A stretch of 53,052 nt of DNA from Dehalococcoidia bacterium UBA6808 (lineage in GTDB: Bacteria > Chloroflexota > Dehalococcoidia > GIF9 > UBA5629). Below the pieces are notes generated by a model. That model did not search any database. It was not told the origin of the DNA and saw nothing but the letters and a program-made list of their open reading frames with translations. The DNA is taken from NCBI GenBank assembly GCA_002452695.1, contig DKFA01000049.1, positions 1-53,052 on the forward strand, in the 5' to 3' direction. Below are positions 1-53,052 of this stretch, piece by piece. A program made the position numbers and the translations under genes. Numbering within the stretch: position 1 is the first letter of the stretch; every line of letters starts with the position of its first letter.

Positions 1-82
1 GCGTATTTGCCAGCGTATCCGCCTTTGGGATATTATTTTGCACAGGACTGATAAATAATCAAAACGAGCAGGAGGATAGGCC

Positions 83-364
83 ATGGCGGTAGAACATGTA
101 GCGGGCAAAGATGCCGGGAAGATCATGCTATACGCATTGAGCACGTGCATCTGGTGTAGAAAAACGAGACAGTTGCTGTCGGACCTGGGTGTTGAATACG
201 ATTATCTCTATGTCGACCTGCTGCAGGGCGAAGAGAGGTCCAATGCCATGATGATGATGGAGAAGTGGAATCCGGATAGCTCCTTCCCGACCATGGTGAT
301 AAATGACGTAAAATGCATTGCAGGATTCAAAGAGAAAGAGATCAGGGAGGCGTTGAAGCTGTGA
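83..364 (+). CDS. Glutaredoxin/NrdH-like thioredoxin-fold protein (93 aa)
   Basis: AGGAGG lies 7 nt upstream of the ATG. It has a CxxC redox motif (STCIWCRK) near the N-terminus and Grx-like size. Its TGA stop overlaps the GTG start of the next gene. Confidence 0.75.
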
Positions 365-882
365 GCGGTGAGATTGAAATAACCCAGGCAGAAATCGACA
401 GGACCTACGAGAAATACAGGAAAGAGGCGGAGAGTGGAGGCTACCACCTCAATCCGGACGTGGAGTTTGCCAAAGGGCTGATCAGGGGGCTGCTGGTCAA
501 TGAAAAGCGTTACGGATACCAGTCATGCCCATGCCGGCTGGCTTCAGGTGAAAAAGAAGATGACCTGGACATTATATGCCCCTGCGATTACCGTGATGGC
601 GATGTGGTCAAGCAGGGCGCTTGTTACTGCGCTCTCTACGTATCGCAAAAGGTTTTAAGCGGAGAGCAGGAACTGCACTCCATTCCCGAGAGCCGGCCGC
701 CCAGGGCGGAAAGGCAGAAAGCCAGGGCCGCCAGGGAGGCGTCAGCCAGCATGAGCCTGTCGGCTTTGCCTTATCCCGTCTGGCGCTGCAAGGTATGCGG
801 CTATTTATGTGCGAGGGACGAGCCCCCCGAAATCTGCCCTGTTTGCAAGGCCAGGAAGGACCGTTTCGAGCGCTTTCTCTGA
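361..882 (+). CDS. Ferredoxin:thioredoxin reductase catalytic-subunit-like protein fused to a C-terminal rubredoxin-like domain
   Basis: The FTR-type Cys pattern is CPC...CPC...CYC ([36 protein letters not shown]). The C-terminus has 2x CxxC (WRCKVCGY...ICPVCKARK). I prefer the GTG at 361, preceded by AGGGAGG and overlapping the upstream stop (GTGA), over the in-frame ATG at 313. Confidence 0.75.
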
Positions 883-945
883 ACGGCGGGCAAGGTCATT
901 CGGCTAATCCCCATACGGCCGCATGGGCTGTATAATTTTGTGCTT

Positions 946-1728
946 ATGGATATCAAACAGACCTGGAAGAATATCAACCTGTCCCGCATAGCATGGCTGC
1001 AGAGGAAGGGATCGATTTACTTCCCTTTCTGGAACATGGTCTTCAAATATCCGCCGTTGATGCTGTTCAACGTACTGGTAATACTCAGGGCTAATCTATT
1101 CAACACGTGCATTATCCATACGATCGGGGACAGTCACGTTGTGCCTTTTACCTACCGGTTCCCGTTCCTGGTGCATCACATATCGCAGGCCACAGCCCAC
1201 AACCTTATCAAGGAAAAGAGCTTCACACGCTCGAAAGAATACCTCGAACTGTTCCTGAAGAGGGTGAATAAAAAGCGTGATGTAGTCTTCCTGGTGTTCG
1301 GAGAGATAGATGCCCGCGTGCACATATACCTGAAATACGGGCAGAGCGGACGCACCAGGACCTTCGACGAACTGATTGCGGAGACGGTCAGGCGCTACGG
1401 CGAAGCCATCATGAAGATCAGGGACCAGGGCATTGCGGTGGCCGTGCAGGGCATACCACCAGCGGCCAGCAAGGAGTTTATCACAGCGCTGCCGTTCTCA
1501 GGCAAGCCAAGCGAGCGCAGCGAAATCTCGCGCAAATTCAATGAGCAGTTGCGTGAATACTGCCGGTCGGTGGATGTGCCCTACGTCGATATACAATCCA
1601 TCGCGTCGGACGAGAAAGGCTTCATCAAGAAGTACTACCTGGCGGACGAGGTGCACTGCAACAGCCGCATCGTACCTTACTGCCGGCAAAAGATAAAAGA
1701 GGCCTTCGGAAGTTCCAAAAAGATATAG
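946..1728 (+). CDS. SGNH/GDSL-like hydrolase family protein (hypothetical)
   Basis: Block I is GDS (HTIGDSHV), a GxxD-like block is FGEIDARV, and the C-terminal DxxH is ADEVHC. The start is uncertain (GTG 940 or ATG 946). A TATAAT at 931-936 suggests a very short or absent leader. Confidence 0.5.
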   Translation: MDIKQTWKNINLSRIAWLQRKGSIYFPFWNMVFKYPPLMLFNVLVILRANLFNTCIIHTIGDSHVVPFTYRFPFLVHHISQATAHNLIKEKSFTRSKEYLELFLKRVNKKRDVVFLVFGEIDARVHIYLKYGQSGRTRTFDELIAETVRRYGEAIMKIRDQGIAVAVQGIPPAASKEFITALPFSGKPSERSEISRKFNEQLREYCRSVDVPYVDIQSIASDEKGFIKKYYLADEVHCNSRIVPYCRQKIKEAFGSSKKI

Positions 1729-1801
1729 GAAATAACCCTTTGCTTTTTATCATGGCTGTGCTAAAATGCTATTTGATTGACTGAGCGATCACTCGGTAGA
1801 T

Positions 1802-2440
1802 ATGAGAAAAGTACGGACCTACAGCACCGATATCGATCTTGTGCAGGAGAGGCGTGCACAGATCGTACAGACGGCGGTCGAGCTGATCGTCAAGAGGGGA
1901 TACAACCGCACCAATACGAGGGAGCTGGCTACGGCGCTGGGGATGAGCACGGGCGGGCTGTACCACTGGATCGGGTCAAAGGACGACATCCTGTACCTGA
2001 TCGTCAATTTCACTTCCGACCTGACCCAGGGGCTGCTTGACAACTGCGCCAGGTGCGGCGGCGGGACTGTCACACAGAAGCTGAAAGAGAGCATAAAGAT
2101 TTACTTTAGCGGAGTAGAGGAGTTCCGCAATTTCCATAATTTCATCAACCATGTTATGTTGTCTCTGTCTGCCAACGACCGGCGCATCGTCTATCAGAAC
2201 GAGAGCCGCATTGTTGATTATTTCGAGGGATTGCTGGACGAGGGTGTAAAGAAGGGCGAATTCAGGGAGATCGACTGCAAGTGCATTGCTCACAATATCG
2301 TGGCCATTGCCAACGCCTGGGCGAACCGCGGCTGGTACCTCAAGAGATACTACACGATTGATAAATATACCAGTGAAGAGACTGATAACTTGCTTGCACA
2401 GCTGACAGGCGTTCCAACTGCCAGCGTCCGCTCTCGATAA
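1802..2440 (+). CDS. TetR/AcrR family transcriptional regulator
   Basis: The N-terminal HTH signature is typical of TetR (AVELIVKRGYNRTNTRELATALGMSTGGLYHWIGSKDDIL). Length is about 210 aa. Confidence 0.85.
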   Translation: MRKVRTYSTDIDLVQERRAQIVQTAVELIVKRGYNRTNTRELATALGMSTGGLYHWIGSKDDILYLIVNFTSDLTQGLLDNCARCGGGTVTQKLKESIKIYFSGVEEFRNFHNFINHVMLSLSANDRRIVYQNESRIVDYFEGLLDEGVKKGEFREIDCKCIAHNIVAIANAWANRGWYLKRYYTIDKYTSEETDNLLAQLTGVPTASVRSR

Positions 2441-2548
2441 AAAAACAGGTATTTGCAGAAATGCGAAGGAGGGCAGGAGGATAGAAAAATACGTCAATAA
2501 GAGTATGGTAAACAGATTAGAGGTAAATAAAGGATTAAAGGAGAGAGA

Positions 2549-4039
2549 ATGATGACCAAAGACATGACTTCAGCACTGCGGACCAAAAAACAATATATCG
2601 AAGGTCTGTCCAAGATGCGCCGCAACATATATTTCGACGGCCATCTGATCGACCGTACCGACGAGCTGCAGATGGACACTGTTAACACTATCGGTTTTAC
2701 GTTTGATGCAGCACAGGACCCGAAATATCAGGACCTTATGCTGGCCAAGAGCCACCTGACGGGCAAAACGATCAATCGCTTTACACATATTCACCAGAAC
2801 AAAGAAGACCTGCATAAAAAGCAGGACATGACACGGGCGCTGTGCCAGCAGGTAGGGGGTTGTATTCAGCGTTGCATGGGCATCGATGGCACAAACGCCT
2901 GCAATGCCGTCTCATATGAAGCTGATAAACAGAACAATGGCGCTACCGAGTATCACAAAAACTTTCTGAAATGGCTGGAAAAATTCCAGGACGGAGATAT
3001 GGTGGGCTGCTGCGCCCAGACCGATGTCAAGGGTGACAGGATGAAGAGGCCGCACCAGCAGAAAGACCCTGATGCGTATGTAAGGATCATTGAGCGCAAG
3101 AGTGATGGTATTGTAGTGCAGGGATGCAAGGTGCACAACTCCGAGGCATCTGTGGCCGATGAGATCATAGTTGTACCCACCCGAGCGCTAACCCCGGAGG
3201 AGAAAGACTGGGCAGTTGCGTTTGCCATACCGGCCGATTGGGAGGGCGTCAAGCAGGTGGTAACCATCCATAACCTGAGGGAGCGCAAACATTATAAAAA
3301 AGGCTTTATGCAGGGCGCCACCGATTCCTATACCATCTTCGATAAGTGTTTCATCCCCTGGGAAAGGGTATTCCTGGCAGGTGAGACAACTCATGGAGGT
3401 GTGGCAGCACTTCTATTCGCTCTGTTCCACCGGCACAGCTATTCAGGTTGCAAACCAGCCATCGGCGATCTGACGATCGGGACTGTTGCGTTGGCCGCAG
3501 AGTATAACGGCATCGCCAAAGCCGGCCATGTCAGGGAAAAACTGGCCGAATTGATCATGGTAACCGAGCTTGGCTATGCCGCGGGCTTCACCGCTTCAGA
3601 AATGGGAAAACCGGAGGTTTACATGCCGGGCGTCGGTTTTGTGCCCTACGGGCCGGGCAGCTATGTTCCCAACTCGATTTACTGTAATGTCGGCCGCTGT
3701 CTGACCGGCGAGAACGTATACAGGGAAGCTGAAATTTTATGCGATATCGCAGGCGGCGTGCCGGCAACCTTCCCGCATGAAAGAGACTTCCTCAATCCAG
3801 AAACCGGCGACCTGCTGAAGAAATACACGATGCGCAATCCGGATATCAAGGTCGATAACGCGATCAAATTCTGGATGCATGTGGGAGATATACTCTGCTC
3901 GGCCAGCGGCGGTATTTCGCAGGTTGGCGGCTATCACGGTGGAGGCTCGCCCGTGATGGAGCAGATCGCTATTACCACACAGTACAACATTCAGGAAAAG
4001 AAAGACCTGGCCAAGCATATAGCCGGCATTGAAGATTAA
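2549..4039 (+). CDS. abfD: 4-hydroxybutyryl-CoA dehydratase / vinylacetyl-CoA delta-isomerase family protein
   Basis: The protein is 496 aa. C-x3-C (CIQRC) and H-x6-C (HRHSYSGC) have the spacing I recall for the [4Fe-4S] ligands of clostridial AbfD. The overall 4-HPA-hydroxylase/AbfD-like N-terminus is present (KQYIEGL...NIYFDGHLI). The RBS is AAGGAGAG. Confidence 0.8.
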   Translation: MMTKDMTSALRTKKQYIEGLSKMRRNIYFDGHLIDRTDELQMDTVNTIGFTFDAAQDPKYQDLMLAKSHLTGKTINRFTHIHQNKEDLHKKQDMTRALCQQVGGCIQRCMGIDGTNACNAVSYEADKQNNGATEYHKNFLKWLEKFQDGDMVGCCAQTDVKGDRMKRPHQQKDPDAYVRIIERKSDGIVVQGCKVHNSEASVADEIIVVPTRALTPEEKDWAVAFAIPADWEGVKQVVTIHNLRERKHYKKGFMQGATDSYTIFDKCFIPWERVFLAGETTHGGVAALLFALFHRHSYSGCKPAIGDLTIGTVALAAEYNGIAKAGHVREKLAELIMVTELGYAAGFTASEMGKPEVYMPGVGFVPYGPGSYVPNSIYCNVGRCLTGENVYREAEILCDIAGGVPATFPHERDFLNPETGDLLKKYTMRNPDIKVDNAIKFWMHVGDILCSASGGISQVGGYHGGGSPVMEQIAITTQYNIQEKKDLAKHIAGIED

Positions 4040-4060
4040 TCGATAATCGGACGACTGAGG

Positions 4061-4100
4061 AAATCCCCCGGTTGTTAACAACCGGGGGATTTATTTTACT
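4061..4100 (+). terminator. Rho-independent terminator after abfD (perfect palindrome, could act in both directions)
   Basis: AAATCCCCCGGTTGTTAACAACCGGGGGATTT is a perfect 14-bp stem, followed by ATTTTACTTT. Confidence 0.7.
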
Positions 4101-4170
4101 TTCCCCAGGTAATTGGTAATCCTGTAGATTTATGTTACGATGACTGTGAAATAGCGGAGGTAAACTTGCC

Positions 4171-5349
4171 ATGAAGTACAGCGAAGTGGACTATTACAAG
4201 ATTGACGAGCTGCTGAACAATGAGGAGAAGATGACCCGTGACCTGGTGAGGGACTGTCTGGAGAAGGAGTTCCGGCCTTTGATCAGAGAAGCCTTCCATA
4301 ACGAACGGCCGCTGGATATGCACAGGCTGGCGCCGATGCTGGGCGACCTGGGTGTACTCGGCCCCTTCATACCAAGAGAATACGGCGCGGCAGGCAGCGG
4401 GTATGTTACCTTCGGCCTGATCTGCCAGGAGGTGGAACGGATTGACAGCGCGTTGCGCAGCTTCATTGCAGTGGGGTCCGGGCTGGTCATGTTCCCTATC
4501 TGGAAATACGGTTCGGAAGAGCAGAGACGGAAATGGTTGCCGCAACTGGCCAGAGGGGCGAAGATAGGCTGCTTCGGATTGACCGAGCCCAACATCGGCT
4601 CGGATATTGCATCTTTGGAGACGGTGGCCCGGCAGGAAGGGGACAAATGGGTGATCAACGGCGCCAAGCAGTGGATTAGCGATGCGACCATAGCCGATGT
4701 GGCGGTGGTGTGGGCGAAGACGCCCGAGATGGGGATCAAAGGCTTCGTGGTGGAGAGGGGAACGCCTGGCTTTGAGCAGAAGGCTATCGAAAAGAAGGGG
4801 TCGATGAGGGCGGGAGATGTGGGAGAGCTGTATTTCAACGACTGTGCGCTGCCGCTGGACAGCATCATGCCGGAATCGAGCGGGTTGAAATCCCCGGCGT
4901 CCTGTCTGAACATAGCCCGCTACGGCATATCATGGGGCGCATTGGGGGCGGCGATGGACTGCTATAATGTGGCGCTCAACTATGCTAAAGAGAGGAAGCA
5001 GTTCGGGGCGCCGATCGCTTCCTATCAACTGGCGCAGCAGAAGCTGGTAAATATGCTGATCGAGATCACCAAGGGGCAACTGCTCTGCTACCGGCTGGGC
5101 AGGCTGATGGACGAGGGCGATGCACGCCCACAGCAGATATCGATGGCCAAGAAGAACAATGTGGGCGTGGCGCGCATGTGTGCGCGCACGGCGCGGGAGA
5201 TGATGGGCGCCAACGGCGTATCGCTCGAGTATTCGCCGATCAGGCATATGGCCAATATAGAGTCCGTTTACACCTATCAGGGCACAGACGATATGCATAC
5301 GCTGATCATCGGGAGGGACATCACGGGCATAGCTGCCTTCAGGCATTAG
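4171..5349 (+). CDS. Acyl-CoA dehydrogenase, glutaryl-CoA dehydrogenase family (atypical: Gln at the catalytic-base position)
   Basis: It aligns without gaps, from memory, to GCDH blocks (YGSEEQRRKWLPQLARG, CFGLTEPNIGSD, LNIARYGISWGALGAA, GTDDMHTLIIGRDITG). GGAGG lies upstream of the ATG. Confidence 0.85.
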   Translation: MKYSEVDYYKIDELLNNEEKMTRDLVRDCLEKEFRPLIREAFHNERPLDMHRLAPMLGDLGVLGPFIPREYGAAGSGYVTFGLICQEVERIDSALRSFIAVGSGLVMFPIWKYGSEEQRRKWLPQLARGAKIGCFGLTEPNIGSDIASLETVARQEGDKWVINGAKQWISDATIADVAVVWAKTPEMGIKGFVVERGTPGFEQKAIEKKGSMRAGDVGELYFNDCALPLDSIMPESSGLKSPASCLNIARYGISWGALGAAMDCYNVALNYAKERKQFGAPIASYQLAQQKLVNMLIEITKGQLLCYRLGRLMDEGDARPQQISMAKKNNVGVARMCARTAREMMGANGVSLEYSPIRHMANIESVYTYQGTDDMHTLIIGRDITGIAAFRH

Positions 5350-5407
5350 CCGGATAGTGAATGCGTGTTGAATATCTCATCCCCGAGGAGGAGCACACGG
5401 CACAAGT

Positions 5408-6589
5408 ATGAAATACGACTTCGACAGCATGATCGACCGCCATAATACCAATTCCTTCAAGTGGGACTATGTAGCAAGGTACTACGACCATGCGGATATA
5501 CTGCCCATGTGGGTGGCAGATATGGACTTCAAATCTCCGCCAGCCGTGATCGAGGCATTGCGCCGGATAGTCGACTTCGGCATATTCGGCTATTCGGGCA
5601 CTCCGCCTTCTTTCTACGAAGCGATCAGCGGGTGGATGAAAAAACGGCACGGCTGGGAAGTGAACAAAGAGTGGATCACCCTATCGCCGGGCGTCGTACC
5701 GGCGCTGCACGTGCTGGTCAACGCTTTTTCAGAGCCGGGCGACCAGGTGATATTGCAAACGCCGGTGTACTATCCATTCTTCGATGCCGTCAAGGCAGGA
5801 GGACGCGAGATACTGGACAATCCACTCAGACTGGATGGGGAGCAGTACGTGATGAACCTGGCCGACCTGGAAAGCAAGATCACGTCGCGCACGAAGATGA
5901 TGATACTGTGCAATCCGCACAATCCGATCAGCCGTGTATGGAGAAGGGAAGAGCTGAGGGCGCTAGGCGAGCTGTGTTTCAGGCATAACATCGTGATGGT
6001 CTCGGACGAGATACATTCAGATATCGTTTACACGGGTTTCAGTCATGTGCCTTTTCCCCTGGCGGGTGACGGATTCGCCGAAAGGACAGTGGTCTGCACT
6101 GCGGCCAGCAAGACCTTCAACCTACCTGGATTGCAGACTTCCAGCATAATCATCTCGAATGCGGAGATTAAGAAGCGTTTTGCCGAAGAGATGCGCAGGG
6201 GCGGCGTGCCCTCTCCCGGCATGTTCGGAGTGGCCGCCACCGAGGCTGCCTACCGTTACGGCGAGGACTGGCTGATGCAATTACTATCCTACCTGGAGGG
6301 CAATGTCGGCTTCGTGAGAAAATACCTGAAGGAAAACATTCCGGGCGCCAGCCTGGCGCAGCCGCAGGGCACCTATTTATTATGGCTGGATTTCAGCAAC
6401 TGCGGCGTGCCTGGGGACAGGCAGGACACGTTTATCAGGGATATTGCCAGGGTGGCGCTGGAGCCCGGTTGGCTATTCGGCTGTAAGGAGAAGGGGCGAG
6501 AGAGGATGAACATCGCCTGCCCGCGCGCCTTGCTGGAGCAGGGGCTGGAAAAGATCGCAGGGGCGGTCAGACAGCTCAGGCAGGATTAA
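5408..6589 (+). CDS. PatB/MalY-type PLP-dependent C-S lyase (cystathionine beta-lyase-like aminotransferase class I/II)
   Basis: The N-terminus MKYDFDSMIDRHNTNSFKWDY is characteristic of MalY/PatB. The PLP-Lys motif is AASKTFNLPG. Confidence 0.85.
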   Translation: MKYDFDSMIDRHNTNSFKWDYVARYYDHADILPMWVADMDFKSPPAVIEALRRIVDFGIFGYSGTPPSFYEAISGWMKKRHGWEVNKEWITLSPGVVPALHVLVNAFSEPGDQVILQTPVYYPFFDAVKAGGREILDNPLRLDGEQYVMNLADLESKITSRTKMMILCNPHNPISRVWRREELRALGELCFRHNIVMVSDEIHSDIVYTGFSHVPFPLAGDGFAERTVVCTAASKTFNLPGLQTSSIIISNAEIKKRFAEEMRRGGVPSPGMFGVAATEAAYRYGEDWLMQLLSYLEGNVGFVRKYLKENIPGASLAQPQGTYLLWLDFSNCGVPGDRQDTFIRDIARVALEPGWLFGCKEKGRERMNIACPRALLEQGLEKIAGAVRQLRQD

Positions 6590-6808
6590 GCAGGCTGTAG
6601 CTCAGCCTTATTGAGGGTGCCATCGATGTCGGCCATGATCAGCCTGAGGCGATGAGCCGTCTGCGCTGTGATGTTTTTATACGACGGTGACATGGATGTA
6701 CGACACATCATACTTCCCCGGCGTCATCCGGTCAAAGGCCGGGGTACGCCACTTGTATAGAAGGCCGTAAATCATTACAATCTTGTCTATTATTCAGAGG
6801 AAAACAGC

Positions 6809-7660
6809 ATGGGAAACAGAAGGCTGATATTTATAGGCGCACACCCTGATGATGAAACGTTCGCCGTGGGCGGCACGCTGGCGCAATATGCTGCTGCCGG
6901 AGTGGAAGTGTATTATGCGTGCGCCACGCGGGGCGAGGCGGGCACAGTCGACCCGGCAAAGTTACGCGGGTTTAAAGAGATGGGCGACATGCGCTGGTCG
7001 GAGCTGGAATGTGCGGTGAAGGAGCTGGGACTGGCGGGGCTGGTACACCTGGGATATCGTGATTCAGGTATGCCGGGCTGGGTGGATAACAAGCACCCAC
7101 AGGCGCTGATCAATGCTCCCGTGGACGAGGCCGCCGGACCGATAGTCAAGGTGATACGCGAACTGAGGCCGCAGGTGGTGGTGACGCATGACCCGATCGG
7201 AGGCTACCGGCATCCCGACCACATCGCTGTACACAAGGCGGCGGTAAGGGCATTCTATGCTTCATCGGACCCGGCTCAATACACGGAGGCGGGTGTGGCC
7301 TTCCAGCCGCAGAAGCTGTATTTTCATATTTTCCCCCGCAGAGCGCTCAAGCTGGTAGTCAGACTGATGCCGTTGATCGGGAAGGACCCGCATAAATTCG
7401 GGCGCAACGGCGATATCGACCTGGCTTCGCTGGTGGAGGTGGACTTTCCCGAGAACGCCGTGATCAGGCTGTCCGAGGAGGCGGTCAGGACGAGAGAGAG
7501 GGCGAGGCGTTGCCATATCAGCCAGATGGGCGACAGCACACCGCAATCAAAGCTGTGGCGACTTGCCAACAAGCTGCTGCAGCAACACGATTCGTACATG
7601 CGGGCCTACCCAGTGCAGAAGAGGCGCAAGGAATACGACCTGTTCGAGGGCGTGGTTTAG
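6809..7660 (+). CDS. PIG-L/LmbE family N-acetylglucosaminyl deacetylase-like protein
   Basis: It carries the AHPDDE and HPDH metal-binding motifs and has MshB/Mca-like length (283 aa). Confidence 0.8.
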   Translation: MGNRRLIFIGAHPDDETFAVGGTLAQYAAAGVEVYYACATRGEAGTVDPAKLRGFKEMGDMRWSELECAVKELGLAGLVHLGYRDSGMPGWVDNKHPQALINAPVDEAAGPIVKVIRELRPQVVVTHDPIGGYRHPDHIAVHKAAVRAFYASSDPAQYTEAGVAFQPQKLYFHIFPRRALKLVVRLMPLIGKDPHKFGRNGDIDLASLVEVDFPENAVIRLSEEAVRTRERARRCHISQMGDSTPQSKLWRLANKLLQQHDSYMRAYPVQKRRKEYDLFEGVV

Positions 7661-7791
7661 GGAAATAGTTTATTTTGACGCAGTGCGCAGGTTGCTGAAC
7701 ATAAGATTAAAGATTTTACCCAAGATATTTCAGAAAAGAAAAGCTGATTGAAAGGTAAAATAAGCAGATCAAAACGTGAAGCGATCGAAAC

Positions 7792-7867
7792 TGGCGTCCC
7801 TGGGGGGATTCGAACCCACGACCCGCTGCTTAGAAGGCAGCCGCTCTATCCACTGAGCTACAGGGAC
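7792..7867 (-). tRNA. tRNA-Arg (anticodon TCT), CCA encoded
   Basis: The reverse complement folds as a cloverleaf: acceptor GTCCCTG/CAGGGAC, anticodon stem GCTGC/GCAGC, loop CTTCTAA, T-loop GGTTCGAATCC. Confidence 0.9.
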
Positions 7868-7921
7868 GTATTACGAGTTTAACATATGGGATGAGCGGCT
7901 TCAACTGCAGTTGAACGTCAA

Positions 7922-8209
7922 TTATTCGCCGGACTTTGCGGCAGCTGTGGGCTTAGTTGCCTCAGCCGCCCTGTTTCCTGACGACTCGGTCGATGTGGAG
8001 GTCTCTTTGGGCGGCTTTTGTGCCTCGGAAGTAGTCCTGCTGTCGGTAACATAGAATCCGGGGCCTTTAAAGATAATGGGGACAGGCACGAAAAGCCGAC
8101 GCGCCTCTCCCCTGCATTTGGGACAATCGGCAACGCTTTCATCATTAAAGCTCTGTCTGAGCTCAAAATGTGCGTTACATTTCGTGCAGATGTATTGATA
8201 TGTGGGCAT
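7922..8209 (-). CDS. FmdB-family zinc-ribbon protein (CxxC...CxxC)
   Basis: MPTYQYICTKCNAHFE...CPKCRG is the typical FmdB/CxxC_CxxC_SSSS N-terminus. GGAGG lies upstream of the ATG at 8209. The ORF-track start at 8251 is probably too early. Confidence 0.8.
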   Translation of the reverse strand: MPTYQYICTKCNAHFELRQSFNDESVADCPKCRGEARRLFVPVPIIFKGPGFYVTDSRTTSEAQKPPKETSTSTESSGNRAAEATKPTAAAKSGE

Positions 8210-8324
8210 AAATACCTCCGGTAACTTATCGTATAATTGTAAATTTAGCAATCTACAACCTTGTTTGCTAATTATGTATTTTAATTAGATTTGAAAAGCT
8301 AGTCAAGTGACAGTTTTAGGCAAA

Positions 8325-8353
8325 TTCACAATAAAAAGGGGCTGTGCTATACT
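8325..8353 (+). promoter_or_regulatory. Candidate sigma70-type promoter for tRNA-Met
   Basis: TTCACA, 17 nt spacer, then TATACT with an upstream TG. It lies 54 nt upstream of the tRNA. Confidence 0.35.
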
Positions 8354-8406
8354 ATGGAATTGCCCGGTAAGAGAGAGCATACAATTACCAGGTATCTGAT
8401 ATAAAG

Positions 8407-8481
<75 letters not shown>

Positions 8482-8598
8482 TTCATAATCCCCCTTCGGG
8501 CCTGTTCCGAAGCCGGCCAGTAAATGTAGCCGATGAGTTCGTAGTAATGTTTGCCGGCGAGGTTGATCTTCTTCAGATTTACTGATAATGTTAAAAAA

Positions 8599-9351
8599 AT
8601 GGAAACTATTGAAGGCAGAAACCCGGTCATGGAAGCGCTGAAAGCAGGCAGGAAGATCAGTAAGATTCTGCTGGAAAGCAATATCGAAAGACATGGTATA
8701 GTAGACCAGATTATACAACAGGCCAAAAGCGGCAACGTGCAGGTAGAGTTTGTCGACAGGAATACGCTGGAAAGGCAATGCTCGACCGGGGTTAACCAGG
8801 GCGTGGTGGCATTCGCAGCGCCAAAAAAATTACTGGAACTGGAGGATCTGCTGGAAATATCGCGTAAGAAAGAGGAGAAACCGTTTTACCTGTTGCTGGA
8901 CGGGATCGAGGACCCGCACAACCTTGGCGCTATATTGCGTACTGCAGAGGCAACAGGAATCCACGGTGTGGTTATCAGAGAGCGCAGGGCGGCAGGCATC
9001 ACTCCGGCCGTAATAAAGGCCTCGGCGGGGGCTGTGGAATATGTGCCCGTGGCGCAGGTCAATAACATTTCACAGGCCATTATCAGGCTTAAAAAGAACA
9101 ATGTCTGGGTAATCGGCATCGATATGGCCGGCACCGTTGAATATACGAAGGTCGATTACACGCTACCGACGGCCATAGTGATAGGCGGGGAAGGAAAAGG
9201 CCTGTCCGATCTGGCGGCCAGGCGCTGCGACACGCTGGCCGTGATACCAATGGTGGGCAGGATATCTTCGCTGAACGCCTCAGTAGCAGCGGCTGTCGTT
9301 ATGTATGAGGCATTAAGGCAGCGCGGCCGCTATCAGCCTTCCTTGATGTAG
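8599..9351 (+). CDS. rlmB: TrmH/SpoU-family 23S rRNA (guanosine-2'-O)-methyltransferase RlmB-like
   Basis: The N-terminal SpoU substrate-binding region is IEGRNPVMEALKAG. SpoU motifs are DGIEDPHNLGAILRTA, IGGEGKGL and SLNASVAAAV. I prefer the ATG at 8599 to the TTG at 8551. Confidence 0.85.
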   Translation: METIEGRNPVMEALKAGRKISKILLESNIERHGIVDQIIQQAKSGNVQVEFVDRNTLERQCSTGVNQGVVAFAAPKKLLELEDLLEISRKKEEKPFYLLLDGIEDPHNLGAILRTAEATGIHGVVIRERRAAGITPAVIKASAGAVEYVPVAQVNNISQAIIRLKKNNVWVIGIDMAGTVEYTKVDYTLPTAIVIGGEGKGLSDLAARRCDTLAVIPMVGRISSLNASVAAAVVMYEALRQRGRYQPSLM

Positions 9352-10250
9352 GCAAAGACCGTTTTGCCGGCGGTTGCGCCATCGCCGACCGCAGTGGCCA
9401 CCTGGCGGGCGGAGTTGCGCCTGATATCGCCGGCGGCGAATAGTCCCGGCACCTTCGTCCTCATTAAATCGTCTGTAACAATATTGCCGGCTTCATCAAG
9501 TTCGACAAGGCCCTTGAACAGGCTGTTGTTGGGGATGAAACCGATAGCGACGAATACACCTTCAACAACGAGGTCGGAGAGTTCACCGGTTTTGGTACTT
9601 TTAACTATTAGCTTGGAGACCTTATCTTCGCCCTCAATTTTCCAGATGACGGAATCCCAGACGAACTCGATTTTGGGGATGGAGAAGGCGACTTTCTGCA
9701 ATGCCTGCGTGGCCCTGAGCTCATGGCGCCTGTGTACGACATAGACCTTGCTGCAGTTCTGGCTAAGCTCGAGGGCGTCGGAAATGGCCGTATCGCCGCC
9801 GCCTATCACAGCGACATCCTTATTCTTGAAAAGGAAACCATCGCAGGTGGCGCAGTAGGAAACACCGCGGCCGGCAAGATTCTCCTCGCCGGGCACACCC
9901 AGTTTGCGGTAGTTGGAGCCGCTGGCAATTACAACTGCTTTAGCCTCGATCTCATCATCATTGGTCGAGATCAGGAAGGTCCTGCCTGTATGCTTGAAGG
10001 CTGTGACCTCGGAGGTTATAGTGCTGAGGCCGAACCTGGTGGACTGCTCATAAAACATCTGTCCCAGGTCCATGCCTGAAACGCCGTGGGGAAAACCGGG
10101 ATAGTTCTCGACGCGCCCGGCATTGACGATCTGGCCGCCGTACATGCCGCGTTCGATCAAAACAGTATTCAGCCCGTACCTGGATGCATAGAGTCCCGCG
10201 GTCAATCCGGCCGGGCCGCCGCCGATGATTGCTACCTCATAATTCTGCAT
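9333..10250 (-). CDS. trxB: Thioredoxin-disulfide reductase
   Basis: FAD motif GGGPAGLTAG, redox-active CATCDG, NADPH motif VIGGGDTA. Length is 305 aa. Its 3' end overlaps the convergent rlmB by 19 bp. Confidence 0.9.
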   Translation of the reverse strand: MQNYEVAIIGGGPAGLTAGLYASRYGLNTVLIERGMYGGQIVNAGRVENYPGFPHGVSGMDLGQMFYEQSTRFGLSTITSEVTAFKHTGRTFLISTNDDEIEAKAVVIASGSNYRKLGVPGEENLAGRGVSYCATCDGFLFKNKDVAVIGGGDTAISDALELSQNCSKVYVVHRRHELRATQALQKVAFSIPKIEFVWDSVIWKIEGEDKVSKLIVKSTKTGELSDLVVEGVFVAIGFIPNNSLFKGLVELDEAGNIVTDDLMRTKVPGLFAAGDIRRNSARQVATAVGDGATAGKTVFAYIKEG

Positions 10251-10279
10251 GTTACCTCCATAAAATAGTAGACATAATA

Positions 10280-11227
10280 TTATTTTCGGCTATGGTATTT
10301 CTGGTAGACCTCTTTGAGGCGCTTATTGGTTACATGGGTATAGACCTGCGTGGTGCGGATGCTTTCATGGCCGAGCATTTCCTGCACGGAGCGCAGGTCG
10401 GCGCCGCCGATCAGCAGGTCGGTGGCAAAGGAATGCCTGAGCGTATGGGGATGAGCGTCGATGGGCAATCCTGCCATTTTGGAGTATTTTTTAACGATCC
10501 TTTCGACAGATCGCGCAGTTAAACGCATTTTTTCACCGGATTTTTCCATAGTCCTTCTACCACCATAGCGGATAAAAAGTGGTAAAAAGTTGTCTTTACG
10601 CGCTTTAAGATAGCGGTCGATCCATTCGGCTGCGGTATCCGAGAGGAAAACAACACGAATCTTATTGCCCTTTCCGCGCACCCCGAACTCTTTGCGCTCC
10701 AGGCTGACCTGGTCTCGGTTCAATTTAACAAGTTCGGAAACCCGGAGGCCGGTGCTGAAGAGAGTTTCGAGGATGGTACGGTCCCTCAGGCCGATTTCAT
10801 CAGAAATCCGAGGGCTGTTAAGCAGACGGTTCAGTTGCTCAGAATTAAGAAAACTGACCATGCGCGGGCTGGATTTTGGCAGGTCGATCTTGTCGGGATG
10901 CAACGTAGAAATGTCGCGTTTAACGTTTAAATAACGTAAAAAAGAACGGAGGGCGACAATATGGTAGGTCTGCGTATTCTTATTCAAGGTCCTGCCGTTG
11001 GCATTGCGAAATGTGGCCAAAAATATACGAAACTGCCGGACGGACTCAAGATTGATGGAATCAGGGAAAAGCGGAATTTTGTTCTGTTCCAGCCAATCAT
11101 GAAAACGGTAAAGATAATGCTGATATTCCTTAATTGTAAGCTGAGAGAGTGATTTTTCAATCAGCATGTATTCCAGGAAATCGCCGATGAGCGATTTGAG
11201 TCGAGAAATGCTTTTATTATCAATCAT
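10280..11227 (-). CDS. Tyrosine recombinase, XerC/XerD family
   Basis: Catalytic signature: R (TGLRVSEL), K (GKGNKIR), HxxR (HTLRHSFA), H...Y (LGHESIRTTQVYTHV). I prefer the ATG at 11227 (MIDNK...) to the TTG at 11254. Confidence 0.85.
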   Translation of the reverse strand: MIDNKSISRLKSLIGDFLEYMLIEKSLSQLTIKEYQHYLYRFHDWLEQNKIPLFPDSINLESVRQFRIFLATFRNANGRTLNKNTQTYHIVALRSFLRYLNVKRDISTLHPDKIDLPKSSPRMVSFLNSEQLNRLLNSPRISDEIGLRDRTILETLFSTGLRVSELVKLNRDQVSLERKEFGVRGKGNKIRVVFLSDTAAEWIDRYLKARKDNFLPLFIRYGGRRTMEKSGEKMRLTARSVERIVKKYSKMAGLPIDAHPHTLRHSFATDLLIGGADLRSVQEMLGHESIRTTQVYTHVTNKRLKEVYQKYHSRK

Positions 11228-11282
11228 GTTTCTATTATAATCCAACACTGACAATGTCGTAAAAGTTACAGTTTACGACATA

Positions 11283-11927
11283 TTAGCTTATTGTAAAAGA
11301 TAGCGGTTGAATGTTTTGCAAGCAATAACTAATAAAGCATTCTTGAGTCATGCATTTCATAGTACCCTTCATGATGTCTGCTTGCCTTTGTGAAATTACC
11401 CTGTCTATTTGCGATTGCGAAAACTTTCCGCCTGTTACGACGAAAAATAAAATGTAAGGAAAATCAATATATTTCTTTAATTTGGCGTTAAGATTACCTG
11501 TAATTCCGTGAATTGTGGATGTATTGAATATCTCAACCGCAAAGTTAGGTTTAGCATATATATAAAAGTCCAATCTGTTCAATCCCTCGCCATATCGCTT
11601 TTCTTCATGAACACATATTTCGCCATATCGTTCAATCAGAAATCTGCCAATAGTATGCTCACCTTCTAATGAAAGCTTACCAGCTTTTTTCCACAACGCT
11701 TTTCTATGTTCTCCTTCACCATAACTTGTAAAATTAATATTGAGCTTTTTTCGAAGATTCTGAATACCACCAAACTTTAATTGTATTAGACGTGAAGTAC
11801 ATAGATAGGGACATGAATCGATTTCGAGAGCACTGGGATAATGGCCATTTTCAGCAAAAAATCTGTCAAATGCTTTCCCCAATAGAGGCAATGCCCATTC
11901 GCTCTGATTTACCTTGCGTGCACTCAT
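11283..11927 (-). CDS. Hypothetical protein, possible restriction-endonuclease-fold (DUF559/Vsr-like) nuclease; AT-rich gene
   Basis: The ATG at 11927 overlaps the hflX stop (ATGA) and AGGAG lies 11 nt upstream. The segment RLDFYIYAKPNFAVEIFN resembles the D...(E/V)E core of DUF559-type nucleases. GC content is visibly lower than in neighbouring genes. Confidence 0.5.
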   Translation of the reverse strand: MSARKVNQSEWALPLLGKAFDRFFAENGHYPSALEIDSCPYLCTSRLIQLKFGGIQNLRKKLNINFTSYGEGEHRKALWKKAGKLSLEGEHTIGRFLIERYGEICVHEEKRYGEGLNRLDFYIYAKPNFAVEIFNTSTIHGITGNLNAKLKKYIDFPYILFFVVTGGKFSQSQIDRVISQRQADIMKGTMKCMTQECFISYCLQNIQPLSFTIS

Positions 11928-13048
11928 CCCAGCATCTCCTCTATTTTGCTCAGCAGCCCATCCATATTCCAATTTTTGTGGGCCGATACCATAACGGTCA
12001 TTTCAGCTGCTGTTGGAATGGAAAGAGCGATATCGCGTGCTTCGGAAAAATCGTTGACCAGCAGGTCAATTTTGTTGATAACGGTCAAGCGTAATTTATC
12101 AGATAGGTTGAGGCCATGCAAGATATCCTCAACCGTCCGGCTCTGATTGACCGCTTCACGGCTGGTGATATCGACGACATGCAGTAAAAGATCTGCTTCC
12201 TCCAGTTCCTCAAGCGTGGCTCGGAAGGCTGCGACAATGAGAGTCGGAAGCTTGTGTATGAAGCCTACAGTGTCGGTCAGCAGGATAGTTCTACCGCCGG
12301 GAAGCCTCATACGCCGCGTTACAGGATCAAGTGTGGAGAACAGTTTATTCTCGGACAGGACGCTGGACTGACAAATGGCATTTAGCAGGGTGCTTTTGCC
12401 TGCGTTGGTATAGCCGACCAGGGCCACCAGTGGCGTGCTGGATTTCTGTCTCTTACGGCGGTAAAGTTCGCGGTGTTTGCGGACGTCCTCGATCTGCTTT
12501 TTTATTTTGTTGATGCGGTTGCGGATGAGGCGGCGGTCTGTTTCTATCTGCGATTCGCCAGGACCTCTGGTGCCTATTCCTCCTCCCAGACGTTCCAGAT
12601 GGCTCCACTGACCGGCCAGACGCGGCAGTATATACTGGTGCTGGGCCAGTTCCACCTGTAGCTTACCTTCGCTGGTACGGGCGCTGCGGGCGAAGATATC
12701 GAGGATGAGAGCGGTGCGGTCAATGACCTTGATCTTGAGAGCATCCTCGAGTTCACGTTGCTGACGGGGCGCAAGCTCATCGTTGACAATGACGGTATCG
12801 TAATGAAGCTCCTGTTTAAGCTCAATAAGCTCTTGAAGTTTGCCAGAGCCGAGATAGTGGGTGGAGGACGGCCTATCCATCTTCTGGGACAGGCTTCCCA
12901 CTACCTGAGCGCCGGCTGTTATGGCCAGTTGATCAAGCTCCTTGATGGAACTTTCGATAGACCAACCGTCGCTGTCCCGCTTGCTATCCACACCGACCAG
13001 AATAGCACGCTCCTTATTTTGCTCCGTGTTTATGATTTCCCTGGTCAT
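11924..13048 (-). CDS. hflX: GTPase HflX
   Basis: It has an HflX N-domain and G motifs GYTNAGKST, DTVGF and NKID. I prefer the start at M39 of the ORF (13048), which lies 16 nt after the dapL stop. Confidence 0.9.
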   Translation of the reverse strand: MTREIINTEQNKERAILVGVDSKRDSDGWSIESSIKELDQLAITAGAQVVGSLSQKMDRPSSTHYLGSGKLQELIELKQELHYDTVIVNDELAPRQQRELEDALKIKVIDRTALILDIFARSARTSEGKLQVELAQHQYILPRLAGQWSHLERLGGGIGTRGPGESQIETDRRLIRNRINKIKKQIEDVRKHRELYRRKRQKSSTPLVALVGYTNAGKSTLLNAICQSSVLSENKLFSTLDPVTRRMRLPGGRTILLTDTVGFIHKLPTLIVAAFRATLEELEEADLLLHVVDITSREAVNQSRTVEDILHGLNLSDKLRLTVINKIDLLVNDFSEARDIALSIPTAAEMTVMVSAHKNWNMDGLLSKIEEMLG

Positions 13049-13064
13049 AGAATCTGAAAAAATA

Positions 13065-14225
13065 CTATTGTTTAAGAGATAGCAGACGCCTGAGACCTTC
13101 GTCAAACCGGGCATCAGATTGTGTAAGGGAAATGCGGATGTATCCCTCGCCGGACAGTCCATAACCGGTACCGGGAGTAACGGCGACGCCCACTTTGTCC
13201 AGCAATTCTGTTACGTAGCTAACGGATGTGTGGCCCTCAGGAACTCTGGCCCAGATGTAAAATGAAGCTTTGGGCTTGAGCGCCTTTAATCCAATTTGCT
13301 GCAGGATGTCAAACATTTTATCGCGGCGTGCTTGAAGAACCATGCTGCGGGCATTGATACCATCCTGTGGACCCAGCAGCGCCTCGATAGCAGCCTCTTG
13401 AATGGCCTGAGGTATGCCTGAATCGAGGTTAGATTTAAAGCGGAAAAGAGCGTCGACAAGGGTGTGGTTGCCCACACACATACCAATTCTCCAGCCGGTC
13501 ATATTAAAGGTCTTGGATAGAGAGTGGAACTCGACTCCTACTTCTTTGGCACCAGGCGCTTCGAGGAAACTATGCGGTTTATATCCGTCAAAAGCCACCT
13601 CGGTATAAGGGGCATCATGGCAGACTGCGATATTATGCTTGCGGGCAAAATCAACTACCTTCTGGAAAAAGGGCAGTTCAGCTACTGCTCCGGTGGGGTT
13701 GTTGGGGTAACAGAGCCAAAGCACTTTGGCCTTTTGCAGGACGTCCGCCGGTATAGTTTCGAGATCGGGGAGGAAGTCGTTCCGCTCAGTCAACGGCAGA
13801 TAATGCACTTCGCCGCCGGCCAGCAGGCTGCTGACGGAATAAACCGGATAGCCGGGGTCAGGGACAAGAGCGACATCCCCCGGGTCCAGCAGGCAGAAGG
13901 ACATATGCCCGATACCTTCCTTGGAACCGATGAGAGGCAGGACTTCTTTGGCCGGATCAAGATCAACGTTGAAACGTCTTTTGTACCATGTAGCGATGGC
14001 CAAGCAAAGCTCAGGCTGGCCCAAAGTCTCGGGATAGCGATGGTTGACCGGGTTATGGGCCGACTTGCACAATCGCTCAATGATATAATCCGGCGTAGGC
14101 AGGTCGGGATCGCCAATGGCAAAGCTGATTATGTCAATTCCCTGCGCTTTCTTTTCGGCGATTTTTTTATTTATTGCAACAAACAGATATGGCGGTATTT
14201 TGTCCAGACGCCTTGCTAAGTTCAT
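13065..14225 (-). CDS. dapL: LL-diaminopimelate aminotransferase (DapL-type class I aminotransferase)
   Basis: The N-terminus is LDKIPPYLFVAINKK and the PLP-Lys motif is SLSKTFNMTGWR. It is translationally coupled to dapF by a 4-nt overlap. Confidence 0.8.
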   Translation of the reverse strand: MNLARRLDKIPPYLFVAINKKIAEKKAQGIDIISFAIGDPDLPTPDYIIERLCKSAHNPVNHRYPETLGQPELCLAIATWYKRRFNVDLDPAKEVLPLIGSKEGIGHMSFCLLDPGDVALVPDPGYPVYSVSSLLAGGEVHYLPLTERNDFLPDLETIPADVLQKAKVLWLCYPNNPTGAVAELPFFQKVVDFARKHNIAVCHDAPYTEVAFDGYKPHSFLEAPGAKEVGVEFHSLSKTFNMTGWRIGMCVGNHTLVDALFRFKSNLDSGIPQAIQEAAIEALLGPQDGINARSMVLQARRDKMFDILQQIGLKALKPKASFYIWARVPEGHTSVSYVTELLDKVGVAVTPGTGYGLSGEGYIRISLTQSDARFDEGLRRLLSLKQ

Positions 14226-15067
14226 AACTGGTAAACCCCCGAAAAAACTTCTTCAACCGGGCCCTTGAGGAAAACATCGGACTTGCCGTCCCATGATATG
14301 GTCAGGGTACCACCCGGCAACATTATGTCAACATCATTCTTAGAAATATGCTTGAGCCGGCTGATAACTGCCGTAGCGCAGGCGCCGCTGCCGCAGGCCA
14401 GCGTCTCACCGACTCCGCGCTCCCAGACACGCACGCGAAGTTTTGTGTTGTTAACAACATTTACTATCTCAAAGTTGGTGCGCTGGGGGAAGATCTCGTT
14501 GCGTTCAACCAAAGGACCGATCTCGGAAAGAGGGAATTCCTCTATACTTTCTTCGATAAAGCAGACAGCATGGGGGTTGCCCATGGAGACCGCCGAGATG
14601 GTCAGCGTATGATGCCCGGCCTTGATTACCTGGTCCAGCACCGGCTCTTTAACAGCGAGCGCGATAGGTATGGCGGCAGCGTTAAGCAGAGGTTTGCCCA
14701 TATTGACCCTGGCGCTTACGACTTTTTCTCTGATTGAAGTAGTCTCGATAAGTTTGATTCCTGCGGGGGTCTCTACTGAGAGGTTTGGCCCCGGGACGAT
14801 CTTGCGATCAATAGTATATTTGGCCAAGCAACGTAGTCCGTTCCCACAGATCTGTGCCTCCGAGCCGTCTGGATTAAAAATACGCATCCTCAGGTCTGCC
14901 TGTGAGGAACTCATGATCAGGATGAGGCCGTCGGCGCCGATGCCGAAATGCGGTCGACAGCTCCTGACGGCGATATCAGCCCAGTCCAGTTCAAGAGACC
15001 TGGCATCGACCATGATAAAGTCATTGCCGGTGGCCTGCATTTTGCTGAATTCAAGTAATTTACTCAT
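14222..15067 (-). CDS. dapF: Diaminopimelate epimerase
   Basis: Both catalytic Cys motifs are present (ICGNGLRC and LACGSGACA). The N-terminus is FSKMQATGNDF. Confidence 0.9.
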   Translation of the reverse strand: MSKLLEFSKMQATGNDFIMVDARSLELDWADIAVRSCRPHFGIGADGLILIMSSSQADLRMRIFNPDGSEAQICGNGLRCLAKYTIDRKIVPGPNLSVETPAGIKLIETTSIREKVVSARVNMGKPLLNAAAIPIALAVKEPVLDQVIKAGHHTLTISAVSMGNPHAVCFIEESIEEFPLSEIGPLVERNEIFPQRTNFEIVNVVNNTKLRVRVWERGVGETLACGSGACATAVISRLKHISKNDVDIMLPGGTLTISWDGKSDVFLKGPVEEVFSGVYQL

Positions 15068-16002
15068 AGCGGTTCCACGTTGTCGAGAAATGTCTTAATA
15101 GTGTAGATTATATCATCCCTGTTGTCATTTTTATGGGTAGTTGCCTGAAACCATCGGATACGCTCATCATTGAGGTGGAACCAGGCATATTGGCTGCGCG
15201 CGAAACGGTGCGTCTCAAATTTAATTCTGGCTATGGCATCCGCAAGATCTATTTTTCCGAAAAGAAAAGATGATATCTCTCTGTAGCCAAGGCTGGACAT
15301 GGAAGGAAGACCGGGGCTGTAGCCCATTTCAAGCAAATTTTTCACTTCATCTATGAATCCCTTCTCAATCATCCTTTCGACCCTTTCATCGATAAGGCGA
15401 TAGAGGTTTTCCCTCCCCGTTGTCAGCCCAAGGATGAGCACGGGGTAATCCACCCCGGTCTTAAGCTGCAATTCGGATGGTTTACGTCCCGTTTCTTTAT
15501 ATATTTCCAGAGCGCGGATAATGCGCCTGAGGTTATGTGGGTCCATCCTGGAGGCAGCAAGCGGATCAAGCTGCTCAAGCTCTTTGAAGAGAGCCTCAGT
15601 ACCGGTTTCAGCGGCCCGGGACTGCATTGTGCGACGGTATTCGATGTCCGGCGGGACCTGCGGTACCTGCCAGCCTTCGATAATGGACCAGATGTATTGC
15701 CCGCTACCGCCGATTAGAAGAGGCAACCTGTTATGCGACTGGATACAGGCTATCGCTGCCCGGGCGGCCTGCTGGTAAAGCGCGAGGCTGTAAACCTGGT
15801 CGGGCAGAATTATATCCAACAGGTGGTGAGGGATACGCTGCCTGTCCTCAATTGGAGGCTTGGCAGTGCCTATATCCATATACCTGTAAATCTGACGGCT
15901 ATCGGCATTGACGATCTCTGCGGGGAAAACTTCCGCTATAAGGCAGCCCAATTGGCTCTTGCCGACTGCCGTAGGCCCGACAATGGCGACAAGGACTTTC
16001 AT
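15064..16002 (-). CDS. miaA: tRNA dimethylallyltransferase
   Basis: P-loop GPTAVGKS, then DSRQIYRYMDIGTAKP. Confidence 0.9.
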   Translation of the reverse strand: MKVLVAIVGPTAVGKSQLGCLIAEVFPAEIVNADSRQIYRYMDIGTAKPPIEDRQRIPHHLLDIILPDQVYSLALYQQAARAAIACIQSHNRLPLLIGGSGQYIWSIIEGWQVPQVPPDIEYRRTMQSRAAETGTEALFKELEQLDPLAASRMDPHNLRRIIRALEIYKETGRKPSELQLKTGVDYPVLILGLTTGRENLYRLIDERVERMIEKGFIDEVKNLLEMGYSPGLPSMSSLGYREISSFLFGKIDLADAIARIKFETHRFARSQYAWFHLNDERIRWFQATTHKNDNRDDIIYTIKTFLDNVEPL

Positions 16003-16763
16003 CCTGAGGCCTTTGCCGCGGCGGTCTGCCTGAAGATATCGACGAATTCAGTTGCCTTGAGGCTGGCGCCGCCGACCAGACCGCCGTCAATCTCCGGTTC
16101 ACGCATAAACTCGGAAATATTCGACGCTGTGACACTGCCTCCATAAAGGATGCGCACTGAATTTGCAGTCTCTCTGTTCCAGGCTGAGGCAAGAGTTTCC
16201 CGGATGAAGCCGATGGTTTTCCCGGCCTGCGATCCTGTGGCTGCCCTGCCCGTGCCGATAGCCCAGATAGGCTCATAGGCCAGCACCAGGTCGGGGGAAG
16301 GCGCAATGTTTTTCAGCCCCAGCATCACCTGTCGTTCAAGTACTGCGTTGGTACTGCCGGATTCGTTTTCTTCCAGTGTCTCACCAATGCACATGATAGG
16401 TTTCAGCCCGGCCACAAAGGCAGCCCTGACCTTTTCATTGACAATGGCATCGGTTTCGCAAAAATGCTGACGGCGCTCCGAGTGCCCGAGGATAACATAC
16501 TTGCAAAGGCCTGTCAGCATGAGTGGAGATATTTCACCGGTAAAAGCGCCCTTATCTTTGAAATACATATTCTGTGCACCCAACCCGACAGTGGTTCCTT
16601 CCAATACCTGTCTGATTGCGCTGAGTGAGACGAACGGTGGACAGATCACCTTCTCTACAGTATCGTATTTCACCAGGCCGGCCAGCATCTCCCTGACAAG
16701 GGAAACAGCCTCCGGGACCGTTGTATTCATCTTCCAGTTGCCGGCAATCAAAGCTTTGCGCAT
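15999..16763 (-). CDS. tpiA: Triose-phosphate isomerase
   Basis: AGNWKMN (Lys), GHSERR (His) and YEPIWAIGTG (Glu) are all present. Confidence 0.93.
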   Translation of the reverse strand: MRKALIAGNWKMNTTVPEAVSLVREMLAGLVKYDTVEKVICPPFVSLSAIRQVLEGTTVGLGAQNMYFKDKGAFTGEISPLMLTGLCKYVILGHSERRQHFCETDAIVNEKVRAAFVAGLKPIMCIGETLEENESGSTNAVLERQVMLGLKNIAPSPDLVLAYEPIWAIGTGRAATGSQAGKTIGFIRETLASAWNRETANSVRILYGGSVTASNISEFMREPEIDGGLVGGASLKATEFVDIFRQTAAAKASG

Positions 16764-16787
16764 TTTATACCTCTTAAAATATTTTAA

Positions 16788-17978
16788 CTATTCGTCTAAC
16801 AGAACTGCTACGCCGGGCAAAGTTTTACCTTCCAGAAAATTCATGCTGGCGCCGCCGCCGGTTGAAACATGCGTCATCTTGAAAGCGAGATTCATCTCGG
16901 TAACGATTTCAGCGGTGGAACCTCCTCCAACCACGGTGGTGGCATTGAGGTTAGCCAGCAGCTCGGCCATCTTTTTGGTACCGCGTGAAAAGGCAGGTAT
17001 TTCATAAACACCCATAGGGCCGTTCCAGAATATGGTGCGGCACTTCTTCAGTTCTTCAGTAAAGAGCTCGATTGTCTGCGGCCCTATATCGACTATGTAT
17101 TTACCCGAAGGGACCATGGAAATGGGAGCAATGGCGAACCTGGACTGCTCATCAACGGAATCTGCCACAATGACATCGAGAGGTAGCAGCAAGGAGATGT
17201 TGTTCTTTTTGGCTGCGGCAATAAGTTGATTGGCCAGTTCCTTCTTATCAACTTCTACGGTGGAGGCGCCTGTACCAAAGCCTTGAGCGTTCAGGAAGGT
17301 GGCAGCCATACCACCGCCAATCAGTAGCACATCGACCTTATCCATCATGTTGTTGATCAGCTTGATCTTGTCACTGACCTTGGCGCCTCCCAGCAGAGCG
17401 GCAAAAGGATGCTGGGCATTGGTAAGCAAATTGCCCAGGATGCGCAATTCCTTCTCAAGCAGAAGACCGGCATAAGCGGGCAAGAATTTGGCAACGCCAT
17501 ACGTGGAGGCGTGAGCACGGTGAGCGGTGCCAAAGGCGTCGTCAACGTAGATATCAGCATTCTCTGCCAACTCACCGGCGAAGGTTGGATCATTGGCCTC
17601 TTCTTCGGGATGAAAACGAAGATTTTCCAAAAGCAGTATCTCGCCGTTTTTCAATTTGCCTACGGCCTGTTTGACCTTGGGGCCGACGCAATCAGAGACG
17701 GTATAAATTGGCATATTGATCAACTGTGAGAGCCGTTCAGCAATGGGCGTCATGCGCATGGATTCGATAACTTTGCCGCCGGGTCTGCCGAGGTGAGAGC
17801 AAAGTATGATTCTGGCTTTATGCTCAAGCAGGTACCAGATGGTGGGCAGCGCAGCGATGATGCGGCTGTCATCCATGATCTCGTTGGTTTTGGGGTCCAT
17901 GGGAACGTTGAAATCAACTCTGACCAGCACCCTTTTTCCTGTAACCTCTACATCACGGATACTTTTTTTCATCGACAA
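16788..17978 (-). CDS. pgk: Phosphoglycerate kinase
   Basis: RVDFNVP, SHLGRP and the C-terminal STGGGA motifs are present. Length is 396 aa, and GAGGAG lies upstream. Confidence 0.95.
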   Translation of the reverse strand: MSMKKSIRDVEVTGKRVLVRVDFNVPMDPKTNEIMDDSRIIAALPTIWYLLEHKARIILCSHLGRPGGKVIESMRMTPIAERLSQLINMPIYTVSDCVGPKVKQAVGKLKNGEILLLENLRFHPEEEANDPTFAGELAENADIYVDDAFGTAHRAHASTYGVAKFLPAYAGLLLEKELRILGNLLTNAQHPFAALLGGAKVSDKIKLINNMMDKVDVLLIGGGMAATFLNAQGFGTGASTVEVDKKELANQLIAAAKKNNISLLLPLDVIVADSVDEQSRFAIAPISMVPSGKYIVDIGPQTIELFTEELKKCRTIFWNGPMGVYEIPAFSRGTKKMAELLANLNATTVVGGGSTAEIVTEMNLAFKMTHVSTGGGASMNFLEGKTLPGVAVLLDE

Positions 17979-18129
17979 TATTCTCCTCTACTCAGCTCTT
18001 ACGTAGCCTTTTTAATAATGAGTTGCATGGGCTAATTATGGTTGAGTATATCCAATAGAACTTATTTGTTCAAGATAACAACGAGGGCTGTTTATTTTTA
18101 TGGCAGATAGGATTAAACTGTAGCATAAT

Positions 18130-18726
18130 ATGCAGGATAAACCGCTGGTCATTGTAATATCTGGCCCATCGGGTGTGGGCAAGGATGCCACGATCGCCAG
18201 TATGAAAAAATCCGGCGCCAGATTTCATTATGTTGTGACCGCCACGACAAGGGTCAGAAGGGAAGGCGAGACTGATGGAACGGACTACTACTTCCTCTCC
18301 CCCACTGATTTTGAGAACAAGATCAGGGCTGATGAGTTTCTGGAGTATGCCGAGGTCTACGGAAATTACTATGGCGTACTGAAGAAAGAGGTCGAGCTTG
18401 CGCTGAATAAGGGAGAGGATGTGATAATTAAGGTGGATGTTCAGGGAGCCAGGACACTAAAGAAAAAAATACCTGAGGCGGTTTTCATTTTTCTGGTGCC
18501 GCCGTCGATCGAAGAGCTGGCTGAGCGACTTACCAACCGCAACTCCGATTCGCAGAAAGACGTGGAAACAAGGCTGGGGAAGGCCGCCGAAGAGATGAAA
18601 ATGATCGAGATGTTCGATTACAGGGTGATCAACTATAGGGATGATCTCAGCCGTACTACGGATCTGGTGAAAGCTATTGTAAAAGCAGAAAAATGCAAGG
18701 TTGTCCAGCGTGATATTAAGCTGTGA
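18130..18726 (+). CDS. gmk: Guanylate kinase
   Basis: P-loop GPSGVGKD, TTR motif (ATTRVRREGE) and YYF are present. Confidence 0.92.
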   Translation: MQDKPLVIVISGPSGVGKDATIASMKKSGARFHYVVTATTRVRREGETDGTDYYFLSPTDFENKIRADEFLEYAEVYGNYYGVLKKEVELALNKGEDVIIKVDVQGARTLKKKIPEAVFIFLVPPSIEELAERLTNRNSDSQKDVETRLGKAAEEMKMIEMFDYRVINYRDDLSRTTDLVKAIVKAEKCKVVQRDIKL

Positions 18727-18781
18727 CCCTGTATTGTTCAGCAATCCTCGAGACAGTGGATCAATTCCTGGATGAACCGGC

Positions 18782-19288
18782 CTATTTATCATGCGTATGC
18801 GTTTTTGACTGTTTGACGAATGAAATAACGGTCTTTTCGCGGCGACTCATGATGCGGGCGTCCGAATCACAGTTATGATCGTAACCAAGCAGGTGCAACA
18901 TGCCATGTACTATCATCAATATCATTTCATCTTCGACAGGGACGCCACGCGCAGCAGCCTGGAAGACAACCCGGGGGAAGGAGATGACGATCTCGCCCAG
19001 GTTAATAATGCCGTCCTGTTCTGGCGGGAAGTCAATCTCTGCAGCATCTGCCGCCTTTTCTGTCAGAGCAAAGGAAAGTACATCCGTAGGGCTATCGATA
19101 CCCCTGTATTTGCGGTTCATTTGATGAATCTGTCTGTCATCGGTGATCATCAGGCTAACGGATACGGGCGCCGCTGTTTTTTCAGATGTGAGGACGGCCC
19201 TTATGATATTCTTCAGCCAAGTTCGGCTGAAGCTGCATCCCAGCCCGCGTTTGATTTTGATATCGATGACATGCGCAGTATTCTTCAT
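18782..19288 (-). CDS. ybeY: rRNA maturation endoribonuclease YbeY
   Basis: It carries the zinc motif HGMLHLLGYDH. Confidence 0.88.
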   Translation of the reverse strand: MKNTAHVIDIKIKRGLGCSFSRTWLKNIIRAVLTSEKTAAPVSVSLMITDDRQIHQMNRKYRGIDSPTDVLSFALTEKAADAAEIDFPPEQDGIINLGEIVISFPRVVFQAAARGVPVEDEMILMIVHGMLHLLGYDHNCDSDARIMSRREKTVISFVKQSKTHTHDK

Positions 19289-19406
19289 ACGGATTTATCA
19301 TAACAAAGAGCAACGTGTTACACAATCATTTACGTATCCGGTTTGCTTGAAAGAAGAGTAATGACTATGCTATATTTCATGGCGCACTTAAAACGTTCGT
19401 TTTGCT

Positions 19407-19495
19407 GGAGGGATCGCATAGTGGTCTAGTGCGGCCGCCTGCTAAGCGGTTGCCCCGGGTAACCGGGGTCAAGGGTTCGAATCCCTTTCCCTCCG
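19407..19495 (+). tRNA. tRNA-Ser (anticodon GCT), no encoded CCA
   Basis: Acceptor GGAGGGA/TCCCTCC, anticodon loop CTGCTAA, long variable arm (CCCCGGGTAACCGGGG), T-loop GGTTCGAATCC. Confidence 0.9.
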
Positions 19496-19664
19496 CCGTC
19501 ACTCTGCTTTACCTCTGCAAGAATTAATGAGTTCCATAAGAGCATCTGCACGATGTGCTTTAGCAAGATGAGATGGCTAAAAAGCAGTTAAACTACAGAA
19601 GGGAACGGTGGGAGAGACAAGAAAAAGCTAAAATGTTGGAACTGAAAAAACAGGTAACTGAAAG

Positions 19665-20945
19665 ATGAAATACTATATCTGGACAATTGGTTGCCAAATG
19701 AATAAGGCGGAGTCCCTGGATATCAGCGATTTTCTGGCATCCATGGATATGCAGCGCGTAAGCAAAGCTGCAGAAGCTGATATTGCCGTCCTTAACACTT
19801 GTGTGGTCAGGCAGAACGCGGAGGATAAGGTGACAGGCATGCTCGGTTACCTGAAAGGCATTTGGGCAGAGCACCCGGAGATGAAGATTGCGGTTACCGG
19901 CTGTTTTGTTACGGATGACCTGTCTGCTCTTAAACGGGCTTACCCGCATGTTAGCCTGTTCTTTCAACCAGGAGAAATAGGACGCTTTCAGGAATGGGTC
20001 CTGCAGGAATATGTCCAACAAAAAAGGCGTGTAAGGAAGATCGTCTCCCCCGTCAGTGTTTATATACCAATCATCCAGGGATGCAACAACTTTTGCTCAT
20101 ATTGCATCGTCCCGTACCGTCGCGGGAGGGAAAGGAGCCGAAGGCCTGAGGAGATATTAGAGCAAGCAGAAAAACTTGTGATGGGCGGCGCCAGGGAGAT
20201 CATTCTTGTGGGACAGAATGTGAATACGTACGGCAAGGACCTGGAGCGGAGCTGCAGCCTGGCAAATTTACTCTCCAGGCTGAGCGGGATCAAGGGTATT
20301 GAACGAATCAGGTTTCTCACTAATCACCCCAAGGATATGAGCAAGGATCTGATCGAGGCTATAGCAGCGTTACCCAATGTGTGTCATCATGCCTGCCTGC
20401 CGTTGCAGGCAGGTGATGACGCGATACTGAAGGCCATGAACCGCAATTATACAATGGCGGATTACTTGAGGCTGGTAGACAGAATACGTTCCAGAATAGG
20501 GGATATAGCTTTGAGCACAGATATTATCGTAGGATTCCCCGGAGAGACTGATGAACAATTCCGCACTACTTACCGGGCTATCGAAGAGATACAATTCACG
20601 GCAGTACATGTCGCAGCCTATTCTACCAGAACAGGGACTGCAGCCAGCCGGGAATATAAAGACAATGTTGAACATGGAGTGAAGCTGCAGCGGCTACACT
20701 CTATAGAGGAACTGCAGAGGGAAATATTAAACGTCTCCAACAACAAGATGATTGGCGCCGATGTAGAAATACTGGTAGAAGGACAGAAGAATGGGAAATG
20801 GTTCGGGCGCACCTATAGCGATAAGCTAGTCTTTTTTACCGCCGATGGCGATTATATGGGGAAAATGGTGGATGTTGAGGTAAAAACGGCTACTGCATGG
20901 GCGTTGCAGGGTGAGTTAACCAGAGTACATTGCTTTAACTGTTAA
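19665..20945 (+). CDS. miaB: tRNA-i6A37 methylthiotransferase MiaB
   Basis: The N-terminal UPF0004 cysteines (GCQMN, NTCVV, TGC), the radical-SAM motif CNNFCSYC and a C-terminal TRAM domain are present. Confidence 0.9.
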   Translation: MKYYIWTIGCQMNKAESLDISDFLASMDMQRVSKAAEADIAVLNTCVVRQNAEDKVTGMLGYLKGIWAEHPEMKIAVTGCFVTDDLSALKRAYPHVSLFFQPGEIGRFQEWVLQEYVQQKRRVRKIVSPVSVYIPIIQGCNNFCSYCIVPYRRGRERSRRPEEILEQAEKLVMGGAREIILVGQNVNTYGKDLERSCSLANLLSRLSGIKGIERIRFLTNHPKDMSKDLIEAIAALPNVCHHACLPLQAGDDAILKAMNRNYTMADYLRLVDRIRSRIGDIALSTDIIVGFPGETDEQFRTTYRAIEEIQFTAVHVAAYSTRTGTAASREYKDNVEHGVKLQRLHSIEELQREILNVSNNKMIGADVEILVEGQKNGKWFGRTYSDKLVFFTADGDYMGKMVDVEVKTATAWALQGELTRVHCFNC

Positions 20946-20984
20946 AGTATTGTCACGGGTCTTGACAAAGCATAATTATATTGT

Positions 20985-21011
20985 GTACACTTGTTTTAAG
21001 AACAAGTGTAC
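20985..21011. promoter_or_regulatory. Candidate LexA operator (SOS box) upstream of lexA
   Basis: GTACACTTGTT-TTAAG-AACAAGTGTAC has 11-bp perfect inverted arms. The right half GAAC-AAGT-GTAC resembles the Gram-positive type GAAC-N4-GTTC box. It ends 19 nt before the lexA ATG. Confidence 0.55.
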
Positions 21012-21029
21012 GATATAAAAAGGTGAATT

Positions 21030-21656
21030 ATGAGAAAACCGGGAGTAAATCAAACGCGTCGGAAGATCATCAATTTCATCAGGGAATATTATGATGAAAA
21101 GGGGTATGCCCCTGCTGTCAGGGATATCATGAAGGGTTGTGAACTTAGTTCGACTGCTGTTGTTCAGCATCACCTGAAGGTGTTGGAGAGCGAACACCAG
21201 ATCGAGCGAGATTCCAAGGTATTTCGCAGCATTCAGTTGCCTGACAGAAAGAGTACCATACGTGTTCCGGTGCTGGGAACGATTGCTGCCGGTTCCCCTA
21301 TCCCGGTACTTGCTTCTGATACCTGGCATACGGAGGCGGTGGACACGCTGGAACTGTCAGGTGAGATTACCAGAGGCAAAGACGTTTTTGCGCTGAGGGT
21401 AAGCGGCCAGTCAATGATTGATGCCCTCATAGATGATGGGGATATCGTGTTACTGGAGCCGGTTAAGAGGGCTGACAATGGCGATATGGTAGCCGCATGG
21501 CTGATAAAAGAGGAAGAGGTTACGCTGAAAAGGTTTTTCAAAGAGGATGGAAAAGTCAGGCTGCAGCCGGCCAATACACAGATGAAACCGATCTATACGG
21601 ACTCTTCCAATATATCGATCCAGGGACGTGTGGTGGCAGTGATAAGGACCCTGTAG
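21030..21656 (+). CDS. lexA: LexA repressor
   Basis: It has an N-terminal winged HTH, an Ala-Gly cleavage site (IAAGSP), Ser (GQSM) and Lys (VTLKRF). Confidence 0.9.
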   Translation: MRKPGVNQTRRKIINFIREYYDEKGYAPAVRDIMKGCELSSTAVVQHHLKVLESEHQIERDSKVFRSIQLPDRKSTIRVPVLGTIAAGSPIPVLASDTWHTEAVDTLELSGEITRGKDVFALRVSGQSMIDALIDDGDIVLLEPVKRADNGDMVAAWLIKEEEVTLKRFFKEDGKVRLQPANTQMKPIYTDSSNISIQGRVVAVIRTL

Positions 21657-23111
21657 CTATTTACGGGAAGCATGCACGCCTTCCCAGTAAGCGCTGACAT
21701 TATTCAGCGCCCTGATGGCCCTGTACATGGAGGGCACAACGTAAATTCCGGCTCTGAGCAGTTCATCACGAACCTGGCGGCGCGACAATTCCATGCCTAT
21801 TCTGTCCTGTCCTGTTGCAAGCTCTTCCAATACCAGTATGATGGGCTTGCGAGCCTCTTTCTGTTTGAATTCGATGATGGCGTTGAGCCTGTGCATCTGC
21901 TCGGGATAATCTTCGCCCATCAGTTCCTTCATGCCGTAGAAGAACATACGATTGATGATGAGGGCGTCGATCTTGTCCCAGTCGTGGGCAACTTTCATAA
22001 CATATTGCAGGATGATAGCCGGAGCAGAAGGGGCGCCGATATCGAAGGGGTTCTTGTTGCCGGTCCCTTGCGCCGGCAGGTATCTGGCGATGGTTTCGAT
22101 CACTTCAGGTGAGGAGTGCGGTATGTTCATATTGAAGACTTCGGAGATATCGCCAGCTGAGACGCCCACTCCTCCACCTCCTCCAATAATGGCCAGGTTT
22201 CTATATTCGCCCTCGGGGATATAGTGGAAGGCTGCCAGCGTATCGAGAAGCTCTTCGAAGCTGTTGGCCTGAACTGCGCCCGACTGTTTAAAAAAAGCTT
22301 CCCAGATCTTACGGTCGCCTGCCATGGACCCGGTATGGCTGCTGACAGCCCTTTTACCCGTGTCGGAAAGCCCGCCTTTCCATATGACCACGGGTTTCCT
22401 GCCTCTCAGGCTGCGTACCAGATGGGTGAAACAGCGTCCGTCAGTGACGCCCTCCAGATAGGCGCCTATGATAGCAGTCTCAGAATCAGCGGCAAAATAC
22501 TCCATAAGAGAAATTTCATTGAGGTCAACACCGTTGCCGTAGCTGACGGCCTTGCTGAAAAACACATTAAAACCATCCGATCCCCAGATCAGATCGGTGA
22601 CCCAGCCTCCACTCTGCGCCATAATACCGATATCCCCACTTTGTTTAGGATAGTTCGCGCCGGGCTGTAATGTAAGACCGCCTTCAGGCGAGTAGACTCC
22701 AAAGCAATTAGGACCAACGATCCGCATTTTGCCGCGGGCCAGTTTCATTATTTCCTGTTCAAGCAGCCAGCCCGCTTCATTAATTTCACGAAAGCCAGCG
22801 GAAAAAATCTCAGCAGTGGGAATACCCTTGGCTACGCAATCAGCGATTATACCGGGTACTTTAGCAGCTGGCGCACAAATTATGGCCATATCTATCTCGC
22901 CAGGTATATCTTTAACGCTGGCGTAGGCTTTCAATCCGCGAATCTCCGCAGCAGCGGGGTGGACAAGATAGATCTTACCTTTGTATCCATAGATCTGAAA
23001 GGCTTTGAGGAACTGGTTGCCAGCGTTATCATCCCTGGTGGAAACGCCGAAAAAGGCTACAGAGCGCGGACAAAACAAAGGCTCCAATTGTTTGTGTAAA
23101 TCAGGCTGCAT
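21657..23111 (-). CDS. Acyl-CoA synthetase (NDP-forming) alpha-type subunit / CoA-binding protein
   Basis: It has a CoA-binding Rossmann N-terminus (PRSVAFFGVS...), a succinyl-CoA-ligase-like domain and the phospho-His motif SSHTGSMAG. I prefer the ATG at 23111 (MQPDLHKQ). Confidence 0.75.
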   Translation of the reverse strand: MQPDLHKQLEPLFCPRSVAFFGVSTRDDNAGNQFLKAFQIYGYKGKIYLVHPAAAEIRGLKAYASVKDIPGEIDMAIICAPAAKVPGIIADCVAKGIPTAEIFSAGFREINEAGWLLEQEIMKLARGKMRIVGPNCFGVYSPEGGLTLQPGANYPKQSGDIGIMAQSGGWVTDLIWGSDGFNVFFSKAVSYGNGVDLNEISLMEYFAADSETAIIGAYLEGVTDGRCFTHLVRSLRGRKPVVIWKGGLSDTGKRAVSSHTGSMAGDRKIWEAFFKQSGAVQANSFEELLDTLAAFHYIPEGEYRNLAIIGGGGGVGVSAGDISEVFNMNIPHSSPEVIETIARYLPAQGTGNKNPFDIGAPSAPAIILQYVMKVAHDWDKIDALIINRMFFYGMKELMGEDYPEQMHRLNAIIEFKQKEARKPIILVLEELATGQDRIGMELSRRQVRDELLRAGIYVVPSMYRAIRALNNVSAYWEGVHASRK

Positions 23112-23170
23112 GGTCAGACACCCCCTTGAACAAGTAAGAAATGATAACACACATCAATAAAACAATGTAA

Positions 23171-23202
23171 TAAAAACGAGGAAGGCGTGGTAAACGCCTT
23201 CC
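23171..23202 (-). terminator. Rho-independent terminator downstream of the solute-binding-protein fragment
   Basis: On the minus strand, the hairpin GGAAGGCG-7 nt-CGCCTTCC is followed by TCGTTTTTA. Confidence 0.55.
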
Positions 23203-23230
23203 CCGCAATCAGGCAGTATATAGCCTCCCG

Positions 23231-23625
23231 TTATTTAATTCCTGCTTCGGCACGCAACTGTTTGGGTGTTTTGTAGAGGTCAGGGCGGACATATTTCTTT
23301 TGCATTTCGCCCTCCTGCGTCTGGAGCAGGATATACTTATCAGAGGCCTGGATCTGGGTATACGGGCAGTGGTAATCGGGTTTGGCAAATTCATACACGT
23401 TATCAGGATTAGCTATGATGCCGAAATGAAACCAGGGATCCTTCTTAACACCCCAGAAGCCGGATGTGCCTATCGGGCCGGCTATCGTTTCAGTCTCCAG
23501 CGCGTTGATGATCTTGTCGATATCACCGGTTCCGCCGGCCTTTTCTATGGCATTCTTGGCGGTGTAGATATCAGTGTAGGCGAGCAGTACGTGGAATTGA
23601 ACAGGTATGCCGTATCCCTGAATGG
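23231..23625 (-). pseudogene. 3' fragment (about 130 codons) of a periplasmic solute-binding protein gene (type-1 PBP, Liv-like); N-terminal two-thirds missing
   Basis: My own translation of the minus strand gives an open frame with no start codon: SIQGYGIPVQFHVLLAYTDIYTAKNAIEKAGGTGDIDKIINALETETIAGPIGTSGFWGVKKDPWFHFGIIANPDNVYEFAKPDYHCPYTQIQASDKYILLQTQEGEMQKKYVRPDLYKTPKQLRAEAGIK*. An in-frame TAA lies immediately upstream. It resembles C-termini of ABC substrate-binding proteins. Confidence 0.6.
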
Positions 23626-23779
23626 ATTATTGGAAGCTGAAAACAAACACTTTAGATAAGGAATATAAATCGTTTTTTATGCTGATTATGTAAATATCAT
23701 GGAAAAACCGTGCCCAGCCTGCTGGACGTTAAAAAAACCTGTCAAGAGCCGGCTGGCTAATAATAATGAACTGCAAGGC

Positions 23780-23808
23780 TTGACATTTTGAACTGCCAGG
23801 GTCATACT
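23780..23808 (+). promoter_or_regulatory. Candidate promoter for the 23868 gene
   Basis: TTGACA, 17 nt spacer, then CATACT. It is followed by two AGTACT palindromes. Confidence 0.35.
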
Positions 23809-23867
23809 AAATAGTACTATAGTACTGGTACGTATTTCCCACCCCTGAGGCAAGGGTAGGGGAAGAA

Positions 23868-24287
23868 ATGAAAATCAAGTTGATCTGGATAGCGGGCATT
23901 ACACTTATCGGCCTATTCATGATTGGCATGCTGGCTGCAATGCCAAGATTCTCCAACGCTGATTCTTCGTTATCGCCCGTTTCAGCAGGCGACATTATCA
24001 AGACCTATCAGAATGCTTTGCTGGGCCCGTTAAATAAGGCAGCAAGTGAAGTTAAGGACCCGGAGATCTCTGTTTTTTCGCAGAATCTGATTAAATCCTA
24101 TGAACTGGAAACGGTCGGTTCAGGCGGCGCCGCCAATACAGAGATGTCAGACCTGGTACCGGATATTGCCAGAATTCAGAAGACGGCATTGAATACCACC
24201 TTAAAGGAAGCCGGTAAACAGCTAAAAGACAAAGATCTATCCGATTTCTATCATAGTTTCATAACCAAATGCGGTGTAGATAAATAA
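23868..24287 (+). CDS. Hypothetical membrane-anchored or secreted protein (139 aa)
   Basis: The N-terminus has a hydrophobic signal/anchor (KLIWIAGITLIGLFMIGMLAAM). I recognise no family. The gene is lower in GC. Confidence 0.5.
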   Translation: MKIKLIWIAGITLIGLFMIGMLAAMPRFSNADSSLSPVSAGDIIKTYQNALLGPLNKAASEVKDPEISVFSQNLIKSYELETVGSGGAANTEMSDLVPDIARIQKTALNTTLKEAGKQLKDKDLSDFYHSFITKCGVDK

Positions 24288-24402
24288 CATTTTTCCGGTC
24301 GTGCCCACTATTCAAATCCACCCTTCCGAAATTTCTGCATACCTGAACAATTTGCTGTTGACCGTAAGCTTCATCAGGATTTAATATTTTCTGCGACAAA
24401 CC

Positions 24403-26187
24403 ATGTTTAAGATCAAACTTATTTACCTGGCCATCATCGTTCTAATTGTTACAGGTTGCGAAGTAAGCAGCATTTATTATCCTGCCGATATCAATGACAA
24501 CCCGAGCAGTCAGGCCCACATCCGACCAATTGAAACGCGTGATTATTCAGGAGACAGGGGCGCCATTATATTTGCAATTAATCATGTTGGAGAAAAAAGC
24601 CTGAGACCTGTTATAGACCGTATTATCAGGATATTTGCCGAACAGGAGGCGCCGGTCGACATTGAAATCAGTATCCCTCGGGAAGTCAAAGGAGTTGATG
24701 CTTATGCTTTTCTGGTTCCCTATTCGGATGCAGGGGTGATCGATGTCAACCTGGACGGATCGGATATCTCCTGGCTGGATGCTGATTCTGCCAACGGGGA
24801 AAATGCTTATACCGGATTAAAAGCAGAATTGAGCAGGGACTATACTATTATCGACAGTTTATTCGGGACTTCTCCTGCAGCTTGTACGATGCCGTATGAG
24901 CGATTCAATGAGTATAACTACAAGCTGCTGCAAGACAGCGGCTTTTCTATTATCAGCTCTTTTGAGAAAGGCGGGTACAAAGCATCACGACAACCGGTCA
25001 CATGGGTGGGAAAGGTTGATGATAAAGGCCTGTACAGGCTACCTGTCGTTGCCGAGATCAGTTACCCGGTTTTAAACCAATCGGTGGGTTCATCAGCCGG
25101 GGCTTTGACGCAGGAGAATACAGAATACCTGGAAAGTATAGTGGGGAGCATTAAAAGTTTTGGGGTGGCTGTGATTACACTTGATCCAGGATCGTTCACT
25201 GGTATGGACGGTAAACCCGACGACATGAAAATTGCGCAGTTGAAGGAATTGATCAGGCAAAGTCGCGCTCATGGCGAAATAGTGACCTTCACCGGTTGGA
25301 AGAGGTATGCCGACCGCTATATAGGCATCAGGCAGACACAAAACAGGGTGCTGCCTGCATATAACGGAGGCCCGGCTGTTATATTCAGGTTGGACGATGT
25401 TACGAAAGGCTGGTATGAAGAAGCGGTTAAGTCGTTGATCGAAGTATACAAGAAAAATGGTGTTCCGCTTGATTGCGGAGTTATTTCCAATGCCGGCGGG
25501 AGCAACTCCTTCGAGTTGCCCTGGCTGAAAAAATACCATGACGAAGGCGCGGTTGGAATAAGCGTACATGGTTTTGACTGGACCTACTACCAACTGGACA
25601 CCTCGAAGTCAGGCCTTAGCTACGAACAGATAAGGTTCAAGCTGCAAAAAGCCAGGGACATGTACCGCAACTACTATGGTGTCGCGCCTGTAAGCTTCAC
25701 GGTACCCACTGATTTCTACGATCGTGACGGCTATAATGCCGTAAGAGATGCGGGATTTAGAATATTTGCGACTCAGATTGCGGTTGATCCCCATCCATCA
25801 ACGGTTCCTGTTGATTTCGACGGAAGGAAAGACCCCCATGGCATGTACAGGCTGCCTACGGCATGCGACGTCAGCATATGGGAAAATGAAAAATTCGCTG
25901 ATGTGTACGATGTCAGCAAGCTGGCAACAGTGGATGATTACTGCAGGTACTACGAAGCACTCTCAACAACAATGACAGATGATCAATTCGGTTATATGGT
26001 TTGCAGTGAACTCAGGATGCTTAATGTTGCGGTAATCAGCCTGCACCCCAGTGCGTTTGTAACAGATAAAGGGAAGCTTGATCAATCCAGGATCGACAGA
26101 GTTGATGCCATCGTCAAATGGGTGAAGACCTTTGCCACGATTACAACCTTTGAGCAATGGTATAATTTCTATTCAATTGCCAGGTAG
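24403..26187 (+). CDS. Lipoprotein with two tandem polysaccharide-deacetylase (NodB-like)-related domains
   Basis: The signal peptide carries a lipobox (LIVTGC). Domain 2 has FRLDDV and SVHGFDW motifs typical of deacetylase-fold proteins. Domain 1 is a divergent copy (see findings). Confidence 0.6.
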   Translation: MFKIKLIYLAIIVLIVTGCEVSSIYYPADINDNPSSQAHIRPIETRDYSGDRGAIIFAINHVGEKSLRPVIDRIIRIFAEQEAPVDIEISIPREVKGVDAYAFLVPYSDAGVIDVNLDGSDISWLDADSANGENAYTGLKAELSRDYTIIDSLFGTSPAACTMPYERFNEYNYKLLQDSGFSIISSFEKGGYKASRQPVTWVGKVDDKGLYRLPVVAEISYPVLNQSVGSSAGALTQENTEYLESIVGSIKSFGVAVITLDPGSFTGMDGKPDDMKIAQLKELIRQSRAHGEIVTFTGWKRYADRYIGIRQTQNRVLPAYNGGPAVIFRLDDVTKGWYEEAVKSLIEVYKKNGVPLDCGVISNAGGSNSFELPWLKKYHDEGAVGISVHGFDWTYYQLDTSKSGLSYEQIRFKLQKARDMYRNYYGVAPVSFTVPTDFYDRDGYNAVRDAGFRIFATQIAVDPHPSTVPVDFDGRKDPHGMYRLPTACDVSIWENEKFADVYDVSKLATVDDYCRYYEALSTTMTDDQFGYMVCSELRMLNVAVISLHPSAFVTDKGKLDQSRIDRVDAIVKWVKTFATITTFEQWYNFYSIAR

Positions 26188-26364
26188 AAGAAGCAGGAGA
26201 GGTAAGCGGCGAGATAAATGCTTTTTTATTGCCTGATGCTGATGAACTCTGCCAGCGCGCCGGCCTCTCCGGAAGATGGGGGATTTTCGTGTGCCGCGAT
26301 ATAAGGAACGTGGAAGTATATATACTGTGGCTGAAAGAAAAAGGGCTATCTTAAAGCTCCGGGG

Positions 26365-26601
26365 TTATTTAAGCCACTCCATATATGAACTGAACTGAAT
26401 CAGGCCATTGGTGAAAAGGCTGAAAGCGCCGACAAATGAAATGATGGCAAAAGACAGGATAATGACAGCAATTACTATCGAGACTGTGTCCCTGTTTTTC
26501 AGGCCATTGCGCAGGAACCAGATTCCCATAGGCGACAGCAACAGACCGATGATGGTACAAATAACACCAAGAGCGACATTAAGTTTTTGAATCCATTCCA
26601 C
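26365..26601 (-). CDS. Small membrane protein (78 aa, two predicted TM helices), hypothetical
   Basis: There are two long hydrophobic stretches (VALGVICTIIGLLLSPMGIWF and IVIAVIILSFAIISFVGAFSLF). Confidence 0.45.
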   Translation of the reverse strand: MEWIQKLNVALGVICTIIGLLLSPMGIWFLRNGLKNRDTVSIVIAVIILSFAIISFVGAFSLFTNGLIQFSSYMEWLK

Positions 26602-26631
26602 GCTATCTATCTCCGCCTATCCGTACCGGCT

Positions 26632-26832
26632 TCATCTAGACGTTCTGACAAGTCTAACACGTCCCACCTGGCCCGTAACCAGCCTGACCTTGATGCCGCG
26701 AGGATGTACAGATGACCTGGTCAATATATCCTGTACCACTCCATCGGTCAGTCTGCCTGATTTCTGGTCTTCCTTCATTACAATTGAGACTCGCAGGCCC
26801 GGCGCAATACTGGCTCGCTCTGTAATACTCAT
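26632..26832 (-). CDS. YwbE-family small protein
   Basis: The 66-aa protein contains GLRVSIVMKEDQKSGRLTDGVVQDILT...HPRGIKVRL..G.VGRV, which matches my memory of the YwbE family. Confidence 0.7.
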   Translation of the reverse strand: MSITERASIAPGLRVSIVMKEDQKSGRLTDGVVQDILTRSSVHPRGIKVRLVTGQVGRVRLVRTSR

Positions 26833-26881
26833 TTGATTAATGATACAGTCTTAAGCCGGATTAAACAAAGCATCCTGAATA

Positions 26882-27064
26882 TTATTCGGGCTCATCTTTT
26901 CTTAAAGGTTTCAATAAATATTCCAGTCCGTTAAGCTTGATCTCATGGAGAACCGACAGCAGCATGGCGATCCTGCCTCGGGGGAAACCTTTGCTGTGAT
27001 ACCCCACAATGTAATGTTCAGACAGATCACAAAGAATGTAGTCTGCATATTTTCCGTAAGGCAT
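26882..27064 (-). CDS. DUF3820-like small protein
   Basis: MPYGKYADY...LSEHYIVGYHSKGFPRGRIAMLLSVLHEIKLNGLEYLLKPLR resembles the MPFGKYKG...KGFP.G.LG......EIK.NGL pattern. The upstream part of the ORF-track entry runs into tRNA-Pro, so I discarded it. Confidence 0.6.
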   Translation of the reverse strand: MPYGKYADYILCDLSEHYIVGYHSKGFPRGRIAMLLSVLHEIKLNGLEYLLKPLRKDEPE

Positions 27065-27135
27065 TCTGACTGAAGCCAGATCAAGCGATATCGGCGGATC
27101 GCTTGAGATGTGTATATGTACTGAGATTACTAAAG

Positions 27136-27211
27136 TGGTCGGGGTGAGTGGATTCGAACCACCGACTTCATGGTCCCAAACCATGCGCGCTAGCCGCTGC
27201 GCTACACCCCG
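27136..27211 (-). tRNA. tRNA-Pro (anticodon TGG), CCA encoded
   Basis: Acceptor CGGGGTG/CACCCCG, anticodon stem CATGG/CCATG, loop TTTGGGA, T-loop GGTTCGAATCC. Confidence 0.9.
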
Positions 27212-27269
27212 CAGGAAAAGAGTATAGAATCACCAGCTATTGACGTCAAGGGCGCGGCTGGATGAGAAG

Positions 27270-27998
27270 CTACCTGCAATTGGGGCAGATGTCGAAAAAT
27301 CCGACGGGCAGGTCTGCTTTCCTGCGAATATATTCAAGCTGGGCTTCGGGCGCCCAGTAAATGCCGCATTTTGAACACTTCTTCAATTTGAACTCAACTT
27401 TCCAATTATGAATACGGCGTACGCCGTTCTTGTCTTCCATCTTGATGGCATGGGTGGGACAAACATAGTAACATGAGCCGCAGCCGATGCAATCCGTGGC
27501 CTTTTCGAGGAAGGGTGGCGCAGGCTCTTTGCTGATGCCGCGATTGACCAGGCTGATGGCACTGACGCCGACCACCTGCTCACAGGCGCGAACGCAGAGT
27601 CCACAAACAATACAGTCATTCTTCTCCCAATATTCCTGGCGAAATGATGGTTGGGTGACTCCGTATTCAGCAGCAAGGTTTTTAATGACCTCGTTTTCAG
27701 AGCATCTGGCCAGCAGGAGATCAAGCAGCATTTTACGGTTGCGAATGACACGGTCACTGGCGGTCTGCACAATCAAGCCCTCTTCAACAGGATAAAGGCA
27801 GGAGGTCACTATGCGCGTACGCGAGCCCCTGGTTACCTCCACAACGCAGAGGCGGCATGCGCCGTAAGGTTCAATAGCTTCATTATGGCAGAGGGTCGGG
27901 ATCCTGATTCCGTTATCCGTAGCTACCTGCAGCACGGTCCGTCCACGTTCAGCGGTATATTTTTTCCCGTCTATTGTTAAAGTAACTGTTTCACTCAA
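27270..27998 (-). CDS. Fe-S subunit resembling the N-terminal part of NuoG/HydA: [2Fe-2S] plus two [4Fe-4S] motifs plus a C-terminal Cys4; no catalytic domain
   Basis: The 2Fe-2S pattern is CHNEAIEPYGACRLC...C. The ferredoxin motifs are CIVCGLCVRAC and CIGCGSCYYVCP. The terminal pattern is CSKCG...CPNC. At only 242 aa it has no H-cluster or molybdopterin domain. Confidence 0.8.
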   Translation of the reverse strand: MSETVTLTIDGKKYTAERGRTVLQVATDNGIRIPTLCHNEAIEPYGACRLCVVEVTRGSRTRIVTSCLYPVEEGLIVQTASDRVIRNRKMLLDLLLARCSENEVIKNLAAEYGVTQPSFRQEYWEKNDCIVCGLCVRACEQVVGVSAISLVNRGISKEPAPPFLEKATDCIGCGSCYYVCPTHAIKMEDKNGVRRIHNWKVEFKLKKCSKCGIYWAPEAQLEYIRRKADLPVGFFDICPNCR

Positions 27999-29844
27999 TG
28001 CCTACAGCTCCCATCTTACAAATATCATAGCATGTTCGACACTTTATGCACTTGGATTGGTCAAGTATTACGGGTTTCCTCTTTTCAACAAAGGTTATTG
28101 CGTTAGTAGGGCAGGCCTTTACGCACAGGCCACAGCCGGGGCAATTATCCTTGATATAGAAATGGATGAGGGCTTTGCAGACCCCGGCCGGGCATTTTTT
28201 GTCACGGATATGAGCCATGTATTCATCGTGGAAATAATTTATCGTAGTTAGAACTGGATTGGGGGCCGAACTGCCCAGAGCACAGAGAGCGCTGTCCTGC
28301 AGGTGCGCTCCAAGCTCTTTGAGCAAATCAATATCGCTTTCCTGGCCCTTGCCGTCGCAAATATCGTTCAAAATCTGGCGCATGCGCTTGATGCCTTCAC
28401 GGCAGGGAACACATTTACCGCAGGACTCCTCTTCCAGGAAAGTGAGGAAATAACGAGCCACATCGACCATGCAGTTGTCTTCGTCCATTACGATCATGCC
28501 GCCGGAGCCCATCATTGAGCCGGCTTTGGTCAATTCATCGAAATTAACAGGTAGATCGAGCATGCTCTCGGGCAGGCATCCACCGGAAGGTCCGCCGGTT
28601 TGTACAGCCTTGAATTTCTTGCCGTCTCTGATGCCTCCGCCGATATCAAAAATGATGTCGCGCAGCTTAATGCCAAGCGGCACCTCCACCAGACCGGTAT
28701 TATTAACCTTTCCCGTGAGGGAGAAGATCTTGGTGCCGGTGTTGCCGCTTGAACCAATAGCGCTGAACCATTCAGGCCCATTGTTGATAATCAAAGGTAT
28801 ATTGGCCCAGGTTTCAACGTTATTCAGGTCGCTTGGTCTTTCCCAAAGGCCTTTTTCGACGGTGTGAATATATTTAGCCCTCGGCTCGCCGGGTTTGCCT
28901 TCGAGTGAGGCCATTAAGGCGGTCGATTCACCGCAGACAAAAGCCCCTCCACCCCGGTTAATACGGACGTTAAAATCAAATCCTGATCCCAGAATATCTT
29001 TTCCAAGCAGGCCGAGTTTTTCGGCCTGCTGCATGGCAATGGTGATGTTTTTGAGCGCCAGGGGATATTCATTACGAACATAAATGTAGCCCTGGTGAGC
29101 TCCGATGGCATAAGCACCGATGATCAGGCCCTCCAGTACGCTATGGGGATTGCCGCTGAGCAGGCCTTCATTGGCATAGGCGCCCGGGTCTCCTTCGTCG
29201 GCATTGACAATTACATACTTGATATCACCATGGGCGTTGCGGCAAGACTCCCACTTGGCGCCGGTCGGGAAACCACCTCCGCCACGCCCACGTAGACCCG
29301 AGGCTTTGACCATGTCAATGATTTGCTCGGGTTTCAGCTCAAAGAGCGATTTCGAGAGAGCTGAATAACCGCCGATGGCGATATAGTCCTCAATGCTGGT
29401 AGGGTCGATTTTGACGTTGTTGCCAAGAATAATACGCTGCTGCTTCTTATAGAAGGGTATATCTACCTGCGCCTGTATGTTACCAACGCTGTCATTCTTA
29501 AATAGAAGGCGTTCGATAACTATTCTATTAAGCAGGGTTTTTTCGACGATTTCTGGAATATCGTCCACCTGTATCTTCTGGTAAAAAATATTGCCGGGTT
29601 GGATGAGGGCAACCGGCCCGCGTTCACAGAAACCGTGGCAACCGGTAATTCTGAAATCAATCTTGTCAGCAACGCCGCGCTTTTCGATTTCCGTCTTAAA
29701 GGCCTCAACAACAGGATTGCTGCCGTAGGGCCGACAGGCAGTGCCGTTGCAGACTGATATACTGACCTTGCCAGCATCGGCAACTTTACCAAGTTTCTTT
29801 TGCAGCGCTTCCAGAGCTTTAGGAGATTTTAGTTTGCTTGGCAT
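27991..29844 (-). CDS. NuoF/HydB-like NAD(P)H-binding FMN flavoprotein with an N-terminal thioredoxin-like [2Fe-2S] domain and C-terminal 2x[4Fe-4S]
   Basis: FMN/NADH motifs are GRGGGGFPTGAKW and NADEGDPGAY. The N3 cluster motif is SCGKCVPCREG. The N-terminus has CNGTAC...CHGFCE. The C-terminus has CPGCGLCVKACP and CIKCRTCYDIC. Confidence 0.9.
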   Translation of the reverse strand: MPSKLKSPKALEALQKKLGKVADAGKVSISVCNGTACRPYGSNPVVEAFKTEIEKRGVADKIDFRITGCHGFCERGPVALIQPGNIFYQKIQVDDIPEIVEKTLLNRIVIERLLFKNDSVGNIQAQVDIPFYKKQQRIILGNNVKIDPTSIEDYIAIGGYSALSKSLFELKPEQIIDMVKASGLRGRGGGGFPTGAKWESCRNAHGDIKYVIVNADEGDPGAYANEGLLSGNPHSVLEGLIIGAYAIGAHQGYIYVRNEYPLALKNITIAMQQAEKLGLLGKDILGSGFDFNVRINRGGGAFVCGESTALMASLEGKPGEPRAKYIHTVEKGLWERPSDLNNVETWANIPLIINNGPEWFSAIGSSGNTGTKIFSLTGKVNNTGLVEVPLGIKLRDIIFDIGGGIRDGKKFKAVQTGGPSGGCLPESMLDLPVNFDELTKAGSMMGSGGMIVMDEDNCMVDVARYFLTFLEEESCGKCVPCREGIKRMRQILNDICDGKGQESDIDLLKELGAHLQDSALCALGSSAPNPVLTTINYFHDEYMAHIRDKKCPAGVCKALIHFYIKDNCPGCGLCVKACPTNAITFVEKRKPVILDQSKCIKCRTCYDICKMGAVGIE

Positions 29845-29862
29845 ATCTATTATTCTTTATTC

Positions 29863-30309
29863 TTAATATTTTTTGAGCATCGGTTCGACTTTATCATTGG
29901 TCATATGCCCGAAATATTCCTCATCGATCTTAACGACCGGGCCTGTCGCACAGCACCCCATGCAATTGACCGATTCGAGTGTAAATTTACCGTCAGCCGT
30001 GGTACCACCGCGCTTAACATTAAGCTGCCTCTCAAGTGATTCCGCAATGAGTTCGCCTCCGCGAACGTGGCAGGCTGTGCCCAGACATACATTGATGATA
30101 TGCTTGCCCCTTGGCTTAAGGCTGAAGGCACGGAAAAAAGTGGCCATGCTGTAAATCTGGCTCTGAGGAATATCAAGTTTTTTGCTCAGTTTGTTAAGGG
30201 CTTCACGGGGCAGGTAATTATATTCGGCCTGGATATCCTGCAGGATGGAGACAAGCTGACTTTTATCCTTATTATATTTTTTTACGATCTCAGAGACTTT
30301 ATCTTTCAT
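29863..30309 (-). CDS. NuoE/HydC-like thioredoxin-like [2Fe-2S] ferredoxin subunit
   Basis: CLGTACHVRG...CMGCCATGP is the Cys pattern of the 24-kDa subunit family. Length is 148 aa. Confidence 0.9.
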   Translation of the reverse strand: MKDKVSEIVKKYNKDKSQLVSILQDIQAEYNYLPREALNKLSKKLDIPQSQIYSMATFFRAFSLKPRGKHIINVCLGTACHVRGGELIAESLERQLNVKRGGTTADGKFTLESVNCMGCCATGPVVKIDEEYFGHMTNDKVEPMLKKY

Positions 30310-31238
30310 TTGCCCTTTTTCCTCGACGAGAGCATCTTGATTTTCTCATATTCTACGATGACTTTTTGCTGGATCTCGGCAATCTGCTCTTTGGTAAGAT
30401 GGCGGAATCTACCTTGAGCCGTGAGATAGTCCTCGACAGGCCTCAGCTTTGGATAATCAAAGTTCATCTTGTATTCGCCATTCTCGATTTCATAAAGGGG
30501 AAAAACACCAGTCTCAACTGCGAGCCGTCCCATTTTAATGGTATCGCTCGATGGGCAGCGCCAGCCGGTCGGACACACTGAAAGGATATGGATATAAGAA
30601 GGCCCCTTGACCTTCCTGGCCTTCTCTATTTTATACATTATGTCAAATGGATAACTGGAGCAACTGGTAGCAACGTAGGGTATATTGTGCGCTGCGGCGA
30701 TAGCAGCCATGTTTTTCTTCCAGGTGTGCTGTCCCATGCTGACCTTGCCCGAGGGGGCGGTGGTAGTGGATGCGCCGAAAGGCGTTTCGCTGGATCGTTG
30801 AATACCCGTATTCATGTAAGCTTCGTTGTCAAAGCAAACGTAAATGAAATCATGACCCCGTTCAAGCGCGCCGGAGAGGGCCTGCAGTCCGATATCGGCT
30901 GTGGCTCCATCGCCGCCCATGGCCACTACTTTAACATCCTTGATATAGCCATGCTTGCGTTTAAGGGCTTTGAGACCCGATTCAATTCCGGAGGCCACCG
31001 CCGCAGCATTCTCAAACAGCGTATGTATCCAGGAGACCTCCCAAGCAGTTTCAGGAAGCGGAGATGAGATAATCTCCATACAGCCCGTTGCATTGGAGAT
31101 AATAGTGTTACGGCCGAGCGCTTTGCAGACATAGCGTAATGCCAGAACCTCGCCGCAGCCAGAGCAGGCACGGTGCCCTGAAGCGATATATTCCTTGTTT
31201 GTGACTAACTTAGGCACATAAACGCTGAGTGTTTCCAC
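30306..31238 (-). CDS. 2-oxoacid:ferredoxin oxidoreductase, beta (TPP-binding) subunit
   Basis: The motifs CSGCGE, GGDGATADIG and FDNEAYMNTGIQ form the TPP/[4Fe-4S] signature of PorB-type subunits. Confidence 0.9.
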   Translation of the reverse strand: METLSVYVPKLVTNKEYIASGHRACSGCGEVLALRYVCKALGRNTIISNATGCMEIISSPLPETAWEVSWIHTLFENAAAVASGIESGLKALKRKHGYIKDVKVVAMGGDGATADIGLQALSGALERGHDFIYVCFDNEAYMNTGIQRSSETPFGASTTTAPSGKVSMGQHTWKKNMAAIAAAHNIPYVATSCSSYPFDIMYKIEKARKVKGPSYIHILSVCPTGWRCPSSDTIKMGRLAVETGVFPLYEIENGEYKMNFDYPKLRPVEDYLTAQGRFRHLTKEQIAEIQQKVIVEYEKIKMLSSRKKGK

Positions 31239-32413
31239 TATTCTCTCACTCCAAACATAATTATCTCGCCGGTATGGCCTGTCTTGATCTTTTCCAATCC
31301 CAGTTCCACCAGAGCAATAAAATTCTCAGGAGAAATATCACGTCCGCCCAGTCCGCCGATAATTCCGACCACATGCGGTTTTTTCTCCAGCGGATAAAGA
31401 GCTGCTTTAATTTCGGAGCAGACAGGACCGGGACCACCCAGTGAAATCGCCCTGTCCAGCACAATAACATTTTTAGCGCCGGACAGCGCTGCGACCAATT
31501 CCTCGGTTGGGAAAGGCCTCCAAAGGCGAAGGCGCACAAGCCCAACTTTTTTACCGGATTCCTGCATCCTGTCGACAGCCATCATGGCATTTTCACTGAA
31601 ACTACCCATAGTAACCAGCAGAGTATCGCAATTCTCAGTCTTGTATTTCTCAACAGGCAGGTAGTGACGTCCAGTGAGCGCTCCGAATTTTTCCCAAGTT
31701 TCCAGTATGACTTTCTTGGAATTGCGTAAAGCCATATCCAGGGCTTTGCGAGTTTCAAAATAGTAATTGGGCATGGCGAAGCAGCCCATAGTTACTGGAT
31801 TATCGGGATCCAGTGGAGTGGGGTGCACGTACGGCGGCAGGAATTCATTTACCGTTTTCTGATCAAGGAGATAGAACGATTCAATAACATGGGTAGCATG
31901 AAAACCGTCTACATCTACAGCTACTGGTAGCATGACATCCTTGTGTTCAGCGATGCGGAAGGCACAGAGGGTCTGATCGAAAGCCTGCTGGCCGTTTTCA
32001 ACAAAAATATGTATCCAGCCTGCATCCCTGGCCATCATAACGTCGGAATGATCTCCCCAAATACTGAGCTGACCGGACAGCGCACGATTGGCGATAGCCA
32101 TGACAACAGGCAGTCTGAGAGCAGAGGCAACAGTAACTACCTCGTGCATAAGAATCAGGCCCTGTCCGGCCGTAGCGGTGAAAGTTCTGGCGCCGACAGC
32201 GCTGGCGCCGAGACAGGCGCTCATGGCAGAATGCTCAGATTCTACGGGTATATATTCGGCATCGAGCTCACCGTTGGCCACCATCTCAGCCAGGCCTTCC
32301 ACGATGTGGGTCTGGGGTGTGATGGGATAAGCTGCGATAACATCGACATTAGCCAGCTTGACAGCCTGGGCGATGCCGAGCGACGATTCGAGACCAACAC
32401 GTTTTGAAGTCAT
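31238..32413 (-). CDS. 2-oxoacid:ferredoxin oxidoreductase, alpha subunit
   Basis: The PorA-type N-terminus is AAYPITPQT...ESEHSAMSAC.GAS..GAR.FTATAGQGL. Length is 391 aa. Confidence 0.9.
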   Translation of the reverse strand: MTSKRVGLESSLGIAQAVKLANVDVIAAYPITPQTHIVEGLAEMVANGELDAEYIPVESEHSAMSACLGASAVGARTFTATAGQGLILMHEVVTVASALRLPVVMAIANRALSGQLSIWGDHSDVMMARDAGWIHIFVENGQQAFDQTLCAFRIAEHKDVMLPVAVDVDGFHATHVIESFYLLDQKTVNEFLPPYVHPTPLDPDNPVTMGCFAMPNYYFETRKALDMALRNSKKVILETWEKFGALTGRHYLPVEKYKTENCDTLLVTMGSFSENAMMAVDRMQESGKKVGLVRLRLWRPFPTEELVAALSGAKNVIVLDRAISLGGPGPVCSEIKAALYPLEKKPHVVGIIGGLGGRDISPENFIALVELGLEKIKTGHTGEIIMFGVRE

Positions 32414-32415
32414 AT

Positions 32416-33297
32416 TCAGGCTTCCTCAACCATTTTTATTGCCTGGGTCCAGCATTCCCTGGCGCAGATTCCGCAGCCCTTACAGTAAAATAAATCGGCG
32501 CGGAAGAACCCGTCCTTTTGCTGCTTAATGCAGCCTTCGGGGCAAAAGATAGAGCAGATACCGCATTTGATGCACTTACTGTCCAGCCATTCAGGGTGCT
32601 GGGATTTCCAGTTGCCAGTACAAAAAGCCTTAGTATTGCCGACATCAGTGACCACACAACCAACAGGCAATTCATTCCATTTAGGCAGCTTCTCGACTGC
32701 GAACGATCTGGGTCTCTTATCGCCGCTTGGGGTGATCTCACTGATAACGGTGTTTTCGGCTGCCTGTTTACATGCTTCAAAATTGGATTTAGCGCGTGCC
32801 CCGAACCTTTCTTCCAGAGGTTCGCGCAGCGAGTCGCAATCTATCACTTCTGTGGCCTTTATCAAGGCGCCAAGCATGGTGGTGTTAACGATATTTACAC
32901 CCAGTAATTTTTTAGCGATGGAAGCGGCATCAACCACTGCCAATTTCCAGTCACCACTGAAATCCTGCTGGAGGTCTTCAACCGACCTGGCGCTGTTGAC
33001 GATCAATGTTCCGCCCGGTTTCAGACCGTCCGTGACATTGATCAGCGAGACCAATCCCGGATCAATGACGACCACGATATCCGGTTTGATGATGCCCGAT
33101 CTTTCACGTACAGCCCTATCCGTGCGTATGCGGTTGAAAGCGAGCACGGGGGCCCCTCGCCTTTCGGGCCCGAAGCTGGGAAAAGCCTGGGCATATTTTC
33201 CTTCGTGTATTGCTGCCAGAGCTGTCAATTCTGCTGAGGTAACCGCACCCTGACCTCCCCGGCCATGCCATCTGATTTCAATGATATCGTTTTTCAT
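32416..33297 (-). CDS. 2-oxoacid:ferredoxin oxidoreductase, gamma subunit fused to a delta (2x[4Fe-4S] ferredoxin) domain
   Basis: The gamma-type N-terminus is IRWHGRGGQGAVT...FGPERRGAP. The C-terminus has CIKCGICSIFCPEGC and CKGCGICARECW. Confidence 0.88.
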   Translation of the reverse strand: MKNDIIEIRWHGRGGQGAVTSAELTALAAIHEGKYAQAFPSFGPERRGAPVLAFNRIRTDRAVRERSGIIKPDIVVVIDPGLVSLINVTDGLKPGGTLIVNSARSVEDLQQDFSGDWKLAVVDAASIAKKLLGVNIVNTTMLGALIKATEVIDCDSLREPLEERFGARAKSNFEACKQAAENTVISEITPSGDKRPRSFAVEKLPKWNELPVGCVVTDVGNTKAFCTGNWKSQHPEWLDSKCIKCGICSIFCPEGCIKQQKDGFFRADLFYCKGCGICARECWTQAIKMVEEA

Positions 33298-33343
33298 ATA
33301 TCTGCCAGATACCTATCAGTTTATATAGATTTATGGGACAATG

Positions 33344-33415
<72 letters not shown>

Positions 33416-33530
33416 AAAGTTGCTTCATAAAAGAACTCGATGAAGCTCCGGGTACACCGTAGAGTGTTAGTATAACAATTTTAATTTTCAGTTTGCAAAT
33501 CGGGATTACTCACCCGCCTATAGAGATACG

Positions 33531-33998
33531 CTATTCGACATTCTCACATTCCCCCGTCTTGATCAGAAGTACAGGTACGGTAACAGCACGCAGGACCTTT
33601 TCAGCAACGCTGCCCCAGAACCACCTTGTTATACCAGATCGTCCATGGGTAGCCATGATGATCAGATCAACATGGTTATCATCGACATATTCAATCAGGG
33701 TCTCAGCGGGCTTGCCGGAAAGGATCACATTATCAGCTTTGATGCCTGATTTCTTGAGCCTTTCAACCATGCCATCGAGGTATTTATGCATCTCTTTTTT
33801 AACGCTGTTGTTGATCTCTTTGAGGTCTTCATCGCTGATGGCGATCTTGCCCCGTGTGGGTAGGTCAACAGGTTCAATAATGCTGATCAATTCCACACTG
33901 GCAGCCACCGGTAAGGCGATGGCTTCAACATGCGGGATGACACATTCTGCCAGGGGAGAACCGTCCAGCGGCACCAGTATTTTTTTATACATTAACAA
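33531..33998 (-). CDS. Universal stress protein (UspA family)
   Basis: It starts MYKKILVPLDGS and contains the ATP-binding motif ATHGRSG...GSVAEKV. Confidence 0.88.
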   Translation of the reverse strand: MLMYKKILVPLDGSPLAECVIPHVEAIALPVAASVELISIIEPVDLPTRGKIAISDEDLKEINNSVKKEMHKYLDGMVERLKKSGIKADNVILSGKPAETLIEYVDDNHVDLIIMATHGRSGITRWFWGSVAEKVLRAVTVPVLLIKTGECENVE

Positions 33999-34022
33999 CC
34001 CTCCACGATCCTATTATAGCTT

Positions 34023-36731
34023 TTATACCAGATTGTCTGGTTCTAACCGACGCAGGACAAGCTTGGTTATTTCAAGTACAGGGAAGATGGACCCTGCAAT
34101 TAGAACGATTATCCCGACTTCAAGGAGATTGAAGGCAAAAGTATGGAATATAGGCTCAAGGACAGGGATGCTGAAAATCAGGACGAGCAGCATGCCTTCC
34201 CAGAGAACTGCCAGGTTAAGCCATTTATTGTTGAACATACCGACTTTGAAGATAGACTTACTATCGGAGCGGAAATTGTAAGCGGTAAAGAACTGGATGA
34301 CGACAAGGGTGGCAAAGCAAAACGCCTGGGCCTCTTCAACAGTGCGGCCGGTCATCAAGGCGCCTTTAAATATAGCCAGGTTGGCAATGGCGGACCAAAC
34401 ACCGGCGACAATCATAAGAGTCAGAATGCGCCGCGTGAAAATACTCTGACTACGCGGCCTCGGTTTACGTTTCATTATATCGAGATCAGGAGGGTCGACC
34501 GAGAGAGCTATGGCTGGAAGCCCATCGGTAGCCAGATTGACATAGAGTATCTGAATCGCAATCAGGGGCAAGGCATCGGGTGGGAACCCCAGCAAAGGGC
34601 CGAATAAAACAGCAACGGACATAATGAGTATCTCTCCCATATTGCAAGAAAGGAGATACATGAGGTATTTTTTAATATTTTCAAAAATATTTCTGCCTTC
34701 TTCAACGGCAGCGACAATAGAGGCGAAGTTATCGTCAGTTAAGATCATATCGGCAGCTTCCTTGGCAACATCTGTGCCCCGGATGCCCATGGCAACGCCG
34801 ATATCGGCCTTTTTAAGGGCGGGGGCATCATTGACGCCATCTCCGGTCATGGCAACTACATGTCCCTTCTTGGCCAGAGCCTCTACAACCTCCAATTTGT
34901 TCTCGGGAGAAACGCGGGCATAGACCTCGATTTTTTCTACAGCCGCATCGAATTCGTCGCGGCTGAGTTTGGCGAGATCGGTGCCTGTTACGGCACAACC
35001 CTGTTCCAGGATGCCGAGTTCCTGAGCAATAGCAACGGCAGTAAGCTTGTGATCGCCGGTAATCATAACCGTCTTGATGCCGGCCTGTTTACATTTGTTG
35101 ATAGAATCCTTGACCTCCGGTCGCGGAGGGTCGATCATGCCACCCAGGCCGAGCAGCACCATTCCTTTGTTGACCGATTCGTCCAATATATATCCGGCGG
35201 GCAGTCTTTTATAAGACGTACCAAGCACGCGCAGGGCATTGGACGCAAAACTTTGAATAATGCTGTTGATACGTTCTTTCTCGCTCTCATCAAGCGGTAT
35301 TTCCCGACCATCAATCCGAATATATTCGCAAGAATTGAGGATCACCTCGGCTGCACCGTTGGAATAAGCTACCGGCCCTGTTTCTTCTGTATAAATAGCG
35401 GTCATCCTCTTGGTTTCCGAGGAAAACGGTATTTCGTTTTCCCTGGGGTACCGGCTACATATGTTTTCAATCTGCAAACCCGCTTTTACTGCAGCCACAA
35501 CAAAGGCGCCTTCGGTCGGATCTCCCTTGATCTTCCAAAGGCCATCCTCTTTGAAAAGTCTGGTATCGGAGCATAAATTGGCTGAAGCAAGGTAGTGCCG
35601 CAGGTCATTATCACCGGCAGGATCGATGCTGCTGTGATTATTGAGAAAGCTGCCGGTCGGTTCATAGCCGGCGCCTGTAATATCAATGGTCTTATTGTTG
35701 ACCCAGATCTTGCGCAAGGTCATCTGGTCCTGGGTCATAGTCCCTGTTTTATCGGAACAGATAATGGTGGTGCAGCCCAGTGTTTCCACTGCTGGCAGCT
35801 TGCGTACAAGAGCATGTTTTTTAACCATTTTACTAACGCCGAGAGCCAGAGATATGGTAACGACCGCAGGAAGGGCCTCTGGAACAGCTGCCACCGCCAG
35901 GCTTACGCCCCATATCAGCATCTCAAGTGGTTCATGCCCCCGTAATACACCGAGTATTGCCAGTACAAAGCAGAGGGCAAGAGCGCCGATAGCAATCCAT
36001 TTACTCATCCTGTCCAGATTGATCTGAAGCGGTGTCTTTTCCTCTTCCACTTTCTCCAGCAACCCGGCAATCTTGCCGAACTCGGTGGAGGAACCGGTAG
36101 AAACAACCACGGCTGTTGCACGACCGTAAACAGCGATAGTTCCCATGAAGAGCATATTAATACGGTCACCCAGTACGGCCCCTTCATCAACCGGTTCACA
36201 AGATTTATCGATTGGCATCGATTCACCCGTAAGGGCTGCCTCCACCGTCCTGAGGTTATAATCAGCTACGATACGGGCATCGGCCGGGATTTTATCCCCG
36301 GTCCGGATAATTATCATATCGCCGGGTACCAGCTCGCGGGCAGGCACCTCACGTTCTTCACCGTCACGTAACACAGAGGCCAGGGGCGCCGCCATGCGTT
36401 TCAATGCCTGGATGGCCTTTTCGGCGCGGTACTCTTGAATGAACCCCAGTCCAGCCGCAAAAAGGACGATGATAAAGATTACGATGGCATCGGCGACTTC
36501 ACCGAGAATGGCAGATAAGGCGACCGCCACCAGCAGGATTATGATGAGCAGGTTTTTGAACTGCTCCAGCAGCAAGATCCAAGCGGATTTCTGTGATTTA
36601 TCCTGTAGTTCATTGTAGCCGAACTCAGCCAGTCTCCGGGCGGCCTGATCAGAAGTCAAACCTTTTTCCGATGTGTCAAGTTGGGAAAGCACTTCCTGTA
36701 CTGGTAAACTATGCCAGTTTTTGTTCTGCAT
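34023..36731 (-). CDS. Cation-transporting P-type ATPase (P2A, Ca2+-ATPase-like)
   Basis: DKTGTMT, TGDGVNDAPALKKAD, PEALPAV in TM4 and TGES are present. Length is 902 aa, with a cation-ATPase N-terminus (WHSLPVQEVL). Confidence 0.9.
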   Translation of the reverse strand: MQNKNWHSLPVQEVLSQLDTSEKGLTSDQAARRLAEFGYNELQDKSQKSAWILLLEQFKNLLIIILLVAVALSAILGEVADAIVIFIIVLFAAGLGFIQEYRAEKAIQALKRMAAPLASVLRDGEEREVPARELVPGDMIIIRTGDKIPADARIVADYNLRTVEAALTGESMPIDKSCEPVDEGAVLGDRINMLFMGTIAVYGRATAVVVSTGSSTEFGKIAGLLEKVEEEKTPLQINLDRMSKWIAIGALALCFVLAILGVLRGHEPLEMLIWGVSLAVAAVPEALPAVVTISLALGVSKMVKKHALVRKLPAVETLGCTTIICSDKTGTMTQDQMTLRKIWVNNKTIDITGAGYEPTGSFLNNHSSIDPAGDNDLRHYLASANLCSDTRLFKEDGLWKIKGDPTEGAFVVAAVKAGLQIENICSRYPRENEIPFSSETKRMTAIYTEETGPVAYSNGAAEVILNSCEYIRIDGREIPLDESEKERINSIIQSFASNALRVLGTSYKRLPAGYILDESVNKGMVLLGLGGMIDPPRPEVKDSINKCKQAGIKTVMITGDHKLTAVAIAQELGILEQGCAVTGTDLAKLSRDEFDAAVEKIEVYARVSPENKLEVVEALAKKGHVVAMTGDGVNDAPALKKADIGVAMGIRGTDVAKEAADMILTDDNFASIVAAVEEGRNIFENIKKYLMYLLSCNMGEILIMSVAVLFGPLLGFPPDALPLIAIQILYVNLATDGLPAIALSVDPPDLDIMKRKPRPRSQSIFTRRILTLMIVAGVWSAIANLAIFKGALMTGRTVEEAQAFCFATLVVIQFFTAYNFRSDSKSIFKVGMFNNKWLNLAVLWEGMLLVLIFSIPVLEPIFHTFAFNLLEVGIIVLIAGSIFPVLEITKLVLRRLEPDNLV

Positions 36732-36830
36732 GGTTTTCGTCCCTGTTAAAAATTGAAAATAGCGACTAAGGCAAAATTATATCATCCTTTAGTTGTCAGT
36801 CCAAAGTGATCGGTCAGTTCATTGTCGTGT

Positions 36831-36859
36831 TTGGTCGACTGAGATGAGAATGATATAAT
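36831..36859 (+). promoter_or_regulatory. Candidate promoter for the tandem tRNA-Ser genes
   Basis: TTGGTC, 17 nt spacer, then TATAAT. It ends 11 nt before the first tRNA. Confidence 0.45.
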
Positions 36860-36870
36860 AGACCGTCAGC

Positions 36871-36956
36871 GGAGAGGTGACCGAGTGGCTTATGGTGCCG
36901 CTCTCGAAAAGCGGTGGGCGAGAGCCTCGTGGGTTCGAATCCCACCCTCTCCGCCA
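36871..36956 (+). tRNA. tRNA-Ser (anticodon CGA), CCA encoded
   Basis: Acceptor GGAGAGG/CCTCTCC, anticodon stem CCGCT/AGCGG, loop CTCGAAA, and a long variable arm. Confidence 0.9.
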
Positions 36957-36969
36957 TATTATTAACATT

Positions 36970-37058
<89 letters not shown>

Positions 37059-37074
37059 TTTGTAATCTGGCGGA

Positions 37075-37923
37075 ATGACAGAAATGAACAAGACCCAAAT
37101 CAAAGTCGGATTGGCCCTGGGCAGCGGGGCGGCGAGAGGCATCGCACATATCGGTGTTATCAAGGCGCTTGAGGAAGCACAGGTCCCCATAAACTACATC
37201 GCCGGCACCAGCATGGGAGCGCTGGTAGGCGCATGTTATGCGGTCGATGCTAACATCTCGCTGCTTGAGGAGATTGCCTTAGCCACCACTCCGAAGAAGC
37301 TGTCAGGATTGCTTGACCCGAAGTTCTCGATTTTCAGGGCCGGATTGCTTGGCGGCAAAAAAGTGGAAAGATTTCTTAGAGATATCATCGGGGATATCGA
37401 TATCGAGAAATGTCTGATTCCCTATAGCGCTGTAGCTTGCGAACTTAAAACCGGGCGTGATATTGTGCTTGCCACAGGCCCCCTGATCAAGGCGGTGCGA
37501 GCCAGTATCTCCATTCCAGGTGTTTTTGTCCCTGTCTTATACAACGGTCTATACCTTGTAGACGGGGGTACGGTAAACCCTGTGCCGGCAGACGTGGTCA
37601 GGTCTATGGGGGCCAATTTCATTATTGCAGTCAATGTGCTGAATGACCCTAAGAAGCGCCCAAGACTGGGCTTGACCGGGGATAAAAAATCGGACAGGAT
37701 GCCATCTATTTTTAACACTATCATCCAGTCACTATATGTCATGGAATACGGTATAGTCAGGGCCAACCTGCTAAAAGCCGATATATTGATCGAACCTGAT
37801 GTAAGCGCCATCGAATCATACGAATTTTATCGGGGCAGCTACGCCATTGAAGCAGGTTATAAAGCGGCTTTACCGGTTATGCCGGAGATAAAAAACCTGC
37901 TCGAGCAATTTGAACATGCGTGA
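37075..37923 (+). CDS. Patatin-like phospholipase (RssA-like)
   Basis: The oxyanion motif GSGAARG, the nucleophile motif GTSMG (GxSxG) and the catalytic Asp in VDGG are present. Confidence 0.88.
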   Translation: MTEMNKTQIKVGLALGSGAARGIAHIGVIKALEEAQVPINYIAGTSMGALVGACYAVDANISLLEEIALATTPKKLSGLLDPKFSIFRAGLLGGKKVERFLRDIIGDIDIEKCLIPYSAVACELKTGRDIVLATGPLIKAVRASISIPGVFVPVLYNGLYLVDGGTVNPVPADVVRSMGANFIIAVNVLNDPKKRPRLGLTGDKKSDRMPSIFNTIIQSLYVMEYGIVRANLLKADILIEPDVSAIESYEFYRGSYAIEAGYKAALPVMPEIKNLLEQFEHA

Positions 37924-38018
37924 TAACCTGGCATTATGCCGGGAGTCTTTAGTCTATTAGCCGGTCCCCGTAATTGTTTTGGCCTTTTACTCTGCTATGT
38001 TAAAATAGCTCGATTTAT

Positions 38019-39119
38019 ATGCCTTCTGCGGACGAATTAAAGTACTGGATAGGGTTCACTCGCATTCCTGGCATCGGCAGGGTGCGTCTCTGTATGCTGA
38101 GAGAACGGCTCGGTTCCCTATCAAATGTATGGGCTGCTTCTAAAAGCGACCTGCTGCATTGCGGCCTTGAAGAAAAATTGGCATCCGTCCTGATTCAAAC
38201 CAGAGAAAAAATGTCTTTGGACGGAGAAATGGAAGAAATGGCCAGGTACGGTATAAGTGCGATTTCTTTTGAATCCGAGCAGTACCCGCAAATGTTGAAG
38301 GAAATCAGTGATTACCCTGCTGTCCTGTTTGTGCGCGGTGAAATACAACCGCGTGACGAAAACAGCCTGGCGGTAGTCGGCACACGTCGGGCCACAGCCT
38401 ACGGCAGACAGGTAACGGAGGAGCTTGTCAGTAGCCTTGCGCTGAACGGTATAACAATCATCAGCGGACTGGCCAAGGGCATAGATACGGCCGCGCATAA
38501 AGCGACATTGGAGGCTGGGGGAAGAACGCTGGCAGTTTTTGCCTGTGGGCTTGATATAGTATATCCGCCTGAGAACGTAAAACTGGCCCGTGAGATTATG
38601 GAAAAGGGCGCTCTGATCAGCGAGTATCCGCTGGGGACCAGGCCGAAGGCCGAACACTTTCCACAAAGGAACAGAATACTCAGCGGCCTGAGCCGGGGCG
38701 TGCTGGTAGTGGAATGCGGCGAAAGCAGCGGCGCATTGATCACTGCGGAATTCGCTCTTCAGCAAAACAGAGAAGTATTTGCCGTGCCGGGCAGTGTGAT
38801 GTCACCGATGAGCAAGGGGCCTAATTACCTGATACAGCAGGGCGCCAAGCTGGTGAGAAATCATAAAGATATACTGGAAGAGCTTAATTTGACTGAGATA
38901 GCGCAGCAGATACAGATGCAGGCTATCAACGCATCTAATGAAATAGAATCCATTATAATAAAATGCATCGGCGACGGGCAAGGGCATATCGACCAGATTT
39001 GCAGAGCCACCGGCCTGAATGCCGCAATAATACAGAGTAGTCTGGCCATGATGGAAATCAACGGCCAGATAAAACATACCGGAAACCTGAATTATGTACT
39101 GAATAAGAGTATGATTTAA
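38019..39119 (+). CDS. dprA: DNA-processing protein DprA (Smf)
   Basis: It has the Rossmann-like DprA core (AVVGTRRATAYG, SGLAKGID..AH, SEYPLGT...FPQRNRI.SGLS) and the usual dprA-topA synteny. Confidence 0.9.
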   Translation: MPSADELKYWIGFTRIPGIGRVRLCMLRERLGSLSNVWAASKSDLLHCGLEEKLASVLIQTREKMSLDGEMEEMARYGISAISFESEQYPQMLKEISDYPAVLFVRGEIQPRDENSLAVVGTRRATAYGRQVTEELVSSLALNGITIISGLAKGIDTAAHKATLEAGGRTLAVFACGLDIVYPPENVKLAREIMEKGALISEYPLGTRPKAEHFPQRNRILSGLSRGVLVVECGESSGALITAEFALQQNREVFAVPGSVMSPMSKGPNYLIQQGAKLVRNHKDILEELNLTEIAQQIQMQAINASNEIESIIIKCIGDGQGHIDQICRATGLNAAIIQSSLAMMEINGQIKHTGNLNYVLNKSMI

Positions 39120-39141
39120 AATCGTAAATCGCAGGGAAAAA

Positions 39142-41397
39142 ATGGCTGTTAAACTTGTTATCGTCGAATCCCCGGCAAAAGCCAAAACACTGAATAAAAT
39201 ACTGGGCAAAAGCTATGTTATCCGGGCCACTATGGGGCACGTACGCGATCTGCCGGCAAACAGCCTTGGTATCAATATTGAGCACGGATTTGAACCGGTA
39301 TATCGCTTAATACCCCAACGCAAAGCGGTGATCAATGAGATCAAAGACCTGGCCAAAACCGCGTCAGCCGTTTTCCTGGCAACCGACCCCGATCGGGAAG
39401 GCGAGGCCATTTCCTGGCACCTGATCGAAGCTGCCAAACTGGATAAAGGGAAGGCGCCGCTACACAGGGTCACTTTCCACGAGATTACAAGGGAAGCGGT
39501 TGAGGAAGCATTCCGACATCCCCGCCTGGTAGACATGCGGATGGTAGATGCGCAGCAGGCCAGGCGCGTGCTTGATCGTCTGGTGGGCTATAAACTCAGT
39601 CCACTGCTTTGGAAAAAAGTGCTGAAAGGACTTTCGGCAGGCAGGGTTCAATCGGCTGCGGTGAGGCTGGTTGTCGACAGAGAAAGGGAAATACTCGCTT
39701 TTGTGCCGGTGGAATACTGGACGATTGAAGCAGAATTAAAGCAAAAAGATAAGAAGAATGGCAGTTTCAGAGCGCAATTCATAGGTTATGAAAGGGGCAA
39801 GAAGCTGCCCATACCTGACAAACAGCGCTGCGACGAGATAGTAGCAGACCTCAAGATGTCGAAATACAGCGTTAGCGCTGTAGACAGAAAAGAGGTCAAC
39901 CGGCAGCCGGCTCCGCCCTTCATCACCAGCACCCTGCAGCAGGAAGCTGTACGCAAGCTCCACTTTACGGCTAAAAAGACCATGATGATAGCGCAACAGT
40001 TGTACGAAGGTTTGCCGATCGGGGAAGAAGGCGATACAGGGTTGATTACGTATATGCGCACAGACTCCACTCACATGGCGGCTACTGCAATAGATGAGAT
40101 AAGAGACTATATAAAAGCATCTTTTGAAGGCAAATATCTTCCACCTTCAGCCCGGCATTTCAGCAAGAAAGTCAAGATGGCACAAGAAGCGCATGAAGCC
40201 ATCAGGCCCACCAGGGCCCACAGGGAGCCCGTGCAAATCAAGAAATTTCTTAATAGAGATCAATTTGCGCTGTATGAACTGATATGGAAACGCGCCATCG
40301 CAAGCCAGATGTCCAATGCCCTTTACGATACACTTACCATTGACATTAAGGCGGCAAGCCCCGCCTCTAAAAAATCATATCTGCTTCAGACCAAAGCTTC
40401 GTCGCTGAAATTCCCGGGGTTTATGGCGCTTTACATTGAAGGAAAGGACGAAGAGAAAGACGAGTTTGATGAGGATCAGAATGTGATTCCACAGCTTTCC
40501 CTGGGCGAGATTCTCGAGCTTGTCCAGCTATTCCCGGCGCAGTTTTTTACTCAACCACCTGCCCGTTATACAGAAGCTACCCTGATCAAGGCTCTTGAGC
40601 AAAAAGGCATCGGGCGGCCCAGTACATATGCTCCTATTATCTCGACAATTCTGGACAGAGGTTATGTATATAAGGATGGGGGCAAACTGCGTCCGGAAGA
40701 GATAGGCATGATAGTCAACGATCTGCTGGTATCCAGTTTCCCAAATATTGTAGATTTTAATTTTACAGCCAAGATGGAGGATGAACTGGATGAGATCGCA
40801 AAAGGAAAACTCAAATGGTCATCGGTTATCAAATCGTTTTACGGCCCGTTTGACAATGACCTGCGTGAGGCGCAGACCAATATCCCGAAGATTGTGATTA
40901 AAGCGGAGGAGAAATGCCCCGAATGCGGCGGACCGATGGTGGTGAAATCAAGCAGATTCGGAAAGTTCCTGGCCTGCGAAAATTATCCCGAATGCAAGGG
41001 GAAAAAGCCGCTTAATTCAGGCGTCAGAAATGGTAGCCAGAAAGAAGCGCCGGAAGGCGAAACACCAACGGAACCCTGCCCGATTTGCGGAAAGACCATG
41101 ATAGTGAAAGCAGGACGTTACGGCCGGTTTTTGGCCTGCCCTGATTACCCTAAATGCACGGGTAAAATGGCGTTGGGGCAAAAAAACTGGCAAAAGCCCA
41201 GCGACAGCGGCAACGAGAACAGCAAGATGAAAGCAAGTGAAGAGAAGTGCCCTGAGTGCGGCAGCGAGATGGTGCTTAAATATGGCAAATTCGGCAAATT
41301 TCTGGCTTGCAGCAGGTATCCTGACTGCAAAACAACTAAAAGAATTTACAAATATCATGGAAAGAAAGTTGCTTCTGAACAGGGCGAAGAGCGATAG
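39142..41397 (+). CDS. topA: DNA topoisomerase I with three C-terminal zinc ribbons
   Basis: The TOPRIM N-terminus is LVIVESPAKAKT, the active-site Tyr lies in ITYMRTDS, and there are three CPxCG...C..YP.C repeats. Confidence 0.95.
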   Translation: MAVKLVIVESPAKAKTLNKILGKSYVIRATMGHVRDLPANSLGINIEHGFEPVYRLIPQRKAVINEIKDLAKTASAVFLATDPDREGEAISWHLIEAAKLDKGKAPLHRVTFHEITREAVEEAFRHPRLVDMRMVDAQQARRVLDRLVGYKLSPLLWKKVLKGLSAGRVQSAAVRLVVDREREILAFVPVEYWTIEAELKQKDKKNGSFRAQFIGYERGKKLPIPDKQRCDEIVADLKMSKYSVSAVDRKEVNRQPAPPFITSTLQQEAVRKLHFTAKKTMMIAQQLYEGLPIGEEGDTGLITYMRTDSTHMAATAIDEIRDYIKASFEGKYLPPSARHFSKKVKMAQEAHEAIRPTRAHREPVQIKKFLNRDQFALYELIWKRAIASQMSNALYDTLTIDIKAASPASKKSYLLQTKASSLKFPGFMALYIEGKDEEKDEFDEDQNVIPQLSLGEILELVQLFPAQFFTQPPARYTEATLIKALEQKGIGRPSTYAPIISTILDRGYVYKDGGKLRPEEIGMIVNDLLVSSFPNIVDFNFTAKMEDELDEIAKGKLKWSSVIKSFYGPFDNDLREAQTNIPKIVIKAEEKCPECGGPMVVKSSRFGKFLACENYPECKGKKPLNSGVRNGSQKEAPEGETPTEPCPICGKTMIVKAGRYGRFLACPDYPKCTGKMALGQKNWQKPSDSGNENSKMKASEEKCPECGSEMVLKYGKFGKFLACSRYPDCKTTKRIYKYHGKKVASEQGEER

Positions 41398-41400
41398 TAT

Positions 41401-42486
41401 ATGCTGAACAGGTTAAATGCGCTCCGCCGGAAGTTGGAAATTGAAGGGATTGACGGTATCCTGATCGGATATCCCTGCAACCGCAGATACATCACAGGGT
41501 TTACCGGATCAGCAGGTTGGGTTATCGTAACACAGACAAGAGCCGTGCTGGCGGTGGATTTCAGATATGTGGAACAGGCCAGATCTGAGTCCCCTGCATT
41601 TGAGATAAGCTACATCACAAGCGATGTTAGCGAATGGCTTCCCTCCCGCCTTGTAGACCTGGGTATTATCAAGCTTGGAATCGAGGTTGATCACATGACC
41701 GTTTCCCAGTACCAAGCAATAATAAAATCCCTGCGCGAGAAAGCTGGTTTGGTACAGATCGTACAAACTACCGATATGGTTGAGTCATTAAGGATTATCA
41801 AAGATGCCGAGGAGCTAACTTGCATCGCTAAAGCGTGCGACATAGCGGATCTGGCTGTGACGTACATCAGGTCACATCTGAGGACTGGAATAACCGAGAA
41901 GCAGTTTGCCTGGGAGCTGGAAAGTTTTATGCGGCAGAATGAGAGCGGTTTGATGCCGTTCGATATAATAGTTGCCTCCGGCACCAATGCTGCGTTGCCG
42001 CATGCGCGTCCCGGTGAAAAGGTGATTGGGGAAGGGGAACCCATAATAATCGACCTGGGCGCCAGCTATCATGGGTATTGCAGCGACATGACCCGCACAT
42101 TTATAATTGGGAAAGAAGACAATACTTTTAATAATATCTATAATATCGTATTGAGCGCCCAGAACGCAGGGTTGACGTTGATAAAACCTGAAATGGAGTG
42201 CTCAGCCGCCGATGGGCTGGTGAGGTCCATGATCAGCAACGCCGGTTATGGAGAAAACTTCGGACACGGTTTAGGGCATGGCGTGGGACTTGAAACGCAT
42301 GAAGCACCCAGGCTGGGGACCCGGAGCAGCGATAAGCTCCAGGAAGGCATGGTTTTCACAGTGGAACCAGGCATATATATCCCGGGTTGGGGAGGCATAA
42401 GGATCGAAGATACTGTTACAATAAAGGACGGAAAAATTATCTGTCTGACAAAATCGGATAAAAACGCCCTGATATCTGGAGGATAA
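41401..42486 (+). CDS. pepP: Xaa-Pro aminopeptidase (M24B family)
   Basis: Metal ligands lie in IIDLGASYHGYCSDMTRT, HGLGHGVGLETHE, EPG and IRIEDT. pepP-efp synteny is present. Confidence 0.85.
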   Translation: MLNRLNALRRKLEIEGIDGILIGYPCNRRYITGFTGSAGWVIVTQTRAVLAVDFRYVEQARSESPAFEISYITSDVSEWLPSRLVDLGIIKLGIEVDHMTVSQYQAIIKSLREKAGLVQIVQTTDMVESLRIIKDAEELTCIAKACDIADLAVTYIRSHLRTGITEKQFAWELESFMRQNESGLMPFDIIVASGTNAALPHARPGEKVIGEGEPIIIDLGASYHGYCSDMTRTFIIGKEDNTFNNIYNIVLSAQNAGLTLIKPEMECSAADGLVRSMISNAGYGENFGHGLGHGVGLETHEAPRLGTRSSDKLQEGMVFTVEPGIYIPGWGGIRIEDTVTIKDGKIICLTKSDKNALISGG

Positions 42487-42491
42487 ATGCC

Positions 42492-43049
42492 ATGATCGAT
42501 GCAGGTGAATTAAAAAAGGGAATCACAATAATGCTGGACGGTCAGTTGTACCAGGTGCTTGACTATAACCATATCAAAATGGGAAGGGGTTCAGCGCAGA
42601 TTAGAATACGTTTAAGAGACATCAAGGGCGGGCATACGATTGAGAAGTCATTTCAGGCCAGTGAAAAATTTGCCAAAGTATTTTTGGAAAGACGCCCTGT
42701 GCAGTATCTGTATAACGATGGTGATCTATTCCATTTTATGGATGCCGAGACATATGAACAGTTTGCGGTGGAGAAAGCATTGATCGGCGATGCCATCAAC
42801 TATATGAAGGAAAATATGAACCTTGAGATTGTCATATACAAGGGCACAGCTATAGGCGTAGAATTGCCCGTTTCGGTCGAGTTGCAAATAGTGGAAACAG
42901 GGCCGGGATTTAAAGGTAATACGGCCAGCGCGGGAGGCAAACCAGCCAAGCTGGAGACGGGTATCACGATCCAGGTGCCCTTCTTCCTCAACACTGGCGA
43001 TAAGATTAAAGTCGACACCAGGACTGGCGAATATCTGGAAAGGCTCTGA
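42492..43049 (+). CDS. efp: Elongation factor P (Arg-type loop tip)
   Basis: It aligns without gaps to E. coli EF-P over the N-terminal domain (IMLDG..Y.V......K.G.G.A) and has the C-terminal KVDTRTGEY. Confidence 0.95.
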   Translation: MIDAGELKKGITIMLDGQLYQVLDYNHIKMGRGSAQIRIRLRDIKGGHTIEKSFQASEKFAKVFLERRPVQYLYNDGDLFHFMDAETYEQFAVEKALIGDAINYMKENMNLEIVIYKGTAIGVELPVSVELQIVETGPGFKGNTASAGGKPAKLETGITIQVPFFLNTGDKIKVDTRTGEYLERL

Positions 43050-43052
43050 CCG

Positions 43053-43712
43053 TTGCTTAATGCCGACCTGCATGTGCATAGCTGGCGCTCAGTTGATTCC
43101 TATATGTCCTACGATCAATTGATCAAGGCCTGCCAGACCAAAGGCATCGATTGTATTGGTCTTTCCGACCACGGCACTACCAGAGGCGCCCGGGACCTGG
43201 CCAGAATCGCCCCCTTCAAGGTCATAGTCTGCGAAGAGATTATGACCCCATACGGCGAGATCATGGGCATGTTTTTAAATGAGGACATCCCCAATAATAT
43301 CTCTGTTGAAGACACGATCAGGCGGATACGTGAGCAAAATGGCCTGGTCTGTATCCCCCACCCTTTTGACAGGGTTCGTCCGTCCGCCTTCCGCAACCTG
43401 AAAAAGCTGGAAAGCATCATGGACGAGGTCGATATCATAGAGGTATTCAACTCCCGCAGCCTTTATCCGGGCATCGGCAAGAAGTCCATTGAGCTAGCGC
43501 AGCGTTTTCACAAGGTCATGAGCGCCGGGTCGGATGCGCACAGTCCGGCTGAGATCGGCTATGTGCACATAGCGATGGAAGATTTTAATAACAACACAGA
43601 ATTTCTGGACTCCCTGTCAAAGGCAAAGATCGATGGCAGGAAATCCAACGTGCTGTTGCATTTGGTCAGCACTACAGCCAGATTGCGCAAACGAAGCAAC
43701 AGGGAAGAATAA
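43053..43712 (+). CDS. PHP-domain metal-dependent phosphoesterase
   Basis: It has a TTG start. DLHVHSWRSVDS, GLSDHGT, IPHPFD and GSDAHS are PHP His/Asp motifs. Confidence 0.75.
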   Translation: MLNADLHVHSWRSVDSYMSYDQLIKACQTKGIDCIGLSDHGTTRGARDLARIAPFKVIVCEEIMTPYGEIMGMFLNEDIPNNISVEDTIRRIREQNGLVCIPHPFDRVRPSAFRNLKKLESIMDEVDIIEVFNSRSLYPGIGKKSIELAQRFHKVMSAGSDAHSPAEIGYVHIAMEDFNNNTEFLDSLSKAKIDGRKSNVLLHLVSTTARLRKRSNREE

Positions 43713-44524
43713 TGCTGAAGATCGGCTGGTTTTCTACCGCAAGGGGGGACAGTTCGAGGAATTTGCTTATCGAAGCTGTTAACAGCATAGAGAAGGGCGA
43801 GCTTAAGGCTAAGATAGAGTTCGTCTTCTGTAGCAGGGAACCAGGGGAGGCAGAGAAGACGGATAGATTTATAGACCTTGTAAACAAATATCAGATACCT
43901 CTGGTCTGCCTGTCGGTAAAGAAATTTGCCGCAGCCCGCCAGCAAAATATTGCAGTGAAAGATGAGCAACTGCCGGACTGGCGAATGGAATACGACCGTA
44001 AGGTGATGTCGCTGTTAAGTAATTACAACGTAGATATTTGTATCCTGGCAGGGTACATGTTGATCGTTGGCAGTGAGATGTGCAGCAGGTACGATATGAT
44101 CAACCTGCATCCTGCTTTGCCGGACGGTCCCAAAGGCACCTGGCAGGAGGTTATCTGGCAGTTGATTAGCGAGAAAGCCACACGTTCCGGCGTGATGATG
44201 CACCTGGTTACTCCGCAGCTCGACAGGGGGCCTGTGATAACCTATTGCAGCTATGCTATTACAGGACCCGACTTCGATGATTTGTGGTATCAAATAGACA
44301 CTGCCTCAATATCAAAAATCAAGATTGAGCAGGGTGAAGAGAACAGCCTTTTTAAAGCCATCCGCAGGGCCGGCTTCAGCAGGGAAATCCCCTTGATCAT
44401 CCATACGTTAAAAGCCTTCAGCGAAGGCAGGATAAGGATCAATGCCGATAAGAAGCTGGCCGATGCGTCAGGAAAGATAATAAATGGCTACGACCTAACA
44501 GCGGAGATAAACAGGGTTGTTTGA
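43712..44524 (+). CDS. Formyltransferase-domain protein (PurN-like, extended C-terminus)
   Basis: MINLHPALP (Asn/His) and HLVTPQLDRGPVI (Asp) match the PurN catalytic triad context. The N-terminal GAR-binding loop is divergent, and the protein is 270 aa. Confidence 0.7.
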   Translation: MLKIGWFSTARGDSSRNLLIEAVNSIEKGELKAKIEFVFCSREPGEAEKTDRFIDLVNKYQIPLVCLSVKKFAAARQQNIAVKDEQLPDWRMEYDRKVMSLLSNYNVDICILAGYMLIVGSEMCSRYDMINLHPALPDGPKGTWQEVIWQLISEKATRSGVMMHLVTPQLDRGPVITYCSYAITGPDFDDLWYQIDTASISKIKIEQGEENSLFKAIRRAGFSREIPLIIHTLKAFSEGRIRINADKKLADASGKIINGYDLTAEINRVV

Positions 44525-44550
44525 TCTGTAAAATGATGGATAAATAAACA

Positions 44551-44571
44551 AGGGCTGCTTGGCCAAGCCCC
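44551..44571. terminator. Possible bidirectional terminator between the convergent formyltransferase-like gene and clpP
   Basis: AGGGCTGCTTGGCCAAGCCCCT is an imperfect hairpin flanked by T/A-rich runs on both sides. Confidence 0.35.
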
Positions 44572-44578
44572 TCGTTAT

Positions 44579-45202
44579 TTATCCGGACTGCGATTTACTT
44601 CTTTTAGTCGAGGCTGTCAAAATACCGTCTATGAGACCGTATTCGACCGCCTGTTCGGCATTAAAATAAATATCCCTGTCAGTATCCTGTCGGACTTTCT
44701 CGTAGGGCTGGCCAGTATGCTTGGATAAAATTTTAGCCACCAGTTCATCAAGTCTCTCGAACTCCTTTGCAGCGATCTTGATATCAGTGATCTGACCCTG
44801 TGTACCGGCGCGGCCCTGGTGCATGTGAATAGTTGAGTTGGGCAGAGCAAATCTCTTGCCTTTAGCGCCTGTGCAAAGCAGCACTGTACCCATGCTGTAG
44901 GCGGAGCCTACGCAGATAGTGGAAACTTCCGGCTGGATCAATTGCATTGTATCATAGATGGCCAGACCCGCCGTTACAACACCGCCCGGGGAGTGGATGT
45001 AGATACTGATGTCCTTATCGGGGTCTTCCCTGGCAAGGTAAAGGAGCTGAGCTACTACAACATTAGCCACCTGGTCGTCGATCTGTGTTCCCAGGAAGAT
45101 GATTCTCTCTTTAAGCAGCAACGAGTAGATGTCCATAAACCTCTCGCCCCTGGCGCTGCTTTCTATGACAGTCGGAATTATGTCAAGCGGTGATCTTTCC
45201 AT
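44579..45202 (-). CDS. clpP: ATP-dependent Clp protease proteolytic subunit
   Basis: [15 protein letters not shown], Ser in GSAYSMG, His in IHMHQ and the Asp region DTDRD are present. Confidence 0.93.
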
Positions 45203-45231
45203 TTACTAACCTCCAATATTTGTTTTATTGC

Positions 45232-46509
45232 TTACTGCTGACCGGTCACCATTTTGGTCAGCAAGTCCATTGTCTTGTTAATAACGATCATTTCACGCAG
45301 GGATTCCCTGGGCTGGGGCAGGCCGAAAAGCTGCCTGACCTTATCTGCGCGACTCTCGTCCGCTTTGATCATAGTCTCGATCTGCTCGTTGATCTGGTCA
45401 TCGGAGACGGTTATATTTTCCAGTTCGCCGATCTTGCTGGTTACCAGATAAGCTTTGACCCTGTCTGCAGCTGCAGGTTTGAGGTCTTCCCTGTGTTGCT
45501 CAAGTGTCTTCTTGGAAGCTGAAAGGTAATTTTCCAGGCCTTTCATACCTTCGGGGAAATTGCGGGCTTCCTCCTCAATGATATGCTCTACTTCCTTGTC
45601 CACCAGCACAGGTGGGAAAACGATCTGGCTGCCCTCGATAATGGCGCGGATAAGGTTGTTTTCAAACTCTTTTCGGGCAGCCTCATCGGCACGTGACTGC
45701 ATACTTTCCTTTATTTTGGCTTTGAGGTCAGCCACAGTCTCGGCGCCTGAATTTTTGGCGAACTCGTCATTGACTTCGGGCAGGCTCACTTCCTTAACAT
45801 CTTTGACCGTGACAGAGAATGACCAGTCCTTGCCCGCCAGGTCCTTGATTTCAAAATCGTCGTTGAAGCTGATGGTAAAAGCGGTATTATCGCCCTTCTT
45901 CAGCCCGACCATTTTTTCAGCAAAACCAGGAACGGGATACTTTGAGCCTTCCCTGACCTCGAAGCTGGCATCTTTTCTGTCCAGGACCTGCTCTTCATTG
46001 CATTTACCGGTTATATCAAGGGTTATGACATCATTGAACTTGATCTCCCTTTCCACAGGGACCAGGCTGCCGAACTGCATGCGCAATTGTTCGATGACCT
46101 GGTTGACCTCCTCGTCGGTGACTTCCTTTTTCTCCAGTTGCATTTTTATCTCGCGGTAATTGCCCGGGGTAACCTCCGGCTTGGTCGGCACAACCACCTT
46201 GAATTTAACCGGTTCAACTCCCAACAGCTCTATATGAGGTTCGGCAATGGCAGTGATCGATTCCAGCTTGAGCGCCTCCTGGTAGACCTCCGGTATCATG
46301 TGTTCGATGGCTTCCTGCAGGATAACATGTCGGCCCACCTGCTGTTCAACCAGCGTTTTGGGCGCCTTGCCTTTGCGGAAGCCTGGTAGAGTAACTTCCC
46401 TGGCCACGTGTTCCAGACCGAGCGCCATATACTTGTCGGTCTCGGGGCCTTCCATTTCTACCGTGAGAGCTACCTGGCAGTTGTCCATTTTTTCGGATGA
46501 AGTTTTCAT
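45232..46509 (-). CDS. tig: Trigger factor
   Basis: The ribosome-binding motif is GFRKGKAP, with a central PPIase-like domain. Length is 425 aa, and tig-clpP synteny is present. Confidence 0.92.
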   Translation of the reverse strand: MKTSSEKMDNCQVALTVEMEGPETDKYMALGLEHVAREVTLPGFRKGKAPKTLVEQQVGRHVILQEAIEHMIPEVYQEALKLESITAIAEPHIELLGVEPVKFKVVVPTKPEVTPGNYREIKMQLEKKEVTDEEVNQVIEQLRMQFGSLVPVEREIKFNDVITLDITGKCNEEQVLDRKDASFEVREGSKYPVPGFAEKMVGLKKGDNTAFTISFNDDFEIKDLAGKDWSFSVTVKDVKEVSLPEVNDEFAKNSGAETVADLKAKIKESMQSRADEAARKEFENNLIRAIIEGSQIVFPPVLVDKEVEHIIEEEARNFPEGMKGLENYLSASKKTLEQHREDLKPAAADRVKAYLVTSKIGELENITVSDDQINEQIETMIKADESRADKVRQLFGLPQPRESLREMIVINKTMDLLTKMVTGQQ

Positions 46510-46564
46510 ATTCTGCGTATCACCTTGAATTATTATAACATTGACTATTTCGACTTCAAAAAGG

Positions 46565-48376
46565 CTATGTCGGTTGCTCCATATCGATCAGGGCCAGATG
46601 CAAATCCTTCAACTGCTGGCTGGAAATCGATGATGGAGCGTCCTGCATGAGGTCAACGGCAGCCTGATTCTTAGGGAAAGCCATCACATCCCTGATAGTC
46701 CTGCTATTGGTCAAAAGCATAAGAAAGCGGTCGATGCCCGGCGCAATCCCGCCGTGGGGTGGGGCACCATACTCGAAGGCCTCGATGAAATTGCCGAACT
46801 TGTTGAGTATCTCTTCGCTGGAATATCCAAGTATGTCAAATATCTTCTGTTGCATTTCCCTGGTATGTATCCTGATGCTGCCGCTGGAAAGCTCGAAGCC
46901 GTTGCAGATAATATCATAGTGGCGGGCGCGGACTTTACCCGGGTCTGATGACAGCAGCGGGATATCATCCTCCATGGGGGCTGTAAAGGGATGGTGCATG
47001 GAGTCCCAACCCTTGCGGTCTTCGTTCCATTCAAACAACGGAAAATCAAGGATGAAGGCAAAGGCCATCGTGGCGGGATCACATAGATTCAGCCGCCTGC
47101 CCATCTCCCTGCGAATCTCATCAAGCACCCTGTTGCACATGTCCTTTTTGCCGGCAGCCAGCAGAATGAGATCGCCCGGTTTGGCGTCAAACATACGCAC
47201 AACATCCCTCAGTTGTTCCAGACTGAGGTACCTGGCAGCAACAGACCTGACCTGTTCCAGGGACAGGTGTTCGATATTGCCGTCGCCTGTTTCAGCGTGC
47301 CAGGCCAGTGAGACAAGACCTCCGGCGCCCGACAATTTGGCCATCTCGGTCAATTCCTCCAACTGCTTCTTTGAATATCCTGCACAGCCGGGCACACAGA
47401 TGCCCTTGACCACACCTTTGTTCTGGATGGCCGATTTGAAGATGGCGAACTCGCTGTTGCCGGCTATGAAGGAGATATCTTTTAGCTCCATGCCAAAGCG
47501 GATATCGGGCTTATCAGAGCCGAACCTCTCCATGGCATCGGCGTAAGTCAAGCGGGGGAAGGGTTTGAGCAACTTGATGTGAGGAGTGAGGGTTTCGATA
47601 AGTGAGGTAAACATATCTTCACACAAGCTCAGTATATCCTCCTCGGAAATGAAGCTCATCTCGATATCAAGTTGAGTGAACTCAGGCTGGCGGTCGGAGC
47701 GCTGGTCTTCGTCACGGAAACAGCGGGCAACCTGATAATATTTTTCAATGCCTGCCACCATCAGGAGCTGCTTGAGCTGTTGAGGCGACTGGGGCAGAGC
47801 ATAAAACTGGCCGGGATGAACCCGGCTGGGCACCACATAATCACGAGCGCCTTCCGGGGTGCTTTTGACCAGGATGGGAGTTTCAACCTCGATAAACCCG
47901 CGGGCATCGAGAAAATCACGCATAAACTTGATCACGCGGTGCCGCAGTATCAAATTATCCCGCATAGTAGCCCGGCGAAGATGCAAATAACGGTATCTGA
48001 GCAAGATGGACTCATCGACATCGACTTCTTCATTGATATAAAAAGGCGGCGTCTTTGAGGTATTCATGATATTGATATTCGTGGCGAAGACTTCGATCTC
48101 GCCTGTGGGCAACCTGGGATTTTCCGTACCCACCGGCCTTTTCTCAACCCTGCCCATAACCTGAATAACATATTCGTTGCGCAGAACAGTGGCCTTTTCG
48201 TGGGTATCCGCTGATATTTCAGGATTGAAGACAACCTGGACCAGGCCTTCCCTGTCCCGAAGGTCGATAAAAATGAGTCCGCCGAGATCACGGCGGCGAT
48301 GCACCCAACCGGCCAGTGTCACAAACTCACCGATATTGCGGGTGCGCAACTCTCCACAGTTATGCGTCTTTAACAA
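46565..48376 (-). CDS. aspS: Aspartate--tRNA ligase (bacterial type)
   Basis: It has a TTG start after GGAGGG. The OB-fold N-terminus is followed by class II motifs ([27 protein letters not shown]). Length is 603 aa, with the bacterial insertion domain. Confidence 0.95.
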
Positions 48377-48396
48377 GGAACCCTCCTAAAGAGGAA

Positions 48397-48426
48397 ATTA
48401 TAGCTTAATACGTTTGCGCTACACAA
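48397..48426 (-). promoter_or_regulatory. Candidate aspS promoter
   Basis: On the minus strand: TTGTGT, 18 nt spacer, TATAAT. It lies about 20 nt upstream of the TTG start. Confidence 0.35.
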
Positions 48427-48504
48427 AGTTTCAGGCATTTTGAGCGTAAGCCGCAGAAAAAAACAGTAGAAAAAAACAACTGACAATATAGGAACAGAAG
48501 CCGT

Positions 48505-50058
48505 CTATCTACACGAGTACTTTGCCCGCAGTTTGGGTTTTTCGATCTTGCCGGTAGGATTGCGAGGCACCTTGTCAAAAATAACTTTGCGTGGCACTTT
48601 ATGTCGGGCAAGATGTGTCTTGCAGAACTCGATAGCCTCTTCTTCGGTTAAATGGTCGCCGGGCTTAATATCTATAATCGCAACGGCTATCTCCCCCAGA
48701 CGTTCATCAGGGATCCCAATGACAGCCACATCGTTAACGCATTTATGATTATGTAAACAATCTTCCACTTCAACAGGGAAAATGTTCTCACCGCCTGTAA
48801 TAATGAGGTCTTTCTTACGGTCCACCAGAAAGATAAAACCGTCATCGTCCATGGTGGCCATGTCACCCGTTAACAGCCAGCCGTCCTTGAGGCATTCAGC
48901 GGTTTTCTCCGGGTTTTTATAATACTCCTTCATAACCCCGTCGCCACGCACAGCCAGTTCGCCGACCTGATTTTTACCCAGGGTATGGCCTTTGTCATCG
49001 ATGATCTTAGTTTCCCAGTTGAACCCTGCTTTGCCGATGGCGCCGGCCTTGTGCAGGTTCTCAATGCCGAGATGAACACAACCCGGACCGGTCGATTCGG
49101 TCAATCCGTAATTAGTATCATATTGCATATTGGGGAAAACCTGTTTCCACTGCCGTATCAATGAAGGCGGCACAGGTTGCGCGCCGATATGCATCAGCCG
49201 CCATGAATCAAGATTGTAGTCCTTTCTGTTTAGCTCTCCTTTCTCCAGCGCTACGAGTATATCGTGCGCCCAGGGCACAAGTAACCAGACGATCGTGCCT
49301 TTCTCCCTGTCCACCGTTTCCAAAATGTTGCGAGGTCCGACCTCGTTGAGCAGAGTGGCCTTCCCGCCGACGATCAGGCTGCCGAACCAGTGCATCTTGG
49401 AACCGGTGTGGTAGAGGGGAGGAATGAGAATGAAATTATCATCGCGGGTCTGGCGGTGGTGCGCCCACTCAGTAATAGCTGCGCTTTTAATATTGCTATG
49501 CGTTAATAAGATCGGCTTGGGTTTCCCCGTGGTACCGGAAGTGAAATAAAGACTGCAACCCTCGTCATCGCGCAGCTCGATCTTTGGCGCCTGGTCGCCC
49601 ATTCCGGCAATAAAATCCCGGTAGTTATCCATGTATCCAGGAGCATTATCCGGGACGGCAATGAACTTCTTAATTTTTTTCAGATGAGGGCGCGCTTCAT
49701 TGATCCGTTCGAAGAACTCCTCTCCAACGATGGCTGTCCTGGCCTCAGAAATGTCTGCACAATAAATAAGATCGCTGCTGTTAAAGCGGAAATTGAGGGG
49801 CACTACCCAGGCGCCGGTACGCAGTATGCCGAAATAGGCGATCAGCCAATCGATGGAATTCATCATCCAGTGAATGACCCTGTCGCCCTTTTTCACGCCG
49901 CAACTCAACAGCGAATTGGCGACGCGGTTGGCTTCACTATCGAATTCTTTCCATGTGATCTCACGGCGAAATTTTTTCGATGGTTTCAGCTCGACCAGCG
50001 CGCAATCATCTGCGTAGAGCCTGGCATTTCTGGCCAACATTTCCGGGATGGTAATCAT
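48505..50058 (-). CDS. AMP-forming acyl-CoA synthetase (ANL superfamily)
   Basis: The AMP-binding motif is YFTSGTTGKPKPILLTH, with TGD and the C-terminal GKIEK lysine motif. Length is 517 aa. Confidence 0.88.
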   Translation of the reverse strand: MITIPEMLARNARLYADDCALVELKPSKKFRREITWKEFDSEANRVANSLLSCGVKKGDRVIHWMMNSIDWLIAYFGILRTGAWVVPLNFRFNSSDLIYCADISEARTAIVGEEFFERINEARPHLKKIKKFIAVPDNAPGYMDNYRDFIAGMGDQAPKIELRDDEGCSLYFTSGTTGKPKPILLTHSNIKSAAITEWAHHRQTRDDNFILIPPLYHTGSKMHWFGSLIVGGKATLLNEVGPRNILETVDREKGTIVWLLVPWAHDILVALEKGELNRKDYNLDSWRLMHIGAQPVPPSLIRQWKQVFPNMQYDTNYGLTESTGPGCVHLGIENLHKAGAIGKAGFNWETKIIDDKGHTLGKNQVGELAVRGDGVMKEYYKNPEKTAECLKDGWLLTGDMATMDDDGFIFLVDRKKDLIITGGENIFPVEVEDCLHNHKCVNDVAVIGIPDERLGEIAVAIIDIKPGDHLTEEEAIEFCKTHLARHKVPRKVIFDKVPRNPTGKIEKPKLRAKYSCR

Positions 50059-50088
50059 ACTGTTTAATCTCCTGCGGAGGTTTGATAA

Positions 50089-51393
50089 TCAGTAGCGCGT
50101 CATGCTGGGCAGGAAGGTAGCGATCTGCGGGAAAGCCAGCAATATGGCGGCAGCTATGACAAGGGCAATAAGGAAAGGAAAGATGCCCTTAAAAATCGTT
50201 TCCAGCGGCACTCCCCCGGCCGCGCCATGAATTACATATACGTTCAGACCGACCGGCGGAGTGATGACGCCCATCTCGGTTACCAATACGATGACGACTC
50301 CGAACCAGATCGGATCAAGCCCCAGCGCCAGGACGACCGGGAAGAAGACGGGGATGGTGAGGGTTATCAGCGCAAGTGAGTCCATGAAGCACCCACCGAT
50401 GAGGTAAATGACGATAACCACCGCCATAATTGCCATTGGTGGAAGCGGCAGCGCCCCAACCCAGTCTGTCAGCATCATGGGTATTTTGGTTACAGCGATG
50501 AAATGCCCGAAGACTGTAGCTCCTGCCACAATAACCATGACCATAGCCGTAACCCGTACGGCATCTTTAAGCGCATTGACAAACCCTGGCCAGGTAAGTG
50601 TCCGTGTGACAAGTCCAATCAGGATAGCACCGCCCACACCTGCACCGCCTGCCTGCGTTGGGCTGAACCAGCCAAAGAAAAGTCCCAGGATCACGAAACA
50701 GAATAAAATCAGCATCTCGGTGACGCCGGCCAGCGCTTCGACTTTTTCCTTAAAGGTGGAGCCGACTGCGGCAGGCGCCAGTTCAGGCTTGCGCCAGACC
50801 ATGATGACTATGGCAGCCATAAGCAGCACGGCGATAAGCAGACCGGGCAGGACTCCGGCTATAAAGAGCTTGCCGATAGATTGCTCCGTGAGAATTCCGT
50901 AAACAATAAAGATTGTGCTGGGAGGAATCATGATGCCCAGTGTACCAGCGGCAGCAACCACACCGGTAGCCAGCGAATCGTCATATTTATAGCGTTTCAT
51001 CTCCGGTATGCAGACCTTGCCCATAGCTGCCGCGGTGGCGCTGGTGGAGCCGTTGATGGCAGCAAAACCTGCGCAGCCAAGAATGGTGGCCAGGGCCAGC
51101 CCGCCGCGGAACCGGCTGAAGAGAACATACCCGGCATCGTAGAGTCGCAGGCTCATACCGGATTCTGAAGCAATACAACCCATCAGGGTAAACATGGGGA
51201 TCACTGTCAGTGAATAAGATGAAAAGATATCAAAGAAGTCTCTTGCCAGTATGTTCATACCGGCATCCAGCGTAACGAACATGCTGAATCCAACCACTCC
51301 GACCAGGGCCATGGTAAAGCCGACGGGCATGCGGAGCAGGAAGATCACTATCAGGAGTATGATGCTTACGATGCCGATTACTACGGGGTCCAT
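50089..51393 (-). CDS. dctM: TRAP transporter large permease subunit
   Basis: The 434-aa polytopic membrane protein has a DctM-like organisation. It lies next to the small permease and the solute-binding subunit. Confidence 0.88.
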   Translation of the reverse strand: MDPVVIGIVSIILLIVIFLLRMPVGFTMALVGVVGFSMFVTLDAGMNILARDFFDIFSSYSLTVIPMFTLMGCIASESGMSLRLYDAGYVLFSRFRGGLALATILGCAGFAAINGSTSATAAAMGKVCIPEMKRYKYDDSLATGVVAAAGTLGIMIPPSTIFIVYGILTEQSIGKLFIAGVLPGLLIAVLLMAAIVIMVWRKPELAPAAVGSTFKEKVEALAGVTEMLILFCFVILGLFFGWFSPTQAGGAGVGGAILIGLVTRTLTWPGFVNALKDAVRVTAMVMVIVAGATVFGHFIAVTKIPMMLTDWVGALPLPPMAIMAVVIVIYLIGGCFMDSLALITLTIPVFFPVVLALGLDPIWFGVVIVLVTEMGVITPPVGLNVYVIHGAAGGVPLETIFKGIFPFLIALVIAAAILLAFPQIATFLPSMTRY

Positions 51394-51397
51394 AGCA

Positions 51398-51889
51398 TTA
51401 GCTCTCCCTCAACACCTTTAAAAGCTGCATTATCAAAGCCAGGATAACAACGATACAGCTAAACCCCATGGCCCAGACAAAAGGATAATAAGGCAGAGCC
51501 ATGGTCATAGAGACTTCGCCGCTGGCCTGGAGAGCAGTTCCATATTTAAAACTGCGTATAGACAGGATGATAAAAAGAACAATGGAAAGCAGATAGACAA
51601 AGGTGGCGATGATTTTCTGGGCTGTTTTGGGCAACCTTGTGACCAACATTTCGACTTCGATATGCCCGTGCGCGAGTTGTGTTTCGGCAATGGCGAATGA
51701 GACAGCTATCACGCTAAAATAGCTGACGAGCTCAATGCCGCCGGGTACAGGTGTCTTGAACAATTTATTGCCTATGATATCGGCCACTACAATAACAACC
51801 ATAACAGCCAGCGCCAGACAGGCAACATAATTGGCCCATTTGGAACACGCTGTCACAAATTTTTCAAAATTGCTGAATAATAATCTCAA
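51398..51889 (-). CDS. dctQ: TRAP transporter small permease subunit
   Basis: The 163-aa protein has four hydrophobic helices and sits between the DctP-like and DctM-like genes. Confidence 0.8.
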   Translation of the reverse strand: MRLLFSNFEKFVTACSKWANYVACLALAVMVVIVVADIIGNKLFKTPVPGGIELVSYFSVIAVSFAIAETQLAHGHIEVEMLVTRLPKTAQKIIATFVYLLSIVLFIILSIRSFKYGTALQASGEVSMTMALPYYPFVWAMGFSCIVVILALIMQLLKVLRES

Positions 51890-51950
51890 GAATATTCACC
51901 CAGCGGCTGATTGCTATATTCTATTTACCTTTATTATCTATTTTTATTAT

Positions 51951-53051
51951 CTATTTTCCGAACTCTTTCTTATTGAACTCTATGATGGTTTCATCCGAAG
52001 GAGATTGAGGCGCATACTCCCTGGCCTTTTCAACAAGGAATTTTTCATATTCAGCAGATGGCAAACCCTTGCTGGAAAGATCTCGAATGAAATCAGCAGT
52101 CAAAGGCAAGGTGGCATCCACCCAGCGGGCTGATTCGGTAGCGGAGAGGTTAATCACCTCACGGCCTTCGAAAGTCTGGAAATAATTCATAGCGGAGACG
52201 TCATAATTGGTCCAGACCATGCCATGCTTATCGATCCATTCCCTGCTGACCTGGGTGAAAACATCCTGGATATCGGCCGGGAGGCTATTCCACTTATCCT
52301 TGTTCATTACGACAAACATATTGGCTGTGCTGCCGACGTCAGTGCACTGCGTGACGTATTTGACAATCTCGGCCTGCTTCCAGCCTTCCAACACCTCGCG
52401 GGGAGTGTAGCTGCCGTCGATGGTGTTCTTGGACATCAGGTCATATGCTTCGTTCTGGGCTGCTCCATAGCCTTTGCCACCCAACGCCCCGATGATGGCA
52501 GCACCAATGCCGGTTGACCTGATTACCAGACCCTTCATATCTTCCAACTGACGAACTGGTTTACTGACAGTCAGAAGCACGCTGGGACCATGCGCATGGA
52601 AATAGAGCACATGCACGTCATCGAGTTCCGCAGGCTTGAACTTGTTGTAGTAATCATTGGCTACACGTGTCGCAACCCAGCCGTTAAGGTAGCCATGGGG
52701 CAATTCGACAAGCTCCGATGCGGGGAAGCGGCCTTTGGTGTAGGAAACAACCGACATGCCCAGGTCGGAAAGGCCGTTGACCACGCCGTCATAGACCTTA
52801 TCGGCTTTGGTCAGGGTACCACCGGCAAAGACAGTGATTTTAACCCTTCCATTGGTTCTCTTGTCGATTTCGTCGCAGAACTTTTGGGCAAGAAGCGCGT
52901 TCTTGTGCACCGGCGGGAAAAAGACGCTGTAGCTGAATTCATAAACCTTATTGTCAGACGGATTGGCTGCTGTTGAACCGCTTGCTGGAGCAGCAGGCTT
53001 GTTTTCGGTTGCTGCCGGAGCTGGCGTGTTGCAGGCTGCCAAAATCGGCAA
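51951..53051 (-). CDS. dctP: TRAP transporter solute-binding subunit (DctP family), lipoprotein; 5' end runs off the window
   Basis: The frame stays open to the window edge, and a lipobox-like LAAC lies near the edge. The body is DctP-like (FPPVHKNALLAQKFCDEIDKRTNGRVKITVFAGGTL). Confidence 0.8.
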   Translation of the reverse strand: MPILAACNTPAPAATENKPAAPASGSTAANPSDNKVYEFSYSVFFPPVHKNALLAQKFCDEIDKRTNGRVKITVFAGGTLTKADKVYDGVVNGLSDLGMSVVSYTKGRFPASELVELPHGYLNGWVATRVANDYYNKFKPAELDDVHVLYFHAHGPSVLLTVSKPVRQLEDMKGLVIRSTGIGAAIIGALGGKGYGAAQNEAYDLMSKNTIDGSYTPREVLEGWKQAEIVKYVTQCTDVGSTANMFVVMNKDKWNSLPADIQDVFTQVSREWIDKHGMVWTNYDVSAMNYFQTFEGREVINLSATESARWVDATLPLTADFIRDLSSKGLPSAEYEKFLVEKAREYAPQSPSDETIIEFNKKEFGK

Positions 53052-53052
53052 A

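Follow-up and report, generated by a model that had tools for sequence, protein, structure and literature searches.

The present operon adds a further example to a predicted enzyme class that is already known, its architecture having been described from genomes in 2022, when Schut et al. named it "Por-Bfu" and gave Dehalococcoides mccartyi 195 as an example (PMC9304861). In that organism, four Por subunits are encoded ahead of bfuC, bfuB and a small bfuA in a set of seven genes "sandwiched between two tRNA genes", and the same paper cites co-expression of all of them. The small BfuA of Por-Bfu is described in the 2025 cryo-EM paper on WorABCSL, the tungsten aldehyde oxidoreductase of Acetomicrobium mobile (PDB 9MQX; PMC12318220): it carries clusters A1, A2 and A4 only, together with a zinc-finger motif, and the C-terminal helix is missing. 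[quoted passage not shown] Tungsten aldehyde oxidoreductase and CO dehydrogenase are other published Type 2 partners of BfuABC. A literature search found no biochemical characterization, purification or assay of any Por-Bfu.

A 2-oxoacid:ferredoxin oxidoreductase (OFOR) in which an additional flavoprotein relays the electrons to NAD+ is also known, namely the NADH-dependent phenylglyoxylate dehydrogenase PadEFGHI of Azoarcus/Aromatoleum. Its NAD-linking subunit is not a module of the NuoE/NuoF/HydB type, and to our knowledge this enzyme is not known to bifurcate.

Organization of the operon

In the window (the whole stretch of 53,052 nt that was analysed), six minus-strand ORFs at 27270-33297 form one operon, with the por genes followed by the bfu genes, as in D. 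mccartyi. They probably encode one multi-subunit Por-Bfu enzyme of the Type 2 BfuABC (HydABC-like) flavin/Fe-S bifurcating family. On that strand the order is porCD, porA, porB, bfuC, bfuB and bfuA, and the ORF coordinates give successive junctions of a 2-nt gap, a 1-nt overlap, a 4-nt overlap (between the porB stop and the bfuC start), an 18-nt gap and an 8-nt overlap. An earlier note on this DNA had listed the same genes, order and junction sizes, and its coordinates match the ORF list exactly. Its further observation, that the operon has no internal terminator, also holds: inside the operon, neither terminator-like matches on the minus strand (9 versus 7.4 ± 2.5 expected) nor promoter-like ones (11 versus 8.7 ± 2.5 expected) rise above chance level, and none of either kind falls at the porB/bfuC boundary, where the note had suggested looking for an independent signal. 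The identical BfuB protein recurs in several independent samples, on 8 contigs in total, and the locus is therefore no assembly oddity. Local peculiarities are the fusion of PorC with PorD, a B2/Zn-site Cys unique to this BfuB, and the flanking tRNA-Arg and tRNA-Pro genes, which are conserved in the class.

The Por subunits

PorC and PorD (gamma and delta) form a single protein of 293 residues (32416-33297, minus strand), so that there are six genes here instead of the seven of the published Por-Bfu. Residues 5-182 form the POR gamma domain (PF01558, 6e-36) and residues 211-293 a delta-type 2x[4Fe-4S] domain, with ligands C242/245/248/252 and C272/275/278/282. Related loci have the fusion in 31 cases and separate genes in 16. 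A precedent for the fusion is found in oxalate oxidoreductase (OOR) of Moorella thermoacetica (PDB 5C4I), in which 5c4i_B (315 aa) aligns with PorCD residues 27-291, although that enzyme has another substrate and no Bfu module, and the OOR equivalog scores here are all far under their cut-offs. PorA (alpha, 391 aa, 31238-32413, minus strand) consists of POR_N and PFOR_II domains, and PorB (beta, 310 aa, 30306-31238, minus strand) has a TPP_enzyme_C domain, the TPP-binding GDG...N motif and the proximal [4Fe-4S] ligands C25, C28, C53 and C222, which are conserved in 41/41 relatives.

All four parts match the stand-alone, archaeal-type PorABCD enzyme PFOR (PDB 9BT4), with E-values of 7e-92 for alpha (9bt4_B, the closest solved match of PorA), 5e-99 for beta, 2e-41 for gamma (9bt4_E) and 1e-20 for delta (9bt4_G), and the TPP site and three [4Fe-4S] sites are conserved. 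In alignment with this enzyme, PorA and PorB show no obvious extension. The operon differs from 9BT4, however, in the gamma-delta fusion and in the translational linkage of its por genes to bfuCBA, and the electron acceptor would be BfuA instead of free ferredoxin.

The flavin/Fe-S core and its small connector

BfuC (148 aa, 29863-30309, minus strand) is a HydC/NuoE-like protein with a 2Fe-2S_thioredx domain (1e-50), in which the ligands of the [2Fe-2S] cluster C1 (C75, C80, C116 and C120) are conserved in 51/51 relatives; its best solved matches are HydC subunits of bifurcating hydrogenases, 8a6t_C (3e-44) and 7t2r_C. BfuB (617 aa, 27991-29844, minus strand) is a HydB-type NuoF homolog, composed of an N-terminal 2Fe-2S_thioredx domain, Complex1_51K, SLBB, NADH_4Fe-4S and a C-terminal 2x Fer4 domain, with FMN/NAD(H) site loops. 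Its ligands are C32/37/69/73 for B5 [2Fe-2S], C475/478/481/521 for B1 [4Fe-4S], C458, C496, H545, C551 and C556 for the B2/Zn site, and those of the B3/B4 2x[4Fe-4S] pair within C568-C609. WorB (9mqx_B, 3e-230) and NiFe-HydB (7t2r_B, 2e-227) are the best solved matches. Over the 105 residues 456-560, identity with the D. mccartyi Por-BfuB sequence given in the supplement of PMC9304861 is 67%.

The core that BfuB and BfuC form has its homolog in the bifurcating [FeFe]- and [NiFe]-hydrogenases HydABC and HydABCSL (PDB 7P5H, 7Q4V, 8A6T and 7T2R; 1e-188 to 1e-227 for BfuB, 1e-37 to 1e-44 for BfuC), with which it shares the FMN, B1, C1, N-terminal [2Fe-2S] and C-terminal 2x[4Fe-4S] sites. Every Fe-S, FMN and Zn-site ligand by which a bifurcating BfuBC core is defined is present, with conservation in 41-51 Por-linked homologs. 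Cys496 of the B2/Zn site (TGC codon at 28357..28359, minus strand) is unique among related Por-linked proteins, which have Thr (44), Ser (4) or Val (1) at this position; the D. mccartyi enzyme has Thr at the equivalent position and WorB has a Thr/Zn site, whereas C476 of the NiFe enzyme resembles the residue found here.

BfuA (242 aa, 27270-27998, minus strand) has a Fer2_4 domain and 2x[4Fe-4S], with ligands C37/48/51/67 for the A1 [2Fe-2S] cluster and C129/132/135/139 and C170/173/176/180 for the A2 and A4 [4Fe-4S] clusters. It ends in a Cys4 zinc-finger motif, C208/211/238/241 (nt 27276-27377), that is invariant in 48/48 relatives. The His-ligated A3 cluster is absent: the stretch that joins the 2Fe-2S domain to the first CxxCxxCxxxC, its place in HydA/NuoG, has a single Cys (C99) and no His. 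A profile search (Pfam/NCBIfam) found no hydrogenase, molybdopterin or NiFe domain in BfuA. In contrast to the bifurcating hydrogenases, BfuA has neither an H-cluster domain nor A3 and A5, NiFe small and large subunits are missing, and the third substrate would be a 2-oxoacid/acyl-CoA couple. The BfuA described for Por-Bfu has the same three clusters and zinc finger and likewise no C-terminal helix (PMC12318220).

WorABCSL is the best solved match for both BfuA and BfuB. WorA (9mqx_A, 247 aa) also lacks A3 and has the Cys4 zinc finger, and BfuA aligns with it end to end (residues 3-242 on 3-234, 2e-47). However, the WorA adaptor helix is absent from BfuA, which is 13 residues shorter and stops at the zinc finger. 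An AlphaFold model of BfuA had a pLDDT of 61.5, too low for use. Truncation of a hydrogenase or formate dehydrogenase, which the earlier note had raised as a possible origin of the 242-aa gene, is ruled out by the end-to-end match to WorA and by the uniform length of the homologs, 120/120 among the matches listed being 238-253 aa.

The domain assignments also agree with what the note had read in the six proteins: a complete TPP-dependent OFOR with a gamma-delta fusion, alpha and beta; a NuoE-like 2Fe-2S protein; a NuoF-like subunit with HydB-type N-terminal [2Fe-2S] and C-terminal 2x[4Fe-4S] domains; and a third protein with a terminal CxxC...CxxC, no seeming His-ligated cluster motif and no H-cluster, molybdopterin or NiFe domain.

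Conservation across genomes

Of 49 species-representative genomes in which the sequence upstream of a small bfuA extends for at least 5.4 kb, 44 keep the order porC(D)-porA-porB-bfuC-bfuB-bfuA, spanning Dehalococcoidia, Thermodesulfobacteriota, Syntrophaceae and Firmicutes and at least three phyla. Synteny in relatives, which the earlier note had named as a test, is therefore conserved, and comparative genomics supports the note's proposal that the OFOR may supply the catalytic unit for the NuoE/NuoF/HydA-N module. The modal spacing is a 4-nt overlap between porB and bfuC (20 loci) and an 8-nt overlap between bfuB and bfuA. Where a small BfuA occurs without POR, bfuCBA adjoins a tungsten aldehyde oxidoreductase (L063 and L068) or a CO dehydrogenase (L077 and L070). 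The modules can also occur apart, as an orphan bfuCBA in L054 and as porCD-porA-porB-bfuA without bfuBC in L042; the latter keeps BfuA with POR, and BfuA is therefore tied to POR.

Proposed mechanism

In the proposed scheme, the TPP-dependent POR formed by PorCD, PorA and PorB would interconvert pyruvate + CoA and acetyl-CoA + CO2, and electrons would travel from TPP by way of the PorB [4Fe-4S] cluster to the pair of [4Fe-4S] clusters in PorD. From there they would not leave on free ferredoxin but enter BfuA (A4 to A2 to the A1 [2Fe-2S] cluster) and reach B1 and FMN in BfuB. The B1-FMN-C1 'flavobicluster', with C1 in BfuC, would split four POR-derived electrons, two going as hydride to NAD+ (probably in preference to NADP+) at FMN and two reaching ferredoxin singly through B3/B4 at the C terminus of BfuB, giving overall 2 pyruvate + 2 CoA + NAD+ + 2 Fd(ox) <-> 2 acetyl-CoA + 2 CO2 + NADH + H+ + 2 Fd(red). 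That 2-oxoacid oxidation or reductive carboxylation may be linked to NAD(H), ferredoxin possibly being the third partner, had been put forward in the earlier note and corresponds to the published Por-Bfu hypothesis (PMC9304861). As in WorABCSL, a BfuBC core that reduces NAD together with ferredoxin would be fed by a low-potential donor enzyme, although the donor there is a tungstopterin enzyme and here it is a TPP-dependent POR.

The reaction should be reversible, and its direction in vivo may differ between hosts. In acetate-assimilating Dehalococcoidia, Por-Bfu would serve as a pyruvate synthase drawing half its electrons from NADH. Against this scheme, a calculation from the values in PMC9304861 makes that direction uphill, by ~21 kJ for each pyruvate formed when E'(NAD) is −280 mV and E'(Fd) is −500 mV. 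Fermentative relatives would run the reaction oxidatively and obtain NADH and reduced ferredoxin together.

Alternative readings

It is unlikely, but deserves to be weighed first, that the operon encodes two separate enzymes, a ferredoxin-dependent POR and a free-standing BfuABC NADH/ferredoxin module, which would be in contact only through soluble ferredoxin and be co-transcribed for stoichiometric supply without forming a complex. PorD indeed retains a standard ferredoxin-donating 2x[4Fe-4S] domain, PorA and PorB are no longer than in stand-alone PFOR, an orphan bfuCBA exists, and the known docking element is absent: BfuA lacks the C-terminal helix by which WorA binds WorS, and no counterpart of WorS, the polyferredoxin 'nanowire' subunit, is encoded. 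However, a BfuABC with a catalytically empty BfuA would be left without a third substrate, and NADH-to-ferredoxin transfer alone is uphill. Furthermore, gene order and stop/start overlaps at the por/bfu boundary are kept across phyla, small-BfuA modules adjoin some low-potential oxidoreductase, with a complex proven for WOR, and L042 has kept BfuA with POR after losing BfuBC. These points argue for a physical association of Por and Bfu.

A second alternative concerns the substrate only and leaves the Bfu coupling unchanged. Pyruvate is the probable substrate, as judged from the PorB equivalog and the closest solved enzyme, PFOR; POR models in NCBIfam are the top match for every OFOR subunit, and PorB reaches 426 bits against NF008819, above the cut-off of 405. 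The assignment is probable and not certain because PorA and PorC score under their POR equivalog cut-offs. VOR models are the next best, the beta-subunit model NF008818 giving 364 bits against a cut-off of 405, and a preference for another 2-oxoacid, such as 2-oxoisovalerate, or a broad range is accordingly given little probability. Thr32 of PorA, within a YPITP motif, argues against a site of the oxalate oxidoreductase type, which presumably has Arg at the matching position.

Rather improbable, too, is a non-bifurcating NAD+-dependent pyruvate oxidoreductase, in which the flavoprotein, as in phenylglyoxylate dehydrogenase or non-bifurcating HydAB, would do no more than hand the electrons from POR on to NAD+; B3/B4/B5 would then have an accessory role, and no ferredoxin would be required. 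The pyruvate/acetyl-CoA + CO2 couple, at −500 mV (Table 1, PMC9304861), is not 'mid-potential'; pyruvate could reduce NAD+ directly, and coupling is therefore not thermodynamically needed, since pyruvate could reduce both acceptors without bifurcation. An NAD-linked OFOR class does exist, and the PadE/F/G/I models of NCBIfam match these proteins, including PorCD, PorA and PorB, with all scores far under cut-off. By contrast, characterized non-bifurcating homologs lack the B2-B5 sites (PMC9304861), whose ligands are all present here and are conserved in 44-49/49 relatives, and the equally low-potential donor of Wor-Bfu reduced neither acceptor alone (PMC9304861), which makes obligate coupling in Por-Bfu plausible.

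Service of these NuoE/NuoF/NuoG-like proteins in a Nuo complex that lacks NuoEFG, such as the 11-subunit Nuo of Dehalococcoides (PMC11238625), is very improbable: BfuC, BfuB and BfuA do match the NuoE, NuoF and NuoG models, but the NuoF and NuoG scores fall under their equivalog cut-offs, BfuA lacks the His-ligated (N5-equivalent) cluster and the whole C-terminal NuoG body needed for docking and wiring into the Q-module, BfuB has HydB-type extra domains absent from NuoF, and the same operon is found in other phyla.

Flanking sequences

As in D. mccartyi, an organism of the same class, the operon is placed between two tRNA genes (ARAGORN, Rfam). A tRNA-Arg (CCG) gene at 33343..33415 lies 45 nt upstream of the porCD start codon and a tRNA-Pro (UGG) gene at 27136..27211 lies 58 nt downstream of the bfuA stop, both on the minus strand with the operon, and each is kept at its position in 14/14 Dehalococcoidia loci. 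A consensus scan of the minus strand marked a promoter-like site upstream of tRNA-Arg (TTGCAA-18 nt-TATACT with a TG extension, 33469..33498), a candidate promoter for that gene and possibly for the operon too. A further candidate on the same strand (TTGACG-17 nt-TATACT, 10/12 consensus matches, 27221..27249) falls between the bfuA stop and tRNA-Pro. The genes neighbouring the operon suggest organic-acid metabolism; the host is an uncultured Dehalococcoidia bacterium.

A six-gene operon of por and bfu genes

Six genes follow one another on the minus strand with the coordinates and junctions claimed in the earlier note: porCD (32416–33297, 293 aa, a gamma-delta fusion), porA (31238–32413, 391 aa, alpha), porB (30306–31238, 310 aa, beta), bfuC (29863–30309, 148 aa, NuoE/HydC-like), bfuB (27991–29844, 617 aa, NuoF/HydB-like) and bfuA (27270–27998, 242 aa, HydA/NuoG N-terminal-like). 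As calculated from these coordinates, the junctions from porCD to bfuA are a 2-nt gap, a 1-nt overlap, a 4-nt overlap, an 18-nt gap and an 8-nt overlap. Promoter- and terminator-like matches within the operon are not more common than in shuffled sequence, in agreement with the claim that it contains no internal terminator, and none falls at the porB/bfuC boundary, the junction at which an independent promoter or terminator would have separated the two halves. Each of the domains claimed for the six proteins was found with Pfam and NCBIfam models. An identical BfuB with the same neighbours is present on eight contigs from independent metagenomes, and the operon arrangement is therefore not an assembly artefact. 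At one locus (L002, JGI 3300001592), a 1-nt insertion at ~12068, equivalent to window position ~27777, splits bfuA into ORFs of 81 and 166 aa; this contig is otherwise identical and has N bases, and the split probably stems from an error in sequencing or assembly and not from pseudogene formation.

All four OFOR domains were found, namely alpha, beta with the TPP motif and the proximal cluster, gamma, and delta with two clusters, and for each the best solved match is the four-subunit PFOR 9BT4 (E-values of 7e-92 for alpha, 5e-99 for beta, 2e-41 for gamma and 1e-20 for delta). PorB scores 426 bits, over the NCBIfam PorB equivalog cut-off of 405, whereas for the other domains POR models rank top but remain under their cut-offs (PorA_Arch, 464 against 550; PorC, 193.5 against 225; PorD_Arch, 90.6 against 120). 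Judged from these scores, pyruvate is therefore the probable, though not the proven, substrate. A gamma-delta fusion is also known from oxalate oxidoreductase, as its ‘delta’ subunit (5c4i_B). Among the loci surveyed, 31, from the closer Dehalococcoidia, have PorC and PorD fused, and 16 have them as separate proteins.

BfuB and BfuC carry the sites of a bifurcation-type core

BfuB contains the Complex1_51K, SLBB and NADH_4Fe-4S domains of a NuoF-type NADH/FMN site, with FMN and NADH loops (RGRGGGGFPTG, NADEGDPGA and GGGAFVCGESTAL) that can be aligned with those of WorB and NiFe-HydB. Its best match in the PDB is chain B of 9MQX (E 3e-230), the electron-bifurcating tungsten aldehyde oxidoreductase WorABCSL (PMC12318220). 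Ligands are present for the N3-type cluster B1 (C475, C478, C481 and C521), for the N-terminal thioredoxin-like [2Fe-2S] cluster B5 (C32, C37, C69 and C73), for B3 and B4 in a C-terminal 2x[4Fe-4S] ferredoxin domain (C568–C609), and for the B2/Zn site, which includes a conserved histidine (C458, C496, H545, C551 and C556). The residues of this last site were placed by hand on NiFe-HydB of A. mobile (7t2r_B; C438, C476, H525, C531 and C536). The B5, B3/B4 and B2/Zn sites set HydB-type subunits apart; they are absent from non-bifurcating BfuB homologs and mark the BfuABC family (PMC9304861). BfuC matches PF01257 at 1e-50 and has a single [2Fe-2S] cluster, C1, whose ligands C75, C80, C116 and C120 are kept in 51 of 51 relatives; among solved structures, HydC subunits of bifurcating hydrogenases match it best. 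Across BfuA, BfuB and BfuC, the Fe-S ligands are invariant or nearly so in 41–51 homologs from por-linked loci.

Position 496 of BfuB is the exception: the other site ligands are kept in 44–49 of 49 relatives, whereas the window's cysteine (codon TGC, 28357–28359 (−)) is replaced in the 49 por-linked relatives by threonine (44), serine (4) or valine (1), and by threonine in D. mccartyi. Because TGC differs from the ACN codons of threonine by two nucleotide changes, Cys496 cannot be explained by a single-base error. The NiFe-Bfu structure has a cysteine at the equivalent position and a [2Fe-2S] cluster as B2, whereas enzymes with threonine bind zinc (PMC9304861, PMC12318220).

BfuA lacks a catalytic domain of its own

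BfuA consists of Fer2_4, with a [2Fe-2S] site formed by C37, C48, C51 and C67, and two CxxCxxCxxxC motifs, all invariant in 48 of 48 relatives, followed by a terminal CxxC...CxxC (C208, C211, C238 and C241). Residues 82–125 contain one cysteine (C99), no histidine and no His/Cys motif for the His-ligated A3 cluster, which the earlier note had described as seemingly absent. As in WorA, the A5 cysteines form no more than a Cys4 motif of the zinc-finger type. Membership of the BfuABC family calls for a BfuA with at least the A1 [2Fe-2S] and A2 [4Fe-4S] clusters, joining the site of the third substrate to BfuB (PMC9304861). In Type 2 members, BfuA is devoid of A3 and A5, and the catalytic site resides on extra subunits of the same gene cluster (PMC9304861); here, four POR domains are encoded directly upstream of bfuCBA.

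The best PDB match of BfuA is WorA (9MQX chain A; E 2e-47), with residues 3–242 aligned to 3–234 of 247. An AlphaFold2 model built from a 15-sequence alignment had a mean pLDDT of 61.5, and below 50 in the 2x[4Fe-4S] region, and was made unnecessary by this full-length sequence match. The possibility that the 242-aa protein is a truncated hydrogenase or formate dehydrogenase, against which the earlier note had wished to guard, is rejected on the end-to-end alignment with WorA and on homolog sizes, which are uniformly small (236–262 aa overall, and 238–253 aa for the at least 120 matches listed). A module of [FeFe]-hydrogenase HydABC type was likewise rejected: FeFe_hydrog_A6 matches over its first ~210 positions only and scores 137 bits, the cut-off being 765; neither an H-cluster domain nor a hydrogenase large-subunit domain is present in the 242 aa. 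In complex I, NuoG carries N1b, N4 and the His-ligated N5 as well as a large C-terminal domain, and NuoF is without the extra domains of HydB. A complex I N-module (NuoEFG) was rejected on domain grounds, since the NuoG model matches residues 7–97 only (85 bits against 470) and BfuB, unlike NuoF, bears additional Fe-S domains at both ends (nuoF_fam, 465 bits against 559).

Conservation of the por-bfu arrangement

An alignment of BfuA homologs was used as the query against species-representative genomes, and the six proteins were placed in each of the best 80 loci by tblastn and ORF calling. The synteny that the earlier note expected in relatives is kept: 49 of these loci include 5.4 kb or more of DNA upstream of bfuA, and in 44 of the 49 porA and porB come immediately before the bfu genes, giving the order porC(D)-porA-porB-bfuC-bfuB-bfuA. 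The most frequent porB/bfuC spacing is the 4-nt overlap (20 loci), and the mode for bfuB/bfuA is the 8-nt overlap. Hosts of por-bfu loci are Dehalococcoidia and other Chloroflexota, Thermodesulfobacteriota, Syntrophaceae, Desulfatiglandales, Syntrophomonadaceae and Dethiobacter. The arrangement is deeply conserved in Dehalococcoidia, which abound in the microbiomes of the subsurface and of contaminated sites, and is found again in syntrophic Desulfobacterota and in Firmicutes. It is much more common in these best-matching species-level genomes than the 12 Por-Bfu sequences counted in 2022 (PMC9304861) would suggest.

The two modules also occur separately. L054 is an orphan bfuCBA. In L042 (1594–5310 of CAYHBC010000050.1, an uncultured Dehalococcoidales), porCD-porA-porB is followed by bfuA and then by thiolase and acyl-CoA dehydrogenases, with neither bfuC nor bfuB. 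Going by gene order, this arrangement would tie BfuA to the POR; either BfuA has been kept as a dedicated ferredoxin-like POR subunit, or the locus reflects a deletion or an assembly artefact. At other loci without a POR, bfuCBA adjoins an aldehyde:ferredoxin oxidoreductase (L063 and L068) or a CO dehydrogenase (L077 and L070, with ACS in L077), in each case with a small BfuA ~46% identical to that of the window; a response-regulator/4Fe-4S protein is the neighbour in L079. The small BfuA thus appears to behave as a connector that plugs varied low-potential oxidoreductases into one BfuBC core. Those four loci with oxidoreductase neighbours appear to be further cases of the predicted Wor-Bfu and Codh-Bfu in uncultured bacteria, the host of L077 being a single-cell genome of Candidatus Omnitrophota.

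That POR and BfuABC may form one complex is suggested indirectly, by the conserved order, the overlapping genes and the L042 variant. The interpretation of the OFOR as the catalytic partner of the Bfu module, as first put forward from the sequence, is supported and is the leading hypothesis.

Relation to published Bfu systems

The Por-Bfu genes of D. mccartyi presumably carry the locus tags DET0724–DET0730, on which a literature search found no papers. The BfuABC family, whose enzymes reduce NAD+ and ferredoxin in tight coupling at the expense of a third substrate, was defined by Schut et al. in 2022, who listed ‘Por-Bfu’ as a predicted member of Type 2 (PMC9304861). None of the best 80 loci is labelled as D. 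mccartyi, and orthology of the window operon to the D. mccartyi Por-Bfu was established indirectly, via a BfuB segment printed in the supplement of that paper, to which residues 456–560 are 67% identical, and via the shared tRNA flanks, the same tRNA sandwich being common to the window and the published Por-Bfu. WorA is devoid of A3, carries a Cys4 zinc finger in the place of the A5 cluster of other BfuA proteins, and recruits WorS through a terminal adaptor helix; its homolog in Por-Bfu is stated to have the zinc-finger motif but not the helix (PMC12318220). The window's BfuA matches this description, with a zinc finger and, unlike WorA, no adaptor helix. Docking-adaptor extensions of PorA and PorB are not evident relative to 9bt4, and the WorA-type helix and WorS are also absent.

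The window operon confirms a published prediction; it is not a system of a new kind. Among the predicted BfuABC classes, Por-Bfu is one that has never been assayed: a literature search found no paper reporting its purification or assay, and on the biochemistry of a bifurcating or NADH-linked pyruvate synthase it found only the two Bfu papers (PMC9304861, PMC12318220). The compact six-gene version would suit heterologous expression.

Predicted electron path and direction

An electron path was drawn by homology with WorABCSL, NfnABC and HydABC (PMC12318220; PMC11829005), and we infer every step of it. Electrons would pass from TPP to the PorB cluster and on to the two PorD clusters, from these to A4, A2 and A1 of BfuA, and from A1 to B1 and FMN in BfuB. 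At the B1-FMN-C1 flavobicluster they would be split, with a hydride going to NAD+ and single electrons reaching ferredoxin via B3/B4. If the complex works as proposed, the pyruvate/acetyl-CoA node would be a direct point of entry or exit for NADH in these energy-limited anaerobes, and models of redox balance and carbon assimilation would change.

The authors of the family proposed pyruvate synthesis from NADH and reduced ferredoxin, and called unclear the reason for coupling a donor as reducing as pyruvate to bifurcation (PMC9304861). With the potentials in Table 1 of that paper (pyruvate, −500 mV; NAD, about −280 mV; ferredoxin, about −500 mV), the oxidative direction is calculated to be exergonic by ~42 kJ per two pyruvate. 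By the same calculation, the synthase direction needs a shift in the mass-action ratio of ~5x10^3, which only low pyruvate together with high acetyl-CoA and CO2 can provide; in return, half as much reduced ferredoxin is required.

Neighbouring metabolic genes in the window (21657–23150 (−), 2549–5349 (+) and 48505–53051 (−)) include those for an ADP-forming acetate-CoA ligase alpha-like protein (under the equivalog cut-off), an acyl-CoA dehydrogenase, a fatty-acyl-CoA ligase, a protein of the HpaB/4-hydroxybutyryl-CoA dehydratase family and a TRAP transporter. No reductive dehalogenase is found among the ten window proteins scanned. The neighbouring genes suggest organic-acid metabolism and a heterotroph, which makes the oxidative direction at least as plausible in this host. 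A more ambitious joint reading is unlikely to hold in full: that Por-Bfu is the main Dehalococcoidia pyruvate synthase and obligately confurcating, with NADH and reduced ferredoxin together driving the reductive carboxylation of acetyl-CoA, so that carbon assimilation costs half as much reduced ferredoxin; that the BfuB Thr-to-Cys496 replacement installs a redox-active [2Fe-2S] B2 where relatives bind Zn; and that the operon lies in a tRNA-Arg...tRNA-Pro transcript tied to growth-rate control. If true, confurcating pyruvate synthesis would give a CO2-fixing step an energetic mode not demonstrated before.

Flanking tRNA genes

On the same strand as the operon, tRNA-Arg(CCG) lies 45 nt upstream (33343–33415 (−)) and tRNA-Pro(UGG) 58 nt downstream (27136–27211 (−)). 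This bracket is present in 14 of 14 Dehalococcoidia loci examined (L007–L057, down to ~54% BfuA identity) and in none of six from other phyla; the tRNA-Arg/porC spacer is ~25–45 nt in 13 of the 14. A promoter would hardly fit into so short a spacer, which points to co-transcription: the operon may be transcribed together with tRNA-Arg from a promoter-like site at 33498–33469. The short spacer, the PorC-PorD fusion and BfuB Cys496 are local peculiarities of the window operon. A search of the whole window with Rfam returned seven tRNAs only, with no leader and no riboswitch. Two ORFs of 100 and 111 aa (26882–27184 (−) and 36814–37149 (−)) overlap tRNA-Pro and two tRNA-Ser genes (36871–37058 (+)), respectively, and are almost certainly spurious ORFs produced by reading through tRNA sequence.
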